Below are positions 1-64,000 of a DNA stretch of 64,000 bases, piece after piece. Positions within the stretch are counted from its first letter, which is position 1; each line of letters begins with the position of its first letter. Source of the DNA: Minisyncoccota bacterium (GTDB lineage Bacteria > Patescibacteriota > Minisyncoccia > Phycocordibacterales > UBA9973). The notes beneath the pieces are model-generated. The model worked only from the letters and a program-made list of their open reading frames with translations, ran no database searches and had not been told where the DNA came from. Where the stretch lies: contig DATDWM010000018.1 of NCBI GenBank assembly GCA_036517375.1, positions 9,004 through 73,003 on the forward strand. The letters are read 5' to 3'. Position numbers and translations under genes: made by a program.

Positions 1-713
1 ATTTTCTTAACTTCAATACCAAACTTTTTAACATCAAGATTTTTATCTGCTTTATTGTACGCTATACCAAAACCTCCACCGAAATCCAAATACTTTAATT
101 CAGGGAAAAGAAGCGCTGTAGTGAGTAACTTTTTCATTGCCTTGGAAAGGATTAAGGCGTCTAAGACATTTGACCCGATGTGTTGATGTAGGCCGGTGAT
201 TTTCAAGTTGTATTTTTGAGCTATTTTTTTTAAATCTTTAATTTGGGATATGTCTATACCGAATTTACTATCCGGGCCACCAGTAATGACGTGGGAATGG
301 TGTCCAGCGCCGATGCCTTGGTTAAGCCGCACAGATATTTCCGTTCCTGGGAAATTTTTACCTACTACTAGAACTTGCTGTAAAGAATCTAAGTGAACTT
401 TTATTCCTTGTTTAATAACTGAGGTGAGTTCCTGTTCCGAGATATTACTGCAGGTGAAAATTATTTTAGATACTGGTACGTCAGCTTTCTTTGCTATTCT
501 GATTTCTCCAGGACTCACTGTTTCAATACCAAAGCCTTCTTTGTAGATAATCTTAATTATTTCAGGATTCGTATTTGCCTTACATGCGTAATATAAATTC
601 ATTCCTGGCAGGTTTTTCGAAAGCTCTCTACACTTGCTTTGGATAATTAGAGAATCGTATAAATAGATGGGTGTACCTGTTTCTTTGGTTATTTGAGCTA
701 GGCCCCTTTTCAT
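1..713 (-). CDS. lysA: Fold-type III PLP-dependent decarboxylase, diaminopimelate decarboxylase-like. 5' part of the gene only; the 3' end runs off the window start.
   Basis: My translation of the reverse strand from ATG (revcomp of 711-713): MKRGLAQITKETGTPIYLYDS...LYYACKANTNPEII...GLHQHIGS. The YxYD / YAxKAN / HxHxGS motifs are typical of LysA/ODC family N-terminal TIM-barrel domains. Not in the ORF track because it is partial. Confidence 0.6.
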   Translation of the reverse strand, partial: MKRGLAQITKETGTPIYLYDSLIIQSKCRELSKNLPGMNLYYACKANTNPEIIKIIYKEGFGIETVSPGEIRIAKKADVPVSKIIFTCSNISEQELTSVIKQGIKVHLDSLQQVLVVGKNFPGTEISVRLNQGIGAGHHSHVITGGPDSKFGIDISQIKDLKKIAQKYNLKITGLHQHIGSNVLDALILSKAMKKLLTTALLFPELKYLDFGGGFGIAYNKADKNLDVKKFGIEVKK

Positions 714-722
714 AACAACACT

Positions 723-2726
723 CTACAACAAATCCTCGGGATCTACAAATACGTCAAAGTTAGGTGGCAGAGACATTATTTTAGATAAAAGTTCTTGATC
801 AAGGCTGGAATTAAGAGAAAGTTCAGGCAGAGACCATTTTTGTGGATCGAGCTTGATTAGGGTATTGGTGACGTATTTACCCTTCCGTTTTACGTGGAAG
901 CCGCTGAAAATCTCAGGAGAGTATCCCTTGAAAATCTCCCTAAGTAGTTCCTTGGCTCTGTCTGTTTGTAACTTGTCGCCTAGGTGTACTATTTTTATAA
1001 AACGTTTCCATGGCGGATAGTCCATCTTCTTTCTATCAGCTAATTCCTCCCGTACAAAGGAGAGTAAGTTGCCACTTTTTATGGCTAGTATCGCCGGATC
1101 GTCCACATTTTTTGTTTGAATAATGAACATAGAGGCTGTCTGGTGAATTATTGAAATCACAAGCTCGGTCATCTTCTCGCTTATTCTAAAGTTCGGTATG
1201 CTCCAGAATGAGTCAAATGAAGCTACGATAGAAAGATGCACCTTTTCTTTCAAATAAAATAGAGCCATCTCAGTGCCGATAAGTATTGACCCGGGAGTAC
1301 TCTCGAACTCCTCTACTATTTTCTCCGCTTCCTTGGCGGAATGCACAGAGTCCCTGTCTAATTTAAATATCTTTGTTTTCTTTCCCCCGCCTGTTGGACG
1401 GGCAGGCTTTTGAAATATTTCCTTCACTTTCTCGTGCACGGTGTCCGTGCCGATGCCTAAAGGCATCAAGTTCCAGCTTTTGCAATTTACGCAGGCCGTA
1501 TCCGGAGCTATTTCGCGGTGGCATCTGTTGCAGGCAAACATTCTTTTCTTGCCATCTCGGGAGAGGTACAGGACTACCGGCGCGCCGCACTTTTCACACA
1601 GAACTGTATTGTTGCAGTCCTTGCACACTGTCATAGTGGCAAGGCCCTTCCTTAAAGAAAAGATAAAAACATTTCGGTCTTTGTCTACCGCTCTCTCTAT
1701 ATTTTTAATACTTTCATCAGTTAGAATTTTAAATTCTTTTCTTTCGATGCGTGAAGTGGGCTCTTTACCTATTATTTTTATCTCCCCATCAAAGTCTATT
1801 CGGAAAGAAAGTGGGCTCACGTTTGTAACCCCGTCGAGTTCACTCCGGGCACTGGTTTCAAAGCGTAGCAAGGTATCACCTAAAATAAATTTCACATTCA
1901 TTTTAGCGGCAAATATTTCTACGAAGACTCGCAGGTCCAGGTGTGGTCGAGATATTGATTTGTAGCCGTTCGAGCTTTCATGTTCTAGGATAATAACTCC
2001 AATGTCCGGGCGGGGGATAGATAGAAAGGGGGCGGTACCTATAATGAGCACCGGATGCTCTGTTTCTATCACGCGCTCTATGCGCTCCAGAGTTTTTTTA
2101 TTCCCGAGACCGCTGTGAATGTAGAAAGTGAACTTTTCTATCCCCTTGGATAGGGATTCATGGAAGTTTTTTATATCATGTTCGGTGGGGAGCACGATGA
2201 AAACCGACTTTTTCTGCGCAAAGGAGCTACGGATTAGAGTTTTATAAAAAGAAACGCGCTCCGGAAGGGGAGCTTGGAAAAGTAATTTTTCTGTTCGAAT
2301 ATTTTTCCCGCCCACCGTGGATTCACCCTGGACACTACTATTATTTAATTCTTTATTCTTCCACTTTGATATTTTGTCATACTCTTCTCGCAAGACTGCC
2401 GGCAGTAGGTGGGTGACTACGTCATTTTTCCTAGCGGCAAAATACTTGGCCGTATCAAAGGCCGACTCTATGTATTCTTTTTTAAAGATGGAATGTTCCT
2501 TAACCTCGATTATTTTCTTCAGGTTGAAATTCATCTCTTTAACTTCGGATTTCGCGCCGCTTAATTCTTCCGAGGATACTACTAAGCCTAGAGTTTTACT
2601 GTTACGTAAGGACACGTTCACGATACTACCATCTGGTATTTCCAGACTGCTGAAATAGGTTAAATCGCTTTTCCAGACACCTTTCTTTAAGGGAATTACT
2701 GTCACTATTTTCATACCAGTGCTCAT
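723..2726 (-). CDS. priA: Primosomal protein N' (PriA helicase)
   Basis: 667 aa. Helicase motifs (VLIIGTAPF..., ILEHESS) and the Cys-rich zinc-binding insert CKDCNNTVLCEKCGAPV...CNRCH typical of PriA. The stop lies 9 nt upstream of the lysA-like start, so the two are probably an operon. Confidence 0.85.
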   Translation of the reverse strand: MSTGMKIVTVIPLKKGVWKSDLTYFSSLEIPDGSIVNVSLRNSKTLGLVVSSEELSGAKSEVKEMNFNLKKIIEVKEHSIFKKEYIESAFDTAKYFAARKNDVVTHLLPAVLREEYDKISKWKNKELNNSSVQGESTVGGKNIRTEKLLFQAPLPERVSFYKTLIRSSFAQKKSVFIVLPTEHDIKNFHESLSKGIEKFTFYIHSGLGNKKTLERIERVIETEHPVLIIGTAPFLSIPRPDIGVIILEHESSNGYKSISRPHLDLRVFVEIFAAKMNVKFILGDTLLRFETSARSELDGVTNVSPLSFRIDFDGEIKIIGKEPTSRIERKEFKILTDESIKNIERAVDKDRNVFIFSLRKGLATMTVCKDCNNTVLCEKCGAPVVLYLSRDGKKRMFACNRCHREIAPDTACVNCKSWNLMPLGIGTDTVHEKVKEIFQKPARPTGGGKKTKIFKLDRDSVHSAKEAEKIVEEFESTPGSILIGTEMALFYLKEKVHLSIVASFDSFWSIPNFRISEKMTELVISIIHQTASMFIIQTKNVDDPAILAIKSGNLLSFVREELADRKKMDYPPWKRFIKIVHLGDKLQTDRAKELLREIFKGYSPEIFSGFHVKRKGKYVTNTLIKLDPQKWSLPELSLNSSLDQELLSKIMSLPPNFDVFVDPEDLL

Positions 2727-2743
2727 CCTAGGATTCTAACACA

Positions 2744-2809
2744 AATGTAATATACCCCCACACCTATTACTTACCTTGATTAAAAATAGGTGTGGGGGTA
2801 TATTACATT
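2744..2809. repeat. Perfect 25-bp inverted repeat (arms 2744-2768 and 2785-2809, 16-nt spacer) in the divergent priA/mreB intergenic region
   Basis: Left arm aatgtaatatacccccacacctatt. Right arm aataggtgtgggggtatattacatt is its exact reverse complement. Confidence 0.9.
2776..2804 (+). promoter_or_regulatory. Putative sigma70-type promoter for mreB: -35 TTGATT (2776-2781), 17-nt spacer, -10 TATATT (2799-2804). The predicted TSS is at or next to the mreB ATG, so the transcript may be leaderless.
   Basis: Hexamers and spacing read directly from the sequence. The -10 lies inside the right arm of the 25-bp palindrome. Confidence 0.4.
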
Positions 2810-2810
2810 A

Positions 2811-3824
2811 ATGGGAATTTTTTCCAAAAAATTAGGCATAGATTTGGGCACGGCCAATACTTTAGTGTTTCTACCCGGCAAAGGAATCGTGCTAAATGAG
2901 CCTTCAGTTGTGGCCGTTTCGGAACAAGATAATAAAATTTTAGCTATCGGGTTTGAAGCTAAAGACATGATTGGTAAAACTCCAGAAGCGATAATTACCT
3001 ACCTGCCGATGAAAGACGGAGTTATTGCGGACTACCGTGTGACGGAGGCAATGCTTAAATATTTTATCAACAAAGCCATGGGGCGGTTTAATCTTTTTAA
3101 GCCGGATGTGATGGTGTCCGTACCTGCGGGCGTTACTTCAACCGAAAGACGTGCGGTGGTAGAAGCCGCGGTACGAGCAGGAGCGAAGAATGCGTATGTA
3201 GTTAAGGAGCCGATCCTAGCGGCGATAGGCGCAGGGATACCCATACATGAGTCCAAGGGCTACATGGTGGTAGATATCGGAGGAGGCACGACGGATGTCG
3301 CGGTGATCTCGCTCGGCGGAATTGTGGCTTCCACTTCCGTGAAATGCGCGGGTAATAAAATTGATCAAGCTATTGCGGATTATATTAAAAGAACTTTCAA
3401 CTTAGCTATCGGAGACCGGACAGCGGAAGAAGTAAAAATAAAAATAGGCGCTGCGGTACCGCTTGAAGAAGAACTTAGGGTTACCATTAAGGGCCGGGAC
3501 TTTATTCAGGGGCTTCCTCGTTCCGCGCAGGTCGGAACCAATGAAATAGTTAAGGCGATAGATGGGGAATTGAAACACATCATCAAGGCGATCCGGGATG
3601 TCTTACAGGAAACTCCGCCCGAGCTTGCTTCCGACATTATGGACTTCGGCATCATTATGACTGGGGGATCATCCCAGTTGCGGAATTTAACAGATTTGGT
3701 TTATCGGAAGACTGGGGTTAAGGCAATACTCGCTCCGGACCCACTTTTCTGTGTCGTTAAGGGTACGGGTATAGCCCTCGAGCACTTGGATGTTTACAAG
3801 AAGACTGTTTTAAGTAAAAGATAA
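2811..3824 (+). CDS. mreB: Rod shape-determining protein MreB (actin-like ATPase)
   Basis: MGIFSKKLGIDLGTANTLVF... is a classic MreB N-terminus, with phosphate-1/2 and adenosine motifs (DIGGGTTD). I prefer ATG 2811 over the ORF-track GTG at 2790. Confidence 0.9.
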   Translation: MGIFSKKLGIDLGTANTLVFLPGKGIVLNEPSVVAVSEQDNKILAIGFEAKDMIGKTPEAIITYLPMKDGVIADYRVTEAMLKYFINKAMGRFNLFKPDVMVSVPAGVTSTERRAVVEAAVRAGAKNAYVVKEPILAAIGAGIPIHESKGYMVVDIGGGTTDVAVISLGGIVASTSVKCAGNKIDQAIADYIKRTFNLAIGDRTAEEVKIKIGAAVPLEEELRVTIKGRDFIQGLPRSAQVGTNEIVKAIDGELKHIIKAIRDVLQETPPELASDIMDFGIIMTGGSSQLRNLTDLVYRKTGVKAILAPDPLFCVVKGTGIALEHLDVYKKTVLSKR

Positions 3825-3827
3825 AAT

Positions 3828-4529
3828 ATGAGCTTGAAAGAGCATCTAAATAAAAAAAATCTTCACCATGCGTATTTGATTGAAGGGGTGCGGGAAGAAA
3901 TGGTTCCTGAAATTTTATCCTTACTTCCTGAGTTAGGTGTAGAGGTCATGGGTAATTCTGACTTTGCTCATGTTACCCTCGATACATTTAAGGTGGAAGA
4001 TGCTAGGAATTTAAAATCATACGCTCTCGAGCGCGCAAATTCTGGTGGTAAAAAGGTATTTATCGTTGCAACCAATAACTTTTTACTCGAAGCGCAGAAT
4101 ACCTTACTTAAAATGTTTGAAGAACCGATAGAGAATACGCATTTTTTCCTAATAGTGCCAGATGCAAGCGCGCTACTTAAAACTTTTATTTCAAGATTTT
4201 ATTTCATCTCCGCTAGGCAAGACCTAGCGGTAGAATTAAAAGAGGCCGAGAAGTTTATAGCCATGAACCCGAGCGCGCGGATTAATTTTATTAAAGAATT
4301 ACTTGCGGAAAATGAAGATGACGATGAAGCGCTTGCTCTCGACTCCAGTCGCGCAAAGGCACTAAGGTTCCTAAACGAACTAGAAAGTGCTCTCCATAAG
4401 AACCCTGTGTCAAGGATGCCCCTTGACACGTACCAGCAAATTTTCCAAGTTCGTAAATTCTTACGCATGCCGGGGAGTTCTACGAAAAGCCTGATGGAAT
4501 CTGTCGCATTGGTTATCCCTGTGATATAA
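3828..4529 (+). CDS. holB: DNA polymerase III delta' subunit-like clamp-loader protein (AAA+)
   Basis: N-terminal HHAYLIEG and NTLLKMFEEP (sensor/Arg-finger region) resemble the HolB/DnaX family. The AAA+ fold is short (233 aa). Confidence 0.65.
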   Translation: MSLKEHLNKKNLHHAYLIEGVREEMVPEILSLLPELGVEVMGNSDFAHVTLDTFKVEDARNLKSYALERANSGGKKVFIVATNNFLLEAQNTLLKMFEEPIENTHFFLIVPDASALLKTFISRFYFISARQDLAVELKEAEKFIAMNPSARINFIKELLAENEDDDEALALDSSRAKALRFLNELESALHKNPVSRMPLDTYQQIFQVRKFLRMPGSSTKSLMESVALVIPVI

Positions 4530-4536
4530 TGAGCGT

Positions 4537-5088
4537 ATGCAATACAACTTTTCCAATTTTAAAACTGAATTAAAGAGGGTAGAAGATTTTTTAGGTAGTA
4601 CTTACAGCCAGCTCAACATCGGCCGGGCATCACCTATGGTGCTAGATGGTGTTTCCGTAGAGTCCTACGGTTCCTATGTGCCGCTTAAGAACGTGGCTTC
4701 AGTGTCTATCGAAGACCCGAAAACTCTCCGCATTGCGCCTTGGGACAAAAGTCAGATCAAGGATATTGAACGCGCGATAGTGGGGTCGAATTTAGGATTA
4801 TCTGTGGCAACTGATGATGGAGGCATAAGAGTAATATTTCCTCAGCTGACTACCGAAACCAGGCAGACACTGGTCAAAGTTTTAAAAGAGAAGCTTGAAG
4901 AAGCCAGGATTACTGTGCGCCGCGAGCGGGAAGTTGTTTCAAGTGACATAGAGGCCAAGGAAAAAGAAGCCAAGCTTACCGAAGACGATAAATTCCGAGC
5001 CAAGGAAGAATTGCAGAAAATTATTAATGAAGTAAACGCTAACCTAGAAGGAATTTTTGAAAAGAAAGAGCGTGAAGTAATGGGGTAG
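4537..5088 (+). CDS. frr: Ribosome recycling factor
   Basis: 183 aa. RIAPWDKSQIKDIERAI...SNLGLS and a C-terminal charged helix are typical of RRF. Confidence 0.9.
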   Translation: MQYNFSNFKTELKRVEDFLGSTYSQLNIGRASPMVLDGVSVESYGSYVPLKNVASVSIEDPKTLRIAPWDKSQIKDIERAIVGSNLGLSVATDDGGIRVIFPQLTTETRQTLVKVLKEKLEEARITVRREREVVSSDIEAKEKEAKLTEDDKFRAKEELQKIINEVNANLEGIFEKKEREVMG

Positions 5089-5097
5089 AATAAAAAA

Positions 5098-6222
5098 ATG
5101 AGCGTAATAATATTCATCATAATCTTATTAGTGCTGGTTGTCGTCCATGAGTTTGGGCACTTTTTTGCCGCGAAGAGATTCGGCATTCGAGTGGATGAAT
5201 TCGGATTTGGTTTTCCGCCAAAGTTATTCGGCTGGAAGTACAAGGAGACGGAGTACACCTTTAACCTCTTTCCAGTGGGTGGCTTTGTAAAAATATTTGG
5301 TGAGACACCTAATGCAGAAAATATAAGTGGTCCGGACAGCGCGCGGAGCTTCGTCAATAAAGCTAAATGGAAGCAAGCCATAGTGCTCTTTGCTGGAGTC
5401 TTTATGAATTTTATTCTCGCCTGGATATTGTTTTCCTTCGGACTAATGTCCGGACTGCCAACGTCCGTCGGTAGTGCTCTGCCTGGGTATGAGCTCGAAG
5501 ATGTAAATTTGATTGTAGTGTCGGTGAATCCAGAATCTCCAGCCGCATTAGCAGGACTCAAGCCCGGGGATGCTATTGTCTCGGTGGCAAGCTTGCCAGT
5601 AAAAGCCGGAGAGGAGAGTGAAAACTTGCAAGAAATTAATCCTGATACTTTGAAATCCTTCGTCGTCTCTCGCCCTAATAAAGAAATCGAAATAGGCTAC
5701 ACTCGCGGTAAAAATGACGAAGATATAAAATTTGTAAGCCTGATACCAACCCCAAGTGTTGTCGACGGTAGGCCAGCCATAGGCATATCCATGGATCAAA
5801 TAGGTACGACCAAATTGCCCTTTTTCGTGGCCTTAAAGGAGGGAATGAGAGTAACTCTATATATCACCAAAGACACTGCTGTGGGGCTTTATACGCTTAT
5901 TGTAGAAGGTTTAAAGGGTCAAGGTAGCTTGGCTGGTGTTACTGGGCCAGTAGGAATGGTGGGTATTGTAGGGGACGCGTATGACTTCGGCTTTGCCTAC
6001 TTGCTGTCCTTCGCGGCACTGATTTCGATAAACTTGGCAATAATAAATTTACTTCCATTCCCGGCGCTCGACGGTGGCAGACTACTCTTTCTTTTAATTG
6101 AAAAAATTAAAGGTTCAGTCATGAGTCCGAAGATTGCAAACACTGCTAACCTTGTTGGCTTTGTGATTCTAATTCTTCTTATGGTCCTAGTTACCTATCA
6201 TGACATCACTAGGTTGTTCTAA
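5098..6222 (+). CDS. rseP: RIP metalloprotease RseP (site-2 protease, M50 family) with PDZ domain
   Basis: HEFGHFFAAKRFG (HExxH) in TM1 and NLLPFPALDGG (LDG motif) near the C-terminus. Internal PDZ-like region. Confidence 0.85.
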   Translation: MSVIIFIIILLVLVVVHEFGHFFAAKRFGIRVDEFGFGFPPKLFGWKYKETEYTFNLFPVGGFVKIFGETPNAENISGPDSARSFVNKAKWKQAIVLFAGVFMNFILAWILFSFGLMSGLPTSVGSALPGYELEDVNLIVVSVNPESPAALAGLKPGDAIVSVASLPVKAGEESENLQEINPDTLKSFVVSRPNKEIEIGYTRGKNDEDIKFVSLIPTPSVVDGRPAIGISMDQIGTTKLPFFVALKEGMRVTLYITKDTAVGLYTLIVEGLKGQGSLAGVTGPVGMVGIVGDAYDFGFAYLLSFAALISINLAIINLLPFPALDGGRLLFLLIEKIKGSVMSPKIANTANLVGFVILILLMVLVTYHDITRLF

Positions 6223-6257
6223 TGTTCTAACGAACGATAGAATGATATTTAAACATT

Positions 6258-7985
6258 TTGCAAAATATCAGAATGAAAGAAAGTGAAATAAGAAATTGTC
6301 AGAATTGCAAAACAGACTTCACGATAGAAACTGAAGATTTTAACTTCTACGAAAAAATAAAAGTTCCGCCCCCAACTTTTTGCCCAGAGTGTCGTTTGAT
6401 GCGACGTTTTATGCATACAAGCGAAACTGTTTTATATAAAAGGAAGTGTGATTTTTCTGGTAAAGAAATATTTAGCATGCATCCTGAGGGAGCAGAATTT
6501 CCTGTTTATGATACTGATATCTGGTATTCGGACGCCTGGGATCCTTATGCGTATGGAATGGATTACAACCCCAGTCGTCCATTCTTAGAACAATATTTTG
6601 AACTTCAAAGAAAGATACCTCGTATGTCTATCGTGAGACAAGGCATGGCTGTTAATAGTCCTTACGCACACCGAGTCACTGACCCTAAAAATGCGTATAT
6701 GGTCTTTCGTAGTTCTTATGCAGAAAATTCTTTTTATGTTTATAACGGTAAAAAACATGTCATGGATTGTTGTGACTGCTCCTGGATTTTTGAATGTGAG
6801 CTCTGTTATGAATGCGTGAATTGTGCCAATTGTTACAATGTAAAATTTGGGCAAGAAAGCAAAGATTCTCGAGACTGTTCTTTCATTTATGCATGCAGAA
6901 ACAGTTCTAATTGTGTAGGGTGTGTGAATTTAGTAAATGCGGAGTACTGTATCTGGAACAAAAAATATACAAAAGAAGAATACTTTAAAAAGATTAAGGA
7001 AATGGAATTAAACACTTTCTCCGGTATCGAAAAAATAAAAGTCGAATTTGAAAATTTCAGAAAGACATTTCCACAAAGATCAACTATGTCTATAAAATCC
7101 GATGATGTATCCGGTAACTGGTTTTTAAATAGTAAGAATGTTCACAAATCTTTTGACTGCGAGGGGGTAAAAGACGGGAAATATCTATTTATGGTGTTTG
7201 ATGCACAGGACTGCATGGACTATTTTGAATGGGGTAATAAAGCAGAGCAGATATACGAATCGCAAAATTGCGGACTTGATATTGCACGGCTTTATTTCTG
7301 TAATCAGTGTTGGGCGGGAGCACATGACCTTTATTATTGTGATCTTTGCCCTGGTGCACATGATTGTTTTGGTTGTGTTGGTCTTAAGAAAGGGGAATAT
7401 TCAATTTTAAATAAAAAATATCCAAAAAAAGAATATGAAGTTCTTAAAAAAGAAATCACAGAGCAGATGAAGAGAGTGCCCTATATAGACAAAAAAGGTT
7501 TAGAGTATCGATTTGGTGAAAATTTCCCTCCATCTTTTTCCGATCATGCTTATAATGAAACTATCGCTAATTATTATTATCCGCTTACTAAAGAGGAAAC
7601 AGAAAATACCGGGTATCGTTGGGCGGACAGAAAGAAAAGAAACTATGATGTTACACTGAAACCCGCAGACTTACCAGAAACAATAGGGGAAGTAAATGAT
7701 TTGATTTTAGGTGAAGTTATAGAATGTGCCGAAAAGGATAATCCGAATTCAGTGGGAGCGTATAGAATTGTAGAAAACGAACTATCTTTTTACCGAAGAA
7801 TGGATTTGCCTTTACCGAGAGTTTGTTTCGATATTAGACATATACGAAGAATGGATAAACGCCCGCCCTTAAAAATTATAAATCGCAACTGTTCAAAATG
7901 TAGTAAAGAGGTGGAAACAGTCTATACAGAGCACTATGCACCGATTTTATACTGTGAAAAGTGTTATCAGCAGGAGGTATATTAG
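6258..7985 (+). CDS. Cys-rich hypothetical protein with N- and C-terminal zinc-ribbon-like motifs and internal Cys repeats
   Basis: 575 aa. N-terminus CQNCKTDFTIETEDFNFYEKIKVPPPTFCPECRLMRRF. A related motif sits near the C-terminus (FYRRMDLPLPRVCFDIRHIRRMDKRPPL), followed by CSKCSK...YCEKCY. Two internal CxxC-rich blocks each end in NKKY[TP]KEEY. No recognisable enzymatic motif. Confidence 0.6.
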   Translation: MQNIRMKESEIRNCQNCKTDFTIETEDFNFYEKIKVPPPTFCPECRLMRRFMHTSETVLYKRKCDFSGKEIFSMHPEGAEFPVYDTDIWYSDAWDPYAYGMDYNPSRPFLEQYFELQRKIPRMSIVRQGMAVNSPYAHRVTDPKNAYMVFRSSYAENSFYVYNGKKHVMDCCDCSWIFECELCYECVNCANCYNVKFGQESKDSRDCSFIYACRNSSNCVGCVNLVNAEYCIWNKKYTKEEYFKKIKEMELNTFSGIEKIKVEFENFRKTFPQRSTMSIKSDDVSGNWFLNSKNVHKSFDCEGVKDGKYLFMVFDAQDCMDYFEWGNKAEQIYESQNCGLDIARLYFCNQCWAGAHDLYYCDLCPGAHDCFGCVGLKKGEYSILNKKYPKKEYEVLKKEITEQMKRVPYIDKKGLEYRFGENFPPSFSDHAYNETIANYYYPLTKEETENTGYRWADRKKRNYDVTLKPADLPETIGEVNDLILGEVIECAEKDNPNSVGAYRIVENELSFYRRMDLPLPRVCFDIRHIRRMDKRPPLKIINRNCSKCSKEVETVYTEHYAPILYCEKCYQQEVY

Positions 7986-8021
7986 GGAACGGATATCAGC
8001 ATACTAGTAGGCGAGTATTTT

Positions 8022-8747
8022 ATGACAAAAATTAAATTAATTCATGAAGTTCGGGCGGTGAAGAGCAGGAAAGAACTTGCGAATATTGTGCGTGCGCAGA
8101 GGATAAGCGAGCGGGTGCTACAATTTATTATAAAAAAGATAAAGTCTGGTATAAGTGAAATACAAGTTGCTAATTTAATTAAAAAAGCATATATCAGCCA
8201 TGGCGTATATGTGTTATCTTTTCCGCCGATCGTAGCATTTGGTAAAAATACGTCCAATATTCACCACGAACCAGGGAAAAGTAAATTAAAGCGGGGAGAT
8301 ATCATTATGTTCGATTTCGGCTGTACTGTAAATCATTATTGTTCCGACATGACTCGCACGTATTTCTGGGGTAAGCCTTCTGCTAAGCAGAAGAAAGTTT
8401 ATGAAGCAGTTCTTGAGGCACAGAACATTGCACTCCGGAAAATTATGAATGGCGAAAAGCGAGCAAAGGTTATAGATGCCTCGGCTCGAAAATTTTTGGC
8501 TAAAAAATTTAGGAACAATTTCAAGCACGGCCTTGGTCATGGAGTAGGCACAGTCATACATGAGTGGCCGAACTTTAAACCCAAGAGTGAAGATATTCTG
8601 CCCATAGGCTGTGTGATGACAGTCGAGCCTGGGATTTACTTGAAAGACTTTGGCGGGGTACGCATAGAAGATATGGTATTAATTAGCAAAAAAGGAGGCA
8701 AAAACCTTACAAAAATTGCTAAAAATCTAGAAAGTGTTACATTATAA
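8022..8747 (+). CDS. M24-family metallopeptidase (Xaa-Pro aminopeptidase / MetAP-like pita-bread fold), catalytic domain only
   Basis: The metal ligands appear in HGLGHGVG...HE and EPGIY...GGVRIED, which is M24-like. 241 aa. Confidence 0.7.
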   Translation: MTKIKLIHEVRAVKSRKELANIVRAQRISERVLQFIIKKIKSGISEIQVANLIKKAYISHGVYVLSFPPIVAFGKNTSNIHHEPGKSKLKRGDIIMFDFGCTVNHYCSDMTRTYFWGKPSAKQKKVYEAVLEAQNIALRKIMNGEKRAKVIDASARKFLAKKFRNNFKHGLGHGVGTVIHEWPNFKPKSEDILPIGCVMTVEPGIYLKDFGGVRIEDMVLISKKGGKNLTKIAKNLESVTL

Positions 8748-8750
8748 GGG

Positions 8751-11153
8751 ATGGAGGGAAATAAATTTTTGCAAAAAAATATGAAAGTAGCTGTATTGTG
8801 CGGTGGGCCTTCCTTAGAACGCGGAATATCTCTCAACTCTGCTCGCAGTATCCTTGACCATCTAGGTAGCCAAGGAGTTGAGATAATACCAATTTACTTC
8901 AACGAACAAAAAAGTCCGTATAAAATTTCTACGGCACAATTATATTCGAACACCCCGAGCGATTTTGACTTTAAACTCGACAATAAATCTAAACTCTCAC
9001 CCACCTCACTAATTCGTATTTTAAAAAGTGTAGACATTGTTTTTCCTTGTATACATGGAAGCTTCGGAGAGGATGGGGAGCTACAGAGCTTCCTCGAAAA
9101 GCACAAGATACCATTTATCGGTTCATCTTCAAGCTCATGTAAGAAGGCCTTCGATAAATACAAAGCGAATGAGTACATTCGCTCGCTTGGATTCTATGCG
9201 CCGAACTCTATTGTCATAAAGATTACCGATTCTTCAAGAGACATTAAGGAAAAAGTAAATAAATTTTGGAAAGATGAGGATATTACTCGCGCGATAGTTA
9301 AGCCCGCGAGCGGCGGATCGAGCATTGGGGTTTTCTCGGTAGAGAATATCTCTGACGCTCTCCTAAGCATAGAAAGCCTCTTTAGTAAACGCATGGATAC
9401 TCGGGTAGTAGTGGAGCCCTTTGCTAGGGGGATAGAATTCACAGTAATTGTTTTAGAAAACAGGCTGAATATGCCGGTGGCTATATTGCCGACAGAAATA
9501 GAGGTAGAATATACGGAAAATCAATTTTTTGACTTCCGTAAAAAATATTTACCTACTCGACATGTTACGTATCATTGCCCACCTAGATTTTCCAACGAAA
9601 TTATTGAAAAAATTCAAATTGAAGCGGAACAGTTGTTTTCTATTTTTGGAATGCAGGATTTTGCTCGCTTCGATGGATTTCTGATGCCGGACGGAAATAT
9701 TTGGTTTTCGGACTTCAATCCTATTTCAGGCATGGAGCAAAACAGCTTTCTTTTCCAGCAGGCTTCACGCATTGGCTTTTCACATCAGGACCTCTTCCGA
9801 TATATTGTAAATAACGCGTGTATGCGTAGAGGAATCTCGGGGGCGGTAGAAAATATTTTTATTGCCGAGGATCGCAAGCCACTAGCGGTTCTTTTCGGCG
9901 GGGAAACGGCGGAAAAGCAGGTTTCATTAATGAGTGGTACGAATGTCTGGCTTAAGTTGCGAGGCTCAGAGATTTATAAACCATTTCCGTACCTACTTGG
10001 CCCAAAGGGCGAGGTCTGGGAGCTACCGTATTCGTATATTCTAAATCATACGGTAGAGGAGATAATTGAAAATGCAAAGAGCGCGGAGCAGGATGTGGAC
10101 AGGCTTTCTTTCCTCATTGAGAAGGTCAAGATTAAATTGTCTTTAAATAGCGGGGACACTACCGAGAACTTCTTTATTCCTAGAAAGTATTCACTCGCTC
10201 AAATACTCCAGAAATTTCCTTTTGTTTTTATAGCTCTCCATGGTGGATTTGGCGAGGATGGCACACTGCAGAAGATTCTAAAAGGTGAAAAAATAAAATT
10301 TAACGGATCCGGAAGCGTTGTTTCAAAATTATGCATGGATAAATGGGAAACGAACGAAACAATAAAAAAAGCACAGATAAAAGGAGTAACCGTGGCTGAG
10401 CACGCCCTGTTCCAAATAAGGGATGTCCCTGAACACACCGACAACGACTTGAAAGAAGTGCATTGGAGGATGCTAGTAGAGCGGCTAAGCACAAAGACCA
10501 TCATCGGAAAGCCAAGAGGGGACGGATGTTCTGCTGGTGTGGTGATGCTTTCTAATGAAAAAGATTTGTCTACTTATATATCATTGATAAAAAATAAAGT
10601 AAAGATTGCCAAGCCACATACTTTCACTAATCAAACACATAGCATCGATATGCCAGAGGGTGATGTGCAGGATATTATTTTCGAATCATTTATCGAGACG
10701 GATAGACTGAAAGTGCACAAAGGGGAAATTACTCATATTCCTAAAAGTGGGTATGTGGAAATGACAGTGGGAGTTTTCGAAGAAAGGGGGAAGGTTAGAT
10801 CATTTTCCCCATCTATTACCATAGCCGAGGATACAATACTTTCTGTAGAAGAAAAATTCCAAGGTGGAACCGGGGTAAACATTACTCCTCCACCAAAAGA
10901 AATTATTTCTACTAAGAACTTGAATAAAGTAAAGAGTTTAGTTGAACAAGTTGCCAAAAAAATAGGGATTCGAGGATATTCAAGGATAGACATCTTCGTT
11001 CACATTAAAACTGGTACTATTATTGTGATTGAAATCAACACTTTACCCGGACTAACCCCATCTACGGTAATATACCATCAAGCTTTGGCGGAAAAGAAGC
11101 CGATGTTCCCGAAGGAATTCCTAGAGCTTTTGATCAAAAATAAGGGGTATTAA
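8751..11153 (+). CDS. ddl: Tandem fusion of two complete D-alanine--D-alanine ligase-like ATP-grasp modules (Ddl-Ddl)
   Basis: First half: MKVAVLCGGPSLERGISLNS...FPCIHGSFGEDGELQ...IVKPASGGSSIGV...ARFDGFL...SDFNPISG. Second half repeats the pattern: PLAVLFGGETAEKQVSLMS...FIALHGGFGEDGTLQ...IIGKPRGDGCSAGV...SRIDIFV...IEINTLPG. 800 aa. The true start may be the MKVAVL ATG at 8781. Confidence 0.8.
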   Translation: MEGNKFLQKNMKVAVLCGGPSLERGISLNSARSILDHLGSQGVEIIPIYFNEQKSPYKISTAQLYSNTPSDFDFKLDNKSKLSPTSLIRILKSVDIVFPCIHGSFGEDGELQSFLEKHKIPFIGSSSSSCKKAFDKYKANEYIRSLGFYAPNSIVIKITDSSRDIKEKVNKFWKDEDITRAIVKPASGGSSIGVFSVENISDALLSIESLFSKRMDTRVVVEPFARGIEFTVIVLENRLNMPVAILPTEIEVEYTENQFFDFRKKYLPTRHVTYHCPPRFSNEIIEKIQIEAEQLFSIFGMQDFARFDGFLMPDGNIWFSDFNPISGMEQNSFLFQQASRIGFSHQDLFRYIVNNACMRRGISGAVENIFIAEDRKPLAVLFGGETAEKQVSLMSGTNVWLKLRGSEIYKPFPYLLGPKGEVWELPYSYILNHTVEEIIENAKSAEQDVDRLSFLIEKVKIKLSLNSGDTTENFFIPRKYSLAQILQKFPFVFIALHGGFGEDGTLQKILKGEKIKFNGSGSVVSKLCMDKWETNETIKKAQIKGVTVAEHALFQIRDVPEHTDNDLKEVHWRMLVERLSTKTIIGKPRGDGCSAGVVMLSNEKDLSTYISLIKNKVKIAKPHTFTNQTHSIDMPEGDVQDIIFESFIETDRLKVHKGEITHIPKSGYVEMTVGVFEERGKVRSFSPSITIAEDTILSVEEKFQGGTGVNITPPPKEIISTKNLNKVKSLVEQVAKKIGIRGYSRIDIFVHIKTGTIIVIEINTLPGLTPSTVIYHQALAEKKPMFPKEFLELLIKNKGY

Positions 11154-11212
11154 GAGGCATGCCTAGGGGCTCAGAGGTTGCATTTTAAGCCTTTTTATAA
11201 TAGTATCTATTC

Positions 11213-11371
11213 ATGTCCCAAGATAGACTAATAAAACTCGCCTGCGGAACCTGTAAGCGTATCAACTACTGGTCCAGCAAGAACAAGAAACTCGTCACTA
11301 AAAAGATTGAGCTCCAAAAGTTTTGCAAGTGGTGCAAGAAGAAAACTAAGCACAAAGAATCTAAGAAATAA
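11213..11371 (+). CDS. rpmG: 50S ribosomal protein L33 (52 aa, absent from the ORF track because it is under 60 aa)
   Basis: My translation: MSQDRLIKLACGTCKRINYWSSKNKKLVTKKIELQKFCKWCKKKTKHKESKK. It matches Cys4-type bacterial L33 (compare B. subtilis [49 protein letters not shown]). Confidence 0.85.
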   Translation: MSQDRLIKLACGTCKRINYWSSKNKKLVTKKIELQKFCKWCKKKTKHKESKK

Positions 11372-11552
11372 GCTTTATTTTACTTTAGTTTTCCTTTGGT
11401 TTTCTTAATTCCTTCTGCTATACTTTAGCCACAACAAAGAGTTTTGTTGTATGTTCTTCTTAAGTAGGAAGCACGATATTTTTTATTTTGTGCTTCCAAA
11501 ACCCGTTTGTGCTTAAGCGGGCTTTTGCTCGTGTAAGGCGTAAACGGGATAA

Positions 11553-11623
11553 GGGCGATTAGTATAATGGTAGTACAAAGGCCTCCAAATCCTTTGGCGG
11601 GGGTTCGATTCCCTCATCGCCCG
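11553..11623 (+). tRNA. tRNA-Trp (anticodon CCA)
   Basis: Manual fold. Acceptor GGGCGAT/ATCGCCC. D-loop has GG. Anticodon loop CUCCAAA is identical to E. coli tRNA-Trp. T-arm GGGGGTTCGATTCCCTC. Discriminator G, no encoded CCA. The 31-39 position is a C-U mismatch. Confidence 0.8.
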
Positions 11624-11653
11624 CAGATTTTTTAGAGTTTCTGATTATATTTC

Positions 11654-11682
11654 TTGACCTAATGACCAAATCAAGGTATATT
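11654..11682 (+). promoter_or_regulatory. Putative promoter driving the island operon: -35 TTGACC (11654-11659), 17-nt spacer, -10 TATATT (11677-11682)
   Basis: Hexamers read directly. Located between tRNA-Trp and the epimerase gene. Confidence 0.4.
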
Positions 11683-11779
11683 ATATTAATATAATAAAAG
11701 AGAAATCGTTGTTATTCTTGATTTAGATAGTACCTTGGTTGATACAGATTTTATTTGAATTAATGTTATACATAATTTT

Positions 11780-12814
11780 ATGACTAAAATTCTTATTACT
11801 GGTGGTTGTGGTTTTATTGGCTCAAATGCGGTTAAGTACTATCTTCAAAAAAATTATAGTGTTCTCGTGCTAGATAATTTAAGCAGGTCTGGTTCTGAGC
11901 AAAATTTAAAATGGTTGCGAACACTTAAGGGTAAATTTTCTTTCAAGAAAATAGATATAACTAGCTACGTTTCTCTAGTAAGGATTTTTAAAGAATTTAA
12001 GCCTGATTTAATTTTACATTTAGCCGGACAAACTACTGTAGTTGGTTCCATATTAGATCCGAGAGAAGATTTTGAGGTTAATGCGCTTGGGACTTTCAAT
12101 TTACTAGAGACAATGAGGAACATAACACCAAAAGCTGCTTTGATTTACTCAAGTACTAATAAGGTAATGGGCAATTTGGAATATGTGCCTATTATAGAAA
12201 AACAGGAACGTTATATATATAAAAATATTAAAAATATTTCAGAAAAATATCAATTAAATTTCCATAGCCCGTATGGTTGTTCAAAGGGGTGTGGTGATCA
12301 GTACGTAACTGATTATGCTAAAGTTTTTAATTTAAATACAGTTGTGTTTAGACAATCTTGTATATATGGTCCTAATCAATTTGGTATGGAAGAACAAGGT
12401 TGGTTGGCGTGGTTTATTATTTCTTCGCTTTTTAATAAAGAAATTACAATCTTTGGTAATGGTAAGCAGGTGAGAGATGTTTTGTATGTGGACGATTTAA
12501 TTGATGCTTATGATCTAGCTTTTGTGAATATAAATAAGACAAAAGGGAAAATTTATAATATAGGTGGAGGGATTGAATTTAACTTATCTCTTTTAGAGTC
12601 TTTAAAAATTATTGGAAATATAGTCGGTAAAAACTTAAAATATAACTTAAGTTCATGGAGAACTGCTGACCAGAAGGTTTATATTTCTGATGTTGCTTTA
12701 GCAAAAAAAGATTTTGGTTGGTATCCAAAAGTTTCTCCTAAAGACGGTCTCAAAAAACTTTACAAATGGGTAGAAGAAAATAAAACTATTTTTAATAAAA
12801 TTTATACCAGATAA
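11780..12814 (+). CDS. NAD-dependent nucleotide-sugar epimerase/dehydratase (extended SDR, CDP-paratose-2-epimerase / UDP-Glc-4-epimerase-like)
   Basis: N-terminal Rossmann ILITGGCGFIGSN, SSTNKVMG, catalytic Y...K (YGCSKGCGDQY). 344 aa. Very AT-rich codon usage. Confidence 0.8.
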   Translation: MTKILITGGCGFIGSNAVKYYLQKNYSVLVLDNLSRSGSEQNLKWLRTLKGKFSFKKIDITSYVSLVRIFKEFKPDLILHLAGQTTVVGSILDPREDFEVNALGTFNLLETMRNITPKAALIYSSTNKVMGNLEYVPIIEKQERYIYKNIKNISEKYQLNFHSPYGCSKGCGDQYVTDYAKVFNLNTVVFRQSCIYGPNQFGMEEQGWLAWFIISSLFNKEITIFGNGKQVRDVLYVDDLIDAYDLAFVNINKTKGKIYNIGGGIEFNLSLLESLKIIGNIVGKNLKYNLSSWRTADQKVYISDVALAKKDFGWYPKVSPKDGLKKLYKWVEENKTIFNKIYTR

Positions 12815-12815
12815 T

Positions 12816-14027
12816 ATGATTTCTAATAAAAAAATGAAGATTTGTATATATGCCCATAGTTTTCCTCCTATCATTGGCGGTGCTCAAACTTATCAATATA
12901 ATCTAGCCGTTGGGTTAGGAAAGTTGGGGCACGAAGTCCTGGTCTTAACCGGTGATATTCCTGATTCTTTAAAACCGAAAATTAAAGACTATAAGTCATC
13001 ATATTTTAAAATAGTAAGAATACCGCTTTTTCGAGAATCAATAAAAATGAAAGCACCATTTAGAGATTTACTAATGGAATCATTCACATTCTTAAAAAAA
13101 TTTAATCCAGACATTATCTATTCCAATGGTTATGTTCCTTGTCTTTTAATTTCTTTAATTAAAGATGGTTTGAGGGCAAAGCACGTTTATAGTTATCACT
13201 CTACTCCAGAATTGGATGTAAATAAACTAGTAGGTATATGGCCAGGGAACTTAGATTTCGAACTTTCAGTGGCAAGATTTATTTTTAATAAAGGATCATT
13301 TGATGCTTATTTAGCTTGCAGTGACAATTATCTTAGCACTGTAAAGAAGAATATTAATTCCCAAATTAAGAATGCTCACCGGATTTATTACGGTGTAGAT
13401 ATATCCAAGTTTTCTTATAAAATTAAAGCTGACAGAGAGAAGTATGGATTTAGTGAAAATGATTTCGTTATTCTCTGCCCTGTGAGATTAATAGAAAGAA
13501 AGGGGATTTTAGATATCTTGCGAGCCATCAGTCAATTAAAGAAAATAATTCCTGGTGTAAAACTTTTAATTCCCACAAGCAAGCTTTCTACTAATGATAA
13601 GTTTAGCAAATTAGTACTCAACCTAATAAAATCTTTAAAAATCGAAAATAACGTAACAATAAGGGTTGATCAGTTTACCATTGATGATATGCCGATGGCA
13701 TACTCACTTTCAGACCTTGTGATATTGCCTTCATATTCAGAAGGGCTAGGTATCGTTTTATTAGAGGCCATGGCGATGAAAAAGCCAGTCGTAGCTACAG
13801 ATATTTCTGGCGTAAATGAAGTAGTTAAACACAATAAAACGGGCTTATTGGTTCCAGTTAAGAGTCCTAAAAAAATTGCTGAAGCAATTAAATTAATCTT
13901 TAGTGATAGCAAGTTAAGAAATAATTTAATCGATGGTGCTTATGCTATGATAGAGAAAGATTTTGAATTGAATAAACAAGTAAAGAAGGTTGAGGGGCTT
14001 TTCAAAAAAGTACATGGAAAAAATTAA
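12816..14027 (+). CDS. GT4-family glycosyltransferase (GT-B fold)
   Basis: C-terminal E-X7-E motif region EGLGIVLLEAMAMKKPVVATDISGVNEVV..TGLLV. N-terminal FPPIIGGAQ. 403 aa. Confidence 0.85.
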   Translation: MISNKKMKICIYAHSFPPIIGGAQTYQYNLAVGLGKLGHEVLVLTGDIPDSLKPKIKDYKSSYFKIVRIPLFRESIKMKAPFRDLLMESFTFLKKFNPDIIYSNGYVPCLLISLIKDGLRAKHVYSYHSTPELDVNKLVGIWPGNLDFELSVARFIFNKGSFDAYLACSDNYLSTVKKNINSQIKNAHRIYYGVDISKFSYKIKADREKYGFSENDFVILCPVRLIERKGILDILRAISQLKKIIPGVKLLIPTSKLSTNDKFSKLVLNLIKSLKIENNVTIRVDQFTIDDMPMAYSLSDLVILPSYSEGLGIVLLEAMAMKKPVVATDISGVNEVVKHNKTGLLVPVKSPKKIAEAIKLIFSDSKLRNNLIDGAYAMIEKDFELNKQVKKVEGLFKKVHGKN

Positions 14028-14634
14028 CTATAAACTAGCTAATAAGATCAAAAAACATATAAAAAATAGCGATCGTCCGCTCATTATTGTGATTTCTGGT
14101 GTTAATGGGGCTGGGAAAACTACTTTGGCTTTTCACTTATCAAATATATTAGATATAAGACAGCGTGTTAGTTTGGGGTCGATAGTAAAAACTTTGATTG
14201 TGATGAATCCTAAAAATAAAGTTATCTCTAAGATGAATAATTATTTCTTTCCTCTTAATAAGGTAGATATACACAAGCAGGCATTAATCATAAGTAAGGC
14301 AACTAACTCAATGATTAAGAAGTATTACATTGGGGGAGTTTCCTGTATTATAGAAGGGGTACAGCTTCTGACTCGTTATCTTGATAAGAACTGTATTCAA
14401 TTCCACATAAAGATAACTAATAAAAAAAAATATAATAAACAACTAAGAAACAGCGACACAAGAAATCCTCGTAATCTTTCTGAGAAAGTATTCGGAAATC
14501 TGTTGGCGGTGAATGATATTTTAAATAATGAGATGGATATGCCAAATGTGAATTGTTTAGAAAACTCCCGGTCCTTAAATGAAAATATAAATATCGTATT
14601 GAAAACTTTAATTATCAATCTTAATATTAAATAA
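14014..14634 (+). CDS. P-loop NTPase, putative small-molecule or nucleotide kinase
   Basis: Walker A IVISGVNGAGKTTLA near the N-terminus. ATG at 14014 is preferred over the ORF-track TTG at 13990. The start overlaps the GT4 stop by 14 nt. The C-terminal half has no recognisable motif. Confidence 0.55.
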   Translation: MEKINYKLANKIKKHIKNSDRPLIIVISGVNGAGKTTLAFHLSNILDIRQRVSLGSIVKTLIVMNPKNKVISKMNNYFFPLNKVDIHKQALIISKATNSMIKKYYIGGVSCIIEGVQLLTRYLDKNCIQFHIKITNKKKYNKQLRNSDTRNPRNLSEKVFGNLLAVNDILNNEMDMPNVNCLENSRSLNENINIVLKTLIINLNIK

Positions 14635-14638
14635 ATTT

Positions 14639-15622
14639 ATGCCCATCGATTTTACTGAAATTAAACAATTATCAAAGGAAGCAAAAGAAATTTCTAATGC
14701 TCTAAGAAAAGAACTTGGAGAGATGCCTCACAAAATTGAGGGAAACTTTATTGCTTTCTTTGGCCGTCAGTACAATCCTGATCATAAATGGAACTGTGCT
14801 CTGAAGCCCTTATGGTCTGGTTTCTATATTAAGTATAACGAATTAGAAATGATGGTTGATCCTGGAATCAATATTCTGGAGCGAGCAGAAAAGATTGGTG
14901 TAAATTTGGCTCGTACTAACACATTATTTATTTCCCACTCACATATCGACCACAAAAACGACTCTAATGTAATTGCTGAGATGGTCTCTTATAGAGAGAA
15001 CCCTGAATTAAATGTGCTATTTTCGAAACACTCTTTAAATGATAACGCAATGAGTCACTACCACTCTTCATCTAGGGAGAATAAGATAATTTTGCTTGAT
15101 GAGAATGAAGAGGTAGAATTATATAACGGTGTTAAACTTAAGCCCGTAGAAGTTGTACATTCAATTAATGGTGCATATGGTTTTGTATTAGACTTGAATG
15201 GAGTAAAAATTGGATACACAGGGGACACAGGCTTTAATACAACTTATAAAAGTGCTGACGGTAGAGAACTATCTGTTTCAGAAAAAGTACTCGACAAAAA
15301 AGATATAGAAGAACCTGGAGCTTTCAATGAGGACCTGAAAACTTTTTTTAGTGAAGTTGATTTATTAGTTTTCAACTTGCATGACGTGGAATTTAGAAAA
15401 CACACTAAACATAATTTATACCACTCTACAGTTTCTGATGCGGTGAAAGTTTTAAGAGATTCAAAAGTAAAACATTGTTTCTTTGAACATTTTAACCCAT
15501 ACGGTGGAGGGTTGGGTTTAGAATATCCTCAAAAAGTAAACCAATATATACGAGAATCTACTGGCAAGGAAACTACCCTTACCCCATTAAACGGAAGTGT
15601 TTATAGCTTAAATAATATTTAA
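14639..15622 (+). CDS. Metallo-beta-lactamase-fold hydrolase
   Basis: HxHxDH motif (FISHSHIDHKND) and downstream GYTGDTG/H residues. 327 aa. Confidence 0.7.
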   Translation: MPIDFTEIKQLSKEAKEISNALRKELGEMPHKIEGNFIAFFGRQYNPDHKWNCALKPLWSGFYIKYNELEMMVDPGINILERAEKIGVNLARTNTLFISHSHIDHKNDSNVIAEMVSYRENPELNVLFSKHSLNDNAMSHYHSSSRENKIILLDENEEVELYNGVKLKPVEVVHSINGAYGFVLDLNGVKIGYTGDTGFNTTYKSADGRELSVSEKVLDKKDIEEPGAFNEDLKTFFSEVDLLVFNLHDVEFRKHTKHNLYHSTVSDAVKVLRDSKVKHCFFEHFNPYGGGLGLEYPQKVNQYIRESTGKETTLTPLNGSVYSLNNI

Positions 15623-15624
15623 TT

Positions 15625-16677
15625 ATGCCAAGTGAAGCACCAAAATTTTTCGTAGATAAAGTTAGAGAGCAAAAGGAGGAAGATCCTAAACCGTATGATG
15701 CTGTTATTTCATTAGAACCTGGTAAAGAAAAAGTGGGCTTCGTTAGAGATAATTTCGTTTGTGAGGTTGTGGACGAAAAGGGAAATGAGTCTACAATTAG
15801 AATTCCAACCTCTATTACATATTCTAGAAAAGATGCGAATGAACCATGGAGTAAGAAGTTGTATGGCTACAGAGAGGGCGTAGGAGAGGCTTTAGATTCA
15901 GAAGAAATGAGTTACTACGTAGTCTACGATCCATCATCTGAATTAAGCTTCCTAGCTATGCCGCTTGAGGATAATACTAGAATTGCACGTAATAAGGACA
16001 ATTTAGACTTGTTTTTAAAAAACGGTCGAGAAGAAGACACTGAATCATTAAAAAAATTGATGGGCGAATTTAAAGACGTGGATTTCGGATTATTCGGTTC
16101 ACGTAGTGTTCTAGGCTCACCAGCAGCAAAAACAGTAGACATAGATTTGATTATTTATGGGCCTGAAGATTTACAAAGAGTAGTTTCTGCGATAGAAGGA
16201 AATAGTGATTTGCGCAAAAAAATAGGTCTAACAGATAGGTCTTCTGAAACAATAGAAAAATATGTAGCTCACTACATGCGAAAATTTAACATTACAGAAA
16301 GTGAGGCCAGGATTATAACCTTAAGAAGAAGGAGGTATATATTAAAACCTAACATTAAGTTATCGTTCAACTGCGCCCTGCCTGATAAAGAGAGAAAAAC
16401 TCCTATTGTTATAGGTTCTAAGAAAATTCATGATATTACAATTGAAGCCACAGCTTTGGATACCTCAATGTCTTCAGCTTTGCCTAGATTATTTTCAGTC
16501 GAAACTGAAGGGGAAAAAATAGATGTTGTGACTGGTAATTGGTCATTAAAAGATTTCATTAGACCAGGAGATAAAGTTAAAGTTATAGGCGCGTTAAGAG
16601 AGTCTAATGGTGTTACTTTTATCTCTTTAGAGAAACCAGGAGATATCATTCTCCCAACTAATAATGATAAGAAATAA
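15625..16677 (+). CDS. Pol-beta-superfamily nucleotidyltransferase with an uncharacterised N-terminal domain of about 140 aa
   Basis: Minimal NTase signature GLFGSRSVLGSPAAKTVDIDLIIYG (GS...DxD) around residue 150-175. I recognise no motif in the flanking domains. 350 aa. Confidence 0.55.
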   Translation: MPSEAPKFFVDKVREQKEEDPKPYDAVISLEPGKEKVGFVRDNFVCEVVDEKGNESTIRIPTSITYSRKDANEPWSKKLYGYREGVGEALDSEEMSYYVVYDPSSELSFLAMPLEDNTRIARNKDNLDLFLKNGREEDTESLKKLMGEFKDVDFGLFGSRSVLGSPAAKTVDIDLIIYGPEDLQRVVSAIEGNSDLRKKIGLTDRSSETIEKYVAHYMRKFNITESEARIITLRRRRYILKPNIKLSFNCALPDKERKTPIVIGSKKIHDITIEATALDTSMSSALPRLFSVETEGEKIDVVTGNWSLKDFIRPGDKVKVIGALRESNGVTFISLEKPGDIILPTNNDKK

Positions 16678-17578
16678 TGACAATACAGAGAAGATCTTAG
16701 TCAATAGTAAATTCGTTAAGAATTTAAATGTTACTGGCGATAAACTTCACTGTGAGGCTGGCCTGTATGTTTCACTTGGCCGTAAGTACGTGATCAAAAA
16801 AATAGGAAGACAATATAAATTAAATTCCACAGAACTTATACTCCTTGAAAAATCTGTATCGAGATACTACGATCATTTAAAAAAAATCATACCTAATAAT
16901 GTTCCTAAAATTTTTCTTACTAAGATAGATAAGGAGAAAAATTGCATTTTATTAGTTACGGAATATTTACCTTTAGGTAAAGTTACAGCTATTAAAGATA
17001 TTTCAATGAAAATTAAATATTTTAATGAAATTATTAAGTTAATACTCAAGATTTCAAACAAGAAAGGCAATACCTCTGGAAATAAACTCAAATGTTCTAT
17101 TGATCCCAATCCAGATAATTTCTTTTTGGATTCAGAAAATAAGATAGTATATAACGATTTCACACCACCGTTGTACAGAGAAAATGGTAAGTGGGTAGAA
17201 TTTAGAAGAAGAGACGAGGCTCATGCAAAAAAATCTGAAAAGGAAACTCGTTATTTTTCCGAAATAAATTTATTGCTGGCATTTATTAATAAAACAAGAT
17301 TGTATCTAACTTTAGATGAATACCTTAAGTTTTCCAGGTCACACTTTTCAACTAATAATAAGGTAAAGCAGTTTGTAAAAATCTTTGATGAAGTTAGATC
17401 TGAGAGGGTAGCAAGTTTCGATAAACTTGAGAAGCATGTCGTGCGAAGAGATTTATTAAGATTTGCCTTGTCCTTTCGCAAGGGTTTAACAAGTACTCAG
17501 GTCGGAGAACTTTACAAGAAATCTAAAAAACCTAACGGTGTTGTATTTCTTGAGAAAAAATATATAAGTTTAATTTAA
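16664..17578 (+). CDS. Hypothetical protein, possibly protein-kinase-like fold (APH / Kdo-kinase-like)
   Basis: CSIDPNPDNFFLD...KIVYNDFTPP resembles the kinase catalytic loop (D-x4-N) plus a DF-type metal-binding motif. The assignment is weak. The start overlaps the previous gene by 14 nt. Confidence 0.4.
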   Translation: MIRNNDNTEKILVNSKFVKNLNVTGDKLHCEAGLYVSLGRKYVIKKIGRQYKLNSTELILLEKSVSRYYDHLKKIIPNNVPKIFLTKIDKEKNCILLVTEYLPLGKVTAIKDISMKIKYFNEIIKLILKISNKKGNTSGNKLKCSIDPNPDNFFLDSENKIVYNDFTPPLYRENGKWVEFRRRDEAHAKKSEKETRYFSEINLLLAFINKTRLYLTLDEYLKFSRSHFSTNNKVKQFVKIFDEVRSERVASFDKLEKHVVRRDLLRFALSFRKGLTSTQVGELYKKSKKPNGVVFLEKKYISLI

Positions 17579-17582
17579 TATT

Positions 17583-18221
17583 ATGAATGAAGTAAATAAA
17601 GATGGTTTTTGTACAATTTACATAGCTAGACATGGAAAAACTGAGTGGAATTTGGAAAAAATAAACCAAGGTCAGTCGGAGTCAAATATTTCTGAGCTCG
17701 GACTTAAGCAAGCACAAGAAGCAAGTCACAAATTAAAAGATGTGAATTTTAGTGCTATATATTCTTCAGATTTATCTATGGCGCATAGAACAGCTGAGAT
17801 TATTAAGGGTAATCGAGATATAGATATTCAAAAATCTAAATCATTAAGAGGTCGTTCATATGGAACTTTTGAGGGTAAAAAGATTGAGGTATATAAGAAC
17901 TTTTTTAAGGATAAGTTAGCTGAAAGAGAAATTTTACCTGAAAAAGAATATATTTCATTTAGACTAGCCCCCGACATTGAAACTGATGAAGATATTACAA
18001 TTAGGTTTATGGGCAAGCTGATGGAAATATCCATTAATCATCCAAATGAGAGTGTGCTTGTGGTTACTCACGGCGGAGATATAAAAAACTTTCTAGTAAA
18101 GGTAGGTTACATCGAAAGGAAATCCTTTAAAGAGGGATCCTTTATTCATGGAGGGTATATGAAAGTAATTTCAGATGGTAATAATTTCTCAGTAGAATTA
18201 ATAGACGGAATAGAAGAATAA
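17583..18221 (+). CDS. Histidine phosphatase superfamily protein (phosphoglycerate-mutase-like)
   Basis: N-terminal IYIARHGKTEWN (RHG catalytic His motif) and downstream conserved His (VVTHGG). 212 aa. Confidence 0.75.
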   Translation: MNEVNKDGFCTIYIARHGKTEWNLEKINQGQSESNISELGLKQAQEASHKLKDVNFSAIYSSDLSMAHRTAEIIKGNRDIDIQKSKSLRGRSYGTFEGKKIEVYKNFFKDKLAEREILPEKEYISFRLAPDIETDEDITIRFMGKLMEISINHPNESVLVVTHGGDIKNFLVKVGYIERKSFKEGSFIHGGYMKVISDGNNFSVELIDGIEE

Positions 18222-18227
18222 TTTTTT

Positions 18228-18998
18228 CTATTTCTTTCTTATTTCAAAAATAACATACATAGGAATTTTTGAATATATTTTGTAGAATTCAGGTTTTACT
18301 TTGAGAACAGATTTCAATGGTTTTGGTTCAATAAAATCTGAAACTATAAACCCGCTTTTTAATATGTCACTTATCATTGCAGAAATAGGTCGATGATAAT
18401 AAGTCACTTTAAAATCATCAGACAGAACATCACTTACTTTTCTTGTAGCTAAGTAATCCCCAAAAATCTTACCTTCTTTAGATCCATTATTTTGATACCC
18501 CATTAGAAAAGATTTTTTACCTACTGCTTTATTTATTTCCGCCCCCCACTTAACTGGGTGGTGTGTTGAAAAAAGAAATGTTCCATTTTTCTTTAGTATT
18601 CTTGAAACTTTAGTAAGTATTTTTGTCCAATCTTTTGAATAGTGTAATGCTAAGCTGGAGTAGATGAAATCAAAAGAATTATCAGGGAAATTTAACTTTT
18701 CCATATCCATAGTATGAAATTCTAAATTAGGGATAGTTTTCTTTAAAAAATTAATACGTTCATTTGATATGTCTATACCAACAACTCTTTTTGCCCCAAG
18801 AGACTTTATATGCTGACATTCTTCACCTGTACCACAACCTATACATAATACCGTTTTTCCTTTTAAGTTTGGAATTTTTTTATACATAGCTGGTTTCTCT
18901 AGATATGTATGCTTTATGTTTTTTCCGCTCCGCATTTTTTCAGCACATTTTATGGTGTATTTATTATAGGATTCGATTGTGGTTTTGTCTGTGGGCAT
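18228..18998 (-). CDS. Class I SAM-dependent methyltransferase
   Basis: Motif I VLCIGCGTGEE and motif post-I VVGIDIS. 256 aa. The only minus-strand gene in the AT-rich island. Confidence 0.75.
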   Translation of the reverse strand: MPTDKTTIESYNKYTIKCAEKMRSGKNIKHTYLEKPAMYKKIPNLKGKTVLCIGCGTGEECQHIKSLGAKRVVGIDISNERINFLKKTIPNLEFHTMDMEKLNFPDNSFDFIYSSLALHYSKDWTKILTKVSRILKKNGTFLFSTHHPVKWGAEINKAVGKKSFLMGYQNNGSKEGKIFGDYLATRKVSDVLSDDFKVTYYHRPISAMISDILKSGFIVSDFIEPKPLKSVLKVKPEFYKIYSKIPMYVIFEIRKK

Positions 18999-19303
18999 GT
19001 TTAAAATTCATTATTATTATAGATTCTGGTAAATTTGAGTTTTATGTATAATTATATGCTTTATTGTATACAAGTTATCTGTACAATACAAATTATACTC
19101 ATACAGCTTATTATAAGTACCCTTTAAAGGGGTACGGGGGTCGTTTTCCGGGGTCCGGATACCCCCTGATGATACTTATGATGTTTTAGTAAAACATGCT
19201 ATATTTTGAAGGGCATTAAGACTTGTTTTAATCAAAGAGTGGTCTTTTATTAATTCTGAAATCCACTCTGAAAGCCCGCACATAATGTAAGAGAATTCCC
19301 AAA

Positions 19304-19924
19304 ATGCCTAACTTTAAATACAAAGCAATAATTTTTGATTATGACGATACTTTAGTCGAAAGCAGAAAGCAAAAGTGGGACCAGCATAAACACGTTGCCA
19401 AGAAATTTTACAACATAGATATTACTGATGGTGACCTAGGAGAGCATTGGGGTAAGCCGCTACATCTACTTGTGGAAGGTTTATATAAACTTTCAGACAC
19501 GGTAGAAAATATCTATACCAACTTAGCATTAACTCGAGACGATTTCAGAAAAGTTGTGTATGAAGGATCGGTCGATTTAGTGAAAAGACTCCTAAAAGAT
19601 AACATAAAAATCGGGGTAGTGTCAGCAACTGCTCGTCGCTTTTTAATTGATGACTTGAAAGATCATGGATTTCCCCTAGAAGATTTTATAATAGTTCAGG
19701 GTGCGGATGATACCCTAGTACACAAGCCGGACCCAGCTGTCTTCACGCCTGTTTTAGAAAAGCTAAGTAAGGAAGGAATTAAAAAAGAAGAAATAACTTA
19801 TGTGGGGGACTCTATCACCGACCTGGAAGCTGCGCATAAGGCAGGAATTAGTTTCGTTGCTATAACCACTGGCCTCTATTCGGAAGAAGATTTTAAAAAA
19901 TTGGGCGCAAAGACTATAATATAA
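19304..19924 (+). CDS. HAD-superfamily hydrolase (phosphatase-like)
   Basis: Motif I FDYDDTLV (DxDxT), motif III K, motif IV VGDSITDLEAAHKAG. 206 aa. Confidence 0.75.
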   Translation: MPNFKYKAIIFDYDDTLVESRKQKWDQHKHVAKKFYNIDITDGDLGEHWGKPLHLLVEGLYKLSDTVENIYTNLALTRDDFRKVVYEGSVDLVKRLLKDNIKIGVVSATARRFLIDDLKDHGFPLEDFIIVQGADDTLVHKPDPAVFTPVLEKLSKEGIKKEEITYVGDSITDLEAAHKAGISFVAITTGLYSEEDFKKLGAKTII

Positions 19925-19962
19925 AAATATAAGAGAATTATTCAAAGTATTAAATAAATAAT

Positions 19963-20556
19963 ATGCTAGACTTTTTCGACATCCCATACCTTCTTATTAC
20001 CTTTGGCTACACGGGCATCTTTGTAATCATTTTCCTAGAATCTGGGATATTTTTTCCTCTACCAGGGGATAGCCTGCTTTTTACTGGAGGGCTCTTTGCG
20101 GCCACTATCGGCCTAAATATATACTTTCTACTAGTCGTTGTTTTCGTGGCTACATTTTTAGGCGGATTGGCTGGATACCAGGTTGGCGTTTACTTATACA
20201 AGCTTCACGACTATTCATTTTTCAGAATATTCCTCAAGAAGGAACACATTGACCGCGCGCACATATTTTTTGAAAAGCATGGACAGTTTGCCATTATGTT
20301 CTGCCGGTTTATTCCCATTATTCGCACCTTTACACCCATCGTAGCGGGAGTGGCCAAGATGAACTATCGAGAATTCGTAAAGTATAATACTTACGGTTCA
20401 CTAATCTGGACTTTACTCATTACCTTGCTTGGATTTTTCTTGGGTCACGTTTTCCCGGAAATTCAAAACCACCTATCTTGGATTATTGTTCTAATTGTTT
20501 TAATATCTTTTCTACCATTTTTGTTGAAGCTACGTCCGAAGCGTCGAGCCAAGTGA
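19963..20556 (+). CDS. dedA: DedA-family (VTT domain) membrane protein
   Basis: ESGIFFPLPGDSLLFTGG and RFIPIIRTFTPIVAGVAKM are typical of the DedA/SNARE-associated family. Multiple TM helices. Confidence 0.8.
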   Translation: MLDFFDIPYLLITFGYTGIFVIIFLESGIFFPLPGDSLLFTGGLFAATIGLNIYFLLVVVFVATFLGGLAGYQVGVYLYKLHDYSFFRIFLKKEHIDRAHIFFEKHGQFAIMFCRFIPIIRTFTPIVAGVAKMNYREFVKYNTYGSLIWTLLITLLGFFLGHVFPEIQNHLSWIIVLIVLISFLPFLLKLRPKRRAK

Positions 20557-21343
20557 TTTTCTTGTCGCGCTTGAACCAAGTCATCTGGCGCTTGGCGTAG
20601 TCGAGCGTAGCCTTCACAACACTCCCTACTGTCGGGTTATAGTATTCGAAGCCTAATTCTTGCAATCTTTTTTCTGGAATACCTAACTTTTTAAGTTTTT
20701 TAATTTCTCGTAATAGTCCTGATTTAAACATAACCCCAACTCTTTTTTCTACTTTCTTTTTTAATTTCTCGGGCGGTAAATACAAACCAATCTTTATGAA
20801 TTTATACGGAGGAGTTTCCTCCGTAACTGGCGGGACTTTACCTAAAGCCTTTGCGATTTCTATGGCTCTGATAATCCTTACTCGGTTTTGCGGATCAATT
20901 TCCCGAGATCTTCTCTTATCTAATTTTTTTAACTCAGTAACTAACTCAGGAGTTAATTTTTTATCTAATTCTTTTCTTAATTTTTTATTCGGCGGAACTG
21001 AAGGTAGGATTGTGCCTTTAGTCACGGCATCAATGTAGAATCCCGTGCCACCACAAATAATAGGCACATGCCCACGGGCTAGGATTTCTTTTATTTTTTC
21101 TTCAGCTAAAGTTTTATACAGAGAGACACTGAATTGCTTTTTGGGATTTGCCACGTCGAGCAGGTGGTGCGGTACGCCATGCATTTCCTCTTGCGTAATT
21201 TTCCCGGTGCCGATATCTAGATTTTTATATATTTGTCTTGAATCAGCGGAAATAATTTCACCGTTCCACTTCTCGGCAATCTTTACTGCTAAACTACTTT
21301 TACCGGTAGCTGTTTGTCCTAGAATTACAAGAACTTTTTTCAT
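20483..21343 (-). CDS. miaA: tRNA dimethylallyltransferase
   Basis: P-loop LVILGQTATGKSSLA, then ISADSRQIYK..DIGTGK. 286 aa. Convergent 74-bp overlap with dedA as called. Confidence 0.85.
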   Translation of the reverse strand: MKKVLVILGQTATGKSSLAVKIAEKWNGEIISADSRQIYKNLDIGTGKITQEEMHGVPHHLLDVANPKKQFSVSLYKTLAEEKIKEILARGHVPIICGGTGFYIDAVTKGTILPSVPPNKKLRKELDKKLTPELVTELKKLDKRRSREIDPQNRVRIIRAIEIAKALGKVPPVTEETPPYKFIKIGLYLPPEKLKKKVEKRVGVMFKSGLLREIKKLKKLGIPEKRLQELGFEYYNPTVGSVVKATLDYAKRQMTWFKRDKKITWLDASDVASTKMVEKILKQLEQ

Positions 21344-21350
21344 ATTCCAA

Positions 21351-22673
21351 TTATTCTAAAATTTTTATGTCAGCGCCGATAGAATTGAGGCGCTTGACTA
21401 TGTCTTCATAACCCCTGTTGATCATGTAAACATTTCTTAATATTGAAGTTCCGGGCGCGGAGAGCATCGCAAGCATTATAACCATAGAGGGACGTAGTGC
21501 GGGTGGGCAGACTATTTCAGCAGGATTTAGCTTGTAGCCACCTTGAATATATAGACGGTGTGGGTCGGCTAGTTTTAAATTTGCCCCCATCTTACTTAGT
21601 TCAGTCAGATAGATGGCGCGGTTTTCGTAAGTCCAGTCGTGTAGCAGTGTTTCTCCTGTTGCTTTCATTGCAGGGATTACAAAGTAAGGCAGGTTGTCCA
21701 TGTTGATGCCGGGGAAAGGGTTGGCGTGGATCTTGTCATCAAGCGCAATAAATTCTGATGGATGAATTACTATGTCTACTAAATTAGTATGGCCATTGTC
21801 TGAAATGTACTTTTTTAAAATCTCATATTTGAGCCCCATTTTAAAAAGTTTATATAGTTCTAATTCTAGAAAATCTATCGGCGCATGTGTAATGGTGAGC
21901 TTCGAGTCGGTGGCTATGGCAGCAGCTATCAGAGTCATGGACTCAATAGGGTCTTCGCTATTGTGGTATTCTATCTTTTTATTTATGGATTCCACTCCAT
22001 GAATTACTAAAGTCGAGGTTCCTATTCCTTCTATTTTTACTCCACATTTTTCTAAAAAGAAGCACAGTTCCTGCACCATATAATTTGAACTAGTAAACTT
22101 TACCGTAGTTTGACCAGGGATTAAAGCTGCTGCCATTAATATATTTTCGGTTGGAGTGTCGCCTGCTTCATACATTACGATTTCTCCAGCGGAAAGTCCG
22201 CTGTGGGTTACCACATATTCATCATGGGTAACTTTAATTTTTACTCCTAATTCTTCTAAGGCATAGCTATGAGCTGCTATTGTGCGCTTACCAAGGTTAC
22301 ATCCTTCGGCGTGTGGAATGTTGAAAGATTTTAGAAAATGAATAAGCGGGCCGATGACCATTAGTATCGAACGAGTTTTTATAGCTGAATCTTTATTTAT
22401 ATTTGAAAGGTCGAAACTCTCTGGAGGATTTATTTCTAAAGAATGTTCTCCTGTCCAAGAAACTTTAACCCCAATGCTTTCTAGGATTTCAATTACTCTA
22501 TTTACTTCTTCAATTCTAGCGATGCCTTGTAGAGTAGTGGTGTCACGGTTGAGCAAGGAAGCACACAGAAGTCCCACGGAGCCATTCTTAGAATAGCCGG
22601 TACGGATACTCCCAGAGAGCTTTTTACCGCCTTCGATTTGAAAATCTGTGGAATTTTTTAACAATGTGTTCAT
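21351..22673 (-). CDS. murA: UDP-N-acetylglucosamine 1-carboxyvinyltransferase
   Basis: EPT-fold N-terminus KLSGSIRTGYSKNGSVGLLCASLL, which is MurA-type rather than AroA. 440 aa. Confidence 0.85.
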   Translation of the reverse strand: MNTLLKNSTDFQIEGGKKLSGSIRTGYSKNGSVGLLCASLLNRDTTTLQGIARIEEVNRVIEILESIGVKVSWTGEHSLEINPPESFDLSNINKDSAIKTRSILMVIGPLIHFLKSFNIPHAEGCNLGKRTIAAHSYALEELGVKIKVTHDEYVVTHSGLSAGEIVMYEAGDTPTENILMAAALIPGQTTVKFTSSNYMVQELCFFLEKCGVKIEGIGTSTLVIHGVESINKKIEYHNSEDPIESMTLIAAAIATDSKLTITHAPIDFLELELYKLFKMGLKYEILKKYISDNGHTNLVDIVIHPSEFIALDDKIHANPFPGINMDNLPYFVIPAMKATGETLLHDWTYENRAIYLTELSKMGANLKLADPHRLYIQGGYKLNPAEIVCPPALRPSMVIMLAMLSAPGTSILRNVYMINRGYEDIVKRLNSIGADIKILE

Positions 22674-22683
22674 TTTTTATTTG

Positions 22684-22765
22684 TGCCGGAGGAGAGAATC
22701 GAACTCTCACCCCTTACGAGACACGATTTTGAGTCGTGCGCGTCTACCAATTCCGCCACTCCGGC
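22684..22765 (-). tRNA. tRNA-Leu (anticodon CAA), class II with long variable arm
   Basis: Reverse complement reads GCCGGAGTGGCGGAATTGGTAGACGCG CACGA-CUCAAAA-UCGUG ...GAGTTCGATTCTC CTCCGGC A. Acceptor and anticodon stems are perfectly paired. 82 nt. Confidence 0.8.
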
Positions 22766-22857
22766 AACGAGTGCAATCCCCACATTTTACACAAAAAACA
22801 CTTTAAAATCAATTAAAATAAATTTTGTAAAATTATTTAATATGATAGAATAGACCC

Positions 22858-23859
22858 ATGTCCAACTTATATTCCAATTCAATCTTCTGGGTTGATACAG
22901 ATAAAATAAAACCAAACCCTTACCAGCCACGTAGGGATTTTGACGAAGCTCGCTTGCAAGACCTGGCTCTGTCCATCAAGCAATACGGGGTGCTTCAGCC
23001 ACTGACTGTTTCCCGAGTAGAAGTTGAAAAGGATGAAGGCGGGCTAGTAACGGAATATGAACTCATTGCTGGCGAGCGCCGCTTGCGGGCATCAAAGCTC
23101 GCTGGAGTGTCTCAGGTACCGGTCATCATCCGTGTAGGAGACACATCTATGATGAAGCTCGAGCTTGCAATCATAGAGAATTTACAGCGGGAAGACTTGA
23201 ATGTGGTTGACCGCGCACGGGCTTTTTTCCGTTTAGTTTCAGAATTTAAATTTACTCATAACGAAGTGGCTAAGAAGATGGGTCGCAGTCGAGAGTATGT
23301 TTCAAATACGCTACGAATACTTACTTTGCCGGAAGAAATTTTAAACGGACTATCGGAAGGAAAAATTACGGAAGGACACACCCGGCCGATACTTATGCTT
23401 GCAGATCACCCTGAGGAGCAGATGGTATTGTTTAAGGAGATTGTTTATAAAAAAATCACGGTGCGGGAAGCAGAAAGGTTGGCACGGAAAATTGCCTATG
23501 ACCGTGTACGAAAGAAAGAGTTTATGCCGGATCCGGAGATAGTTGAGCTCGAACGTGAATTCCAGGAAAAATTAGGTACTCGGGTAAACATTGAAAGAAA
23601 GGAGACCGGTGGACAGATAAAAATAGATTTCTTCTCGACCGAAGACCTCCGAACTATTTTAGATTTAATTAAACAAGAAATAAATGAAAAGCGGGGAGAC
23701 GAAATGATGGAGAATCACATTGCGAATCTGGAACCCGAAGGCAGAGCGGAGGAAGTAACGCCAGTAGCTCAAGCAGGGGTAGCGCTCGACGACCGAAGTA
23801 AAGACGAAGTAGAGTCAGATGATGACAAACTTTACAATATTTCGAACTTCAGCCTCTAA
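22858..23859 (+). CDS. parB: ParB/Spo0J-family partition protein, with no adjacent parA
   Basis: ParB box LIAGERRLRASKLAGVSQVPVIIR and an HTH region. The C-terminal tail of about 80 aa is acidic. 333 aa. Confidence 0.8.
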   Translation: MSNLYSNSIFWVDTDKIKPNPYQPRRDFDEARLQDLALSIKQYGVLQPLTVSRVEVEKDEGGLVTEYELIAGERRLRASKLAGVSQVPVIIRVGDTSMMKLELAIIENLQREDLNVVDRARAFFRLVSEFKFTHNEVAKKMGRSREYVSNTLRILTLPEEILNGLSEGKITEGHTRPILMLADHPEEQMVLFKEIVYKKITVREAERLARKIAYDRVRKKEFMPDPEIVELEREFQEKLGTRVNIERKETGGQIKIDFFSTEDLRTILDLIKQEINEKRGDEMMENHIANLEPEGRAEEVTPVAQAGVALDDRSKDEVESDDDKLYNISNFSL

Positions 23860-25358
23860 CTTTTACCGAAGGATTTAAGCTTTGAAAGTAAGGTGTGTTT
23901 TTCGAGGTAGGACTTGATGTGTTTCTTAGCTATTGTAGTCTTGGCATATTCTAACCACTTGCCGGAGGGATTAGAGTCTTTCTTAGTAATTACTTCGACG
24001 ATGTCGCCGTTTTTTAATTTAGTAAATATCTGAGACATCTTACTGTTTATTTTCACTCCGAAAACGTGGTTGCCAATGTCGGAATGTATTGAATAGGCGA
24101 AGTCTATCGGACTTGAATCTTCGGGAAGGTCCACCACGTCACCCTTGGGGGTAAAAATAAATATGCGGTCATTAAAGAAATCCATTCTTAAATGCTCCAT
24201 ATAGGTAGTGGGTTTGTCTGGAGAATAGTTGAGTTCCTTTAAGTCTTCAATCCATTTAAATTTCGATTTATCATTTAGGCCTTTTTTGTTATTTTCTTTG
24301 TAGGCAAAATGTGCCGCGATACCATACGCGGCTTCGGCGTGCATTTCCTTGGTTCTGATTTGGAGTTCAGCTACACCTGAGATGCCGGTAAATATTGTGG
24401 TGTGAATGGAGCGGTAGCCGTTAGGTTTAGGTATGGCTATGTAATCCTTGATGCGCCCTGGTAGTGGATTCCAGATAGAATGTATGATGCCCAACACTCG
24501 ATAACAATCCTCTACATTTTCTACTACTACTCGGAGCGCCACGATATCATAGATTTTATCAATATCCATTTCATACTTCAGTAATTTTTTATACAAGCTG
24601 TATTTGTGCTTCATGCGATAACTTATTTCGGACACGTTTATTTTACTTTTACTCAACTCCTTTTGTAAAGTGTCCCGCACTTCGAGTAGGCACTTTTCAT
24701 AAGAATCTTTTTTATCTTTTATTATATCTTCTGTCTCTCCATACTCCTTAGGATAGGCAAAAGGGAAGGCAGCATCCTCGAGCTCACCTTTAAGCTTTCC
24801 CATTCCGAGGCGGTTGGCGAGCGGCGCGTAGACGTCGATGGATTCCTTAGCTATTCTTTCCCGTTTGTCTTCCCGGACGTGTTGTAAGGTTCGGAGATTG
24901 TGCAGGCGATCGGCGAATTTTATTATCACCACTCGCAAGTCGTTGGCCATCGCCACGAAGAACTTACGCAAGCTCTCTACGTGGCGCTCATGGCCGTGAT
25001 ATTTAAGAGTGCCGAGCTTTGTTACGCCTTTTATTAAAAATAAAATGTCGGGGCCAAATTCTTTTTCAATTTCTTCTTCTGAAGTCTCTGTGTCCTCGAG
25101 GACATCATGTAGTAGCCCCGCGGCGATGGTCTGAGTATCCATTCCGAATTCCGCTAAATTCTTGGCTGTTTGAAAGGAGTGTGTAAAATAAGGTTCACCA
25201 CTCATCCTCTTCTGGTTTCCGTGGGATTTTTCAGCAAATGCATAAGCTTTTTGGATAAGCTCTTCTTCCTGCTTGCTTATCTTTCCACCCATAAGAGTAA
25301 TGATTTCCTTAACATTTGGCATAGGTGTTATTATACTACTTGATTTCAAGTTTGACAA
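23856..25358 (-). CDS. rel: Compact bifunctional (p)ppGpp synthetase/hydrolase (HD + synthetase + TGS, no ACT)
   Basis: HD motif HDVLEDT, synthetase motif GYRSIHTT, and a C-terminal TGS-like segment (IFIFTPKGDVVDLP...). 500 aa. Confidence 0.85.
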   Translation of the reverse strand: MSNLKSSSIITPMPNVKEIITLMGGKISKQEEELIQKAYAFAEKSHGNQKRMSGEPYFTHSFQTAKNLAEFGMDTQTIAAGLLHDVLEDTETSEEEIEKEFGPDILFLIKGVTKLGTLKYHGHERHVESLRKFFVAMANDLRVVIIKFADRLHNLRTLQHVREDKRERIAKESIDVYAPLANRLGMGKLKGELEDAAFPFAYPKEYGETEDIIKDKKDSYEKCLLEVRDTLQKELSKSKINVSEISYRMKHKYSLYKKLLKYEMDIDKIYDIVALRVVVENVEDCYRVLGIIHSIWNPLPGRIKDYIAIPKPNGYRSIHTTIFTGISGVAELQIRTKEMHAEAAYGIAAHFAYKENNKKGLNDKSKFKWIEDLKELNYSPDKPTTYMEHLRMDFFNDRIFIFTPKGDVVDLPEDSSPIDFAYSIHSDIGNHVFGVKINSKMSQIFTKLKNGDIVEVITKKDSNPSGKWLEYAKTTIAKKHIKSYLEKHTLLSKLKSFGKS

Positions 25359-25377
25359 ATTTGTTAAAGATTGTAGA

Positions 25378-27609
25378 TTACCCTTTTATTTTGTGTGGAT
25401 TATGCATTTTGCAACCCTTGTTACTACACCTTTCGGGGATGGTTTTTGTACCTTCCATTATAAGCGAGCTGCACTCTTTACAAATTTTCCCCGTGGGTTT
25501 AGCTTTAATTGCAAATTTACAGTCAGGGTAGTCGGAGCAAGAATAAAATATTCCAAATCTCCCTCGGCGTTCCATAATTTTACCCTTGTTACAGGTGGGG
25601 CAGGTGACGTCAGTCATTTTTCTTTTTAGTTCTTCCTCGTCTTGCTTAATAAATTTACACTTTGGGTAGCGAGAGCAGGCGATGAAAGTGCCACCGCCGT
25701 CCCGTCTTTCCTTAATAACGAGTTTCCCTCCGCCAGATTTACCCCTCTTCTCGCCACAAAGCGGACACATTTCACCAGTTTCCACTGGGCCTTTCAGTTC
25801 CGTACCGTCAAGCATAAGCGCGCCGTCGCAGTCGGGGTATTTAGAACAGGAGTAGAATTTCCCAGCGCGGGAGAGTTTAATTATCATAGCGCTGGCACAT
25901 TTCGGACATTTAATATTATCTGGCGCAACGCCTAAGTTTGTAGCTTTCTCTAGCGCTTCTTTTGATTTTACTTCTTTTAGGAATGGCCCGTAGAAATCTT
26001 TCAGAGTTTTTTCATATTCGCGTTCACCGCGGGAGATCTCGTCCAGCTCATCCTCCATAGTGGCCGTAAAGGTATCAGAAATATACTCCGCGAAATGTTT
26101 TTCTAAAAAGTCCGATACCACCTCACCCACATCTGTAGGGAACAAAGTCTTACCCTCTTTCCGTACATAGCCCCGGTCTTCAATGGTGCGCATGATGGAG
26201 GCATAGGTCGAAGGGCGGCCGATGCCACGGCTCTCGAGCTCCTTCACAAGTCCGGCTTCACTGTAACGGGAGGGTGGCTCAGTAAACTTTTCCTCGCTAG
26301 TCAAATCCAGTAGTTTTAATTTTTCTCCGGCTTTACATATTGGAAGTTCCACATCTTCACTTCGAGCCCCACTATCTACCTTGAGCCAGCCGGGAAAGAG
26401 GAGGCGCGAGCCGACAGCGCCGAAAGGAGGTAGGTCTTCGTGACCCTCTATAACTGCAATCACTTTTGTTTTTAACAGTTTAGCATCCGTCATCTGGGAG
26501 GACACTGCGCGCTCCCAGATTAAACGGTAGAGCCTGTCCTGGTCGTCATTACCAGTGTGGAGCTTTTCTACATGCGTTGGGCGGATAGCTTCGTGAGCTT
26601 CTTGAGCATTTTTGGATTTAGTTTTGTAAGTATGCGCTTCGGCGTATTCGGCTCCGTGTTCCTTTTTTATAAATGATAAAATCTGAGTCTGAGCGACAGC
26701 AGATAAATTTGTACTATCCGTACGCATATAAGTAATGTGCCCTTGTTCATAGAGCTTCTGTGCGATCTGCATAGTGCGAGAAGGGGAATATCCAAGTCGG
26801 GAGCTTGCAGTCTGCTGTAGGGTGGAGGTAGTAAATGGCGCGCGCGGAGAACGCTTTTGTTCAGATTCTTTTACGTCTTTAACCACCCAGGTACCATTTT
26901 TACCAACTTCCAAAATTTTATTTACTAGTTTTTCATCACGTGGTTCCTCACTACACTCTAAAGTAATTTTATCTTTACGGATGGTTTCAAAAATTCCAAG
27001 TAGCTTCCAATACTTTTCTGGAATAAATGCGCGGATCTCGCGCTCGCGTTCCATAATTATCCGCAAAGCTGGGGATTGAACACGGCCAGCCGAGAGCCCG
27101 TAACGAACTTTTTTCCAGATCAGTCCTGAGAGGTCATAGCCCACCAGTCGGTCGAGTACACGCCTAGCTTCCTGGGCCTTACGCAGGGATGTGTCAATCT
27201 TGCGCGGATGCTTTAGCGCTTCTTCTACAGCTTCTTTGGTAATTTCATGGAAAGTTACTCGCTCTATCGGAGCCTTAACCTTTTTATCTTGCTTAAGGAG
27301 GGTTTCGATATGCCAAGCGATAGCTTCACCCTCACGGTCGGGGTCGGTAGCTAATACTATAGAATTCGCTTTCTCTGCTAATTCCTGTAAATCATGCACC
27401 ACTTTTTCTTTACCCTTGGAAATTTCATAGAATGGAATAAAGCCACCCTCGATGTCGATGGCCTTCTTGTTGGACTTAGGTAAGTCCCGCACATGTCCTA
27501 CCGACGCGCGTACGGTAAAGCGGTCTGCCTTTGAAACAGATCCGTCGTCGAGATATTTTTCTATCGTCTTCGCTTTTGACGGAGACTCAACAATTAATAA
27601 TTTCATCAA
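25378..27609 (-). CDS. topA: DNA topoisomerase I with C-terminal zinc ribbons
   Basis: Toprim N-terminus LLIVESPSKAKTIEKYL, an active-site Tyr region, and three C4 zinc-ribbon repeats at the C-terminus. 743 aa. Confidence 0.9.
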   Translation of the reverse strand: MMKLLIVESPSKAKTIEKYLDDGSVSKADRFTVRASVGHVRDLPKSNKKAIDIEGGFIPFYEISKGKEKVVHDLQELAEKANSIVLATDPDREGEAIAWHIETLLKQDKKVKAPIERVTFHEITKEAVEEALKHPRKIDTSLRKAQEARRVLDRLVGYDLSGLIWKKVRYGLSAGRVQSPALRIIMEREREIRAFIPEKYWKLLGIFETIRKDKITLECSEEPRDEKLVNKILEVGKNGTWVVKDVKESEQKRSPRAPFTTSTLQQTASSRLGYSPSRTMQIAQKLYEQGHITYMRTDSTNLSAVAQTQILSFIKKEHGAEYAEAHTYKTKSKNAQEAHEAIRPTHVEKLHTGNDDQDRLYRLIWERAVSSQMTDAKLLKTKVIAVIEGHEDLPPFGAVGSRLLFPGWLKVDSGARSEDVELPICKAGEKLKLLDLTSEEKFTEPPSRYSEAGLVKELESRGIGRPSTYASIMRTIEDRGYVRKEGKTLFPTDVGEVVSDFLEKHFAEYISDTFTATMEDELDEISRGEREYEKTLKDFYGPFLKEVKSKEALEKATNLGVAPDNIKCPKCASAMIIKLSRAGKFYSCSKYPDCDGALMLDGTELKGPVETGEMCPLCGEKRGKSGGGKLVIKERRDGGGTFIACSRYPKCKFIKQDEEELKRKMTDVTCPTCNKGKIMERRGRFGIFYSCSDYPDCKFAIKAKPTGKICKECSSLIMEGTKTIPERCSNKGCKMHNPHKIKG

Positions 27610-27645
27610 GGCTAAGTATTACACGAAATAGTTTTTAAACGCAAA

Positions 27646-28533
27646 TTAAGCCAACCTGATTTCACCCAATTCTTCTTTTATTATTTCTTTTATTTCCATT
27701 ATTGAAAGGAGCGCATTGGCGTCCGGAGTGCTCATCTTCATCTTTTTAATTAACTCGTTTCTTTCCACTGGTTCCCGCAATAATTCCACCACCCTTTTTT
27801 CTTCTAGTGACAAATCCGCAAAGAGTTTGGCTTGCTTCTCTTCCGGCTTGTCTAATGTAAATCCTAATGCTTCTAGAACCTCTTCCGCTGAGGTTACCGG
27901 CGTAGCACCCTGGCGTAACAGCCTATTTGTACCTTGAGAATTAGGAGAGAAGATTGAGCCAGGTACTACTAAGAGATCCCTATTATATTCGGTTGTAAGC
28001 CGTGCGGTAATTATTGTTCCTGATTTTTCTGCTGCCTCAATTATTAGCGTTGCTTTGGAAAGTCCCGCCATTAATCTATTCCTTTTTCCAAAGCTCCAGA
28101 GAGTTGCCTTGAAGTCCGGTGGAAATTCTGAAATTAAACATCCACCACTCTCCACCACATCCGCTGCGAGTTTTACGTTGGTCTTGGGGTACATTGCCTC
28201 TGGAGAGAGTCCGGAACCAGGGAATACTAAAATTTTAAGTCCCACGTCAAGTGCTTTCTTGTGCGCAATAGCATCTATGCCCATAGCGAGTCCGGAAACT
28301 ATTACAATAGGATATCCCCGAAGTCCTGCAATTATTTTTTCACAGGCATCGCGTCCATAGGAAGTAAACTTCCGGGAGCCCACAACGCACAAATAAATAT
28401 AATTAGCGGGAGGCATCTCGCCCATAACCCATAGATCTTTGGGCGGTTGCGGGATTTCCAGAAGGGCTTTAGGAAATTCTTCTTTTGGAAGTTTTTCAAT
28501 AGGGTTCTTCATGCTGGTTTTGTAATTATACAA
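27646..28533 (-). CDS. dprA: DNA processing protein DprA (Smf)
   Basis: Rossmann-like VVGSRKFTSYG...IVSGLAMGIDAIAHKKAL, typical of DprA. 295 aa. Confidence 0.85.
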   Translation of the reverse strand: MYNYKTSMKNPIEKLPKEEFPKALLEIPQPPKDLWVMGEMPPANYIYLCVVGSRKFTSYGRDACEKIIAGLRGYPIVIVSGLAMGIDAIAHKKALDVGLKILVFPGSGLSPEAMYPKTNVKLAADVVESGGCLISEFPPDFKATLWSFGKRNRLMAGLSKATLIIEAAEKSGTIITARLTTEYNRDLLVVPGSIFSPNSQGTNRLLRQGATPVTSAEEVLEALGFTLDKPEEKQAKLFADLSLEEKRVVELLREPVERNELIKKMKMSTPDANALLSIMEIKEIIKEELGEIRLA

Positions 28534-28555
28534 GTATTACTATATAATACAAAAC

Positions 28556-29821
28556 ATGTTAGACATCAAGTTTATTCGTGAAAACAAGGAGATAGTGCAA
28601 GCCGGAGCCAAGAAGAAGCTGGTGGATATTGATATTGAAAAGCTACTAGCTCTCGACGACGAGCGTCTAAGTGAGCTCAAAGCTATTGAAGATTTACGCG
28701 CAGAAGTAAACCGCGTGTCGAATGACATCAGCCGCGACCAGGAATCCGCGCTCAAAGTTCAGCTGATTGAAGAAATGCGTTCAGTAAAAGAAGACATCAA
28801 GAGTAAGGAGGAAAAACTGAAGGGGATTATGGAAGAATGGCAGAAGATCATGCTCCAGGTTCCAAATGTTCCTGACATGTCAGTACCGGAAGGGGGTGGT
28901 GAAGAAGATAATAAAGAAATAAAATCTTGGGGCGAGAAACCTGTGTTTGATTTTGAACCGAAAAATCACATTGAGCTCATGGTGGCTTTGGATATGGCTG
29001 ATTTTGAACGAGGAACCAAGGTCCATGGCTTCCGAGGATACTTTTTAAAAAATGATGGGGCTCTACTTTCTTGGGCAATTTGGAATTATGCGCAGGAATT
29101 CTTTTTAAGTAAAAATTTTAATCCGTTTATTGCGCCTGCTATCGTGAATAAAGAATATTTTTTTGGTACAGGACATTTACCTGGTAGCGCTGAAGATATT
29201 TTCCAAACTCAAGATGGGCAATATTTAGCGGGCACAGCGGAAGTGCCGATGATGGCATACCACGCAAACGAAATATTTGCGCAAAATGAATTGCCAAAAC
29301 GATACCTTGCGTTTTCACCTTGTTACAGACGCGAAGCGGGAGCTCATTCAAAAGACGTGAAAGGACTCATACGCGTGCATGAATTTTACAAACTTGAACA
29401 GCTTATTTTATGTGAAGCAAACCACGAAGAATCTGTAAAATTCCATGAGGAGTTAAATAGAAACACAGAAGAATTCGTAGAATCTTTAAGGATTCCGTAC
29501 AGGCAAGTTGTCATATGCACTGGTGATTTAAAGACAGCGCACGTGAAGTCATATGATACTGAGCTTTGGGTCCCGAAAGAGGGCACTTATCGTGAAATAG
29601 GAAGCGCGTCATATTATCATGATTTCCAAACAAGAAGATTTAATACAAGATATCGAGACGAAACAGGAAAAATAAAATACATGCACTCGCTAAATGCTAC
29701 AGCCATACCAACTCCAAGGATATTAGTTTCCTTAGTTGAGAATTTCCAGCAGGCAGACGGTTCCGTGATGATTCCAGAAGTTTTGCGTAAATATATGGGT
29801 GGCAGAGAATTTATTAAGTAG
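28556..29821 (+). CDS. serS: Seryl-tRNA synthetase
   Basis: N-terminal coiled-coil arm MLDIKFIREN... and class II aaRS motifs (FRGYFLKNDGA..., GSASYYHDFQTRRF). 421 aa. Confidence 0.9.
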   Translation: MLDIKFIRENKEIVQAGAKKKLVDIDIEKLLALDDERLSELKAIEDLRAEVNRVSNDISRDQESALKVQLIEEMRSVKEDIKSKEEKLKGIMEEWQKIMLQVPNVPDMSVPEGGGEEDNKEIKSWGEKPVFDFEPKNHIELMVALDMADFERGTKVHGFRGYFLKNDGALLSWAIWNYAQEFFLSKNFNPFIAPAIVNKEYFFGTGHLPGSAEDIFQTQDGQYLAGTAEVPMMAYHANEIFAQNELPKRYLAFSPCYRREAGAHSKDVKGLIRVHEFYKLEQLILCEANHEESVKFHEELNRNTEEFVESLRIPYRQVVICTGDLKTAHVKSYDTELWVPKEGTYREIGSASYYHDFQTRRFNTRYRDETGKIKYMHSLNATAIPTPRILVSLVENFQQADGSVMIPEVLRKYMGGREFIK

Positions 29822-29831
29822 CTAAAATCGT

Positions 29832-30674
29832 ATGTTAAAGAGAAACGCATTAAACTCTCCACGTCTTTTGGAATTAAAACGAAAGAGGCAAAATGCCTTC
29901 CGTAATAAAATATTATTTTTTGTTTTCCTGCTCATCTTGCTTATCATAGGGAGCGTGTATCTTTCTAGAATATCCGGACTCAACATTAAGGGGGTAGAAA
30001 TCTCAGGTAATAATGTAGTTGATACTGAAAATATTAAAGAAGTGGTGAACGAAAAGTTAACTGGGAAATATTTGTGGTTTTTCCCCAGGACTAATGTTTT
30101 GTTCTATCCTAGTGATAAAATCAAAACTGATTTATACGAAAAATTCCAAGGATTACAAGATATTAATCTCCGCATAAATAGTAAAGGGGTTCTGGAAATT
30201 TCAGTTTCAGAAAGAAGCGCCATCTATACTTGGTGTGGTAAAGTACCACTGGATGCGGGTGGGGTTACCCAGAAATGTAATTTTATGGATAAAGATGGTT
30301 ACGTCTTTGACGAAGCGCCGTATTTTTCTGGAGAAGTTTATTTCAAGTTTTATGGCGGAGCCTTAGAGAAACCAAGTCCTATTTTCAGCCAGCTTGTTTT
30401 ATTTAAAGAAAATCTAGAAAAAAACGGACTAAAAATTAGCTCTATTTATGTGGCTGATGATGGCGACGGCAAGGTGTTTCTTTCTTCCGCGGGTAAATCC
30501 GCGACAGAAGGACAAATACTTTTTAAAACAGATGCGGACTTAGAAATAGTAGTAGTGAATTTAGTCACAGCGCTAGCAGCCGAGCCACTTAAAAGTGAGT
30601 TTAAAAACAAGTATTCCTTACTTTCGTATATTGATCTAAGGTTTGGGAATAAAGTTTACTATAAGTTCAAATGA
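29832..30674 (+). CDS. ftsQ: Cell division protein FtsQ/DivIB-like (single N-terminal TM + POTRA)
   Basis: A basic N-terminus, a TM helix ILFFVFLLILLIIGSVYL, then a POTRA-like ISGLNIKGVEISGNNVV...VLEISVSERSAIYTW. 280 aa. Confidence 0.55.
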   Translation: MLKRNALNSPRLLELKRKRQNAFRNKILFFVFLLILLIIGSVYLSRISGLNIKGVEISGNNVVDTENIKEVVNEKLTGKYLWFFPRTNVLFYPSDKIKTDLYEKFQGLQDINLRINSKGVLEISVSERSAIYTWCGKVPLDAGGVTQKCNFMDKDGYVFDEAPYFSGEVYFKFYGGALEKPSPIFSQLVLFKENLEKNGLKISSIYVADDGDGKVFLSSAGKSATEGQILFKTDADLEIVVVNLVTALAAEPLKSEFKNKYSLLSYIDLRFGNKVYYKFK

Positions 30675-30747
30675 GACAAAAAATGAAAATTTATTTACAC
30701 TTTAGTCGAATGCAGAATTTATATTGTACCCAGTTATATAAGTTCAA

Positions 30748-31782
30748 ATGAGGATGAAAAACTTTTGGAAAGAGTTAAAGAAACCTATTTTCGTATTGGC
30801 GCCAATGGCAGATGTTACCGACTATGCTTACCGGCAAGTTATTAGGAAGTATGGGAAACCCGATGTTTTCTGGACTGAGTTCGTCTCCGCGGATGGACTG
30901 GCGCACCCGGTGGCGCGTGAGAAGCTCTTAATTGATTTGAAATATTCTCAAAACGAGCATCCGATAGTCGCGCAGATCTTCGGCGGGAAACCAGAAAATA
31001 TTAAAGTAGCTTCGGCGCTATGCCTTGAGCTAGGCTTTGACGGTGTTGATATTAACATGGGCTGTCCAGATAAGTCAGTAGAGAAGCAGTGTGCTGGCGC
31101 AGCCATGATGCGGGATGTGGAACTTGCTAAGAAAATAATTAGAGCCGCTAAAGTAGGGGCAGAGTCCGCGGGTCAGGGGATACCTGTGTCGGTAAAGACT
31201 CGCATTGGATATAATAAAAATGAAATAGAAACTTGGATACCAGCACTCCTAGAAGAAGATTTAGCAGTGCTTACAGTGCATCTGCGAACTCGCAAAGAAA
31301 TGTCTAATGTTCCGGCTCACTGGGATGTGATGAAAAGAATCATTGAAATCCGAGATGAAATGAAAGTAGAAACTTTAATTTTAGGAAATGGGGATGCGGT
31401 AGACTTGAAAGATGCACAGCAAAAGGTGAAAGACTTTGGCTGTGATGGAGCCATGCTCGGCCGAGCAATATTTGGCAATCCGTGGTTGTTTGGTAAAATC
31501 CATACTGGTTTTTTGTCGCTACGTACGGCCGAGCCGAATTCCTCTCTCCAAAAAATAAGTAAGGATTTTATTGAAAACAAGTTAAAGGTGATGACAGAAC
31601 ATACGAAACTTTTTGAAGAAATGCTCGGCCAATATAAAAACTTTGCAATAATGAAAAAGCACTATAAAGCGTACGTAAACGGCTTTGAGGGGGCAAAAGA
31701 ATTACGAATGAAGCTCATGGAGGCAGAAAATGCAGATCAGGTTGGTAATATTGTTAATGATTTTTTATTAAATTTGGGGTAG
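30748..31782 (+). CDS. dus: tRNA-dihydrouridine synthase
   Basis: FVLAPMADVTDYAYRQV and an FMN-binding TIM barrel with catalytic Cys (NMGCPDKSV). 344 aa. Confidence 0.85.
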   Translation: MRMKNFWKELKKPIFVLAPMADVTDYAYRQVIRKYGKPDVFWTEFVSADGLAHPVAREKLLIDLKYSQNEHPIVAQIFGGKPENIKVASALCLELGFDGVDINMGCPDKSVEKQCAGAAMMRDVELAKKIIRAAKVGAESAGQGIPVSVKTRIGYNKNEIETWIPALLEEDLAVLTVHLRTRKEMSNVPAHWDVMKRIIEIRDEMKVETLILGNGDAVDLKDAQQKVKDFGCDGAMLGRAIFGNPWLFGKIHTGFLSLRTAEPNSSLQKISKDFIENKLKVMTEHTKLFEEMLGQYKNFAIMKKHYKAYVNGFEGAKELRMKLMEAENADQVGNIVNDFLLNLG

Positions 31783-31791
31783 AATGGTTCC

Positions 31792-32859
31792 ATGCACGAC
31801 TTGGCATTATATCGTAAATATCGACCGAAAACCTGGAAAGATGTCTTGGGTCAAGACCACATAGTAGATATACTAGAGAGCTCTGTTATAAATAATAAAG
31901 TTTCTCACGCATATCTGTTTGTAGGCACACGTGGTACAGGTAAGACTTCAGTGGCTAGAATCTTTGCTACCGCCATTGGCGTATCGGTAAATGATTTGTA
32001 CGAAATAGATGCGGCTTCAAACAGGGGAATTGAGGACATCAAGATGCTTCGCGACGGAGTGCGGGTACTGCCTTTCGATTCCAAGTATAAGGTTTACATA
32101 ATAGATGAGGTGCATATGCTCTCCAAGGATGCCTGGGGAGCTCTTTTGAAAACTCTGGAAGAGCCACCGAAGCATGTGATTTTTATTTTAGCTACTACTG
32201 AGTTTCATAAAGTACCGGACACTATAATATCCCGTTGTCAGGTTTTTACTTTCAGAAAAGCTTCTGACGCGGTGCTTAAGAAGATGTTGCTTGATGTGGC
32301 AGAGTCTGAGGACTATGAATTAGATGCAAGTGGAGCGGAACTCTTGGCTATCCTGGGGGACGGTTCCTTCCGAAATGCCCTAGGTGAGCTTCAGAAAGTT
32401 TTAAACTTCCACAACAAGGAAGGCAAGGATACTAAAAGTAAAAAAAGTACAAAGATTTCAAAGGAAGATGTGGAAAAGATTACTGGCGCGCCGAAGACTA
32501 TTCTAGTAAATGATTTTATCTCTGCAATTGCTACAAAGAATATTGAGTTAGGTATGCGAGCCGTCAGGACTGCCTCCCAAGAAAATTTAGATATGAAGCT
32601 TTACTTCAAGCTTATCGTGGAGAAGTTCCGCTTGGCCATAATTCTACGCTATGCGCCGAATCTTGAGGAAGAAATGGCAGTAGATATGGGGGAGACGGAT
32701 TTAGAATTTTTAAAGGCCTTAGTTAAGGAAGACAAAGGGGGAATGCTCCGTTCCGCAGCACTCACTATGCTCCTCGAGGAGTACCAGAATATGGACAATG
32801 CCTTTATCGCAGAGCTACCGCTTGAGCTTGCCTTAGTGCGAATCTTGGGTTCCGATTAA
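31792..32859 (+). CDS. dnaX: DNA polymerase III subunit gamma/tau (short form)
   Basis: HAYLFVGTRGTGKTSVARIFA Walker A, DEVHML Walker B, SRCQ sensor. 355 aa. Confidence 0.85.
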   Translation: MHDLALYRKYRPKTWKDVLGQDHIVDILESSVINNKVSHAYLFVGTRGTGKTSVARIFATAIGVSVNDLYEIDAASNRGIEDIKMLRDGVRVLPFDSKYKVYIIDEVHMLSKDAWGALLKTLEEPPKHVIFILATTEFHKVPDTIISRCQVFTFRKASDAVLKKMLLDVAESEDYELDASGAELLAILGDGSFRNALGELQKVLNFHNKEGKDTKSKKSTKISKEDVEKITGAPKTILVNDFISAIATKNIELGMRAVRTASQENLDMKLYFKLIVEKFRLAIILRYAPNLEEEMAVDMGETDLEFLKALVKEDKGGMLRSAALTMLLEEYQNMDNAFIAELPLELALVRILGSD

Positions 32860-32868
32860 CTTTTTGAA

Positions 32869-33228
32869 TCAGTATTTATTTCCCAGATCCTTGTATACCA
32901 TGGTAGCGGAAAGCATATTTGCGAGCACTGCTCTGAAATAATTCCTTGAATGATTGTTTGACTTTCTTACGCTTACTTCGTACTTTCTAAAATCATCCAT
33001 GGAGATAGTGTCGGGTGTATGTTTTATCTTATACCACATGTCAGCATCTTCCTCGGTGAGCTCTGCAGGAATGACTTCATTTAGTTCTAAGGCACCCACA
33101 GGCCTGTTTTTCTTGTCGTTTTTCGAGGAGCGTATGAGTTCTGAAATTTGCATACGCCAGTTAGCCATGTTTATGGCTTCTGCGCCACCTAGCTTTGGAA
33201 CTTTATTTGGTTCTGGTATTTTATCCAT
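32869..33228 (-). CDS. Hypothetical protein
   Basis: 119-aa ORF. No recognisable motifs. Location and coding-like composition only. Confidence 0.35.
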   Translation of the reverse strand: MDKIPEPNKVPKLGGAEAINMANWRMQISELIRSSKNDKKNRPVGALELNEVIPAELTEEDADMWYKIKHTPDTISMDDFRKYEVSVRKSNNHSRNYFRAVLANMLSATMVYKDLGNKY

Positions 33229-33282
33229 ATATCTTTATATTATTCCACATTTATGATACCCTTGTAAATACAATATCAACAT

Positions 33283-33353
33283 TGGGAGATCGTCTAATGG
33301 TAGGACAGCGGCCTTTGAAGCCGTGAATCATGGTTCGAGTCCATGTCTCCCAG
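33283..33353 (+). tRNA. tRNA-Gln (anticodon TTG)
   Basis: Manual fold. Acceptor UGGGAGA/UCUCCCA with U1-A72, as in bacterial tRNA-Gln. Anticodon stem GCGGC/GCCGU, loop CUUUGAA. T-arm CATGGTTCGAGTCCATG. Discriminator G. Confidence 0.8.
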
Positions 33354-33381
33354 CAATCCTTCACCAAGGTTTCGTAGTTGT

Positions 33382-33819
33382 TTATGCAGCTTCAATGTGT
33401 TCCTTTTTACCTGTCTCTTTCTGCTCTTCTCCCATAGAGATACGTGGGTAAGCTTGTCTCATTTTATCGAGCGACTCAGCATCTCCCAACATTCGCAATG
33501 ATTCTGCAAATAAACGCTGGTCACTCATCTCATCGTGGTAGCGGTCAACTCCTTCAGGTCTAACATCACCGCGTAATATTACATATAATTTAATTTTTGG
33601 ATCAGTAATACCTTCTGCCTTGTTTAATTCAATTTTTGAAAATCTCGCAATTCCTTCTGCTTGTGCTATTAGTGTTTTATCAAATGTGGTTACACTCTCA
33701 GCTCTGGCAAGAGCACTTCTATAATCTTCCTCATTGATAATACCACCTAGCTTCTGATATCGATGATAGGACTCATCTTCTTTTTTATTAGGATACATTT
33801 CAAAAAAATTAGAATTCAT
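33382..33819 (-). CDS. Hypothetical protein
   Basis: 145-aa ORF. No recognisable motifs. Confidence 0.35.
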   Translation of the reverse strand: MNSNFFEMYPNKKEDESYHRYQKLGGIINEEDYRSALARAESVTTFDKTLIAQAEGIARFSKIELNKAEGITDPKIKLYVILRGDVRPEGVDRYHDEMSDQRLFAESLRMLGDAESLDKMRQAYPRISMGEEQKETGKKEHIEAA

Positions 33820-33942
33820 ATTAAAATGATATCATATCCAGTAAGAGTTAACAATAACCATCAACTCTGTAATTTGAGATATTATTACTAATTAAGGTTA
33901 CAATTTTGCACCAGACATCCAGCTCGTATTTTTAACATTATT

Positions 33943-33951
33943 TGGTATAAT
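33943..33951 (+). promoter_or_regulatory. Putative extended -10 promoter element (TGgTATAAT) upstream of the cupin gene
   Basis: TG at 33943-33944 and TATAAT at 33946-33951, about 48 nt upstream of the ATG at 34000. Confidence 0.3.
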
Positions 33952-33999
33952 TATTTAGTCGAACTAAAAGCTTAAGGACTAGATTAAGAAAACAATATT

Positions 34000-34398
34000 A
34001 TGAAAGGATACATTGCAAACATAGAAAAAATAACGGAGGAAAATCAGAACTTTAGACAAGTACTGTATACTGCCAAGTACAGCCAGCTTGTCGTTATGAG
34101 CTTAAAATCTAACGAAGATATCGGGGAGGAAACTCACCAGCTTGATCAGTTTATAAGATGTGAGAGTGGGCAAGGGAAAGCCGTCTTAGATGGTGTTGAA
34201 CACGAAATCAGTGATGGATTTAGTGTTGTGGTGCCAGCCGGAACAAAGCATAACATTATAAATACTTCATCAGATAAACCTTTAAAACTTTACTCTTTGT
34301 ATTCTCCGCCAAACCACTTAGACGGCACGATTCATAAAACTAAAGCCGATGCACTGGCAGACGAAGGAGAACATTTTAATGGCGTAACAACAGAATAA
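34000..34398 (+). CDS. Cupin-domain protein
   Basis: GVEHEISDGFSVVVPAGTKHNIINTS fits the cupin motifs G(X)5HXH...PxG...H...N. 132 aa. Confidence 0.6.
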   Translation: MKGYIANIEKITEENQNFRQVLYTAKYSQLVVMSLKSNEDIGEETHQLDQFIRCESGQGKAVLDGVEHEISDGFSVVVPAGTKHNIINTSSDKPLKLYSLYSPPNHLDGTIHKTKADALADEGEHFNGVTTE

Positions 34399-34431
34399 AA
34401 TTTCCCTTCGGCCATCGCTATTAGTAATTTC

Positions 34432-35202
34432 ATGAAAGAATTTTTAGTTTTTGGAATTAAACAAGCCCACGCGGCTATCTTCGCAGGATCTTTCTTTGTT
34501 CTGCTTTTTCTTTCAAATCATATTCCGCTTTTTGGACTTCCTAGGTACGACTTTTTATTCTTAGCTGCAGTGCTAATACAGGCAATACTTTATTTCACTA
34601 AAATGGAAACCAAGGACGAAGTAAAAGTTATCTTCTTATTTCACATAATTGGTTTAGTTTTAGAACTTTATAAAACACATCCCTCTGTCGGATCGTGGAG
34701 TTACCCTGAAGAGGCATTTTTAAAAATCGCCACAGTTCCTCTCTACAGCGGATTTATGTATGCAGCGATAGGAAGTTACATAAGTCAGTCCTGGAAAATA
34801 ATGAAGCTAGAGCTTACCAACTACTCACACTACGGACTAAGTGTTTTACTTTGCGGCCTAATTTACCTTAACTTTTTTACTAATCATTACATATATGACT
34901 TTAGAATATTTCTAATAATTGCTGTTTTTGCTTTCTTTTGGAAAACCAGAGTGTATTTCACGGTGACTAATATTCGCCGCTTCATGCCGATGAATTTAGC
35001 CTTTCTTTTGATAGCATTTTTTATTTGGATTGCGGAAAACATTTCCACTTATTTCGGCGCCTGGCAATATCCCAACCAAGTCCATGCGTGGAATGTAGTT
35101 TCTACAAGTAAAATAACTTCTTGGTTCTTAATGGTCATTATTAGCTTTATTTTAGTTGCGTACCTAAAACATTTCAAGAAAGATGTTTTAAAGAAATCCT
35201 AG
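34432..35202 (+). CDS. Integral membrane protein of unknown function (about 7 predicted TM helices)
   Basis: 256 aa. Strongly hydrophobic segments throughout. No catalytic motif recognised. Confidence 0.5.
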   Translation: MKEFLVFGIKQAHAAIFAGSFFVLLFLSNHIPLFGLPRYDFLFLAAVLIQAILYFTKMETKDEVKVIFLFHIIGLVLELYKTHPSVGSWSYPEEAFLKIATVPLYSGFMYAAIGSYISQSWKIMKLELTNYSHYGLSVLLCGLIYLNFFTNHYIYDFRIFLIIAVFAFFWKTRVYFTVTNIRRFMPMNLAFLLIAFFIWIAENISTYFGAWQYPNQVHAWNVVSTSKITSWFLMVIISFILVAYLKHFKKDVLKKS

Positions 35203-35238
35203 TTTATGAAAGTTGAGGAAATTTGATATACTAAATTA

Positions 35239-35529
35239 GTGAAAATTAATGTTGAAAATTTAAAAGGCACCCCGTTCCAGAAAAAAGTCTGGCAGGAGCT
35301 TTTGAGGATTCCGAAAGGTAAGACAATTACTTACCAGAACTTAGCTCATAAAGTAGGCATGCCTAAGGCGGTCCGGGCAGTGGCCAACGCTGTGGGGGCA
35401 AATCCTTTAATAATAAAAATTCCATGCCACCGAGTTGTGAGGAGTGATGGAACCCTAGGTGGCTATTCAGGTAAGGGTGGTATTAATACCAAAAGAGCGC
35501 TTTTAATTAAAGAAGGTGTAGAAATTTAA
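35239..35529 (+). CDS. ogt: Methylated-DNA--protein-cysteine methyltransferase, C-terminal DNA-binding/active-site domain only
   Basis: KVWQELLRIPKGKTITYQNLA...IPCHRVV has the PCHRV active-site Cys motif of MGMT/Ogt. Only 96 aa, so the N-terminal domain is missing. Confidence 0.7.
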   Translation: MKINVENLKGTPFQKKVWQELLRIPKGKTITYQNLAHKVGMPKAVRAVANAVGANPLIIKIPCHRVVRSDGTLGGYSGKGGINTKRALLIKEGVEI

Positions 35530-35531
35530 AC

Positions 35532-36200
35532 ATGGACATAGAGATAAAGACAACTACAGAACCTAAAGTTGCTGCAGAATTTCTGGCTAGCCGGATTTTA
35601 GAAAAGTTAGGACTCAATAAAAAAGTTCTGTGGTTTGTACCTGGTGGTTCTTCAATAAAGGTTGCCGCAGAAGCGGCAAAAATAATTTCAAAAAATCCGC
35701 ATCAGAACCTCGCTGTGATGCTTACAGACGAGCGCTATGGACCCGTCGGATTTCCGGATTCGAATTGGCAGCAACTCCTCGACACCGGGTTTTCTTTAGT
35801 GGAAGCGAAGCTAATGCCCGTTTTAAACGGTAGTGCCAGAGAAGAGACAACAGAGAATTTCAACATAAATCTAAAGTTAGAATTAGAGAGAGCGGATTAT
35901 AAAATTGGTTTATTCGGAATAGGGACCGATAGTCATACAGCTGGGATTTTACCGGAAAGCCCCGCGATTGAGAGTAAAGAATTTGCCTTTAGGTACAATA
36001 CGGAGAAATTTGAACGCATTACCATAACACCCAAAACCATAGTAGAATTAGACGAAGCTGTTGTTTTCGTGCAAGGGGAGGGGAAATGGGGAGTGCTCGA
36101 GAATTTTAAAAATAAAAATGTAGATCTCCGGACAGCGCCAGTGCAGATTTTAAAAGTAGTGCCCAAAGTTACAATTTTTAGTGATTATCCAAATAAGTAA
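35532..36200 (+). CDS. pgl: 6-phosphogluconolactonase-like (NagB/RpiA/CoA-transferase-like fold)
   Basis: The LTDERYG motif region and position immediately upstream of gnd and zwf support Pgl over glucosamine-6-P deaminase. 222 aa. Confidence 0.65.
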   Translation: MDIEIKTTTEPKVAAEFLASRILEKLGLNKKVLWFVPGGSSIKVAAEAAKIISKNPHQNLAVMLTDERYGPVGFPDSNWQQLLDTGFSLVEAKLMPVLNGSAREETTENFNINLKLELERADYKIGLFGIGTDSHTAGILPESPAIESKEFAFRYNTEKFERITITPKTIVELDEAVVFVQGEGKWGVLENFKNKNVDLRTAPVQILKVVPKVTIFSDYPNK

Positions 36201-36207
36201 AAATAGT

Positions 36208-37074
36208 ATGAAAAAAATTGCAGTTGCAGGATTGGGTAAAATGGGAAGTCAGATAGCAAAAAAACTTGAAGAGGGTGGTTTTATTGTAATTCCGCATCAT
36301 ACAGAGGATGACAAGAGTAAGACATTAAATGCTTTCAGTGAAGATCAGGTAGTGATTTGGTTAATGATTCCTTCAGGGGTAGTAGACGCGCAACTAGACC
36401 TATGGCTTAAATTAATTCCGAAGGGAAGTATTTTAATAGACGGCGGAAATTCTGATTTCAGGCTCACAAAAGTGCGAGCGGAAAAAGTGGCGGGCTTAGG
36501 TTCTGTCCTGCTTGACATCGGTACCAGCGGTGGAGTCTGGGGGTATCAAAACGGCTTTGCTATGATGTGTGGTGGAGAAAAAAATTCATTTGAAATAATT
36601 GAACCAGTTTTAAAAACCTTGGCATTGCCCCTAGGCGCGTATCATCATTTCGGAGAGAGTGGTTCAGGGCACTTTGTAAAAATGACCCACAACGCCATTG
36701 AGTACGGCATGATGGAGTCCTTAGCGGAAGGCTATCGACTACTTAAGGAAGGACCGTATAAAAATATTGACCTCGTCGCGGCAGGTGAAGTATGGCAACG
36801 TCACAGTGTTATCACTTCTTGGCTGAATGAACTCACTCGGGATGCTTTGAAAGAAAATCCGGAGCTCGGAGGCATTGAGGGTGTAGTAGCAGAATCCGGT
36901 GAGGCACGCTGGGCACTTGAGGTAGCTCAAAATTTAAAAATAGAAACGCCTTCAATTCAGGCTGCATTTGATGTACGTCTCCAGTCTCAGAAAGGAAAAA
37001 TTAATTTTACCACCAAGTTGCTCGCAGCTATGCGGAATGCCTTCGGCGGGCACAATATTCATGGAAAACAATAG
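36208..37074 (+). CDS. gnd: 6-phosphogluconate dehydrogenase (decarboxylating), short about 300-aa form
   Basis: Rossmann IAVAGLGKMGSQIAKKL and HFVKMTHNAIEYGMMESLAEGY. ATG 36208 is preferred over the ORF-track GTG at 36181, which overlaps the pgl stop. Confidence 0.75.
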   Translation: MKKIAVAGLGKMGSQIAKKLEEGGFIVIPHHTEDDKSKTLNAFSEDQVVIWLMIPSGVVDAQLDLWLKLIPKGSILIDGGNSDFRLTKVRAEKVAGLGSVLLDIGTSGGVWGYQNGFAMMCGGEKNSFEIIEPVLKTLALPLGAYHHFGESGSGHFVKMTHNAIEYGMMESLAEGYRLLKEGPYKNIDLVAAGEVWQRHSVITSWLNELTRDALKENPELGGIEGVVAESGEARWALEVAQNLKIETPSIQAAFDVRLQSQKGKINFTTKLLAAMRNAFGGHNIHGKQ

Positions 37075-38089
37075 TACAGCTTACATTATTTTCGGGGCTT
37101 CTGGAGACTTAGCTAAGAGGTATTTATTGCCTGCGCTCGCGAATATGAATTACGAGGGTATCATTGTTCCTATTTCACGCAAGGATTATGGGAATTTAAA
37201 AAAATTAATTCCGAGCGACGGGAATAAGATATTTCACCTAGCAATTCCTCCCAAGGGTGTGACAGAAGCTGTTCGATTAATCAGCGAGAACTTTGGTAAA
37301 GCAAATAATATTAAAATAATGCTAGAAAAACCTTTCGGTCAGGATTTAAAGTCCGCGCAAGATCTAGTAGAGCACGTAGACCAATATTTTAATGAAGATC
37401 AGATTTATCGCATTGATCACTACTTGGCTAAAAAATCTGTACAGGAAATTACTCGAACGGATTGGAATAAAAGTAATGTCCAAAGTATTGAAATTATAGC
37501 TAGTGAAAAAATAGGTATTGAAGGCCGGGTAAATTTTTATGAGCAGACTGGGGCACTGCGGGACTTTGTACAGAGCCACCTGCTCGAGCTCGTGGCAATT
37601 ATTTTAATGAAGGAGGGGGAAGAATCAGTGGCAGAGCGACGCCATACGGCTCTTCAGAATTTAGAAGTTGTCTGTGACATAACTTTACACGAATGTGTAA
37701 AAAGAGGACAATATGAGGGATACAGAGAGGAGGTTGGTAATCCCAAAAGCCTAACAGAGACCTTTGTATCCATAAATATGATTTCCAATGACCCTCTATG
37801 GCGTGGAATACCGATAACCATGGCTACCGGAAAGGCGCTACAAGAAAAATTTACACACATAAAGATAAAATATAAAAATGGAGGCATTAAAATTTTTAAT
37901 ATCGAACATGAACCAGATGCGTATGAGCATGTAATCGAGGCAGCCCTCGAGGATAAGCACAATTTATTTATCTCGAGCGGAGAAGTATTAGAGAGCTGGA
38001 GAATTCTGGATGCTGTGCAGGAGAGCTGGAAGCATTCTAAGGATGATTTGATAATCTATAAAAAAAATAGTAGTATAAACGATATCTAA
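37061..38089 (+). CDS. zwf: Glucose-6-phosphate 1-dehydrogenase, unusually short (343 aa)
   Basis: IIFGASGDLAKRYLLPAL, EKPFGQDL and RIDHYLAKK signature motifs in canonical order. The start at ATG 37061 overlaps the gnd stop by 14 nt. The ORF-track N-terminal extension is the gnd 3' end read in another frame. Confidence 0.8.
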   Translation: MENNSTAYIIFGASGDLAKRYLLPALANMNYEGIIVPISRKDYGNLKKLIPSDGNKIFHLAIPPKGVTEAVRLISENFGKANNIKIMLEKPFGQDLKSAQDLVEHVDQYFNEDQIYRIDHYLAKKSVQEITRTDWNKSNVQSIEIIASEKIGIEGRVNFYEQTGALRDFVQSHLLELVAIILMKEGEESVAERRHTALQNLEVVCDITLHECVKRGQYEGYREEVGNPKSLTETFVSINMISNDPLWRGIPITMATGKALQEKFTHIKIKYKNGGIKIFNIEHEPDAYEHVIEAALEDKHNLFISSGEVLESWRILDAVQESWKHSKDDLIIYKKNSSINDI

Positions 38090-38091
38090 TT

Positions 38092-39585
38092 ATGACGCCC
38101 AAAAAGGTTAAAAAATTAAGTCCGAAAATGTTAGGGCAAGGTCTTACTTTTGATGACGTTCTTCTCGTGCCTGGGTATAGTGAAGTATTACCAAAGGACG
38201 TCAGTACTAAGACTCGCCTTACAAAAAATATTACTCTCCACATTCCACTCATGTCTGCCGCCATGGATACAGTTACGGAAAGCGTTATGGCCATTGCCAT
38301 GGCTCAGCAAGGTGGCATCGGCATTATTCATAAAAATTTAGGAATAACTGACCAAGCCCGCGAAGTAGAACGCGTCAAGCGCTACGAATCCGGACGCATT
38401 GTAAATCCTATTACCTTACCTTTTAATGCAACAGTTGGGGATGCTCTTCGTGTTCAAAAAACTCATAACATCGGCGGGATTCCAATAGTGGATCAAGCAG
38501 GCGTACTTTTGGGCATTGTGACCAACAGAGATCTGCGCTTTGAAAGCTTAGATAAAAGTGAGAATATTCCGATTAAAGATATTATGACCACTAAACTCAT
38601 TACCGGTAGTCCAGACACTACTCTCCTAGAAGCAAATGATTTATTTAGGAAACACAGCATTGAGAAGCTCCCACTGATAGACAAAAACAAAAAGTTGGTT
38701 GGACTCATTACTTATCGAGACATGAGGAAAAGTAAAGCTTATCCAAATGCGACTAAAGATAAAGACGGTCGGCTCGCAGTCGGAGCAGCGGTGGGTACAG
38801 GCAAGGATGCGCTTCTGTGCGTACAAACTTTAGTGGAGGCTGGAGTGGATGTGGTATGTGTTGATACCGCGCACGGGCACTCTAGGGGTGTTCTAGAAGT
38901 TGTAAAAAATATAAGGAAAGAATTTCCTAAACTTGAAATAATTGCTGGTAATGTAGCGACAGGGGAAGCGGCTCTGGCACTTATCAAAGCAGGAGCAAAT
39001 GTAATTAAAGTTGGCATTGGTCCAGGTTCTATTTGTACGACCCGCATCGTCTCCGGTGTTGGGGTACCTCAACTCTCGGCAGTGGCGGATGTGTATAAAG
39101 TTTGTGGCCCGCTCGGAGTATCTGTTATCGCAGACGGTGGAGTGAAACACAGTGGAGACATTGTGAAGGCGCTTGTTTTCGGAGCAGATGTGGTGATGGC
39201 GGGTGGAGTATTTGCCGGTACTGATGAGTCACCAGGGGACACTATCGTCGTCAATGATCAAAAATATAAAAAGTACCGAGGCATGGGTTCCTTGGGCGCA
39301 ATGCAGAGAGGCTCGAAAGATAGATACTTCCAAGACGACCAATATGATCCAATCAAACTTGTACCCGAAGGCGTCTCCGGCCACGTGGCCTATAAGGGCG
39401 CAGTGGGAGAAGTAATACATCAATACATTGGCGGATTGCGAGCTGGCATGGGTTACTTAGGTGCTAAGGAAATAAATTCCCTGCGCGGTGCTTCTTTTTA
39501 TACAATTACTTCCGCAGGACTAAATGAAAGTCACGTACACGATATTTTTATGGTCGCCCCCACTCCTAATTATAAAAAACAATGA
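38092..39585 (+). CDS. guaB: IMP dehydrogenase with CBS pair
   Basis: [22 protein letters not shown] region, catalytic-loop [19 protein letters not shown]. 497 aa. Confidence 0.9.
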
Positions 39586-40967
39586 AAATAAAAAGCATGA
39601 TCATGCCTATTATCGGACTCCAGTGGGGAGACGAGGGTAAGGGCAAGGGAGTTGCGCGCATTGCCTCAAATTTAAAAAAGGAAGATCTGATTGTAAGGTT
39701 CCAGGGTGGTAACAACGCCGGGCATACTATCTGGCATAAAAGTATTTGTTATGTTTTTCACCTTATACCTTCTGGAGTCTTCGGCCAAGCGCAAATACAT
39801 CTAGGAGCCGGGATGGTCATTGATCCATCTGCACTCCAGAAAGAAACACTGACGATCCCCCCTGGTGTATCTTTTATGAATCGCATGTCAGTCTCACCGC
39901 ACGCCATACTCACTATGCCGACACACTTGATTCTAGACTCTATCTCTGAGCGAACCCGCGGTAAGAAAAAGATCGGCTCTACCGGTAAAGGTATTTCACC
40001 CTCTTATACTGACCTCACTCTTAGGCGAGCGCTGAGGGTTGGAGATATTTTTAATAATGACTTTCAAAAAAAATACACGGAACTTCGCAACGAACACAAA
40101 AGAACACTACTCAAAGACTTTGGACACGAAGTAGGTGCAAAAGAATTAAAAGAGAAGGAAGCTAATTTTTTCAAAGGAATTAAATTTCTGAAGTCGCTTG
40201 CGGTCACAGACTCAGCAGAGATAGTCTCAAGAGCATTGTCTCGGGGCAGGAAGGTAATAGCCGAAGGCGCGCAGGGAGCACTACTTGATGTCCGCTTTGG
40301 ACACTATCCGTATGTTACTTCTTCCCACACGATTGCGAGCGGAGTGGGTACTGGGCTCGGTATTCCGCCTTCATACATTGGAGGTGCGATTGGAATTTTT
40401 AAAGCCTACACCACCAAGGTGGGTGAAGGCCCTTTCCCGACAGAACTCGGAGGTCTCACGTCTGCAGTCTGGTGTCGCGACAAAAAGATGGTGGATGAAA
40501 AAGCAAAGTTTCCACTGCCCGACCCAGACAGCAAGAGTGAATTTGAGCAAGGTGTGGCTCTCCGAAGAATGGGAAATGAAATCGGCGCAACCACAGGTAG
40601 ACTTCGCCGCACAGGCTGGGTGGATATTCCGCTTCTTCAGTACGCGATAGAAATGAACAACGTTACAGAATTAGTTTTGACCAAGCTTGATGTATTAAGT
40701 GGTTTTAAAAATATAAAAGTTTGTACTTCTTATAAAATAAATAACAAAGAGACAGAAAAAATTCCTTTTGATCTCTCTCGGGTAAATGTAAAACCAGTCT
40801 ATAAAACATTCCCCATCTGGGAGGGAAAACTCTCGGATTATGGAAATAAATTGCCTAAGGAAGCTCTTACGTATGTTAAATTTTTGGAAAAAACTCTAGG
40901 CGCAAAAATAATCTACGTCGGCACGGGGCCAGAGGAACACCATGTAGTAGAGCGGAATTGGAAATAA
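39582..40967 (+). CDS. purA: Adenylosuccinate synthetase
   Basis: QWGDEGKGK P-loop, GNNAGHT, and TTGRLRRTGW near the C-terminus. 461 aa. Confidence 0.9.
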   Translation: MKIKSMIMPIIGLQWGDEGKGKGVARIASNLKKEDLIVRFQGGNNAGHTIWHKSICYVFHLIPSGVFGQAQIHLGAGMVIDPSALQKETLTIPPGVSFMNRMSVSPHAILTMPTHLILDSISERTRGKKKIGSTGKGISPSYTDLTLRRALRVGDIFNNDFQKKYTELRNEHKRTLLKDFGHEVGAKELKEKEANFFKGIKFLKSLAVTDSAEIVSRALSRGRKVIAEGAQGALLDVRFGHYPYVTSSHTIASGVGTGLGIPPSYIGGAIGIFKAYTTKVGEGPFPTELGGLTSAVWCRDKKMVDEKAKFPLPDPDSKSEFEQGVALRRMGNEIGATTGRLRRTGWVDIPLLQYAIEMNNVTELVLTKLDVLSGFKNIKVCTSYKINNKETEKIPFDLSRVNVKPVYKTFPIWEGKLSDYGNKLPKEALTYVKFLEKTLGAKIIYVGTGPEEHHVVERNWK

Positions 40968-41013
40968 AAACCATGAATTTGTCTTTAGTATATATATACG
41001 ATAATATAACTGT

Positions 41014-43956
41014 ATGATTTCCCGGATATATGTAGCGCCTAGAAGTTCTGATATTCGAGGGGGGCAAATTGACTCTTATCTTCTGGAACACGAGCTTACT
41101 CCGGAAATGCTCATTTTAGTTGGCCGCGCGCTTGCAAATCCTATCACGGAAAACTTCTCAATAAACAAACTACCTAAAGTAAAACCATTTAGTTATGCTA
41201 TAGAAATTGGTTTCAAGCCCGGGGTCACCGACAATGTCGGACATACAACTCGGGAGACCATTATTGATTTACTACACCTAGAGAACGGGGAGAATTTGAG
41301 TGTTTATTCTTCCAAAATTTTTTTAATTTCTAAATCTATCAAAATGGAAGCAGTAAAGAAACTCGCACTGTCTCTCTATAATCCATTGATAGAAACAGCA
41401 TATATCACCACCCTTGAAGCCATAAGAAAGGAGAACAACTTTCCTTTAAAAATTCCCCAAGTTATTCTAGAAAAAAGGACTTCTATTGTTAATGTTCCTT
41501 TAGCTGTCTCTGACGAAGAGCTTATCAAGATTGGCAGAGAAGGAATAGTAGACGACAACGGAAGCCGCCGAGGACCCTTAGCGCTTGACCTTGACTCAAT
41601 GAACGCCATTGCCGAATATTTCGTAAAATTACGTAGAGATCCGACTGATATAGAACTCGAGTCCTTAGCCCAGACCTGGAGCGAGCATTGTAAACATACA
41701 ATTTTTGCCAATCCGATAGACAACATTAAGGATGGTTTATACAAGACGTATATTAAGGGCGCCACAAATTTAATCAGGAAGAAACTAGGTAGGAAAGATT
41801 TCTGCGTATCTGTTTTTAAAGACAACTCCGGGGCTATCGGTTTCGATGAAGAATTTTTAATCACCCATAAAGTAGAAACTCACAACAGTCCTTCGGCGCT
41901 TGACCCCTACGGCGGAGCCATTACTGGTATTGTTGGGGTAAATCGTGACTGTCTCGGATTTGGCTTAGGTGCTAAGCCCGTAGCCAACACGTATGGATTT
42001 TGTTTTGGCGAACCAGAAGACACTAGGCCACTATTTCGGGATAAAAATATGACTCAAAAGATGTTCCCGCCGAAACGTATTATGGAAGGCGTGATCAAAG
42101 GCATCAATACGGGCGGGAATTGTTCCGGCATTCCTACAATTTCCGGATTTGTGCGTTATGACGATAGATATCGGGGCAAACCGCTAGTTTTCGCAGGGAC
42201 GGTGGGACTCATTCCAAGAACAATAAATAATTTACCTTCTCACGAAAAGAGCGCCAAAGCTGGAGACTATATTGTGGTGGTAGGTGGCAGGGTCGGCGCT
42301 GATGGTATCCATGGCGCTACTTTTTCATCCGTTGTCATGGACTCATCTTCTCCGGCAACAGCGGTGCAAATTGGCGACCCGATAACTCAAAAGAAATTTA
42401 GTGATGCGATAGTCAAGGAAGCGCGCGGAATGAATTTGTACAACAGCATCACGGATAACGGCGCCGGAGGAATTTCCTGCTCGGTGGCAGAAATGGCAAA
42501 GGAGTGCGACGGAGCTACAGTTAATTTGGAAAAAGTGCCACTAAAATATCCAGGTCTGCGACCTTGGGAAATTTGGATTTCCGAATCCCAAGAACGTATG
42601 ACTCTAGCCGTGCCACCGAAAAAGTGGCCAGTATTTAGCGCCCTAATGCAGAGCCGGGGAGTAGAAGCCACTGTGATAGGTGAGTTCAATAATTCCGGAA
42701 AATGTGTGGTGAAATGGGAAAGCAAAGTTATTATGGATTTAGAACTTGAATTTTTACACAACGGCTTACCTCAAAAACAGCTAACCACAACCCCGCATCA
42801 AAATAAATTCTCTGAGCCTAAACTCCCGTCTGGATTCTCTCGTACCAAAGTCTTTGAAGAATTACTCGGAAATAATAATATCTCAAGCTTCTCTTTTATT
42901 TCAGAGCAATACGACCACGAGGTTCAGGCATCTTCGGTTTTAAAACCACTCTCGGGTAGAGGAATGATAAACACTGAGGCACAAGTTTTCAAGCCAGTAC
43001 TTTCTTCCAACAAAGGAGTAGTGCTCGCTTCTGGCCTGTGTCCTTCCTACTCTGACATTAGTACGTATAGTATGGCAGCAGCGGCCCTCGATACTGCTGT
43101 GCGTAATACTGTTGCCGCCGGGGGCACACTCGGGGAACTCGCTATTTTAGACAATTTCTGTTGGTGCTCATCCTATGATAAAACTAGGCTTGCGGAGCTT
43201 GTGGACGCACTCAAGGCCTGCTACGACGGGGCTCTGGCCTATAGCACGCCTTTCATCTCCGGCAAGGATAGTATGTTTAATGACTTCCAAGGATATGATG
43301 AAAAAGGGAAACCTGTAAAGATTTCTATCCCACCTACACTACTTATCTCTGCGATAAGCGTAATGCCGGATATTTATAAAACAGTTTCGCCGGAATTTAA
43401 AAACGCTGGAGATGTAATTTATTTATTAGGAGAGACGAATGATGAGTTAGGAGCTTCTGAGTATTACAAGCTACTTGCTAAGCATGAGAAAAATAATGCT
43501 ATTGGAAATAAAGTACCGCAGGTAAATTTCAAGAAAAATCTGAAAACTTATTTAGCCTTAGAGGAAGTTATCGAAAAAGAACTCCTGGTTTCCTCTCTGT
43601 CAGTTTCTTCCGGAGGGTTAAGTGTTGCTTTAGCTAAATCATCTGTAGGTGGAATGCTTGGATGTAATATTAGTCTCGAGAATTTATCAGGAACCCTCTA
43701 CGGAGGAGACTCCTCCGTAGACTCCGTAGTAGATGCCAAGCTCTTTTCTGAAAGCCAAGGCCGGATCCTGGTTTCCGTCTCACCTAAGAATATTTTAAGG
43801 TTCAAGAAAACAATGAGAGGAATTCCATACACCGAGCTTGGGAAAGTTTCTAAAGATGGAAAAGTTGTAGTAATGGACGGCAAAAACAAGGTAGTCGAAA
43901 GTGCAGTCAAAAAATTACGAGATATTTATCATGCAATGTCTCAAAGAATGAAATGA
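41014..43956 (+). CDS. purL: Phosphoribosylformylglycinamidine synthase subunit PurL with an N-terminal PurS-like extension (PurS-PurL fusion)
   Basis: 980 aa. Residues about 50-130 (FSYAIEIGFKPGVTDNVGHTTRETIIDLL...) resemble PurS. They are followed by the PurL AIR-synthase-related domains (SEHCKHTIF, DNGAGG, etc.). Confidence 0.85.
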   Translation: MISRIYVAPRSSDIRGGQIDSYLLEHELTPEMLILVGRALANPITENFSINKLPKVKPFSYAIEIGFKPGVTDNVGHTTRETIIDLLHLENGENLSVYSSKIFLISKSIKMEAVKKLALSLYNPLIETAYITTLEAIRKENNFPLKIPQVILEKRTSIVNVPLAVSDEELIKIGREGIVDDNGSRRGPLALDLDSMNAIAEYFVKLRRDPTDIELESLAQTWSEHCKHTIFANPIDNIKDGLYKTYIKGATNLIRKKLGRKDFCVSVFKDNSGAIGFDEEFLITHKVETHNSPSALDPYGGAITGIVGVNRDCLGFGLGAKPVANTYGFCFGEPEDTRPLFRDKNMTQKMFPPKRIMEGVIKGINTGGNCSGIPTISGFVRYDDRYRGKPLVFAGTVGLIPRTINNLPSHEKSAKAGDYIVVVGGRVGADGIHGATFSSVVMDSSSPATAVQIGDPITQKKFSDAIVKEARGMNLYNSITDNGAGGISCSVAEMAKECDGATVNLEKVPLKYPGLRPWEIWISESQERMTLAVPPKKWPVFSALMQSRGVEATVIGEFNNSGKCVVKWESKVIMDLELEFLHNGLPQKQLTTTPHQNKFSEPKLPSGFSRTKVFEELLGNNNISSFSFISEQYDHEVQASSVLKPLSGRGMINTEAQVFKPVLSSNKGVVLASGLCPSYSDISTYSMAAAALDTAVRNTVAAGGTLGELAILDNFCWCSSYDKTRLAELVDALKACYDGALAYSTPFISGKDSMFNDFQGYDEKGKPVKISIPPTLLISAISVMPDIYKTVSPEFKNAGDVIYLLGETNDELGASEYYKLLAKHEKNNAIGNKVPQVNFKKNLKTYLALEEVIEKELLVSSLSVSSGGLSVALAKSSVGGMLGCNISLENLSGTLYGGDSSVDSVVDAKLFSESQGRILVSVSPKNILRFKKTMRGIPYTELGKVSKDGKVVVMDGKNKVVESAVKKLRDIYHAMSQRMK

Positions 43957-44720
43957 GTAAGAAAAATAAAAAACCAAAAGTAATCATTTTGTCTGGGTAC
44001 GGACTCAATTGTGAAGAGGAAACGAAGTTTGCCTTTGAACAAGCAGGGGGTGTGGCTGACATTGTACACATTAATGACCTAATCGCAGGACCTAAAATAC
44101 TCGCGGAGTATAGCATCATGGCTTTTCCGGGAGGATTTTCCTACGGAGATGACACTGGTAGTGGAAAAGCTTATGCTAATAAATTTAAAAATCATCTAGC
44201 TCAAGAATTAGAAGAATTCCTTTCCCGCGACACCCTCGTTATTGGTATTTGTAATGGTTTTCAAATTATTACAAATTTAGGAATTTTACCTGGAGCTTTA
44301 ACCTACAACAGTGGTGGAAAATATTTAGATAGGTGGGTGGACCTCGAAGTTACTGGCAGGAGTCCCTGGCTTACAGGTATAAAAAAGATCTCTGTGCCAA
44401 TAGCGCACGGGGAAGGAAGATACATGCTAAGTGAAAAGGAATACAAAGCTCTGAGTAGAAAAAAGCAGATAGTGCTGAAGTATACAAAACGCACAATTTG
44501 TGAATTTCAAAACTTAGAAGCCAACCCAAATGGTTCTACACATGACATCGCGGGCGTATGTGCGTATAATGGGAGAGTGCTCGGGCTCATGCCACACCCA
44601 GAGAGAGCGATGTTCGCGCATCAGAGTCCAATGTGGCAGAAAAATAAGAAGCGGACGGAAAAGTGGGGAGACGGATTAATTATTTTTAAAAACGCGATTA
44701 AATATTTTAAAACCCGGTAG
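43953..44720 (+). CDS. purQ: Phosphoribosylformylglycinamidine synthase glutaminase subunit PurQ
   Basis: Class I GATase: GICNGFQ catalytic Cys, and His/Glu near the C-terminus (MPHPER). Overlaps the purL stop by 4 nt. Confidence 0.85.
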   Translation: MSKKNKKPKVIILSGYGLNCEEETKFAFEQAGGVADIVHINDLIAGPKILAEYSIMAFPGGFSYGDDTGSGKAYANKFKNHLAQELEEFLSRDTLVIGICNGFQIITNLGILPGALTYNSGGKYLDRWVDLEVTGRSPWLTGIKKISVPIAHGEGRYMLSEKEYKALSRKKQIVLKYTKRTICEFQNLEANPNGSTHDIAGVCAYNGRVLGLMPHPERAMFAHQSPMWQKNKKRTEKWGDGLIIFKNAIKYFKTR

Positions 44721-44746
44721 GTAATTCTACTGAGTAAATAATAAAT

Positions 44747-46147
44747 ATGGAAGATAAAGGAGAAAAATGCGGTATCGTAGGCATATACGGCAAGAAATTA
44801 GAAGTTTCTCGCTTGGCATTTTTCGGACTGTTTGCGCTTCAACACCGAGGCCAAGAAGCCTCAGGCATTACTACTAACAATGGGAGCAAGCTACTTACTC
44901 ACAAGGGCGTGGGTTTGGTGGCCCAAGTTTATACGGAAGAAGCTATTAAATTCCTAAAAGGCAACATTGCTGTGGGTCACAATAGATATTCAACCTCAGG
45001 CGGAGGCGCCCTGGAACACGCTCAGCCAGTTGTAAATAAGGAAGAATTGTTTGCCCTAGCGCACAATGGCAATCTTCCTTCCGTGAAAGCGCTACAGGAT
45101 TTCCTCTCTTCCAAAGGAGTTTTAGAACAAAATCGTTCCGACTCAGAACTCATCACGGACGCAATAGATTTTTATTTAAAAGAGAATGTTGCTCTGCCAG
45201 AAGCCATTAGAAAAGTATTTCCACTTATTACCGGTGCCTTTGCATTAGTTATGATGGATCAGAATACCTTAGTAGCAGTACGAGACACTTATGGTATGCG
45301 TCCGCTCTCAATAGGCACTCTAAAAGATGGAACTTATATTATTGCTTCTGAAACTTGCGCGCTCGAAACCCTTGGCGCAAAATTTGAAAGGGATGTGTTG
45401 CCGGGAGAAATGATAGTGATAAATAAAAGCGGGCTTGCGAGTGTCACGCTCGCCAAAGCCAATCCCAAACACGATATTTTCGAATATGTTTACTTTGCTA
45501 GGCCGGATAGTGTCATGAACGGAAAATTAGTTTATGAAGTGCGTCGGAACTTTGGGGTTACCTTGGCAGAGGAAATATCTTTAGATGTAGACATAGTGGT
45601 ACCAGTGCCAGACACAGCGGTGCCAGTAGCCATAGGTTATAGTGAAGGGACCAAAATCCCCATTGAAATGGCTCTGGTTAAAAATAGATACGTGCATCGA
45701 ACATTTATTGAACCAGACAGAAAATCTCGCCAGAAAAGCGTGGCGCTCAAGCTTATTCCTCTCCGGGAGATGTTGAAAGGGAAAAGAATTGCCTTAGTGG
45801 ACGACTCTATTGTACGCGGAACTACTAGTCAAAAGTTAATCAAAACAATATTTGACGCTGGAGCTAAAGAGGTACATTTTATTATTTCTTCACCGCCAGT
45901 TCGTTTCCCGAACTTTTATGGCATCGACACTCCGAAACAAAAAGATTTAATTGCTTCCACAAAAACAGTAGAGGAAATTCGTAAATTCCTCGGTGCCACC
46001 TCACTCCATTTTTTATCTTTAGATGGACTTATTAAATCAGTCGGCTTACCTCGGGAGCATTTATGTACTTCATTTTTTAATGGAGAGTACCCGATAGATT
46101 TACTAGAGCGAATAAGTGAAGTAAGTTATGACGTCCCAAAAGAGTAA
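44747..46147 (+). CDS. purF: Amidophosphoribosyltransferase
   Basis: N-terminal nucleophile CGIVGIYG and a PRTase motif VDDSIVRGTT. 466 aa. Confidence 0.9.
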   Translation: MEDKGEKCGIVGIYGKKLEVSRLAFFGLFALQHRGQEASGITTNNGSKLLTHKGVGLVAQVYTEEAIKFLKGNIAVGHNRYSTSGGGALEHAQPVVNKEELFALAHNGNLPSVKALQDFLSSKGVLEQNRSDSELITDAIDFYLKENVALPEAIRKVFPLITGAFALVMMDQNTLVAVRDTYGMRPLSIGTLKDGTYIIASETCALETLGAKFERDVLPGEMIVINKSGLASVTLAKANPKHDIFEYVYFARPDSVMNGKLVYEVRRNFGVTLAEEISLDVDIVVPVPDTAVPVAIGYSEGTKIPIEMALVKNRYVHRTFIEPDRKSRQKSVALKLIPLREMLKGKRIALVDDSIVRGTTSQKLIKTIFDAGAKEVHFIISSPPVRFPNFYGIDTPKQKDLIASTKTVEEIRKFLGATSLHFLSLDGLIKSVGLPREHLCTSFFNGEYPIDLLERISEVSYDVPKE

Positions 46148-46688
46148 AAAAAAGTTAGCACTTTTGGTTCACGAGGGGAGTACTCAAACCAACCGGAAAG
46201 CAATTGAACACGCGATCAATGAAGAAAGAATAGATGCTCTGATTTCTGTGGTAGTTTCCGATATAGAAGACCCTGTACCAGTACTTGAGAGAGTCTCGCC
46301 TGACTATATATGCCTCGCTGGTTGGAAGAAAATTATACCTCTAGAAACAGTAAAGAAATATGAAGATCGAATCTTAAACATTCATCCGGGCTTAATTCCA
46401 GACACAAAAGATGGAAATGTCCTAAACCCTGACAACACGATAGCTTTATGGAACAAAGGAATGTATGGCGATAAGGCGATTCAGAACTTTCTGGATCAAA
46501 GGTCAACTTATGCTGGCTCCTCCATCCACTTTTTAACTCTTGATTTTGATTTTGGGCCGGTACTTGATAGAACATTTGAGGAAATAAAGGAAGGGGATAC
46601 AGTGGAATCTTTGTATGCTAGACTAAAGAAAAAAGAAAATGAATTATATGTAGAAGTTTTAGAAAGATTATGTCGAGATGCAAAATAA
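46128..46688 (+). CDS. purN: Phosphoribosylglycinamide formyltransferase-like (formyl-transferase fold)
   Basis: LAGWKKIIP...ILNIHPGLIP is the formyltransferase catalytic region. The N-terminal folate-binding loop is diverged. 186 aa. Confidence 0.6.
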   Translation: MTSQKSKKKLALLVHEGSTQTNRKAIEHAINEERIDALISVVVSDIEDPVPVLERVSPDYICLAGWKKIIPLETVKKYEDRILNIHPGLIPDTKDGNVLNPDNTIALWNKGMYGDKAIQNFLDQRSTYAGSSIHFLTLDFDFGPVLDRTFEEIKEGDTVESLYARLKKKENELYVEVLERLCRDAK

Positions 46689-47970
46689 ATTAAAAATTTT
46701 AATAATTGGAGGAGGCGGTAGGGAACACGCTATTGGCTGGAAAGTAGCAAAGTCTCCTAGGGCCGGTGAAATTTTCTTCGCGCCGGGAAATGCTGGAACA
46801 GCTCAAATTGGTAAAAACATAGAGATAGTTGCTACTGATATTGCTAAACTTATAGAATTTGCTAAAAGGGAACAAATAGACCTAACTTTAGCCTTACCAG
46901 ATGACCCACTGGCTATGGGTATTGTTGACGAGTTCCAAAAGGTAGGATTACGCATCTGGGGGCCTACTAAAGCCGCCGCAGAGCTAGAATGGTCTAAGGC
47001 TTTTTCTAAAAATTTCATGGAAAAGCACAACTTGCCAACAGCTAAATTTAAAACTTTTACCCAATACGAGGAAGCTAAACAATATTTAAGTGAACAAAGT
47101 ATGCCAATAGTCATTAAGGCGAGTGGCCTGGCCCTAGGTAAGGGAGTAGTGATTTGCCAGAGCCCAGAGGAGGCACAAGCGGCTCTCGAAGACATGATGC
47201 TTAAAAAATCCTTCGGCAACGCCGGTATGGAAGTCGTGATTGAAGAATTCTTAGACGGTACTGAAATTTCAGTCCATGCATTTTCGGATGGTAAAACATT
47301 TAAAATGTTTCCGCCTTCTCAAGACCATAAAAAGATAGGTGAAGAAGATACGGGTCCTAACACTGGGGGTATCGGCACGATAAGCCCGCTACCGTTTGTG
47401 CATAGTGTTTTATTAAAAGAAATTGAAGATAAGATTGTGGCGCCTACAATTGCCGCCATGATGAAGGAAAGCAAACCATTCCAGGGAGTTATTTATCCGG
47501 GGCTAATGCTATCTCACGGTCATCTGAAAATTCTAGAGTACAATGCGCGCCTTGGAGATCCAGAAACTCAGACATATATGCGCTTACTCGAAACAGATAT
47601 TTTAGATATCTTTGACGCTTGCATAGATCAAAAATTATCAGAACTTGAAATAAAATGGAGTCACTTATCCGCATGTACCATCATTCTTACTTCGGCAGGT
47701 TATCCGGGTAACTATGAAAAGGGGGAAGTTATTACGGGCATAGAAACTGCGGAAAAGAATTCCAATGTAGTCGTATTCCATGCTGGAACGAAGTTGAATG
47801 AGAGTGGAAGTTTGGTTACAAATGGTGGGCGAGTGCTCGGGGTAAGTGCTACCGGCTCCACTCTCAAGATAGCTCTAGCCACAGCCTATGAGGCAATTTC
47901 TAAAATACATTTCGAAGGAATTTACTACCGGAGAGATATCGGTAAAAAATCCCTAACACAAAGAAAATAA
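46678..47970 (+). CDS. purD: Phosphoribosylamine--glycine ligase
   Basis: MKILIIGGGGREHAIGWKVAKSP N-terminus and an ATP-grasp core. 430 aa. Confidence 0.9.
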   Translation: MQNKLKILIIGGGGREHAIGWKVAKSPRAGEIFFAPGNAGTAQIGKNIEIVATDIAKLIEFAKREQIDLTLALPDDPLAMGIVDEFQKVGLRIWGPTKAAAELEWSKAFSKNFMEKHNLPTAKFKTFTQYEEAKQYLSEQSMPIVIKASGLALGKGVVICQSPEEAQAALEDMMLKKSFGNAGMEVVIEEFLDGTEISVHAFSDGKTFKMFPPSQDHKKIGEEDTGPNTGGIGTISPLPFVHSVLLKEIEDKIVAPTIAAMMKESKPFQGVIYPGLMLSHGHLKILEYNARLGDPETQTYMRLLETDILDIFDACIDQKLSELEIKWSHLSACTIILTSAGYPGNYEKGEVITGIETAEKNSNVVVFHAGTKLNESGSLVTNGGRVLGVSATGSTLKIALATAYEAISKIHFEGIYYRRDIGKKSLTQRK

Positions 47971-48009
47971 ATACTTTCCTTTATTTTTCAAAAATGATAA
48001 TATAATTTC

Positions 48010-48528
48010 ATGAAAAAGAACGTCAAGGTGGGCATCATTATGGGCTCCGATTCCGACTTAGAAGTAATGTCTGGTGCCGCCAAGGTTCTGGAGGAGTTTG
48101 GGGTAATCTATGACATGACTGTGGCTTCAGCTCATAGAGCTCCTAACTTAGTTCACGAATACGCCATGAGTGCTTCCGAGAGAGGTATGAAAATAATAAT
48201 TGCTGGTGCAGGAGGATCATTCCACCTAGGAGGAGTTCTGGCCGCGCTGAGCCCTCTACCAGTTATCGGAGTTCCAGTTAAGGCCAAGGCTCTAGAAGGA
48301 CTGGATTCACTTCTTTCGACTGTAAATATGCCTCCTGGGGTTCCAGTGGCCACGGTAGGGATAGACGCGTCTAAAAATGCAGGACTTCTAGCAGTACAAA
48401 TGCTCGCCATCGCGGACAAGTCCCTCGAAGAGAAGATGATCGCTTACAAAGCGAAGATGGAAGCAGAAAATAAAGCCAAGGGTGAGAAGCTGGAAGAAAT
48501 CGGATATAAAAAATATTTGGAGAAATAA
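48010..48528 (+). CDS. purE: N5-carboxyaminoimidazole ribonucleotide mutase / AIR carboxylase catalytic subunit
   Basis: VGIIMGSDSDLEVM and AGGSFHLGGVLAA. 172 aa. Confidence 0.85.
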   Translation: MKKNVKVGIIMGSDSDLEVMSGAAKVLEEFGVIYDMTVASAHRAPNLVHEYAMSASERGMKIIIAGAGGSFHLGGVLAALSPLPVIGVPVKAKALEGLDSLLSTVNMPPGVPVATVGIDASKNAGLLAVQMLAIADKSLEEKMIAYKAKMEAENKAKGEKLEEIGYKKYLEK

Positions 48529-48530
48529 TC

Positions 48531-49562
48531 ATGGCTGACCTTTATACAAAATCAGGAGTAAATATAAAAAAAGGAAACGAAGTTGTAAAAAGGATAAAAA
48601 GTCATGTCGCTTCCACTCACAATAGTTCCGTACTTAAAAACATTGGTAGCTTTGGTGGCTTGTATGACCTTGGAAGTATTTTAAGAAAGTATAAAAATCC
48701 TGTTTTGGTGCAGAGTATTGATGGGGTGGGTACGAAACTCTCCGTTGCAAAAATGATGAATAAGTATGAGTCGGTGGGTGAAGACATTGTGGGTCATAGC
48801 TGTGGAGATATTGTAGCTATGGGGGCACGTCCCATAACCTTTCTAGACTATGTGGCTAATGAAAAATTAGAGCCTGAAATTATGGAGCAGATGGTGCGTG
48901 GCATGTCCAAGGCTTGTCGTTTAGCAGGAGTAGCCTTGATTGGCGGAGAAACAGCTGAAATGCCTGGTACCTATATAAAAGGTGAACACGACATTGCCGG
49001 AGCAATTACTGGTATCGTAGAGAAAAATAAAATAATAACGGGAGAGAAAATAAAAGAAGGGGACATTCTTTTGGGTTTACCGTCTTCGGGATTACATACG
49101 AACGGCTTTTCATTAGCGCGTAAATTACTTTTTAAAACTGCTAAACATACTGTAAAAACAAAAATAAAAGAACTAAGCGAGACAGCAGGGGAAGCACTCC
49201 TGAAAGTACATATAAATTATACAAATCCAGTGCTAAAAGTTATCGACGCGGGAGTAGATGTACGAGGAATCGCACATATTACAGGGGGAGGATTTATTGA
49301 AAATATTCCCAGAATTCTACCGACAGGGCTCGATGCGGAAATAGAGAGAGGTTCGTGGCCCATTCTTCCAATTTTCACTTATCTACAAAAGATTGGTAAA
49401 ATTGGAGAGCGAGAAATGTACACAGTTTTCAATATGGGTATTGGGATGATTATGGTCGTACCGAGAAAAGAAAAGGTAAATCTTGAAGTGTTATTAAAAG
49501 ACCAGAATATTTTCTGGATTGGAAAAATTATTCAAGGATCAGGTAAAGTAATTTTAAATTAG
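48531..49562 (+). CDS. purM: Phosphoribosylformylglycinamidine cyclo-ligase (AIR synthetase)
   Basis: PurM fold: GLYDLG..., DGVGTK, and C-terminal GGGFIEN. 343 aa. Confidence 0.9.
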   Translation: MADLYTKSGVNIKKGNEVVKRIKSHVASTHNSSVLKNIGSFGGLYDLGSILRKYKNPVLVQSIDGVGTKLSVAKMMNKYESVGEDIVGHSCGDIVAMGARPITFLDYVANEKLEPEIMEQMVRGMSKACRLAGVALIGGETAEMPGTYIKGEHDIAGAITGIVEKNKIITGEKIKEGDILLGLPSSGLHTNGFSLARKLLFKTAKHTVKTKIKELSETAGEALLKVHINYTNPVLKVIDAGVDVRGIAHITGGGFIENIPRILPTGLDAEIERGSWPILPIFTYLQKIGKIGEREMYTVFNMGIGMIMVVPRKEKVNLEVLLKDQNIFWIGKIIQGSGKVILN

Positions 49563-49565
49563 TAT

Positions 49566-50525
49566 ATGAATATAGAAAAAATAAAAGAACATATCGATGA
49601 TGTTTTAGTAGAAACAAATTTTACAAACTTGGGTGAAAAGAAGGTGGGTAAGGTGCGGGATGTGTATGTAGCAAGCGACCATATTACCCTAATTTCTACT
49701 GACAGACACTCATCTTTTGACAGGAATATCGCATCCATTCCTTTTAAGGGAGAAATACTGACCCAAATTAGTCTGTTTTGGTTCGAGCAAACTAAAGACA
49801 TAATTCAAAACCACATAATATCCAATCCGGATCCAGCAGCTGTAGTGGTTAAGAAGTGCAAAGTTATACCAATTGAGATGGTAGTCAGGGGATACATTAC
49901 TGGCTCCACTAACACCTCGCTTTGGACACTTTACAAAAATGGCGAACGAAATTTCGGCAATTTTACTTTACCGGATGGCATAAAGAAGAATCAGAAGTTG
50001 ACAGAACCAGTTCTAACTCCCACAACAAAGTCAGATGAGCATGACAGACCCATCACACCAAAAGAAATTGTAGACGAAGGAATAGTTCCTGAAAATATCT
50101 GGAACGAAATGGCACAAAAAGCGAAAGACGTGTTTAAGCGAGGGCAGGAGATAGCTCTATCTCATGGACTCATACTCGTAGATACAAAGTACGAATTCGG
50201 ACTCGATGAAAATGGCAAACTTACCTTAATCGACGAAGTTCATACGCCAGACTCTTCTCGCTACTGGAAAAGTAACACTTATGATGAGAGATTCGGTCAG
50301 GGCCTCGATCCAGAGTTCTTCGACAAAGAATTCTTAAGACTCTGGTTTAAAGACAATTGTGATCCATACAATGACAAAGTGTTACCAAAAGCGCCACCAG
50401 AGCTCGTAGCTGAGCTTTCAAGGCGATATATTGAAATTTACGAAACCATAACTGGCAGAACATTTAAACATGATTTTTCCAAACCAATTCTCGAGAGGAT
50501 TACCCATAACCTAAGTAAAATATAA
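49566..50525 (+). CDS. purC: SAICAR synthetase (long form)
   Basis: GKVRDVY N-terminal motif and a SAICAR-synthetase ATP-grasp-like core. 319 aa. Confidence 0.85.
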   Translation: MNIEKIKEHIDDVLVETNFTNLGEKKVGKVRDVYVASDHITLISTDRHSSFDRNIASIPFKGEILTQISLFWFEQTKDIIQNHIISNPDPAAVVVKKCKVIPIEMVVRGYITGSTNTSLWTLYKNGERNFGNFTLPDGIKKNQKLTEPVLTPTTKSDEHDRPITPKEIVDEGIVPENIWNEMAQKAKDVFKRGQEIALSHGLILVDTKYEFGLDENGKLTLIDEVHTPDSSRYWKSNTYDERFGQGLDPEFFDKEFLRLWFKDNCDPYNDKVLPKAPPELVAELSRRYIEIYETITGRTFKHDFSKPILERITHNLSKI

Positions 50526-51886
50526 TGGAAGGCGCCATCAATCCCCTAGACGGAAGATACTTCGAGAAAACTCGAGCTCTTTCACCTTACTTTTCTGAAA
50601 AAGCATTAATGAAGTACCGAGTGCAAGTAGAGTGTGAATATTTAATTAGCTTGTCTAACTTGGGTAAAACAGGACTGCGTAAATTTACATCGAGTGATGT
50701 GAAAATTGTAAGAAATATTTATGAAAAATTCGACACGAAATCTTATAAGGAGATAAAAACGCTGGAAGCAACGACCAATCACGATGTAAAAGCAGTAGAA
50801 TATTTCATTAAAGAAAATTTAAAAAAAACATCACTTAAAGACAGCATTGAATGGGTTCATTTTGCTTTAACTTCCGAAGATACCAATAACATTGCGTATG
50901 CACTTTTACTTTCAGATGCGCTAGAACAGGCAATGGTGCCAGAAATTAAAAAAATAACTACGGAGCTTACGAGTCTGGCTAAAAAATATAAGGACTTGCC
51001 AATGCTCGCGCGTACTCATGGCCAGAGCGCAAGTCCTACAACTTTTGGTAAAGAAATGAAGGTTTTCGCGATAAGAATCGATAAAAAAATCAAGGGATTA
51101 GAAAATATGAAAATCCAAGCCAAACTAAACGGCGCAACTGGTAACTATAATGCACACATTGCAGCATACCCTCGGGTGGACTGGCTCGCTTTCAGCACTA
51201 ATTTTATTGAAAGTTTTAATAAAAAAAGATCTCAGAAACTGGAAGTTAATTTATTCACCACTCAAATAGAGTGCCACGATAGTTATGTAACGGTATTCGA
51301 CATTGTGAGACGAATAAATAACGTGCTCCTCGATTTCAACCAAGACATCTGGCGATATATTTCCGATGGTTGGGTTACACAGAAGCCTAAAGCGGGAGAA
51401 ACAGGTTCTTCGACTATGCCTCATAAAGTAAACCCGATTGATTTCGAAAATAGCGAAGGAAACCTGGGAGTGGCCAATGCGCTCTTTGAATTTTTTGCTC
51501 GCAAGTTGCCGATTTCTAGATTACAGCGAGATCTGTCGGATTCCACTGTGGAGCGCGCCTTCGGTACAGCTTTTGGTCATTCATACTTGGCCTACACTTC
51601 ACTTCTTAAAGGATTAAGTAAGGTGGGAGTCAATGAAATAAAAATTAAAGAAGATTTATTAGCCCATCCGGAAGTAATCGCGGAAGCAATCCAGACAGTT
51701 TTACGACGAGAAAATTACCCTGTGCCTTATGAAGCTCTAAAAGAGCTTACTCGCGGGAAAGAGGTGACCCTAGAAGACTTTGCTAATTTTATTGATAAAC
51801 TCAAAGTAGCACCACATATCAAACTAGAACTAAAGAAATTTACACCACTTACTTACATCGGCCTTGCATCCAAGCTCGCGTCTTAG
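50525..51886 (+). CDS. purB: Adenylosuccinate lyase
   Basis: Fumarase/aspartase family signature SSTMPHKVNP. 453 aa. The start overlaps the purC stop. Confidence 0.85.
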   Translation: MEGAINPLDGRYFEKTRALSPYFSEKALMKYRVQVECEYLISLSNLGKTGLRKFTSSDVKIVRNIYEKFDTKSYKEIKTLEATTNHDVKAVEYFIKENLKKTSLKDSIEWVHFALTSEDTNNIAYALLLSDALEQAMVPEIKKITTELTSLAKKYKDLPMLARTHGQSASPTTFGKEMKVFAIRIDKKIKGLENMKIQAKLNGATGNYNAHIAAYPRVDWLAFSTNFIESFNKKRSQKLEVNLFTTQIECHDSYVTVFDIVRRINNVLLDFNQDIWRYISDGWVTQKPKAGETGSSTMPHKVNPIDFENSEGNLGVANALFEFFARKLPISRLQRDLSDSTVERAFGTAFGHSYLAYTSLLKGLSKVGVNEIKIKEDLLAHPEVIAEAIQTVLRRENYPVPYEALKELTRGKEVTLEDFANFIDKLKVAPHIKLELKKFTPLTYIGLASKLAS

Positions 51887-51910
51887 TTCTCTTTAAGGTA
51901 ATATAGGTAA

Positions 51911-52174
51911 ATGGTATTACGTATTTCCGCTTCAATTTTACTTATAATGAGTGTGCTTTTTATGCCGTTTTGGCTGTCTGTACTTTTGGTGCCGATATTT
52001 ATGTTTTACTTTTCAATTTTCTGGGAAGCGGTCTTGATATTCCTGCTATCAGATCTACTATACGGGACGCCCCTGGTGGGACTTTGGGGTATAACCTACA
52101 TTTCTTTCTTGAGCTCTGCTCTACTGCTTTTAGTGATAGAACTTCTAAAGAAGAAGCTGAAATTTTATAACTGA
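51911..52174 (+). CDS. Small hydrophobic membrane protein (about 3 TM helices), possibly MreD-like given its position upstream of the class B PBP
   Basis: 87 aa, almost entirely hydrophobic (LLIMSVLFMPFWLSVLLVPIFMFYF...). Preferred over the alternative-frame ORF 51970..52170. Confidence 0.4.
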   Translation: MVLRISASILLIMSVLFMPFWLSVLLVPIFMFYFSIFWEAVLIFLLSDLLYGTPLVGLWGITYISFLSSALLLLVIELLKKKLKFYN

Positions 52175-52190
52175 TGAATATAATAAAGAT

Positions 52191-53930
52191 ATGATAGCTA
52201 GAATTTTTACAAAAAGAAAAGTACGGAGAGGAAGTTCGCTGGTGGAACCAGACGAGATTTTCCTTGATTCAACAAATTTAGAAAATTTTAACCGCCAGCA
52301 ATTCGAAGGAAGGATCGAGAAACCAATTTCCAAACGTACTATTTTATTTTTCGGATTTTTCTTTTTTGTATTTGTCCTAGTCTTCTTTGTCCAGCTGGGA
52401 TACTTACAAATAAAGGAGGGTAGTACTTACTATGCAAGAAGCGAAGACAATACTTTAGGGCAGTCTATTATCTTTGCAGATAGGGGAATAATTTATGACC
52501 GCAATAAAATCGAATTAGCTTGGAACAAGAAGGCGGAAGAAGTGCCCACTACTCTCGCGCCTGAAGAAAGACAAATTGCCATTAACGCTTTCGAAATAAG
52601 ATCCTACAAACCAGCTGGCTTTTCCCACCTCTTGGGCTATGTTAGCTATCCCGCTAAAGATAAGCTCGGAAACTACTGGCAGAATGAATTTATAGGTAAG
52701 GATGGTCTAGAGAAACAATACAATGAAATAATCAAAGGAGAGAATGGTTCTAAAATAACGGAAACAGATGCTCGGGGTAAAGTGCAATCAGAAAATATTG
52801 TGAACCCGCCAAAGAGAGGCAATGATCTAGTCACGACAGTAGACGCGCGTATTCAAGAAGAATTATTTGTTCTAATTAAAAACGCGGCGGAAAACTTTTT
52901 ATTCTCGGGTGGTTCAGGAATAATTATGGACATAACAAATGGAGAAGTTCTAACCTCTACCAGCTTCCCGGAGTACAATTCTGAAATTTTATCTTTAGGA
53001 AAAGATAGCGCAACAATTTCAAACTATTTAGAAGACAAAAGGAAGGTCTTTCTAGATCGAAACATTTCCGGCCTCTATACTCCGGGCTCAATCGTAAAAC
53101 CATTTTTAGCATTGGGTGCCTTAGCAGAGGGTATCATTGATCCATATAAGCAAATTTTATCGACTGGATCTATTTCGATACCTAATCCATATTTCCCTGA
53201 TCAAAAAACTATATTTAAAGACTGGCAAGTCAACGGCTGGACAGACATGCGAGAGGCCATAGCTGTATCGAGCGATATTTATTTCTATAGCATTGGAGGA
53301 GGATTTGAAGACCAGAAGGGTCTGGGAATTAAAAATATAGAAAAATATTCCAAGCTTTTTGGAATCGGGGAGTCCACTGGTGTAGATTTACCGGACGAAA
53401 AAGGTGGTGTAATCCCGAGCCCAGAATGGAAATTAGAGAATTTTAATGGCGACATCTGGCGTATTGGAGATACCTACCACACTGCGATCGGACAGTATGG
53501 ATTCCAGGTTACACCCATTGAGATGGCACGTGCTGGTGCCGCTATCGCAAATTCTGGCACTCTAGTGAGGCCGCATTTCGTCCTTGGAGACAAAGAAAAA
53601 GAAGAAGATACTTCGAGAGTAGATTTGCCGGTAGAGTATTTCAAAATAGTACAGGAAGGCATGCGGCAGACGGTGACCCTGGGCACCGCTTTGTCTTTAA
53701 ATGTTCCGTATGTGGAAGTGGCAGCCAAGACCGGTACGGCCCAGCTGGGACTCAGTAAAAATAGGGTGAATTCTTGGGTCATGGGCTTTTTCCCGTATGA
53801 AAATCCTCGCTATGCATTTACAATACTCATGGAGTCCGGACCTACAACGAACAGCGTTAACGCATCTTCCGTAATGCGACAACTTTTAGACTGGATGTCT
53901 TTAAATACTCCTGAATATTTTGCACAGTAG
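52191..53930 (+). CDS. Class B penicillin-binding protein (PBP2/FtsI-type peptidoglycan D,D-transpeptidase)
   Basis: N-terminal TM, dimerisation domain, transpeptidase motifs SIVKPF (SxxK), SSD (SxN-like) and KTGTA. 579 aa. Confidence 0.8.
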   Translation: MIARIFTKRKVRRGSSLVEPDEIFLDSTNLENFNRQQFEGRIEKPISKRTILFFGFFFFVFVLVFFVQLGYLQIKEGSTYYARSEDNTLGQSIIFADRGIIYDRNKIELAWNKKAEEVPTTLAPEERQIAINAFEIRSYKPAGFSHLLGYVSYPAKDKLGNYWQNEFIGKDGLEKQYNEIIKGENGSKITETDARGKVQSENIVNPPKRGNDLVTTVDARIQEELFVLIKNAAENFLFSGGSGIIMDITNGEVLTSTSFPEYNSEILSLGKDSATISNYLEDKRKVFLDRNISGLYTPGSIVKPFLALGALAEGIIDPYKQILSTGSISIPNPYFPDQKTIFKDWQVNGWTDMREAIAVSSDIYFYSIGGGFEDQKGLGIKNIEKYSKLFGIGESTGVDLPDEKGGVIPSPEWKLENFNGDIWRIGDTYHTAIGQYGFQVTPIEMARAGAAIANSGTLVRPHFVLGDKEKEEDTSRVDLPVEYFKIVQEGMRQTVTLGTALSLNVPYVEVAAKTGTAQLGLSKNRVNSWVMGFFPYENPRYAFTILMESGPTTNSVNASSVMRQLLDWMSLNTPEYFAQ

Positions 53931-53934
53931 GGAA

Positions 53935-56421
53935 TTACTTTTGGGTTAAAAATTTAGCGATTGCTTTTTTATCTCTCTTGAGCCACAAAACATTTCCTTC
54001 CAACCTCTCTAGAACTTGCTCGATAGCTCGCTTGGCGCCAGGAGCATCATGCATTTGAAAAAAACGTTTAAATAAAGAAAGGTGTTTCATTTCGGAGCTA
54101 TTAGAAATTGCCTTGATGGCGCGCGCTAAGGTGTGTCCGCCATCACCGTACCTCGTAACGAGAGTCTTCCAGTTCTCCGTCACGAATTTCCACCAAATAT
54201 CTCGGCCAGCCGGATTTAGACCAACTGAAGAAATCATACTTACAGTGTCCTGAGTTCTGACGTCCTTACTCATAGCAAATTTACATACTTCTTTCAAAAT
54301 TTTAGGCTGAGAGAAGTATCCTAGAGCGTGACCAAGCCGATTCTTTTCTTCGTGTAATCTCTCCTTTTTATATTTTGCAGTAAGAATTTTATACTCTTTC
54401 ATCTCGCCATAGCAAGCGATGATCTGATAAGTAGCCGAGCGCACATCTGGTGAAATGTGTCCGCCCTTACTCATGGTAGCGAACTTTTTTCTGGCTTCTT
54501 CTATAATTTTTTTATTTCCTGCGAGTCCTGCACGGGCGATAGCGAGTGAGCGAAGTAGAGCATTAGTATGTAGTTCACCCTCTTTTTTATTCCAGCTGAG
54601 CCGCTTTACAAGCGGAGAGAATAACTCAATTACTAAATTCTGTAAATCATTCTTAGTAGGTGTTTTTGCTAGAATTTGCTCCAGACGGCTGAGCCCTGTG
54701 GCTATTTCTACCCACACTATGTAGCTATCTTCGTTTTTATAAGCGGACAGAAATTCCAGGGCGTCAGTAGTGGAAATGGTACCTGATTCTGCTAGGGCAA
54801 AAAGATCCCTAATTATTCCCAAGCGGTCCGGAGCAGAAAGTGTTTTATCTTGGACCGGAGAATAAAGTTTTTCCAATAATTCTTTTGAGTACTCTGTTCT
54901 AAAAAATCCGCTTTCTCCATAATTTACTTTATTTTTTTTGAAAGTAATAGGAATTACCCACTTGGTCTTATCCTTCGCTTTCTTTTTTGAAATTGGATTT
55001 GCAAAGAATCTACTTTGCGAAAAAGTAACCTTTCCTTTTATCATCTCTGCGCGAACGAGCGGATAGCCTGGCTTAGACGTCCAGTTGCGCATCATTTTTT
55101 CTACTGGCTTACGAGAGACTTTTTCAAAGGACTGCCAAAGATGCAGGGTTTCAGTGTTTTTATAACTATGTTTCTTTAAATAATGCCTTAAGCCGTCTCG
55201 GAAGTCCGCCTCTCCCAGATAGTCCGCCAACATTCGGACAACGGAAGCTCCTTTAGAATATGAAACTTCATCGAATATTTCACCTATTTCGTCCGGATGG
55301 TGTACTTCTACTTCTATGGGATGCGTATTCTTAAGTGCATCAAGCCGGAGTGCAATGCCCTGGGTGTCGGTGGTAAAGCGCTCCCAAATATTCCATTTCG
55401 GAAATAATTTACTAATAACCAAGTAGGGAATATAAGAAGCAAAGCCTTCATTCAACCACAAGTGTGTCCACCATTCCATAGTTACCAAATTACCGAACCA
55501 TTGATGTGCCAATTCATGCGCGATAACTTCAGCGATCAACTCCTTGGAGCCAGTGGATGTATTCTGCTCATCAACTAGAAGCCCCACCTCGCGGAAAGTA
55601 ATAGCGCCCCAATTTTCCATGGCGAGAGATTGAAAGTCCGGGATAGCGATCATATCTAAAGTATCAAGAGGGTATGGAATATCGAAATATTTTTCATAAA
55701 ATTCAAGTGTACGCACAGTAACACCGAGTGCAAATTTGGCTTGATGAACCTTACCTGGAATCGTGTAGACGCGGACAATGACGCCTCGATTCGACTTACG
55801 TTCAATGTATTCAAAGTCTCCCACAATGAAAGCCAGCAGATAAGTCGACATTTTAGGAGTAGGGTGGAATTTTATAATTTGGAACCCGGATTCATGTTCC
55901 GCCACCGAAGCAGGTAGCGTATTCGATATAGCTGTTTTACCGTGAGGTACAATAAGAGAAACGTGGAATACGGCTTTTTGAGCTGGCTCATCAAAACATG
56001 GAAAGGCCCTGCGTGCGTCGGTGGCTTCGAACTGGGTGGTAGCTATGTGGTGCACTGTTTCTCCAATTTTGTATTGGCTTTTATAAAAGCCACGCATTTT
56101 ATCATTCAGTATTCCCTTGAAAACAAGCGTTAGCTCCAATTTTCCCTTCGGTATTAATTTCGGAAATAAGAAAGTTGCTGTTTCCTTCTTTTCATTGTAA
56201 GAAATTTTTGCGAACACCTTTTCCTTAGCAATCAAAATACTGGCTGTTTCTATTTCTAATTCTTTCGAGTGAAGAGTGAGGTAGGAAGAGCTTTTTAAAA
56301 GTGAAAGGGATATAGTTTCAATTCCCTCAAAAGTGAAATTTTCTAGGTCTGGCTTTAGCTCGATCTTGTATTCTACTGGAACGACACTGCTAGGCAGGCG
56401 AACGTCATTTTTCTTTTGCAT
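53935..56421 (-). CDS. pepN: Aminopeptidase N (M1 family)
   Basis: GAMEN (AMENWG) and HELAHQWFGNLVTMEWWTHLWLNEGFA (HExxH-X18-E). 828 aa. Confidence 0.85.
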   Translation of the reverse strand: MQKKNDVRLPSSVVPVEYKIELKPDLENFTFEGIETISLSLLKSSSYLTLHSKELEIETASILIAKEKVFAKISYNEKKETATFLFPKLIPKGKLELTLVFKGILNDKMRGFYKSQYKIGETVHHIATTQFEATDARRAFPCFDEPAQKAVFHVSLIVPHGKTAISNTLPASVAEHESGFQIIKFHPTPKMSTYLLAFIVGDFEYIERKSNRGVIVRVYTIPGKVHQAKFALGVTVRTLEFYEKYFDIPYPLDTLDMIAIPDFQSLAMENWGAITFREVGLLVDEQNTSTGSKELIAEVIAHELAHQWFGNLVTMEWWTHLWLNEGFASYIPYLVISKLFPKWNIWERFTTDTQGIALRLDALKNTHPIEVEVHHPDEIGEIFDEVSYSKGASVVRMLADYLGEADFRDGLRHYLKKHSYKNTETLHLWQSFEKVSRKPVEKMMRNWTSKPGYPLVRAEMIKGKVTFSQSRFFANPISKKKAKDKTKWVIPITFKKNKVNYGESGFFRTEYSKELLEKLYSPVQDKTLSAPDRLGIIRDLFALAESGTISTTDALEFLSAYKNEDSYIVWVEIATGLSRLEQILAKTPTKNDLQNLVIELFSPLVKRLSWNKKEGELHTNALLRSLAIARAGLAGNKKIIEEARKKFATMSKGGHISPDVRSATYQIIACYGEMKEYKILTAKYKKERLHEEKNRLGHALGYFSQPKILKEVCKFAMSKDVRTQDTVSMISSVGLNPAGRDIWWKFVTENWKTLVTRYGDGGHTLARAIKAISNSSEMKHLSLFKRFFQMHDAPGAKRAIEQVLERLEGNVLWLKRDKKAIAKFLTQK

Positions 56422-56443
56422 AAAGAAATGTTAGCATATAACC

Positions 56444-57172
56444 GTGGCAGGAGAAAACTATACAATAAAAACACCTGTATTTGAAGGGCCGTTTGGCGTC
56501 CTGTTAGACCTTATAGAGAAACGGAAGCTTTTTATTAATGACCTGTCGCTTGCCCAGGTTACAGAAGATTATTTAAAATACGTAAGTGAAATTCATGCTA
56601 GAAGTAATAATGAAATTTCAAACTTTATTGTAGTAACAGCAACGCTGATTTTAATCAAGTCAAAGTCCTTACTACCAGACTTAAATCTTACCACTGAGGA
56701 AGAAGGGGACATTAATAGCCTAGAAGAGCGCCTCCGTCTGTATGAAATTTTCACCAAACTTGCCGGAAATATCAAAAGTAATTTCAGTAAAAGAATAATT
56801 TTCGCGCCAATGGAGAGGAAGAATGATGTGTTGGTTTTTTTGCCCGACAGTCAGATAACCCGTGAGTCTATGATGGCTTTTGCCACTGAAGTATTGGGCA
56901 GAATTCCTAAGAAAACACCTCTCACTGAAGTAGAAGTAAAGAAAGTGATAAGCATTGAGGAGATGATAAACCAATTAACCGAGCGCATCCAGAATTCTCT
57001 CAAAATGAATTTCCATGACTTAAGTGGTATAGACGGGAAGCCTAAGACTAGAGAAGAAAAAGTTCTTGTGATAGTATCTTTCCTAGCAATGCTTGAGCTA
57101 GTACGTCAAGGAATGATGAACGCTATTCAAGAAAATAACGGGGAAGATATTTTTATAGAAAAAACAAGATAA
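56444..57172 (+). CDS. scpA: Segregation and condensation protein A
   Basis: 242 aa. The N-terminal FEGPFGVLLDLIEKRKLFINDLSLAQVTEDYLKY is characteristic of ScpA. Confidence 0.8.
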   Translation: MAGENYTIKTPVFEGPFGVLLDLIEKRKLFINDLSLAQVTEDYLKYVSEIHARSNNEISNFIVVTATLILIKSKSLLPDLNLTTEEEGDINSLEERLRLYEIFTKLAGNIKSNFSKRIIFAPMERKNDVLVFLPDSQITRESMMAFATEVLGRIPKKTPLTEVEVKKVISIEEMINQLTERIQNSLKMNFHDLSGIDGKPKTREEKVLVIVSFLAMLELVRQGMMNAIQENNGEDIFIEKTR

Positions 57173-57195
57173 AGTAACTGAAAATTTATAAATTT

Positions 57196-57756
57196 ATGGA
57201 ATTAGAAAAAAAGATAGAAGCAGTATTGTTCTGGAAGGGGGAGCCTATGTCACGCAAAAAGCTGGGTGAGATTTTAAATGTGGGAATAACAGAAATAAAT
57301 GATAGTATCGAGAAACTAAAAAATAATTTGCAAGGTAGGGGAATAGCCTTACTTGAAAAGGATAATGAAATTACCTTTGGTACCGTACCAGAGCTTTCAA
57401 GCCTTATTGAAAATTTACAAAAAGAAGAATTAAATAAAGACCTCTCTCGCGCAGCATTGGAAACTTTATCGATAGTGCTTTATAAAAATGGAGCGAGTCG
57501 CTCTGAGGTCGACTACATCCGAGGAGTGAATTCCAGCTTCACCCTACGCGCCCTATCTGTGAGGGGGCTAGTGGAGAAGATTACTGACCCAGCGGACAGC
57601 CGCAGATATATTTATCGTCCGAGCTTTGAACTCCTGTCCTTTATGGGAATAAAGTCCGTGGAAGAGCTTCCAGCGTATAACGATATAAATAACTCGATTA
57701 AAATTTCTGCAGAAAACTTAGCTACGGAACTTTCCAATGACGCCGAACGAAACTAA
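57196..57756 (+). CDS. scpB: Segregation and condensation protein B
   Basis: 186 aa. IEAVLFWKGEPMSRKKLGEIL winged-helix repeats, immediately downstream of scpA. Confidence 0.8.
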   Translation: MELEKKIEAVLFWKGEPMSRKKLGEILNVGITEINDSIEKLKNNLQGRGIALLEKDNEITFGTVPELSSLIENLQKEELNKDLSRAALETLSIVLYKNGASRSEVDYIRGVNSSFTLRALSVRGLVEKITDPADSRRYIYRPSFELLSFMGIKSVEELPAYNDINNSIKISAENLATELSNDAERN

Positions 57757-58618
57757 AAACGGATTACTTATAGCCTTATTTTTTATCGTGGCAGTGGTCG
57801 CCTTTTTTTCCTTATCTCACAATATTAAATTAAATAAACTCTATCAAATGGAAATAGAGAGTGAAGAGAGAATAAAACATACCTTAGACAGCACGCCAGT
57901 CGTAGCCCGAGCTGTCTCCGTGTACAACATAACCGAAAATAAAAAAGTCTACGGAAAGAATGATGATGTGTCTATACCAATAGCCTCTCTGGTAAAAATA
58001 ATAAACGTGGTTGTGGCATTAAATAATCATTCAAAAAATGAAATTGTGTATTTAAGTCCGGACTCCATAAAGCAAGCAGGGGATTATGGTCTTTTTGCAG
58101 ACGAGAAGTGGAAGATTGAAGACCTTGCGCGGTTAACCCTAATAAGTTCTGCCAACGACGGCGCATTTATGCTTGGAAGTAGTGAAAACTTTTTAGAAAA
58201 AATAAATACGAAGACGCAAAAATTAGGCGCCGAGGCTTCATCTTTCTTTAATACAACTGGACTCGATATAGATATCTCGCATCCAGGAGCATTTGCTACA
58301 GCTCTTGATGTGAACATTATGGCCATGTATGCCTTACGCGCATATCCAGAAATTTTTAATGTGACAACACAACCAGAAATAACCTTAACCTCCGAGTCGG
58401 GCTTTACACACACTTTCAAAAATACAAATATAATTTTAGACAAAATTCCAAACCTAATACTTTCAAAAACTGGCTACACTGACGCTGGGGGAGGAAGTCT
58501 GGCAGTAATATTTAAAGACCAAAAGGGAGATGATATTGCTGTGACAGTATTAGGATCTACATTTGAAGGACGTTTTACTGATATGGAAACACTGGTAAAT
58601 GTGTTGTATAATTTGTAA
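57737..58618 (+). CDS. Serine-type D-Ala-D-Ala carboxypeptidase (S11/PBP5-like), N-terminal TM anchor
   Basis: SLVKII (SxxK), SSAND (SxN) and KTGYT (KTG) in canonical order. 293 aa. Confidence 0.7.
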   Translation: MTPNETKNGLLIALFFIVAVVAFFSLSHNIKLNKLYQMEIESEERIKHTLDSTPVVARAVSVYNITENKKVYGKNDDVSIPIASLVKIINVVVALNNHSKNEIVYLSPDSIKQAGDYGLFADEKWKIEDLARLTLISSANDGAFMLGSSENFLEKINTKTQKLGAEASSFFNTTGLDIDISHPGAFATALDVNIMAMYALRAYPEIFNVTTQPEITLTSESGFTHTFKNTNIILDKIPNLILSKTGYTDAGGGSLAVIFKDQKGDDIAVTVLGSTFEGRFTDMETLVNVLYNL

Positions 58619-58680
58619 TTATGAAATCTGACGGGAATAACGGGATGAACGGCTCAACGGGCTGTTGAGCCGTTAAAATG

Positions 58681-58689
58681 TGCTATAAT
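58681..58689 (+). promoter_or_regulatory. Extended -10 promoter element TGcTATAAT ending 7 nt before the mraY ATG, so the transcript is probably leaderless
   Basis: TG at 58681-58682 and TATAAT at 58684-58689. mraY ATG is at 58697. Preceded by a perfect 11-bp hairpin at 58648-58674. Confidence 0.35.
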
Positions 58690-58696
58690 TACGGCC

Positions 58697-59752
58697 ATGC
58701 TAGTAAATTTAGTTAAAATCTCCATACCCACCGCTCTAGCCTTTTTTTTAGGCCTCGCCATTACCCCCCTTGCTACCCACTTTTTCTACAAATACAAAAT
58801 GTGGAAGAGGCACGGCCGGAATGGTAACGGGGTAGGGGACGAGTTCCAAAAAATTCACAACGAACATGCAGAATTAAATACTCCTCGAGTGGGTGGAATC
58901 ATAATCTGGGCTTCCGTGCTTCTAACCACTATACTTTTTTATTTAATATCCATCCTGCTTCCTACGGAAAATAATGAGAAAATGAATTTCCTAAGTAGGA
59001 ATCAGACCCTCATCCCATTTTTTACCCTACTTGTAGGCGCATTCATCGGACTCTGGGATGACTTAATCCAAATTTACGGAAAAGGTAAGTTTGCAAAAGA
59101 CAATAAATCCTGGAGACTCTGGAAGGCATCCCTCATTGCGGGTGTGGCGCTACTGATCGGAAGCTGGTTTTTCTACAAGCTTGGAATTGTCTCCATTCAT
59201 ATTCCATTCGGGGGAGAAATATTTTTAGGAATTTTCATTATCCCACTTTTCATACTAGTGGCGCTCGCAATATTCTCGGGTGGAGTTATTGACGGTATCG
59301 ACGGGCTCTCGGGTGGAGTACTTGCTTCCATCTTTGCCGCATATGCAGTTATTGCCTATTCTTTTAATCAAATAGACTTAGCTACCTTCTCTGGTGTTAT
59401 TGCCGGAGCGATATTTGCCTTTCTTTGGTTTAATATTCCGCCGGCTAGATTCTATATGGGGGAGACGGGCATAATGGGACTCACTTTAACCCTGGCAACT
59501 TTAGCATTCCTCACAGACACAGTGCTTATCCTGCCAGTGATCGCTATGCCTTTAGTCCTTACTTCAAGCTCGGTTATTTTACAAATGCTTTCTAAGAAGT
59601 ATCGTGGGGGTAAAAAAGTATTCAAGTTAGCGCCACTCCATCATCACTTTGAAGCTATCGGCTGGCCGTCCTATAAAGTAACCATGCGTTTCTGGATTCT
59701 GTCCATCATGTTTGCGATCATTGGAATAATTTTAGCGATAATGAGTAGGTAG
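58697..59752 (+). CDS. mraY: Phospho-N-acetylmuramoyl-pentapeptide transferase
   Basis: 10-TM protein with the PARFYMGETG motif (PAxxFMGDxGS family) and a DD/DDxxD region. 351 aa. Confidence 0.9.
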   Translation: MLVNLVKISIPTALAFFLGLAITPLATHFFYKYKMWKRHGRNGNGVGDEFQKIHNEHAELNTPRVGGIIIWASVLLTTILFYLISILLPTENNEKMNFLSRNQTLIPFFTLLVGAFIGLWDDLIQIYGKGKFAKDNKSWRLWKASLIAGVALLIGSWFFYKLGIVSIHIPFGGEIFLGIFIIPLFILVALAIFSGGVIDGIDGLSGGVLASIFAAYAVIAYSFNQIDLATFSGVIAGAIFAFLWFNIPPARFYMGETGIMGLTLTLATLAFLTDTVLILPVIAMPLVLTSSSVILQMLSKKYRGGKKVFKLAPLHHHFEAIGWPSYKVTMRFWILSIMFAIIGIILAIMSR

Positions 59753-59803
59753 GGAACTAGGCTTTAGGCGCTAGGCCTTAGTAGAGTACAAAATACAAAG
59801 AAA

Positions 59804-60907
59804 ATGGGAAACAAAAAGGTCGACAAATTTTTTCTGATAGTTGTTATTCTCTTGATTGGTATCGGAGTAGCTATCTTTGTCTCGGCTTCCTTGGGAATAT
59901 TGTCCAAAAATGCAACGACTTTCCGCTCCGTACTTTTTAATCAGCTAGTACTGGGTCTAGGCTTGGGCCTCATCGGTATGTATCTAGCTTCTAAGATTGA
60001 TTATAAATTCTGGCGACGCTACTCTCTTTTTATTTTCTTGGGCGCAATTTTACTCACCGCTAGTGTCTTTATCCCGTCCTTGGGCTGGAGCCACGGTGGA
60101 GCGCAGAGGTGGATTACTATTGGTCCAGTATCAATGCAACCAGTAGAATTCTTGAAATTCGGTTTCGTAATTTACTTTGCGGCTTGGCTTTCCTGGGCTA
60201 AAACCAGAGTAAAGGATTTCAAATTTGGAATCTTACCGCTTGCGATAATGCTATCGGTCATCGCTTTTATCTTGCTCAAACAACCAGACACAAAGAGCTT
60301 TATCCTCATTTCCGTTACTGGGTTTTCAATGCTTTTTATCTCCGGCGTTCCGATAAAATATGTTTTATACTTAGGGGCTGGATCAGCCCTTCTGCTAGGA
60401 TCGCTAGTCTTCTTTACCCCATACCTCCAAGAGCGAGTAAAAACCTTCCTAGACCCCTCCATAGACCCCAGGGGGGCTTCCTATCAAGTTCAGCAGTCGG
60501 CCATTGCCCTGGGCTCGGGAGGCATCTTTGGTAGGGGGTTTGGGCAGAGTATTCAGAAATTTAGCTATCTACCGGAACCACAAGGGGACTCCATCTTTGC
60601 TGTTTTAGGTGAGGAATTTGGTTTTATCGGAGTGTCGATGGTTATATTTCTTTACTCACTTTTTGCTTTGCGTGGTATGCGGATAGCGAACCGGAGCCCG
60701 GATTACTTTAGTGGACTTTTAGTGTCAGGAATTGTTATACTTATTGTAGTGCAATCTTTCATGCACATTGCTTCCGTCTCTGGAGTTTTCCCTTTGACTG
60801 GAGTACCACTTGTCTTTATGAGCCATGGAGGCACGTCCCTTATGATTTACCTTATCGCTACCGGCATGGTGCTACATATATCAAAATTTCAGAAAAAACA
60901 CTTATGA
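59804..60907 (+). CDS. ftsW: SEDS-family peptidoglycan glycosyltransferase (FtsW/RodA). The position between mraY and murG favours FtsW.
   Basis: Polytopic membrane protein. IANRSPDYFSGLL and SHGGTS motifs are conserved in SEDS. 367 aa. Confidence 0.85.
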   Translation: MGNKKVDKFFLIVVILLIGIGVAIFVSASLGILSKNATTFRSVLFNQLVLGLGLGLIGMYLASKIDYKFWRRYSLFIFLGAILLTASVFIPSLGWSHGGAQRWITIGPVSMQPVEFLKFGFVIYFAAWLSWAKTRVKDFKFGILPLAIMLSVIAFILLKQPDTKSFILISVTGFSMLFISGVPIKYVLYLGAGSALLLGSLVFFTPYLQERVKTFLDPSIDPRGASYQVQQSAIALGSGGIFGRGFGQSIQKFSYLPEPQGDSIFAVLGEEFGFIGVSMVIFLYSLFALRGMRIANRSPDYFSGLLVSGIVILIVVQSFMHIASVSGVFPLTGVPLVFMSHGGTSLMIYLIATGMVLHISKFQKKHL

Positions 60908-62034
60908 AAATAGTTTTTACGGGAGGCGGAACTGGCGGGCATTTCTATCCAATTATCGCCGTTGCCCAAAAAGTAAACCAAATAATAGACCGCGAGAATA
61001 TTGTGGGTGCCAAGCTCTACTTTATTTCTTCGGACTCTTATGACAAGGAAATGCTGTACGAGAATGGTCTCCACTATGAAGAAATAAGCGCTGGTAAAAT
61101 GCGTACCTATTTTTCTTTCCGAAATTTTATTGATATTTTTAAAATATTTGGGGGCACTGTGAATGCTATCTTTAAATTATTTTCTATTTACCCGGATGTA
61201 GTTTTTGGCAAGGGTGGGTACGCATCTTTTCCTACTATTTTCGCCGCCTGGTTTCTGCGTATTCCGGTGATAATTCACGAATCAGACTCCGCGCCCGGCA
61301 GAGTAAATAAATGGGCGGGGCGCTTTGCTAAGAGAGTTGCAGTGTCTTTCAGGGAAGCTGGAGAATATTTTCCTAGAAATAAAGTGGCTTGGACCGGACA
61401 ACCGATCCGAACAGAAATAGAAAACGTAGCACCTAAAGAAGAAGCCCTTAAATATTTCAAATTTGAATCTAACCTTCCGACTATTCTAATCTTGGGTGGT
61501 TCTCAGGGTGCAGAATTAATAAATAACACAGTGATAGATGCGCTACCACTTCTCTTGGAAAAATATCAAGTTATCCATCAAACCGGAGTTAGAAATTTTA
61601 AAGCCGTGATCGACCAGGCAGATGTTGTACTGCAAACCAATAAAAATAAAGAAAGATATTTTCCCATTTCTTTTTTAAATCCACTTGGTATGAAGATGGC
61701 TTCCGGCGCAGCTACTCTTGTCATCTCCCGAGCCGGCTCTACGATTTTTGAAATAGCAACTTGGGGCATTCCTTCGATCTTGATTCCTTTCACGGAGTCG
61801 AATGCTGACCATGCTAGGAAAAATGCTTTCAATTACGCCCATGCCGGAGCCTGTAATGTGATAGAAGAAGCCAACATGACTGCTAATATTTTAAATTCGG
61901 AAATTGATCAAATAATCAATGATAAAACTAAGTATGCAAAAATGGCAGAGAGTGCTAAGATATTTGCTAAAGGAGACGGGGCTACTGTTATCGCTCGAGC
62001 CCTAGTGGACACCGCTTTGAGTCATGAGGGATAG
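60904..62034 (+). CDS. murG: UDP-N-acetylglucosamine--N-acetylmuramyl-(pentapeptide) pyrophosphoryl-undecaprenol GlcNAc transferase
   Basis: MKIVFTGGGTGGHFYPIIAVAQ G-loop and a GT28 C-terminal domain (ILGGSQGA...). 4-nt overlap with ftsW. 376 aa. Confidence 0.85.
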   Translation: MKIVFTGGGTGGHFYPIIAVAQKVNQIIDRENIVGAKLYFISSDSYDKEMLYENGLHYEEISAGKMRTYFSFRNFIDIFKIFGGTVNAIFKLFSIYPDVVFGKGGYASFPTIFAAWFLRIPVIIHESDSAPGRVNKWAGRFAKRVAVSFREAGEYFPRNKVAWTGQPIRTEIENVAPKEEALKYFKFESNLPTILILGGSQGAELINNTVIDALPLLLEKYQVIHQTGVRNFKAVIDQADVVLQTNKNKERYFPISFLNPLGMKMASGAATLVISRAGSTIFEIATWGIPSILIPFTESNADHARKNAFNYAHAGACNVIEEANMTANILNSEIDQIINDKTKYAKMAESAKIFAKGDGATVIARALVDTALSHEG

Positions 62035-62050
62035 ATGCTAAAATAGCATT

Positions 62051-63373
62051 ATGCCCGAAAATAATGAGAAAAAAGTGGTAACTAGATTCGCCCCAAGCCC
62101 TACGGGCTTACTTCATTTAGGTACATATAGAACCGCTATATTTGCATATCTTTTTGCTAGAAAAAATAAAGGCCAGTTCATCCTGCGTATTGAAGATACC
62201 GACAAATTACGTGACAAAAAAGAATATGAAGAAAATATAATACAGAGCCTCGAGTGGCTTGGCCTTGAGTATGACGCCTTTTACCGTCAGTCGGAAAATA
62301 TAGCGAAGCACACTTTCTATTTAGAAAAAATGATCGCAGACGGAAATGCTTATATTTCCAAAGAAGAAGCAAAAGATGGTTCTGGAGCAATGAAAGACCT
62401 TGTGCGCTTTAAAAATCCAAATATTGATGTTACTTTTCACGACGAAATTAAAGGCGACGTAACCACCAACACTACAGACCTAGGAAATTTTATTATTGCA
62501 AGAAATTTACAAGAACCGTTGCACCACCTCACAGTAGTAGTAGACGATTTCGAAGAAGGTGTAACCCATGTAATTCGCGGAGAAGACCTTACTTCTAACA
62601 CTCCGCGCCAAATATTGATTCAAAGAGCAATAGGTGCGCCGACTCCGGTTTACGCCCATTTACCACTTGTCCTAGGTGGAGATAAATTAAAACTCTCAAA
62701 GCGTCGGGGAGCCCTACCAGCAATGGAGTATAAGAAATCTGGATATTTACCGGAAGCTGTCTTAAACGGAGTGGCTTTCGTAGGATGGAACCCTGGCACA
62801 GACCAGGAAATCTTTACCCATTTAGAATTAGTTGAATCTTTCGACCTATCTCGGGTACAAAAAAGTCCTGCTATTTTTAGTGAAGAAAAACTTGAATGGT
62901 TCAACAAAGAACACATGAAGCTTCTTTCAAAAGAAGAAGTGGAGAAAAATATTCTAGAAAATTTACCAACTGAATACAGAAATGAAAAACTTATTCCTGT
63001 AATTTTTGAACGCATTTCTAAATGGAGCGACGTGGAAGAAATGGTAAGGATGGGGGAGCTTGATGTATTCTTTAAGGCACCCGAGATGCTAGACAAACAA
63101 AAGCTAATTTTTAAAACTACTCCACCCGAGAAAATTAAAAATAATTTAGAAGTAGCAATCAAGGCGCTCAGCGAAATAATGGAAGAGAATTTTACTACCG
63201 AGAATGTCAAAACAGCCCTTATGCTAATTGCTGAAATGCTTGAAAGCAGGGGAGAGCTACTCCATCCTGTCCGATACGCCCTCTCTGGACGAGACAAGTC
63301 CCCCGATCCATTTATTATTGCCTCGATAATAGGAAAAAATGAAACAATTTCCCGACTACAAAAAGCCTTATAA
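62051..63373 (+). CDS. gltX: Glutamyl-tRNA synthetase (class I; may be non-discriminating)
   Basis: HIGH region (PSPTGLLHLGTYRTAIF) and KMSKS-like KLSKR. 440 aa. Confidence 0.85.
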   Translation: MPENNEKKVVTRFAPSPTGLLHLGTYRTAIFAYLFARKNKGQFILRIEDTDKLRDKKEYEENIIQSLEWLGLEYDAFYRQSENIAKHTFYLEKMIADGNAYISKEEAKDGSGAMKDLVRFKNPNIDVTFHDEIKGDVTTNTTDLGNFIIARNLQEPLHHLTVVVDDFEEGVTHVIRGEDLTSNTPRQILIQRAIGAPTPVYAHLPLVLGGDKLKLSKRRGALPAMEYKKSGYLPEAVLNGVAFVGWNPGTDQEIFTHLELVESFDLSRVQKSPAIFSEEKLEWFNKEHMKLLSKEEVEKNILENLPTEYRNEKLIPVIFERISKWSDVEEMVRMGELDVFFKAPEMLDKQKLIFKTTPPEKIKNNLEVAIKALSEIMEENFTTENVKTALMLIAEMLESRGELLHPVRYALSGRDKSPDPFIIASIIGKNETISRLQKAL

Positions 63374-64000
63374 TTCTCTCTGGAGTTTTACTTTAGTTTC
63401 CATTTTTCTGAGCATTTTTTTAATTGTGCCGGCTATTTATTCCTATGCCCAAACAGCCAGTGAACTAGAAGATAAAATTGACCAGAAAAGCCGTGACATC
63501 GAAAAACTAGAAAAAGAAATCAAGCAGTACCAAGTACAGCTCGATACCCTAGGTAAGCAGAAAAGCTCTTTGAGTGGCTCCATCCAGGAACTCGACATCA
63601 CTAAGAAAAAACTGAACGCTGACATATCAGTCACTGAGGATAAGATAGACAAGACTAATTTAAAAATTCAAGGCTTAAGTTCACAGATTGTTAACAAGGA
63701 AGACTCCATTGGCAGCGCAACCCTCGCCATCGAACTTGATATTAAAAAAACAAACGAACTCGAGCAGGCGAGCTTCGTGGCTACTATTTTGTCGGAAAAT
63801 GACTTTACCCTCATCTGGAATGACATCGACAATATGGCCACCGTCCGAGACAGTATTAGAGATAATGTAAAGAAACTCCGGGTCGTAAAGGGTGAGCTCG
63901 AAGACACTAGGCAGAGTACAATAGATGCCAAAGCAGAACTCACATTCCTGCGGTCAAAGCTAGCCGACCAGAAAAAAATAGTAGAACAAAATACTAAAGA
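63339..64000 (+). CDS. Partial CDS (3' end beyond window): signal-anchored coiled-coil protein, possibly the N-terminal part of an EnvC/M23-type cell-wall hydrolase activator
   Basis: Manual translation from ATG 63339: MKQFPDYKKPYNSLWSFTLVSIFLSIFLIVPAIYSYAQTASELEDKIDQKSRDIEKLEKEIKQYQVQLDTLGKQ..., heptad-rich through the window end. Overlaps the gltX 3' end by 35 nt. Missing from the ORF track because it is partial. Confidence 0.45.
   Translation, partial: MKQFPDYKKPYNSLWSFTLVSIFLSIFLIVPAIYSYAQTASELEDKIDQKSRDIEKLEKEIKQYQVQLDTLGKQKSSLSGSIQELDITKKKLNADISVTEDKIDKTNLKIQGLSSQIVNKEDSIGSATLAIELDIKKTNELEQASFVATILSENDFTLIWNDIDNMATVRDSIRDNVKKLRVVKGELEDTRQSTIDAKAELTFLRSKLADQKKIVEQNTK

Follow-up and report, generated by a model that had tools for sequence, protein, structure and literature searches.

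A perfect inverted repeat between priA and mreB

The short region between the divergent genes priA and mreB of this patescibacterium, a member of Candidatus Paceibacterota, carries a long, perfect inverted repeat, one arm of which runs almost into the start codon of mreB. This raises the question of how such a palindrome came to lie in the control region of the two genes, and of what it does there. A sequence-only reading of the locus had proposed an operator for a dimeric regulator controlling both genes and had mentioned a cruciform or an RNA hairpin as alternatives. We examined the repeat in the whole stretch of DNA under analysis (64,000 nucleotides, hereafter the 64-kb window), at the mreB loci of other species and in public metagenome contigs.

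Alignment of the two arms (2744-2768, with the sequence AATGTAATATACCCCCACACCTATT, and 2785-2809) showed that they are complementary at 25 of 25 positions and enclose a loop of 16 nt, in agreement with the palindrome and 16-nt spacer first described. The distances reported at that time were also correct: the mreB hexamer TATATT lies at 2799-2804, the right arm stops 1 nt short of the mreB ATG (2811) and the left arm lies 18-42 nt from the priA ATG (2726). The repeat had been judged to be beyond chance. Indeed, no second match to the arm with up to 3 mismatches was found in the 64-kb window, nor in 100 shuffles, and the repeat is the only long inverted repeat (within 120 nt) in the window. Its predicted fold is stable both as RNA (-44.7 kcal/mol, z = -7.2 against shuffled controls) and as DNA (-25.8 kcal/mol, z = -8.4). 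The region is identical at every base in the contigs of three independent assemblies (ENA, Logan and JGI), which shows that the repeat is not an assembly artefact.

The identities initially given to the flanking genes were upheld. The product of mreB (2811..3824, forward strand, 337 amino acids) matches MreB_Mbl with an E-value of 1.7e-131, and its start is fixed at ATG 2811 by its close homologues, nearly all of which are 337 amino acids long. The product of priA (723..2726, reverse strand) contains the PriA 3' DNA-binding domain. Gene callers place its start at ATG 2714 (663 amino acids), whereas the leaderless promoter layout described below led us to take ATG 2726 (667 amino acids). The closest PriA relatives are only about 62% identical, and close kin of the source organism are therefore absent from the sampled genomes.

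A predicted leaderless promoter layout of mreB and priA

The -10 hexamer of mreB, TATATT (2799..2804, forward strand), is separated from ATG 2811 by 6 nt. For priA, we read from the sequence an extended -10 promoter, TGTTAGAAT (2733..2741, reverse strand), in which the hexamer TAGAAT is followed by 6 nt (CCTAGG) and then by ATG 2726. The priA promoter, read from 2741 to 2733, lies outside the repeat. This is at odds with a symmetric operator model, which would imply that the left arm is the priA -10 region.

We compared the mreB promoter at 77 usable loci, each from a different GTDB species. A TAnnnT hexamer stands 6-8 nt before the mreB ATG in 69 of the 77 species. It reads TATATT in 58 of them, is separated from the ATG by 6 nt in 47, and is preceded by an extended -10 TG in 57. 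At 58 of the 77 loci a corresponding arrangement on the opposite strand precedes the gene that diverges from mreB, usually priA (6 nt in 43); beside mreB it reads CAT-N6-AnnnTA-n-CA. The two divergent -10 boxes are typically only 12-13 nt apart. The layout extends to other genes of the 64-kb window: TAnnnT is found 5-8 nt before the ATG in 21 of 53 crudely called genes, and at exactly 6 nt in 14 of these 21. A Shine-Dalgarno-like motif precedes only one of the 53 genes, and none was found before mreB. This scarcity fits the absence of the anti-Shine-Dalgarno motif reported for a subgroup of Parcubacteria (PMC9297842).

Both mreB and priA have a leaderless sigma-70-type layout, with a -10 element ending about 6-7 nt before the start codon and no Shine-Dalgarno motif. 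A leaderless mreB mRNA, as originally suggested, is well supported by this geometry and by the comparison across species and genes; its predicted start lies at or beside the A of ATG 2811. Transcription of priA and mreB would presumably start at their two ATGs.

A dispersed family of small palindromes

The sequence-only reading had suggested looking for further copies of the half-site, many of which would make it a dispersed repeat. We scanned public metagenome contigs for CCCACACCTATT-N(6-36)-AATAGGTGTGGG, that is, for the inner arms with a free loop. The hairpin was found in 111 stretches, corresponding to about 80 non-redundant loci, mostly from groundwater samples and including the source's own sample series. 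The repeat is thus dispersed. Bases beyond the search pattern are conserved as well: with two extra C/G pairs the arms reach 14 nt, TATA borders most copies, and the flank GGTATA, for which we had not selected, recurs among the metagenome copies. The outer 9 nt of the arms are the most conserved part of the family. Loops range from 6 to 42 nt (about 83 loci) and whole elements span 34-70 nt, while the stems of most members are only 16-19 bp long.

The genes downstream of these copies fall into 34 unrelated clusters. By N-terminal sequence, they include MreB, Ddl, a Mur ligase, GatC, TsaE and the ribosomal proteins L25 and L27, as well as DnaE with a divergent RnhB, a pilin, a PilM-like protein and a sigma factor. 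They do not form a regulon.

Carrier contigs often hold a second, diverged copy a few kilobases away. The loops differ from locus to locus, the exception being two neighbouring copies in L016 with similar loops; apart from this pair, recent copy-and-paste is therefore not evident. The 64-kb window contains a single copy, and none was found outside mreB in about 540 kb from 80 species. In about 600 kb of DNA not selected for the motif (the window and the 80 loci), the copies number seven, all of them at mreB, which indicates a low copy number per genome.

A parent transposon was sought in the sequences collected for this analysis. No convincing solo arms spaced as in an insertion sequence were found, and the ORFs enclosed by paired hairpins are, by sequence, ordinary housekeeping genes and include no transposase. 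Viral contigs gave no match to the strict hairpin pattern. With a relaxed pattern they gave three, of 49-66% GC and lacking TATA flanks, which are probably unrelated hairpins. The arrays in L007 and L078, which bear arms and looked CRISPR-like at first, are plain 64-nt tandem repeats without spacers.

Target-site duplication and empty sites at mreB

The 4-nt flanks of the family copies are identical on both sides in 52 of 81 non-redundant loci. Flanks that match only as direct repeats (TTTA, CAAG, TAAA and others) occur at 20 loci, against 3 that match only as inverted repeats, and the next tetramer outwards gives no direct match at any of the 81 loci. Judged from these sequences, the flanks are the mark of a 4-bp target-site duplication; the preferred target is YWWR, most often TATA. 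The YWWR target hints, as a guess, at a parent of an IS5-like family. On the basis of these flank statistics over about 81 loci, the putative left copy in the window is the TATA at 2751..2754. The putative right copy, located by the flanks together with the empty and filled sites described below, is the TATA at 2799..2802, which forms the first four bases of the mreB -10.

The inserted palindromic element, as delimited by the family copies and by the boundaries of empty and filled sites in 80 species, would then be the 44 nt at 2755..2798, composed of CCCCCACACCTATT, the 16-nt loop and AATAGGTGTGGGGG. It contains no ORF and its 14-nt arms are perfect. The loop ACTTACCTTGATTAAA (2769..2784, forward strand) has a 3' part, CCTTGATTAAA, in common with other mreB-associated copies. 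Each 25-nt arm of the visible repeat is thus composite: on the left, a 7-nt flank (2744-2750), TATA (2751-2754) and the 14-nt element arm (2755-2768); on the right, the 14-nt element arm (2785-2798), TATA (2799-2802) and a 7-nt flank (2803-2809). The left flank AATGTAA (2744..2750), which pairs with TTACATT on the right, is lineage-specific; owing to it, the stem measures 25 bp and not 18. The full 25-nt arm was ruled out as the arm of the element itself, since the family flanks and the empty sites place the ends at CCCCC and GGGGG and make TATA the duplication.

In most of the 80 species the mreB site is empty and reads TGnTATATT-N6/7-ATG without interruption. At exactly the same position, a filled site TATA-CCCCC...GGGGG-TATATT is present in six species (L120, L125, L135, L136, L138 and L162) and in the window, i.e. 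in 7 of 81; metagenome contigs with a filled site are L024, L026 and L112/L115. On a deep, poorly resolved NJ tree of PriA, filled and empty species are interspersed, and the nearest neighbour of the filled L162 is the empty L151. A single vertical insertion at mreB was rejected on these grounds. Repeated insertion, repeated precise loss or transfer by recombination could each account for the patchy distribution. Precise loss is an event that a palindrome between direct repeats would promote.

The copies at mreB share a 3' loop core, CCTTGAT(T/A)WAA, while on the 5' side their loops vary by 0-30 nt, and they show matched changes in both arms. The shared core and the matched changes could reflect long-term selection on the palindrome, for its structure or for protein binding, beyond its role as transposon ends.

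Protein binding is the essence of the operator proposal, in which a dimeric transcription factor controlling both mreB and priA would occupy the arms as its half-sites; in a broader version, a global factor or the element's own transposase would bind at many promoters. The palindrome is perfect, and at mreB its arms are conserved between species with changes occurring in both together, as would be expected of such sites. Moreover, a protein bound to the right arm would sit on the spacer of the mreB promoter and obstruct RNA polymerase. Arm spacings from 6 to 42 nt are, however, more than a dimeric operator would tolerate, and this reading gives no account of the 4-bp direct repeats at the flanks. 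The associated genes, in 34 clusters, are functionally unrelated, the repeat is found at mreB in only 7 of the 81 sampled species, and the priA promoter is not part of it. We therefore consider an operator unlikely. The local operator of the sequence-only reading, in particular, accounts neither for the variable spacing and the direct repeats nor for the majority of species that have no repeat at mreB.

A proposed role as the upstream half of the mreB promoter

We propose instead that the repeat is a 44-bp MITE-like insertion that has been co-opted as the upstream half of the mreB promoter, and not a locus-specific operator. We put the probability of this reading at about 0.6. Before the insertion, priA and mreB would have been transcribed from back-to-back extended -10 promoters, with boxes about 12 nt apart and each 6 nt from its ATG. 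The element, presumably moved by a transposase, would have entered the mreB -10 box TATATT at its TATA, which was duplicated in the process. The visible repeat measures 25 bp, and not 14, because TATA is self-complementary and seven more flank bases pair.

The insertion would have left the priA promoter intact and moved the two -10 boxes from about 12 to 60 nt apart. From the known footprint of RNA polymerase, this wider spacing should relieve the competition of two polymerases at overlapping divergent promoters. The new mreB promoter would combine a -35-like hexamer, TTGATT, provided by the loop (2776..2781, forward strand), a 17-nt spacer consisting mainly of the right arm, and a -10 box made of the duplicated TATA and the native TT. 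From its position 17 nt upstream of TATATT, the TTGATT of the loop would presumably work as the -35.

The family provides two observations that bear on this arrangement. In 28 of 83 loci, a TAnnnT hexamer starts with the duplicated tetramer and is followed 5-8 nt on by the ATG of a long ORF, at 6 nt in 23 of the 28. A TTG at a spacing of 16-18 nt faces the gene at 16 of these 28 loci, compared with 3 of 28 in the opposite orientation. The layout and the orientation of the TTG suggest that the element supplies the -35 and the spacer, and that the -10 begins with the duplicated target. The terminal G run of the arm places a G at -14, and G runs also precede the -10 of two other promoters in the window (GGGGTAGAAT, for the genes at 5098 and 31792).

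A tentative generalization is that Patescibacteria harbour a family of mobile palindromes of 35-70 bp that target the TATA within -10 boxes and restore complete leaderless promoters, with a -35 from the loop, a G-rich arm as spacer with G at -14, and a -10 from the duplicated target. Such palindromes, kept by selection for arm pairing, might be domesticated transposable promoter cassettes, possibly also terminators or insulators, smaller than the MITE classes detected by standard finders; in the lineage of the window, the stem may even have been actively lengthened to 25 bp. We regard this broader picture as speculative.

Pairing of the arms

In the inner stem, a change in one arm is often matched by a change in the other, while the outer CCCCCACAC is conserved. 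Such matched changes fit a maintained structure and transposon ends that coevolve with a transposase equally well and do not discriminate between the two. A bias towards T.G 'wobble' pairs, considered as evidence for an RNA structure, proved uninformative, being explained by mutations that gather in the C-rich distal arm.

A transcribed stem-loop could serve as a 5' leader structure, as an RNA stabiliser or as a terminator of neighbouring genes. The very stable fold and the paired changes of the inner stem are compatible with such a role, and so is the position of many copies. Of 68 copies with their contexts, 21 have a gene end on one side and a gene start on the other, and 6 lie between convergent gene ends, positions in which read-through RNA would contain the hairpin; 13 adjoin a gene start only, 7 lie between divergent starts as at mreB, and the others are ambiguous. 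The matched arm changes are nevertheless equally expected of two transposon ends. At priA-mreB, the two genes run away from the hairpin on either side and their transcripts are predicted to start outside it, which makes the RNA hairpin put forward in the sequence-only reading improbable at this locus. The stem is not followed by a T-run, and a search of positions 2400-3200 for intrinsic terminators (a G+C-rich stem and a T-run) returned no site; the flanking genes diverge from the hairpin. Among Rfam models, nothing exceeded the gathering threshold at the locus, the only matches being generic miRNA-precursor hairpins far below it; over the whole 64-kb window Rfam identified three tRNAs only. 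We thus hold a transcribed hairpin to be an improbable explanation of the repeat, although at tandem-gene loci elsewhere it could matter.

Extrusion of the palindrome as a cruciform would sequester the spacer and the -10 of mreB; it could tune the promoter in response to supercoiling or insulate the two divergent promoters from one another. In favour of this, the stem is long and free of mismatches, its base is rich in G+C, and its DNA fold is stable. It also extends 7 bp beyond the element and its duplication, the longest outward extension among the dispersed copies, which could point to selection or to hairpin-templated correction. At the equivalent 7+7 flank positions of 56 empty mreB sites, 0-5 of 7 positions are complementary, mostly 1-2. 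Two substitutions from common flank types (AATGTGA and TTACTTT) are, however, enough to produce the extension, which may be due to chance, to selection for a longer stem or to hairpin-templated correction. In addition, the 16-nt loop disfavours extrusion, and most family stems are shorter, as given above. We judge a cruciform or supercoiling sensor to have little chance of being the correct reading.

An invertible switch, in which inversion of the segment between the arms would aim the -35 at mreB or at priA, is very improbable and was rejected: the loop's -35 is directional and the arms end in identical TATA-containing sequence, but none of the 21 loci seen in at least two contigs shows the loop in both orientations, the -35 faces mreB in all mreB copies, and the 16-nt segment is, to our knowledge, far below the size of any known recombinase-mediated inversion.

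Implications for patescibacterial promoters

Patescibacteria (CPR) cannot be grown alone and, as far as we know, their promoters and mobile DNA are almost uncharacterized. If the insertion reading is correct, genes that lead operons in this lineage would be transcribed as leaderless mRNAs from extended -10 promoters, and essential genes such as mreB and priA would share a minimal back-to-back promoter pair. A palindrome of about 44 bp that brings a -35 of its own could then enter a -10 box and leave the gene functional. The locus also calls for caution, in that perfect palindromes in promoters are not automatically operators. Finally, MITE finders with a floor of 50 bp will miss elements as small as this one.

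Comparison with known systems

Literature searches yielded no account of this element, nor of leaderless promoters in Patescibacteria, and a large MITE survey does not mention this phylum. We compared the element with known systems of related kinds.

Operators of dimeric repressors share with the element a two-fold symmetry that overlaps the core promoter. They have short half-sites, a fixed spacing and a coherent regulon, in contrast to the arms of 14-25 nt, the spacing of 6-42 nt and the unrelated genes found here. REP, BIME and REPIN sequences are likewise short, dispersed, extragenic palindromes that form stem-loops and are often intergenic. REPs are imperfect palindromes with a conserved 5' GTAG, abundant and mostly located at the 3' ends of genes, and they are mobilized by RAYT (IS200-like) transposases without target duplication. 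None of the REP features was seen in the element, which instead is flanked by 4-bp duplications.

With MITEs, the element has in common that it is short and non-coding, with 14-nt terminal inverted repeats (TIRs), a 4-bp target duplication and an empty/filled polymorphism at mreB. MITEs are defined by TIRs of at least 10-15 bp, duplications of 2-10 bp and a size of 50-800 bp (PMC11602168); the element, at 44 bp, and many family copies fall under 50 bp. As regards multiple copies, several contigs carry two, while the 64-kb window has just one. The element further differs from the usual MITEs in that it targets the -10 box itself, in a leaderless setting free of Shine-Dalgarno motifs.

Among MITEs, the Correia elements of Neisseria offer the nearest parallel. 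Like the element, they are short, non-coding and hairpin-forming, have TIRs and a short, TA-containing duplication, and lie mostly just upstream of genes. Their TIRs measure about 26 bp. They are about 100-200 bp long, with a 2-bp TA duplication, an IHF site and more than 100 copies per genome, whereas the elements described here span 34-70 bp (44 in the window), with 14-nt arms, a 4-bp YWWR duplication (mostly TATA) and a low copy number. Their sequence is unrelated, they come from another phylum, and here the duplicated target itself would become the -10 box. Correia elements contribute sigma-70-type promoter elements to neighbouring genes (PMC10969869). The resemblance appears to be functional only and, as judged from its sequence, the element is not a Correia member.

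The propagation of promoters in prokaryotes has been described under the name of 'putative mobile promoters' (PMC3488235). In these and in the hybrid promoters formed by insertion sequences, as in the arrangement proposed here, mobile DNA brings a -35 or a partial promoter, joins resident sequence and drives the adjacent gene. There the mobile part is a full insertion sequence or a longer block, whereas here a palindrome of about 44 bp would insert into an existing -10 box and replace only the upstream half of a leaderless promoter. By analogy, then, the closest counterparts of the element appear to be promoter-bearing MITEs, above all Correia elements, together with the idea of mobile promoters.

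Predicted leaderless expression and the likely start of priA

In the whole window, 21 of the 53 crude genes carry a TAnnnT box 5-8 nt upstream of their ATG, and an extended -10 TG frequently accompanies this box; examples lie at positions 4520-4536, 5081-5097, 22841-22857, 31775-31791 and 58680-58696. A Shine-Dalgarno-like motif was found for only one of these 53 genes. Such a genome-wide promoter pattern suggests leaderless expression. Between 12000 and 20000, GC is low (0.31-0.34, versus about 0.40-0.45 in the rest of the window), and the genes of this stretch lie on the same strand.

The priA gene, encoded on the minus strand, offers two ATGs in the same reading frame, separated by 12 nt (2714-2726). 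Gene callers place the start at 2714, giving a product of 663 aa, while promoter geometry and a 667-aa database entry favour 2726. Starting there would add four N-terminal residues (MSTG) to the product; relatives lack them.

A second palindromic insert at the mreB start codon

Eight species carry, exactly at this codon, a second palindromic insert, which is unrelated to the 44-nt element. This insert measures 70-130 nt and is located at about 2880-3005 in seven of the mreB loci (L123, L127, L130, L148, L152, L155 and L169, where mreB starts at 3001) and at about 860-949 in L135. Its layout is ATGGG|TCCCGTTAGAA ... TTCTAACGGG|ATGGG, the ATGGG being duplicated on either side. Bases of the closing stem change in pairs (TTAGAA/TTCTAA versus TACGAA/TTCGTA), and Rfam holds nothing matching the insert. 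With the second insert in place, an otherwise leaderless mreB mRNA would gain a structured leader as well as a short upstream ORF.

The mreB -10 region of another related locus, L154, holds a different palindromic insert (about 2900-3000; CCCGGTAGTGAAACTTGGCAA ... TTGCCAAGTTCTACTACCGGG), flanked at both ends by TGATA. The mreB promoter box seems to have served repeatedly as a target for several palindromic elements.

Arms of the element in other contexts

An isolated sequence at window positions 39557-39570, just 5' of a gene starting at 39582, matches the left arm in part (CCCCCACTCCTAAT, two mismatches). Its partner arm is absent and the match is probably due to chance. Three hairpins with outer arms CCCCCACACCT/AGGTGTGGGGG occur on IMG/VR 'viral' contigs of 49-66% GC (L197, 1902-1940; L198, 5530-5580; L199, 212-249). 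They lack TATA flanks, their inner stems differ, and they are probably unrelated GC-rich hairpins.

In two metagenome contigs from other samples, L007 (1-226) and L078 (about 1500-1803), the 12+12 arms of the element lie within a plain 64-nt tandem repeat, where they alternate with a second palindrome (GACAGTCTATAACACAACTGTTATAGACTGTC). A CRISPR array was ruled out here, as spacers are absent. The higher-GC contig L008 contains the hairpin with an additional tandem copy of the right arm (140-230). Its genes have clear Shine-Dalgarno motifs, showing that the arm sequence is not restricted to Paceibacterota devoid of such motifs.

Finally, metagenome contig L016 carries two copies of the element, 518 nt apart (2760-2797 and 3278-3317), upstream of neighbouring genes. 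Their loops are similar (…CTTGAAATAA versus …CTTGAAAAAT), and this pair provides the only hint in our data that a new copy of the element keeps the loop of its source.

Follow-up and report, generated by a model that had tools for sequence, protein, structure and literature searches.

A bacterial tandem Ddl-Ddl protein with two unlike active sites and its likeness to plant DDL

Single-module D-Ala-D-Ala ligases (Ddl) are homodimeric enzymes of approximately 300-380 aa. The donors proposed so far for the horizontally acquired plant DDL gene reportedly lie in the Chlamydiae/CFB or the FCB group.

Plant DDL is a fusion of two DDL enzymes and is found as such throughout plants (PMC9954125), i.e. 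the Ddl-Ddl fusion itself is not new. Genetic evidence, which exists for moss only (cited in PMC9434261 and PMC9954125), assigns DDL to the provision of D-Ala-D-Ala for peptidoglycan in the plastid. The Y216F substitution confers depsipeptide activity on E. coli DdlB, and the mutant is a folded enzyme that was solved with phosphinate intermediates (PDB 1IOW; PMC3378904). Phe in place of Tyr is also the basis on which lactobacilli synthesize D-Ala-D-Lac, and vancomycin resistance is lost when L. reuteri Ddl carries F258Y; the natural depsipeptide ligases retain the Ser of the active site triad (F258-E17-S186) (PMC3378904).

No report of a bacterial tandem Ddl was found in our literature searches. 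Here we describe such a protein, encoded within a 64-kb stretch of DNA that is termed the window.

The tandem gene and its family

The gene is located on the forward strand (Table 1), starts with ATG and encodes 800 aa with no internal stop, although the real start may be the ATG at position 8781 (Met11, MKVAVLCGG). The protein is identical to the NCBI MAG protein VJC14_02320 of Candidatus Paceibacterota (Patescibacteria). In the first-pass annotation it had been read as two Ddl ATP-grasp modules, each complete, that are joined covalently in tandem. This was confirmed with Pfam, where Dala_Dala_lig_N and Dala_Dala_lig_C (PF01820 and PF07478) were each matched twice above their gathering scores, over residues 12-353 and about 378-780 (the latter being 3-405 of the 425-aa C-half query). 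The whole protein scored 342.3 bits against NCBIfam model TIGR01205 (cutoff 245.65), while the N and C halves taken separately scored 213.5 and 134.2 bits, both below the cutoff. No second Ddl-like ORF was found in the 64-kb window. In its own window this is an ordinary gene, presumably the standard Ddl of the lineage.

Table 1. Coordinates of the tandem gene and of features within it.
Feature	Residues	Position	Strand	Remarks
Tandem Ddl-Ddl gene		8751..11153	+	800 codons plus stop; alternative start ATG 8781
N-type Ddl module	~12-356	8784..9818	+	Pfam and DdlB alignment
Omega-loop of N module, QFFDFRKKYLPTRHVTYHCPP	includes K265-Y266	9522..9584	+	DdlB alignment; low pLDDT
SDFNP, Mg-ligand motif of N module	320-324	9708..9722	+	Asp321 for Glu270
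Inter-module linker, CMRRGISGAVENIFIAEDR	357-375	9819..9875	+	
C-type Ddl module	376-800	9876..11150	+	Pfam and DdlB alignment
Insertion 1 of C module, N-terminal subdomain	~432-489	10044..10217	+	Two confident helices; family-conserved
Insertions 2 and 3 of C module, central ATP-grasp subdomain	~613-641, ~651-669	10587..10757	+	
Omega-loop of C module, ILSVEEKFQGGTGVNITPPP	includes K702-F703	10836..10895	+	pLDDT < 50 at residues 695-706
IEINT, Mg-ligand motif of C module	760-764	11028..11042	+	Canonical Glu761/Asn763

The two halves are only 24% identical and as distant from each other as either is from E. coli DdlB, which aligned to the N half with 26% identity and 105 bits and to the C half with 61 bits. 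The divergence of the halves and the presence of insertions in the second half had both been noted from the sequence, and the insertions relative to DdlB number three. AlphaFold2 modeled the whole chain with a pLDDT of 86.5 and a pTM of 0.86, a value that requires the two modules of ~400 aa to have a defined mutual placement in the predicted structure. Each half was found to have the ATP-grasp fold of single-module Ddl (TM-score 0.78-0.89, target-normalised), and all sequence and fold matches in the PDB were Ddl, VanA, VanG or LmDdl2.

The same fusion was found in more than 115 clusters at 60-81% identity to the query, in 285 cluster representatives at the 50%-identity level (E<=1e-30), and in 40 GTDB species-representative genomes. 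It occurs in the complete genomes of cultured Sulfidibacter and Acanthopleuribacter, in one complete Spirochaetota genome, and in plant nuclear genomes and chromosomes. The family covers Patescibacteria, Acidobacteriota, Spirochaetota, Chloroflexota, Planctomycetota, green plants, and algae. The order was fixed throughout, with the N-type module first and the C-type module second; a module scored 300-600 bits against the model of its own type and 30-60 bits against the other. No convincing case of a free-standing C-type protein was found, and the matches of ~280-510 aa were for the most part fragments, or alternative gene calls from contigs of small size. One related locus (L035) has a split gene, an error opposite in kind to an artefactual joining.

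A paralog-rooted tree separated an N clade (99% bootstrap) from a C clade (100% bootstrap). On sequence grounds this indicates one ancient duplication and fusion, common to several bacterial phyla and green plants. The fusion had been put forward as a pseudo-dimer whose halves are free to diverge; what we find, rather than a local curiosity of this kind, is an old family with halves at 24% identity, a fixed order and one shared ancient fusion. The mean pairwise identity was 0.66 for C modules and 0.75 for N modules, and judged from this and from a near-invariant omega-loop the C module is strongly constrained.

Active sites of the two modules

Reference positions are numbered by E. coli DdlB, the sequence of which was checked and found identical to PDB 1IOV/2DLN. 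In the N module the triad E23-S190-Y266 corresponds to the canonical Glu15-Ser150-Tyr216, and S332 corresponds to Ser281. The module also keeps K136, K184, E222, E229, K265, R306, D308, N323, and G327, and differs from DdlB by D321 for Glu270 and F333 for Leu282. The C module keeps E388, H497, K531, K587, E645, E670, K702, R745, D747, E761, N763, and G767. Its triad, E388-C593-F703, was found to be non-canonical in two independent alignments, with Cys for Ser150 and Phe for Tyr216. It further has L697 for Tyr210, T772 for Ser281, and V773 for Leu282.

Equivalents of DdlB K97, K144, E180, E187, K215, R255, D257, E270, and N272 are present in both modules, the sole change being E270 to Asp in the N module. 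The SDFNP and IEINT motifs are equivalents of the Glu270/Asn272 Mg-ligand motif of DdlB, and the Glu to Asp change at a Mg ligand that the first-pass annotation had noted is in the first half only. This change is not the chief asymmetry between the halves, which lies in the pocket of the second half (C593, L697, F703, and T772). An altered specificity in one half had also been suggested; the specificity residues agree with this for the second half, but not for the first, which is canonical (Glu-Ser-Tyr and S281). Neither half was found to lack essential catalytic residues; both are complete, with an acidic residue at position 270 and E180 in most members.

The catalytic residues were conserved in both modules of 114 close members, in 106 N modules and 145 C modules from the 50%-identity representatives, and in named members, which came from land plants, algae, and five phyla of bacteria. 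Asp occupies position 270 in 99 of the 106 diverged N modules, while some Spirochaetota and Steroidobacteraceae members have Glu. Nearly every member, whether bacterial or as distant as rice, has C150, L210, F216, and T281 in the C module. The N signature (S150, Y216, D270, and F282) and the C signature (C150, L210, F216, and T281) were identical between the query, Coffea, Oryza, Lupinus, Calypogeia, and Myrmecia.

The low pLDDT of the N omega-loop is what is expected of a mobile lid. At the specificity position of this loop the N module has Tyr, and the C module has F703, as in D-Ala-D-Lac ligases, where Phe or His is found. In the C omega-loop E700, E701, K702, F703, Q704, G705, G706, T707, G708, N710, I711, T712, and P713 were invariant among the close family, and V709 was variable.

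Pathway linkage and readings of the two sites

Within the window we identified MreB, MurA, PBP2, an S11 D-Ala-D-Ala carboxypeptidase, a MraY-family enzyme, FtsW/RodA, and MurG. In one relative (P0145) the Ddl-Ddl protein is fused to Mur ligase M and C domains, and in another (P0190) a single chain carries Ddl-Ddl, Mur ligase, and alanine racemase. A Mur-ligase/alanine-racemase fusion gene is located directly upstream of the tandem ddl in Sulfidibacter corallicola, and an alanine racemase gene is located upstream of it in a distant Patescibacteria contig. Taken with moss genetics, these fusions and neighbourhoods assign the tandem family to peptidoglycan synthesis, and there to the D-Ala branch.

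The gene order mreB-holB-frr-rseP-(Cys-rich)-M24-ddl was rejected as a functional operon, since it was kept only at an identity of roughly at least 70%. A relative at 57% identity (L024) keeps M24 beside ddl, and other distant relatives had no conserved order; the loss in distant relatives means that the order reflects shared ancestry and not function. The adjoining M24 peptidase was also rejected as a VanX-type enzyme and resembles a Xaa-Pro dipeptidase. A dcw cluster at 36-52 kb was rejected as well, this region being one of pentose-phosphate and purine biosynthesis.

It is probable that the tandem protein serves the cell as its D-Ala-D-Ala ligase, in the form of an intramolecular heterodimer that has two active sites. 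The two ATP-grasp modules would pack together in one chain, as a substitute for the homodimer that ordinary Ddl forms. Both would bind ATP/Mg and be catalytically competent, as their conservation suggests, and the D-Ala-D-Ala dipeptide would be passed to MurF and into the peptidoglycan precursor. The N-type module with its canonical Glu-Ser-Tyr triad is the most likely D-Ala-D-Ala producer. The C-type module retains the Glu for the D-Ala1 ammonium, Arg255 and Thr281 for the carboxylate and the transition state, and the phosphate lysine. It would be a further D-Ala-D-X ligase site whose nucleophile pocket is more hydrophobic, since the hydroxyls of the triad Ser and Tyr are lost (Cys and Phe) and the lid is Gly-rich. 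Its product would be either D-Ala-D-Ala again, formed with kinetics of its own, or some other D-Ala-D-X compound. The label D-Ala-D-Ala is not safe for the C site, because a change of the Y216F type gives DdlB depsipeptide activity.

The closest competitor is a plain pseudo-homodimer in which both sites make D-Ala-D-Ala only, and in which the differences reflect adaptation to the fused state or a modest kinetic tuning (for example a different Km for D-Ala or a different product inhibition). We find this only slightly short of probable. Both sites are complete, the linkage is only to alanine racemase and Mur ligase and so to a D-Ala pathway alone, moss makes D-Ala-D-Ala, and DdlB Y216F is a folded enzyme (PDB 1IOW). 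However, the near-invariance of C150, L210, F216, and T281 exceeds what drift would give, and the halves, at 24% identity, lie as far apart as Ddl lineages that are unrelated.

Unlikely, by comparison, is a bifunctional enzyme where the N module makes D-Ala-D-Ala and the C module makes D-Ala-D-lactate, D-Ala-D-Ser, D-Ala-Gly or another D-Ala-D-X. Such a C product could go into a stem peptide that is modified, or into some other metabolite that contains D-Ala. The Cys and Phe for Ser150 and Tyr216, the Leu for Tyr210 and the Thr for Ser281 are near-fixed across phyla and kingdoms, and this speaks for a distinct pocket under selection. The depsipeptide activity of DdlB Y216F and the loss of vancomycin resistance by F258Y in L. 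reuteri point the same way, but the natural depsipeptide ligases keep the triad Ser (PMC3378904), where the C module has Cys. D-Ala dipeptides with other amino acids are reported from plants and have no known enzyme (PMC7432710), which agrees with a second activity. The known alternative products fit poorly to the sequence models: for D-Ala-D-Lac (NF000206, cutoff 550) the whole protein scored 159.4 and the C half 67.4, and for D-Ala-D-Ser the scores were 239.5 with NF000091 (VanG; cutoff 495) and 186.7 with NF000207 (cutoff 520). No vanH/ldhD or vanX/aad companions were found among the annotated ORFs of at least 150 aa in the 64-kb window, and no vanH, vanX or D-lactate dehydrogenase genes adjoin the tandem gene in Sulfidibacter or on contig L045. 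Land-plant DDL, read in liverwort and angiosperms, carries the same signatures, and in moss only the Ala-Ala pentapeptide is reported, which speaks against a bifunctional enzyme, as do the macrochloroplasts that vancomycin gives in moss.

A wider version of this idea, which we likewise hold to be doubtful, is that the C-type module is a distinct D-Ala-D-X synthetase (Glu-Cys-Phe) from bacteria to rice, and that plant DDL came from a Patescibacteria-like donor. If true, one chain would combine depsipeptide or hetero-dipeptide synthesis with a canonical site for D-Ala-D-Ala. Green plants would have obtained a ready-made bifunctional enzyme, and not from Chlamydiae/CFB or FCB-group donors. This would account for the retention of DDL in angiosperms that lack the full peptidoglycan pathway.

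It is improbable that one module serves merely as a scaffold or regulator, without catalysis, while the other makes the dipeptide. Loss of catalytic residues is the norm in pseudoenzymes, whereas the positions of K97, K144, E187, K215, R255, D257, 270, and N272 are kept in both modules of essentially every member, against the regulatory half that the first-pass annotation had considered. In its favor, most members have Asp for the Mg ligand Glu270 in the N module, and a canonical triad is missing from the C module, but Asp is a conservative Mg ligand and some lineages have Glu there. Arabidopsis lines disrupted in the first half of DDL, where the C-half transcript is still expressed, show no phenotype (PMC9954125), in agreement with this reading. 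Finally, an artefact in which a frameshift or mis-assembly joined two adjacent ddl genes has nothing but the unusual length in its favor and can be dismissed, since the same uninterrupted architecture is found in hundreds of independent assemblies, among them the clusters, representatives, genomes, and plant chromosomes listed above; the tandem gene is genuine.

A two-module DDL that plant biologists have treated as a plant peculiarity belongs to a widespread bacterial family. The Glu-Ser-Tyr versus Glu-Cys-Phe asymmetry, which appears fixed across kingdoms in the alignments, points to a division of labour and bears on the role of DDL in angiosperms. The family, its asymmetric sites and the possible plant donor are more informative than the current annotations, "D-alanine--D-alanine ligase" or "hypothetical protein". 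Cultured members (Sulfidibacter corallicola and Acanthopleuribacter pedis) offer tractable systems for the function of the second module.

Comparison with known ligases

Each half shares its fold with single-module Ddl (E. coli DdlB, 2DLN/1IOV; Salmonella DdlA, 3I12; S. aureus Ddl, 7U9K; T. thermophilus Ddl, 6U1E). The catalytic and specificity residues of the N module are like those of single-module Ddl except for E270D and L282F. Unlike these enzymes the query consists of two fused modules of 24% identity, with Cys and Phe for Ser150 and Tyr216 and three insertions in the C module.

The C module resembles D-Ala-D-lactate ligases (Leuconostoc LmDdl2, 1EHI; Lactobacillus Ddl) and the DdlB Y216F mutant (1IOW) in having Phe at the Tyr216 position, by which the hydrogen-bonded triad is broken. 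The D-Ala-D-lactate ligases differ from it in that they keep the triad Ser, are single-module, and have far better D-Ala-D-Lac model scores.

Chlamydia MurC-Ddl (NF011171) is similar to the query family in that a Ddl is joined covalently to an enzyme of the same pathway, as relatives of the query are fused with Mur ligase and alanine racemase. The query differs by being without a Mur ligase domain and scored 159.7 against the NF011171 cutoff of 1015.

The closest described system is plant and green-algal DDL (Arabidopsis At3g08840, Physcomitrium PpDDL, Coffea, Oryza, Lupinus, Calypogeia, Myrmecia, and Tetraselmis), which has the same two modules in N-then-C order. Coffea DDL (XP_027176337) is 39% identical to the query and collinear with it over residues 11-795 (595 bits, E=0, 873 columns). 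The C-module insertions are common to both, and the half-specific signatures are identical. Among named bacteria, plant DDL was found to be closest to the Patescibacteria type; a grouping of Viridiplantae with Patescibacteria had neighbor-joining support of 90% with the N modules and of 71% with the C modules. Such closeness would revise the proposed donor of the plant gene. Plant DDL differs from the query by an N-terminal extension of ~70-100 residues, presumably a transit peptide (the alignment begins at Coffea residue 81), and some algal forms differ by SAP domains and long inserts. The query, for its part, differs from plant DDL in being a bacterial protein of 800 aa, encoded among housekeeping and cell-wall genes.

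Gene structure and genomic setting

The start of the tandem ddl gene is slightly ambiguous, as either ATG 8751 or ATG 8781 could be used. Both the Ddl N-terminal and the C-terminal (ATP-grasp) Pfam domain were found twice in its uninterrupted 800-codon reading frame, at residues 12-353 and ~378-780, which confirms the claim of the first-pass annotation that one chain holds two complete Ddl modules. The whole protein scored 342 bits against the general Ddl model of NCBIfam, TIGR01205 (cutoff 245.65), and the N and C halves scored singly gave 213.5 and 134.2 bits, both under the cutoff. Its matches among PDB sequences were all chains of Ddl, VanA or VanG type.

The window also encodes MreB, MurA, PBP2, an S11 D-Ala-D-Ala carboxypeptidase, an MraY-family transferase, FtsW/RodA and MurG. 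No second Ddl-like ORF was found within the 64 kb, and none of alr, murF, vanH/ldhD or vanX was among the annotated genes of the window. The gene order mreB-holB-frr-rseP-M24-ddl was rejected as a functional operon, since it is conserved mainly among close relatives.

The Cys-rich ORF had no match in Pfam or NCBIfam. In relatives it has one of two locations, flanked either by rseP and M24 or by holB and frr, and it is missing from many of them, a pattern suggestive of a gene that is mobile or was inserted recently. For three ORFs of 280-350 aa at 15625-17578 (+) and 29832-30674 (+), no Pfam match was obtained at E ≤ 1e-5. The pentose-phosphate and purine block gives this Paceibacterota MAG a near-complete de novo purine pathway, although descriptions of Patescibacteria usually state that nucleotide biosynthesis is absent.

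Features of the window and key residues of the tandem Ddl protein (query numbering)
Feature	Position	Strand	Details
Tandem ddl ORF	8751-11153	+	800 codons, uninterrupted
N-module key residues	E23, S190, Y266, D321, F333		
C-module key residues	E388, C593, L697, F703, T772, V773		
Region 3' of tandem ddl	11213-11624	+	Lies in the apparent 626-bp gap after the gene
rpmG (ribosomal protein L33)	Within 11213-11624	+	52 aa, below 60-aa ORF threshold
Terminator-like hairpin	11502-11521		Downstream of tandem ddl
tRNA-Trp	11553-11624	+	Downstream of tandem ddl
Cys-rich ORF	6258-7985	+	575 aa, many CxxC pairs
Pentose-phosphate and purine block	35532-51886	+	6-phosphogluconolactonase, gnd, zwf, then guaB, purA, purL, purQ, purF, formyltransferase, purD, purE, purM, purC, purB

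Comparison of the two active sites

The two halves share 24% identity (71.6 bits) and are no closer to each other than either is to E. coli DdlB (N half 26.5%, 105 bits; C half 25.7%, 61 bits). The several insertions noticed in the second half number three relative to DdlB. Module order was fixed in the representatives inspected with one HMM per half, N-type first and C-type second, with N-type modules scoring 300-600 bits to their own HMM and 30-60 bits to the other.

AlphaFold2 modeling of the full chain from a 65-sequence alignment gave a mean pLDDT of 86.5 and a pTM of 0.86. The latter value implies that the two predicted modules of ~400 residues hold a confidently defined mutual arrangement. 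Confidence was low for residues 1-8 at the extreme N-terminus and for the omega-loops (~255-275 and 695-706), as expected for mobile lids. In Foldseek searches of the PDB, every match was a single-module chain (Ddl, VanA, VanG or LmDdl2) that spanned one half of the model (TM ≤ 0.38 normalized to the query, up to 0.89 normalized to the target). No tandem Ddl structure was among these matches, hence none appears to have been solved.

Residues are numbered according to E. coli DdlB, which is possible because the sequence used is identical to that of PDB 1IOV/2DLN. We surveyed 114 close relatives, 106 N and 145 C modules of 50%-identity representatives, and named members that span five bacterial phyla, land plants and algae. 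Conserved in both modules are E15, H63, K97, K144, S151, E187, K215, R255, D257 and N272, and most modules also have E180 (85/106 N modules, 134/145 C modules). The N module has the canonical triad E15-S150-Y216 as well as S281, with changes of E270 to D (99/106) and L282 to F; a few members from Spirochaetota and Steroidobacteraceae have Glu at position 270. The C module retains E270 and carries the substitutions S150 to C (140/145), Y210 to L (145/145), Y216 to F (143/145) and S281 to T (140/145), and L282 is replaced by V, I or C. The motifs SDFNP and IEINT, previously quoted for the first and second half, were recovered at residues 320-324 and 760-764, and the Glu to Asp replacement reported at a Mg ligand of the first half is the E270 change. 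The two critical equivalences of the C module were confirmed when its profile was independently aligned to PDB sequences, with 'ddGCsaGv' opposite 'EGSSVGM' and 'eekFqGGtG' opposite 'EHKYQAGA' of P. aeruginosa DdlA. In its omega-loop, EEKFQGGTG(V)NITP, every position but V709 is invariant in the close family. This universally fixed asymmetry of the active sites is absent from the accessible literature.

[quoted passage not shown] The N site is canonical and should form D-Ala-D-Ala. The C site is predicted to be ligase-competent, since it retains the Glu that is ligand to the first D-Ala ammonium, the phosphate lysine and the Mg ligands, together with Arg255 and a hydroxyl at 281, and should couple D-Ala to a small nucleophile with an alpha-carboxylate. 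It is without the Ser and Tyr hydroxyls of the specificity triad.

By analogy, the C site may make a product other than D-Ala-D-Ala. This is conceivable because the Y216F change in E. coli DdlB, which introduces the Phe found in the C module, led to depsipeptide (D-Ala-D-Lac) synthesis, and the reverse change F258Y in L. reuteri lowered the vancomycin MIC from >256 to 1.5 μg/ml (PMC3378904). However, natural depsipeptide ligases have the triad Ser (PMC3378904) where the C module has Cys, D-lactate pathway genes are absent nearby, the query scores very low against D-Ala-D-Lac and D-Ala-D-Ser models, and the moss precursor is Ala-Ala. That one module should be dead or regulatory is unlikely, as neither has lost a catalytic residue across the tandem Ddl family; of the first-pass interpretation, the tandem and the diverged specificity residues are supported, but not the regulatory half.

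Distribution, fusions and genomic linkage

NCBI lists an identical protein, annotated as hypothetical, from a MAG of Candidatus Paceibacterota. The same length of ~800 aa was found in >115 clusters with 60-81% identity. A search with the C half against 1.84 billion cluster representatives gave 285 at E ≤ 1e-30, nearly all of 750-900 aa and matching at ~residues 360-800, and the tandem gene was present in 40 species-representative genomes (Nomurabacteria, Paceibacterota, Kaiserbacteria and other Patescibacteria). This recurrence of the architecture rules out a frameshift or assembly error joining two ddl genes. Among the 40 genomes, the opposite kind of error was seen at L035 1765-4226, where an apparent frameshift divides the orthologue of one MAG between two ORFs (sequencing error or pseudogene). 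Other bacterial holders are the cultured Acidobacteriota Sulfidibacter corallicola and Acanthopleuribacter pedis, a complete Spirochaetota genome, and MAGs of Anaerolineaceae, Planctomycetota and Steroidobacteraceae.

Gene fusions and neighborhoods link the family with the D-Ala branch in the synthesis of peptidoglycan precursors. In the relative P0145 Ddl-Ddl is fused to the middle and C-terminal domains of a Mur ligase, and in P0190 to a Mur ligase and an alanine racemase in one chain of 1638 aa, which might carry out three successive steps of the pathway. In S. corallicola (OZ219275.1, L044 7430-12505) a gene for an 835-aa Mur-ligase/alanine-racemase fusion is located directly upstream of tandem ddl, and an alanine racemase gene is upstream of it in a distant Patescibacteria contig. 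From the pathway, we infer that the Mur ligase is MurF. S. corallicola, a cultured acidobacterium of 11.8 Mb, is tractable for testing the family. P0241 carries a PASTA domain, and the family members P0058/P0062 a class I/II aminotransferase. In the Spirochaetota-type contigs L041, L046 and L047 tandem ddl and the flagellar export operon (fliO/P/Q/R, flhB, flhA, flhF) are in every case divergent neighbors, and the N modules of these contigs have Glu at position 270.

Relationship to plant DDL

A neighbor-joining tree comprising 111 modules, for which DdlB served as outgroup, had all N modules in one clade (99% bootstrap) and all C modules in another (100%), with mirrored internal topologies. 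This indicates that duplication and fusion took place once, in an ancient ancestor. Plants and algae grouped with the Patescibacteria-type proteins (support 90% for N, 71% for C modules), with no firm order inside this clade, where many representatives are without taxon label. Planctomycetota, Spirochaetota, Acidobacteriota, Chloroflexota and a gammaproteobacterial MAG formed a second clade (90% and 73%). The relatives included a Coffea protein, a marine member located among eukaryotic genes, and some long proteins with SAP domains that proved to be green algal (Myrmecia, Tetraselmis).

The plant and algal proteins (P0192, P0418-P0436, P0214, P0233, P0235) were compared with relatives P0001-P0120. 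By pairwise score, Coffea DDL resembled Patescibacteria (38-41%, 580-611 bits) as closely as it did a prasinophyte-like alga (37%, 440 bits), with the remaining bacterial groups far more distant (23-31%, 105-304 bits). Previously, Chlamydiae/CFB bacteria (PMC3493653) or the FCB group (PMC9434261) were named closest to plant DDL. No description of bacterial tandem Ddl proteins was found in the literature searched, which covered the plant DDL papers in part; neither the wide spread of the family among bacteria nor the plant-Patescibacteria grouping is described in the accessible literature.

A two-module DDL has already been described in plants (PMC9954125). Residues 81-948 of Coffea DDL are collinear with query residues 11-795 (39% identity, 595 bits, E = 0; 43% between N halves and 39% between C halves), and the half-specific residues of plant DDL are exactly those of the query. 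The protein is a Patescibacteria member of the kind described in plants, and ordinary for its lineage.

Follow-up and report, generated by a model that had tools for sequence, protein, structure and literature searches.

An AT-rich biosynthetic cassette, probably acquired by lateral transfer, in a plastic slot beside tRNA-Trp in a Candidatus Nomurabacteria genome

A contig of an uncultivated groundwater member of Candidatus Nomurabacteria (Patescibacteria/CPR) carries an AT-rich block of about 7.7 kb directly 3′ of a tRNA-Trp gene (11625-19303 of the 64-kb window, the window being the whole stretch of DNA analysed). This raises the question of whether the block is native to the locus or acquired and, if acquired, whether the tRNA served as its point of entry. 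An earlier note on this DNA had suggested that the block may be an old, immobilised acquisition and had pointed to tRNA 3′ ends as integration sites. In our reading it is likely an accessory cassette for biosynthesis, gained by lateral transfer and sitting in a plastic slot, a non-classical island whose operon would direct the synthesis of a small glycoside.

The eight genes that the note had placed at 11780-18998 after the tRNA (I1 to I8 in order) are indeed present and intact, with catalytic motifs preserved in all eight; seven are co-directional and one is convergent. Neighbouring genes overlap by up to 14 nt or are separated by at most 4 nt, an arrangement that points to an operon, best read as seven putatively co-transcribed genes plus one convergent methyltransferase gene. 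The tRNA-Trp (cca) gene itself lies at 11553-11624 on the + strand (ARAGORN; Rfam RF00005, 64.2 bits). It is the conserved left anchor of a variable slot, found at the same place after rpmG in most relatives, and its final 27 nt are identical in loci L001 and L021. It is followed on the + strand by an AT-rich leader of 155 nt (11625-11779, 21.9% GC), which by blastn resembles neither the relatives nor other carriers of the cassette except in its last ~30 nt, the left edge of similarity to other carriers being at 11749-11788. Here the sigma-70-like TTGACC-17-TATATT that had been proposed as the block's own promoter (11654-11682) is the top-scoring match of the region in a promoter scan, but such matches are no commoner in the region than in shuffled sequence (41 found against 35.5 ± 5.5 expected). 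On the right, the AT-rich spacer of some 300 bp described before the HAD, DedA and miaA genes is 305 bp long, non-coding and 31.8% GC (18999-19303), and it must house the divergent promoters of I8 and the HAD gene. It has no Rfam match, and the only ORFs overlapping it are short (24-48 aa). Within it, 19129-19165 forms a GC-rich hairpin that occurs in single copy and whose fold is not significant (z = -1.5), and the right edge of similarity to other cassettes falls at 19003-19012.

The composition of the block is foreign to its host. Its GC content is 31.8% as opposed to 41.0% in the rest of the window, a gap of about 9 points, and GC3 is 22.6-32.1% in the eight genes (mean 26.5%) against 39.1 ± 4.8% in the 47 other ORFs. 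On dividing the sequence into 60-nt lines, the mean GC is 31.7% inside and 41.0% outside (Mann-Whitney p = 1e-28). The block is therefore distinct, as had been claimed, but the contrast of 13-33% with 50-60% was overstated because the lines were selected: those inside the block span 11.7% to 50%, the 95th percentile outside is 55%, and the two flanking lines cited earlier, 3121-3180 (60%) and 45601-45660 (53%), lie towards the upper end of the outside values. Tetranucleotide deviation in 5-kb windows is maximal over 11-19 kb (z = 10 after normalisation for base composition, z = 16 raw), the sole strong outlier in the 64 kb, so that GC, GC3 and tetranucleotides all speak against uniform composition. 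Since this composition is unameliorated, the acquisition does not appear to be old, and a fairly recent gain is suggested instead. GC falls from about 11.6 kb and is back up at about 19.35 kb. Such an abrupt shift at both ends, in a metagenome-assembled genome, could also arise if DNA of a lower-GC organism had been joined into the contig during assembly or binning. This is almost certainly not the case, as the junction of I8, spacer and HAD gene is 100% identical in three independent assemblies from other samples (L041, L042 and L043), the junction of the tRNA with I1 also occurs in the 116-kb contig L041, which thus has both junctions, and both block ends are intergenic, the genes to either side being intact.

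We then compared 40 related loci, of which 17 have both flanks (Ddl-Ddl and miaA) in the conserved order Ddl-Ddl ... tRNA-Trp ... miaA-murA-parB-relA-topA. In none of these 17 is any of the eight genes present at the syntenic locus, and the block is absent from all 40, so it is not a conserved feature of this place in the lineage. The slot 3′ of tRNA-Trp measures from ~25 bp to 3.8 kb in relatives and holds unrelated cassettes, such as a TPP enzyme with an aldehyde dehydrogenase, HicAB (L032) or holin/HD/HAD genes. Only 25-47 bp separate the tRNA from miaA or dedA in L019, L020, L021 and L011, and in more distant relatives miaA abuts the tRNA with a gap of 45-47 bp. The region 5′ of the tRNA is variable as well, rpmG being preceded there by alr or murI. 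Plasticity is general in this slot, which a permissive or replacement hot spot explains no less well than tRNA targeting does. It may be noted that the Ddl-Ddl protein of the closest relative having the locus is only 78% identical and that no conspecific 'empty site' was found among the loci examined, so neither the timing of the change nor its direction is bracketed.

The same cassette was found in nine other Paceibacteria contigs (L047-L053, L060 and L061) at ~75% nucleotide identity, in nine different neighbourhoods, with the similarity between carriers limited to 11750-19010. The carrier sequences offered no shared housekeeping genes for a comparison of cassette and host trees. As relatives lack the block at this locus and other genomes carry it elsewhere, we read it as a laterally acquired sugar-modifying pathway. 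Lateral acquisition is well supported: the block is indeed accessory, as described earlier, and very probably a product of such transfer, as indicated by composition, syntenic absence and the nine neighbourhoods. Across carriers the cassette has 26-33% GC and the host flanks 26-41%; in 8 of 10 its GC lies below that of the flanks, so part of the compositional anomaly could be intrinsic to the cassette instead of a donor signature. This, together with the partial tracking of host GC by cassette GC (r = 0.64), would be expected if the block were ancestral at the locus and repeatedly lost, with an AT-richness that is intrinsic, through weak selection or low expression, instead of a mark of transfer. 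CPR genomes are generally prone to gene loss, and all the sampled relatives are distant (Ddl-Ddl identity ≤78%). Yet such a history would need loss in 17 of 17 syntenic relatives and relocation to nine different neighbourhoods. It also sits poorly with the more distant relatives, where tRNA-Trp abuts miaA, and with a tetranucleotide signature that is deviant even after normalisation, and we find it very unlikely.

If the block was acquired, its position directly after an intact tRNA recalls the integrative (ICE-type) islands at tRNA/tmRNA 3′ ends, with which it shares an atypical composition, accessory cargo, a sporadic distribution and repeated tRNA adjacency in other hosts. A site-specific recombinase could have inserted it into the tRNA-Trp 3′ end, the integrase and att repeat being lost later. 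In 4 of the 10 carriers the cassette lies just 3′ of a co-oriented tRNA gene (tRNA-Trp, 155 nt away; two cases of tRNA-Gln, 168 and 605 nt away; and tRNA-Ile, 297 nt to an associated HTH gene). This is a point in favour of the earlier tRNA reading and is above chance under simple assumptions, P for at least 3 of 10 ranging from 2e-4 to 0.03 with the assumed density of permissive sites. In L051, moreover, a sequence ~200 nt downstream of tRNA-Gln matches the 3′ end of that tRNA at 17/19 positions. However, no tyrosine or serine recombinase occurs within or next to the cassette, either in the window or in any of the nine other carriers; only rve transposases are found near it, in L052 and L061. 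The earlier note had itself reported neither integrase nor att duplication, which we confirm within the window. The partial copy of the tRNA-Trp 3′ end that it suggested looking for does not exist anywhere in the window for the 24-nt 3′ end with up to 3 mismatches, and the best boundary repeats are those expected of shuffled sequence. The block has no mobility genes or phage link, no cassette copies were found on viral contigs, and the relatives' slot holds small cassettes of ordinary metabolic genes, with the region upstream of the tRNA varying as well. The tRNA-directed mechanism is thus unsupported and, in our view, unlikely. Without integrase and att repeats the block is not a classical integrative island; the likeliest route of insertion would be recombination into a permissive, tRNA-flanked operon boundary.

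Flexible (replacement) genomic islands, the hypervariable loci between core genes that hold glycosylation and envelope clusters in marine bacteria, offer another likeness: the core flanks are kept in 17 relatives, the content between them differs in each, and the cargo consists of sugar-modifying enzymes with no dedicated mobility genes. The block differs in belonging to a CPR lineage. Since the other sampled carriers have the cassette at other loci, simple replacement through flanking homology is no more than a candidate mechanism.

The pathway encoded by the cassette is uncharacterised, and its chemistry is read here from homology and conserved motifs. I1 (11780-12814, +) is an extended SDR resembling CDP-tyvelose 2-epimerase, a nucleotide-hexose C2 epimerase. 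It aligns end to end with TaTyvE (PDB 9RL0; 341 bits, E = 7.6e-101) and Salmonella RfbE (1ORR; 314 bits, E = 9e-93), is collinear over 330 residues, and keeps their Thr/Tyr/Lys triad, TNK segment, Gln205 and phosphate-binding arginines (in I1, GxxGxxG at 8-15, T126-N127-K128, Y165/K169, Q206, R232 and R294). It has TTV at 85-87 where TaTyvE and TyvE-like enzymes have VAM; it is also not embedded in an O-antigen or 3,6-dideoxyhexose cluster, with no CDP-glucose-forming cytidylyltransferase or 4,6-dehydratase adjoining it and no sugar-1-phosphate cytidylyltransferase of the usual fold in the cassette. I2 (12816-14027, +) is a retaining GT4 glycosyltransferase (GT-B fold) of the small-soluble-acceptor type (Pfam Glycos_transf_1, 3.5e-36, and Glyco_transf_4), with an EX7E motif at 309-317 and BshA as its nearest solved relatives (2JJM, 3MBO, 5D00; E ~1e-21). 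I3 (14014-14634, +) is a P-loop small-molecule kinase of the 2-phosphoglycerate kinase/mevalonate-3-phosphate 5-kinase family with Walker A motif GVNGAGKTT and, over its N-terminal part, a match to NCBIfam 2-phosphoglycerate kinase (2.9e-10); as its start the family alignment A4 favours ATG 14014, the mechanical ORF beginning at TTG 13990. I4 (14639-15622, +) is a metallo-beta-lactamase-fold hydrolase (Pfam Lactamase_B_2, 2.3e-12) with an HSHIDH motif at 100-105, a weak RNase Z match and a precomputed Apyc1-like match, and is likely a phosphodiesterase. I5 (15625-16677, +), assigned by NTase motif and family, belongs to the Pol-beta superfamily as a rare kind of nucleotidyltransferase. It begins with a beta domain and ends in an OB fold of nucleic-acid-binding type, so that an RNA or DNA substrate is conceivable. 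I6 (16664-17578, +) is an atypical protein-kinase-like (ABC1/UbiB-like) kinase with a weak Pfam ABC1 match (5e-4), matched by 15 of 17 family members (best 2e-5); K, a TEY hinge, D147-x4-N152 and N164-D165-F166 are conserved, and a natural fusion to His_Phos_1 exists (P0058). I7 (17583-18221, +) is a branch 1 histidine phosphatase (Pfam His_Phos_1, 4.1e-35; RHG at 16-18, THGG at 162). I8 (18228-18998, -), convergent with I7, is a class I SAM-dependent methyltransferase (Pfam Methyltransf_11, 4.2e-24), similarly placed in L047, L048, L053 and L060 with 79-81% identity.

Judged from these assignments, the best reading is that the product of the operon would be a glycoside derived from a CDP-hexose and built on a small phosphorylated acceptor. 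I1 would catalyse the C2 interconversion of a CDP- (or NDP-) hexose, much as TaTyvE turns CDP-glucose into CDP-mannose (PMC13098431), and I2 would move the hexose onto the acceptor. In most carriers the acceptor is probably an inositol phosphate, L-myo-inositol-1-phosphate, formed by a co-clustered inositol-3-phosphate synthase: an Inos-1-P_synth gene matching TIGR03450 at 7.7e-127 lies within or beside the cassette in 7 of the 9 other carriers. The window's cassette copy has no such gene, and none was found in the whole 64 kb, so here another source or a kinase would have to supply the acceptor. I7 may then strip the phosphate, in the two-step manner usual in the synthesis of sucrose, glucosylglycerate and mycothiol, and I8 may methylate the product. 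I6, I5, I3 and I4 could activate or recycle the sugar or acceptor, for example from sugar to sugar-1-phosphate to NDP-sugar.

Two-step glycoside pathways with a phosphorylated acceptor (Ino1-MshA-MshA2 of early mycothiol synthesis, BshA, sucrose-phosphate synthase/phosphatase, GpgS/GpgP) resemble the cassette in that its GT4 is nearest to BshA/MshA-type small-acceptor transferases, it has a dedicated phosphatase of the histidine type like mycobacterial GpgP, and most copies embed the inositol-3-phosphate synthase. In contrast, I2 scores far under all the curated equivalog cut-offs (BshA, 93 against 274 bits; MshA, 76 against 462), deacetylase or ligase genes are missing from the cassette, nothing in those pathways corresponds to its four additional phospho-transfer enzymes or its CDP-sugar epimerase, and the window copy lacks the synthase.

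Some of the same enzymes could instead form a nucleotide-signalling or nucleic-acid-modifying system of anti-phage defence or conflict. I2 exceeds the threshold of Pfam 'GT4-conflict' (44.7 bits), I4 homologues match 'Anti-Pycsar Apyc1', I5 ends in an OB fold of nucleic-acid type, NUDIX genes recur beside the cassette in carriers, and defence genes such as the HicAB of L032 are frequent in variable slots. PADLOC, however, gives only generic P-loop and methyltransferase-domain matches, and I2-I5 are strongly conserved among carriers (63-90%). The housekeeping-type synthase embedded in the operon in most carriers and the bona fide sugar-nucleotide epimerase homology of I1 argue for a metabolic role, making a defence function highly improbable.

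Beyond the CPR, the loci L057-L059 of DPANN archaea have as neighbours transaldolase/FSA, polyprenyl synthase and HAD genes, unlike the GT4, SDR and MBL genes of the cassette. Their homologue of I3 (hhalign probability 95%), which matches the 2PGK and M3P5K models over its full length, shares an operon with an adjacent Pol-beta nucleotidyltransferase, an NTase-OB protein homologous to I5, as in the CPR.

The intact tRNA-Trp(cca) gene at 11553-11624 on the forward strand, called by both ARAGORN and Rfam, is followed directly from its end (11624) by low-GC DNA, in which a tightly packed array of eight genes occupies 11780-18998, the first of them starting 155 nt further on. These are I1 (SDR), I2 (GT4), I3 (P-loop kinase), I4 (MBL), I5 (Pol-beta nucleotidyltransferase), I6 (ABC1-like kinase), I7 (histidine phosphatase) and I8 (methyltransferase); all eight are intact, seven are co-directional and spaced from a 14-nt overlap to a 4-nt gap, and one is convergent. 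A right spacer of 305 bp, non-coding, then leads to genes for a HAD hydrolase, DedA, MiaA and MurA. GC is 31.8% in 11625-19303 as against 41.0% in the rest of the window, falling from about 11.6 kb and coming back up at about 19.35 kb. The 60-nt lines of the block average 31.7% GC and those outside it 41.0% (Mann-Whitney p = 1e-28), the eight genes have GC3 values of 22.6-32.1% (mean 26.5%) compared with 39.1 ± 4.8% for the 47 other ORFs, and the tetranucleotide deviation in 5-kb windows rises to z of at most 10 (composition-normalised) or 16 (raw) at the block, which is the sole strong outlier of the window. The island of deviating composition proposed in the earlier note is therefore real on GC, GC3 and tetranucleotides alike, and distinct far beyond chance, but its magnitude had been overstated: the figures of 13-33% against 50-60% GC came from unrepresentative lines, both quoted flank lines lying near the top of the outside distribution, and the true contrast is about 9 GC points. 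Similarly, the TTGACC-17-TATATT promoter that had been assigned to the block is present at 11654-11682 as the best match of the region, but such matches are no commoner than in shuffled sequence.

It may be noted that a GC-rich imperfect hairpin, GGGGTACGGGGGTCGTTTTCCGGGGTCCGGATACCCC, lies at 19129-19165 within the AT-rich right spacer as a single copy in the window. It has no Rfam match, its fold is not significant (z = -1.5), and it was not found in the relatives or the other carriers of the cassette; also, Rfam at a permissive threshold returned nothing beyond two tRNAs in 10.5-23.5 kb. I5 recurs as the exact same protein on a 116-kb contig and on several short contigs from further samples of this kind, and NCBI labels it Candidatus Paceibacterota. 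An assembly chimera is unlikely as the origin of the block, since three independent assemblies have an identical right junction and the 116-kb contig contains both the left and the right one. One near-identical cassette, at L044:489-3282 (groundwater scaffold ANAN16-1_SAMN03842437), has its GT4 gene split into 313 and 89 aa and its MBL gene into 217 and 78 aa, and these split ORFs could be strain-variant frameshifts or assembly errors.

The 800-aa Ddl-Ddl fusion protein was used to retrieve 40 loci of relatives from assemblies comprising one genome per bacterial species, nearly all of them Candidatus Nomurabacteria, Paceibacterota or Patescibacteria MAGs with a Ddl-Ddl identity of 52-78%. On tblastn of the window proteins, a conserved frame was obtained that runs M50 protease, Map, Ddl-Ddl, (alr or murI), rpmG, tRNA-Trp, slot, (HAD), (DedA), miaA, murA, tRNA-Leu, parB, relA, topA, where the brackets mark genes of variable presence. 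Both flanks were captured in 17 of the 40 loci. None of I1-I8 was found by tblastn in any of the 40, so this comparison of synteny agrees with an accessory block, the tRNA-Trp slot of the relatives being without the eight genes. Between the same core flanks, the slot of these 17 loci measures from 25 bp to 3.8 kb and has unrelated contents. It is reduced to 45-47 bp between tRNA-Trp and miaA in L019 and L020 and to 25-44 bp between tRNA-Trp and dedA in L021 and L011, and is filled by a TPP enzyme with an aldehyde dehydrogenase in L002, L005, L013 and L029, by a HicAB pair in L032, and by a small membrane protein, holin-like protein, HAD and HD hydrolase in L004, L014 and L017. As homologues of HAD and DedA take the same relative position in several relatives and are missing beside the cassette in other carriers, these two genes are counted as part of the locus and not of the island. 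Remnants of the relatives' slot genes (89-aa protein, holin-like protein, HD, alr, murI) were not found in the window by tblastn, and a metagenome scan with the HAD protein for conspecific empty sites gave distant relatives only.

Two other features of this locus may be mentioned. The fusion protein itself (window 8751-11153) is a tandem of two D-Ala-D-Ala ligase modules that is kept in 40 Patescibacteria species, and most relatives have alr or murI between Ddl-Ddl and rpmG, while the window has neither there nor elsewhere in its 64 kb. Upstream, a 575-aa ORF at 6258-7985 with no Pfam match has a GC of 35.8%, a GC3 of 30.7% and a mild tetranucleotide bump (z = 2.8); it is conserved in position in L003, L005, L013, L016 and L029 at 39-69% identity, and its low GC is hence not a sign of transfer.

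Outside this locus, the I5 and I6 families each comprise 31-32 clusters, with identities of 63-100% and 39-100%, respectively. The nine other carriers examined (L047-L053, L060, L061) share the gene order SDR, GT4, P-loop, MBL, I5, I6. To this order the window, L047, L048, L053 and L060 add a histidine phosphatase and a convergent methyltransferase (variant A), and L049-L052 and L061 add a protein of about 300 aa with a weak transglutaminase-like motif (variant B). An inositol-3-phosphate synthase (PF01658; TIGR03450 at 7.7e-127) is present within or beside the cassette in 7 of the 9 other carriers; it is not in the cassettes of the window, L048 and L060, and tblastn found none in the 64-kb window. 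The neighbours of the cassette are different in every carrier, and the fetched carrier loci have no housekeeping genes in common with the window. In blastn, variant A resembles the window at about 75% from a left limit of 11749-11788 to a right limit of 19003-19012, which indicates that the transferred unit is the genes themselves. GC of the cassettes is 26-33% and of the host flanks 26-41%; the cassette has the lower value in 8 of 10 carriers, and its GC correlates weakly with that of the host (r = 0.64). No cassette was found on IMG/VR viral contigs scanned with the I5 family or on plasmids searched by tblastn. Taken together, the atypical composition, the absence in relatives and the same cassette elsewhere with other neighbours uphold the acquired accessory island of the earlier note, and the block is very probably a laterally acquired accessory cassette.

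Some genes around the cassettes of other carriers also deserve mention. NUDIX hydrolase genes lie within a few kb in 6 of the 9 (L047, L048, L050, L052, L060, L061). With them L047 and L052 have an extra histidine phosphatase, and L061 an APH-type kinase; all of these may be accessory parts of the pathway. An IS3-type transposase (HTH_Tnp_1 + rve) is found 0.5 kb upstream of the cassette at L052:2603-3675, an rve gene 5 kb downstream at L061:16869-17768, and terminase, T5orf172 and DNA methylase genes 5-8 kb downstream at L060:13695-17714.

As to the route of arrival, integration at the tRNA 3′ end, which had been suggested from the position of the block, is not supported. Pfam, NCBIfam and PADLOC scans revealed no tyrosine or serine recombinase among the eight products or in the flanks, and none adjoins the cassette in the nine other carriers. 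No further copy of the 24-nt 3′ end of tRNA-Trp occurs in the window at up to 3 mismatches; for the best ungapped match of the distal boundary to the tRNA 3′ end the score is 7.5, below the mean of 9.4 for shuffled sequence; and other direct and inverted repeats at the boundaries are AT-rich and at chance level. With no recombinase, no copy of the tRNA end and boundary repeats as in shuffled sequence, the classical integrase/att model is left without support. Yet four of the ten carriers have a tRNA gene (Trp, Gln, Gln, Ile) just upstream of the cassette and in the same orientation, and the probability of at least 3 of 10 being tRNA-adjacent is 2e-4 to 0.03, according to the assumed number of permissive sites. 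This adjacency, together with a tRNA-Gln copy in L051, favours some role for tRNA genes in the placement of the cassette. The copy, at L051:4863-4881, is a 19-nt match (17/19) to the 3′ end of tRNA-Gln(ttg), itself at L051:4585-4656, and has a score of 14 where the maximum in 30 shuffles is 11. It follows the tRNA at about 200 nt and precedes the cassette by about 380 nt, on the proximal side, and may be an att scar left by an earlier integration. Since relatives also vary upstream of the tRNA, a permissive operon boundary that took up the cassette by insertion or replacement is the preferred explanation for the window. The block resembles tRNA-linked integrative islands in its position after a tRNA, its atypical composition and its patchy distribution, but two of their defining features, the integrase and the att repeat, are missing; like a flexible or replacement island, the locus has conserved core flanks with differing content between them (17 loci). 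It fits the pattern of a hypervariable slot between core genes better than that of a tRNA-linked island. As a genomic island the block is ordinary, and its interest lies in the cargo, an uncharacterised gene cluster restricted to Patescibacteria, and in the lineage.

I1 is closely related to CDP-tyvelose 2-epimerases (9RL0, E = 7.6e-101; 1ORR, 9e-93). The former is TaTyvE, which interconverts CDP-glucose and CDP-mannose via a 2-keto intermediate, and the hallmarks of TyvE are the triad Thr124/Tyr164/Lys168, a TNK segment and a conserved VAM segment, Val83-Ala84-Met85 (PMC13098431). In a collinear alignment with 9RL0, I1 retains T126-N127-K128, Y165 and K169 as well as Gln205 and two phosphate-binding arginines, and has the VAM segment replaced by T85-T86-V87 at the aligned positions. 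I2 has Pfam GT1/GT4 domains with the EX7E motif as E309-x7-E317, and its best solved relatives are BshA, though it falls far short of every curated equivalog cut-off, among them those of BshA (TIGR03999, 92.9 vs 273.7 bits) and MshA (TIGR03449, 76.1 vs 462.5 bits).

I3 is a P-loop protein whose family is linked by hhalign (95%) to archaeal proteins with full-length matches to the models of 2-phosphoglycerate kinase and mevalonate-3-phosphate 5-kinase. An alignment of ten homologues places its start at ATG 14014 instead of the TTG 13990 of the mechanical ORF, so that I3 overlaps the GT4 gene, up to its stop codon, by 14 nt; I6 overlaps I5 by the same length. I4 is an MBL-fold hydrolase with the HxHxDH motif. 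I5 has no Pfam match of its own, but 35 of 48 family members match NTP_transf_2 (PF01909), and all 48 share G158, S159, D172 and D174 in the GS...DxD motif of the family; the I5 profile has just 81 matches among 1.84 billion representative proteins. Its model from the 48-sequence alignment (pLDDT 92.5) has an N-terminal beta domain, a nucleotidyltransferase core and a C-terminal OB fold, the last predicted to be like those of SSB, RPA and aaRS anticodon-binding domains. Against PDB only the OB-fold domain of this model was matched, with no full-length structural analogue, and sequence searches of PDB with I5 and I6 gave nothing useful. An AlphaFold model built on only 18 close homologues of I5, a shallow alignment, was poor (pLDDT 55.6), and its fold matches were discarded as unreliable. 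I6 has protein-kinase-like motifs, with 15 of 17 family members matching ABC1 weakly, and one homologue is a fusion with a histidine phosphatase. I7 belongs to branch 1 of the histidine phosphatases and has both RHG and the second catalytic His, and I8 is a class I SAM methyltransferase. PADLOC found no defence system in the cassette, only generic P-loop matches (E 2e-4 or weaker) and a methyltransferase-domain match.

DPANN archaea are the other large group of ultra-small episymbionts. In three Pacearchaeota (DPANN) contigs, at L057:7220-8775, L058:5257-6773 and L059:7396-8927, an I3-like kinase gene overlaps the start of an I5-like nucleotidyltransferase gene, with genes for a transaldolase/FSA and a polyprenyl synthase on either side. 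The kinase-nucleotidyltransferase pair is thus conserved across CPR and DPANN.

From these assignments a pathway may be proposed. The I1 epimerase would supply a CDP- or NDP-hexose as donor, and the BshA/MshA-like I2 would transfer the sugar to a small soluble acceptor. This acceptor may be inositol phosphate, as in the first step of mycothiol synthesis, the cue being the synthase embedded in most carriers. I7 could then perform the second step of the usual two-step scheme, in which a phospho-acceptor is glycosylated and then dephosphorylated, and I8 would decorate the product. The I6 kinase and I5 nucleotidyltransferase could together convert free sugar to NDP-sugar as a salvage route, which would explain why the cassette has no conventional cytidylyltransferase, and I3 (of the 2PGK family) with I4 may make or recycle phosphorylated intermediates. 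The weak points of the model are that the window copy is without the synthase and that the OB fold of I5 is of a nucleic-acid-binding type. The explanation as a whole, an acquired cassette with a putative small-glycoside function, is likely, while the specific glycosyl-inositol chemistry is doubtful. Slightly less probable still is a new pathway restricted to Patescibacteria, in which I6 and I5 salvage activation feeds the epimerase and GT4 to yield a methylated glycosyl-inositol(-phosphate), either a metabolite or a head-group of the envelope, the genes travelling among Paceibacteria as a self-contained mobile unit that prefers tRNA-flanked sites and has its kinase-nucleotidyltransferase core in common with DPANN.

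CPR/Patescibacteria have tiny genomes and very limited biosynthesis, and for this reason any laterally moving metabolic module hints at needs at the cell surface or in the cytoplasm. The block is a clean, bounded case of gene gain in a Nomurabacteria genome and defines a conserved cassette of about ten genes with about 30 metagenomic occurrences, usually tied to inositol-phosphate synthesis; among its genes is a member of a rare nucleotidyltransferase family that has neither a solved nor an annotated relative. In the searchable literature nothing relevant was found on inositol-phosphate synthase in CPR, nor any description of the cluster. If the model is true, the predicted glycosyl-inositol product would be a candidate compatible solute or host-interaction molecule in CPR bacteria, which makes the cargo a reasonable experimental target for CPR physiology. 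Elsewhere in the window, 35532-38089 and 38092-51886 encode the oxidative pentose-phosphate branch (6-phosphogluconolactonase, 6PGD, G6PD), IMPDH, and purM, purC and purB-like genes, a biosynthetic capacity above the Patescibacteria norm.
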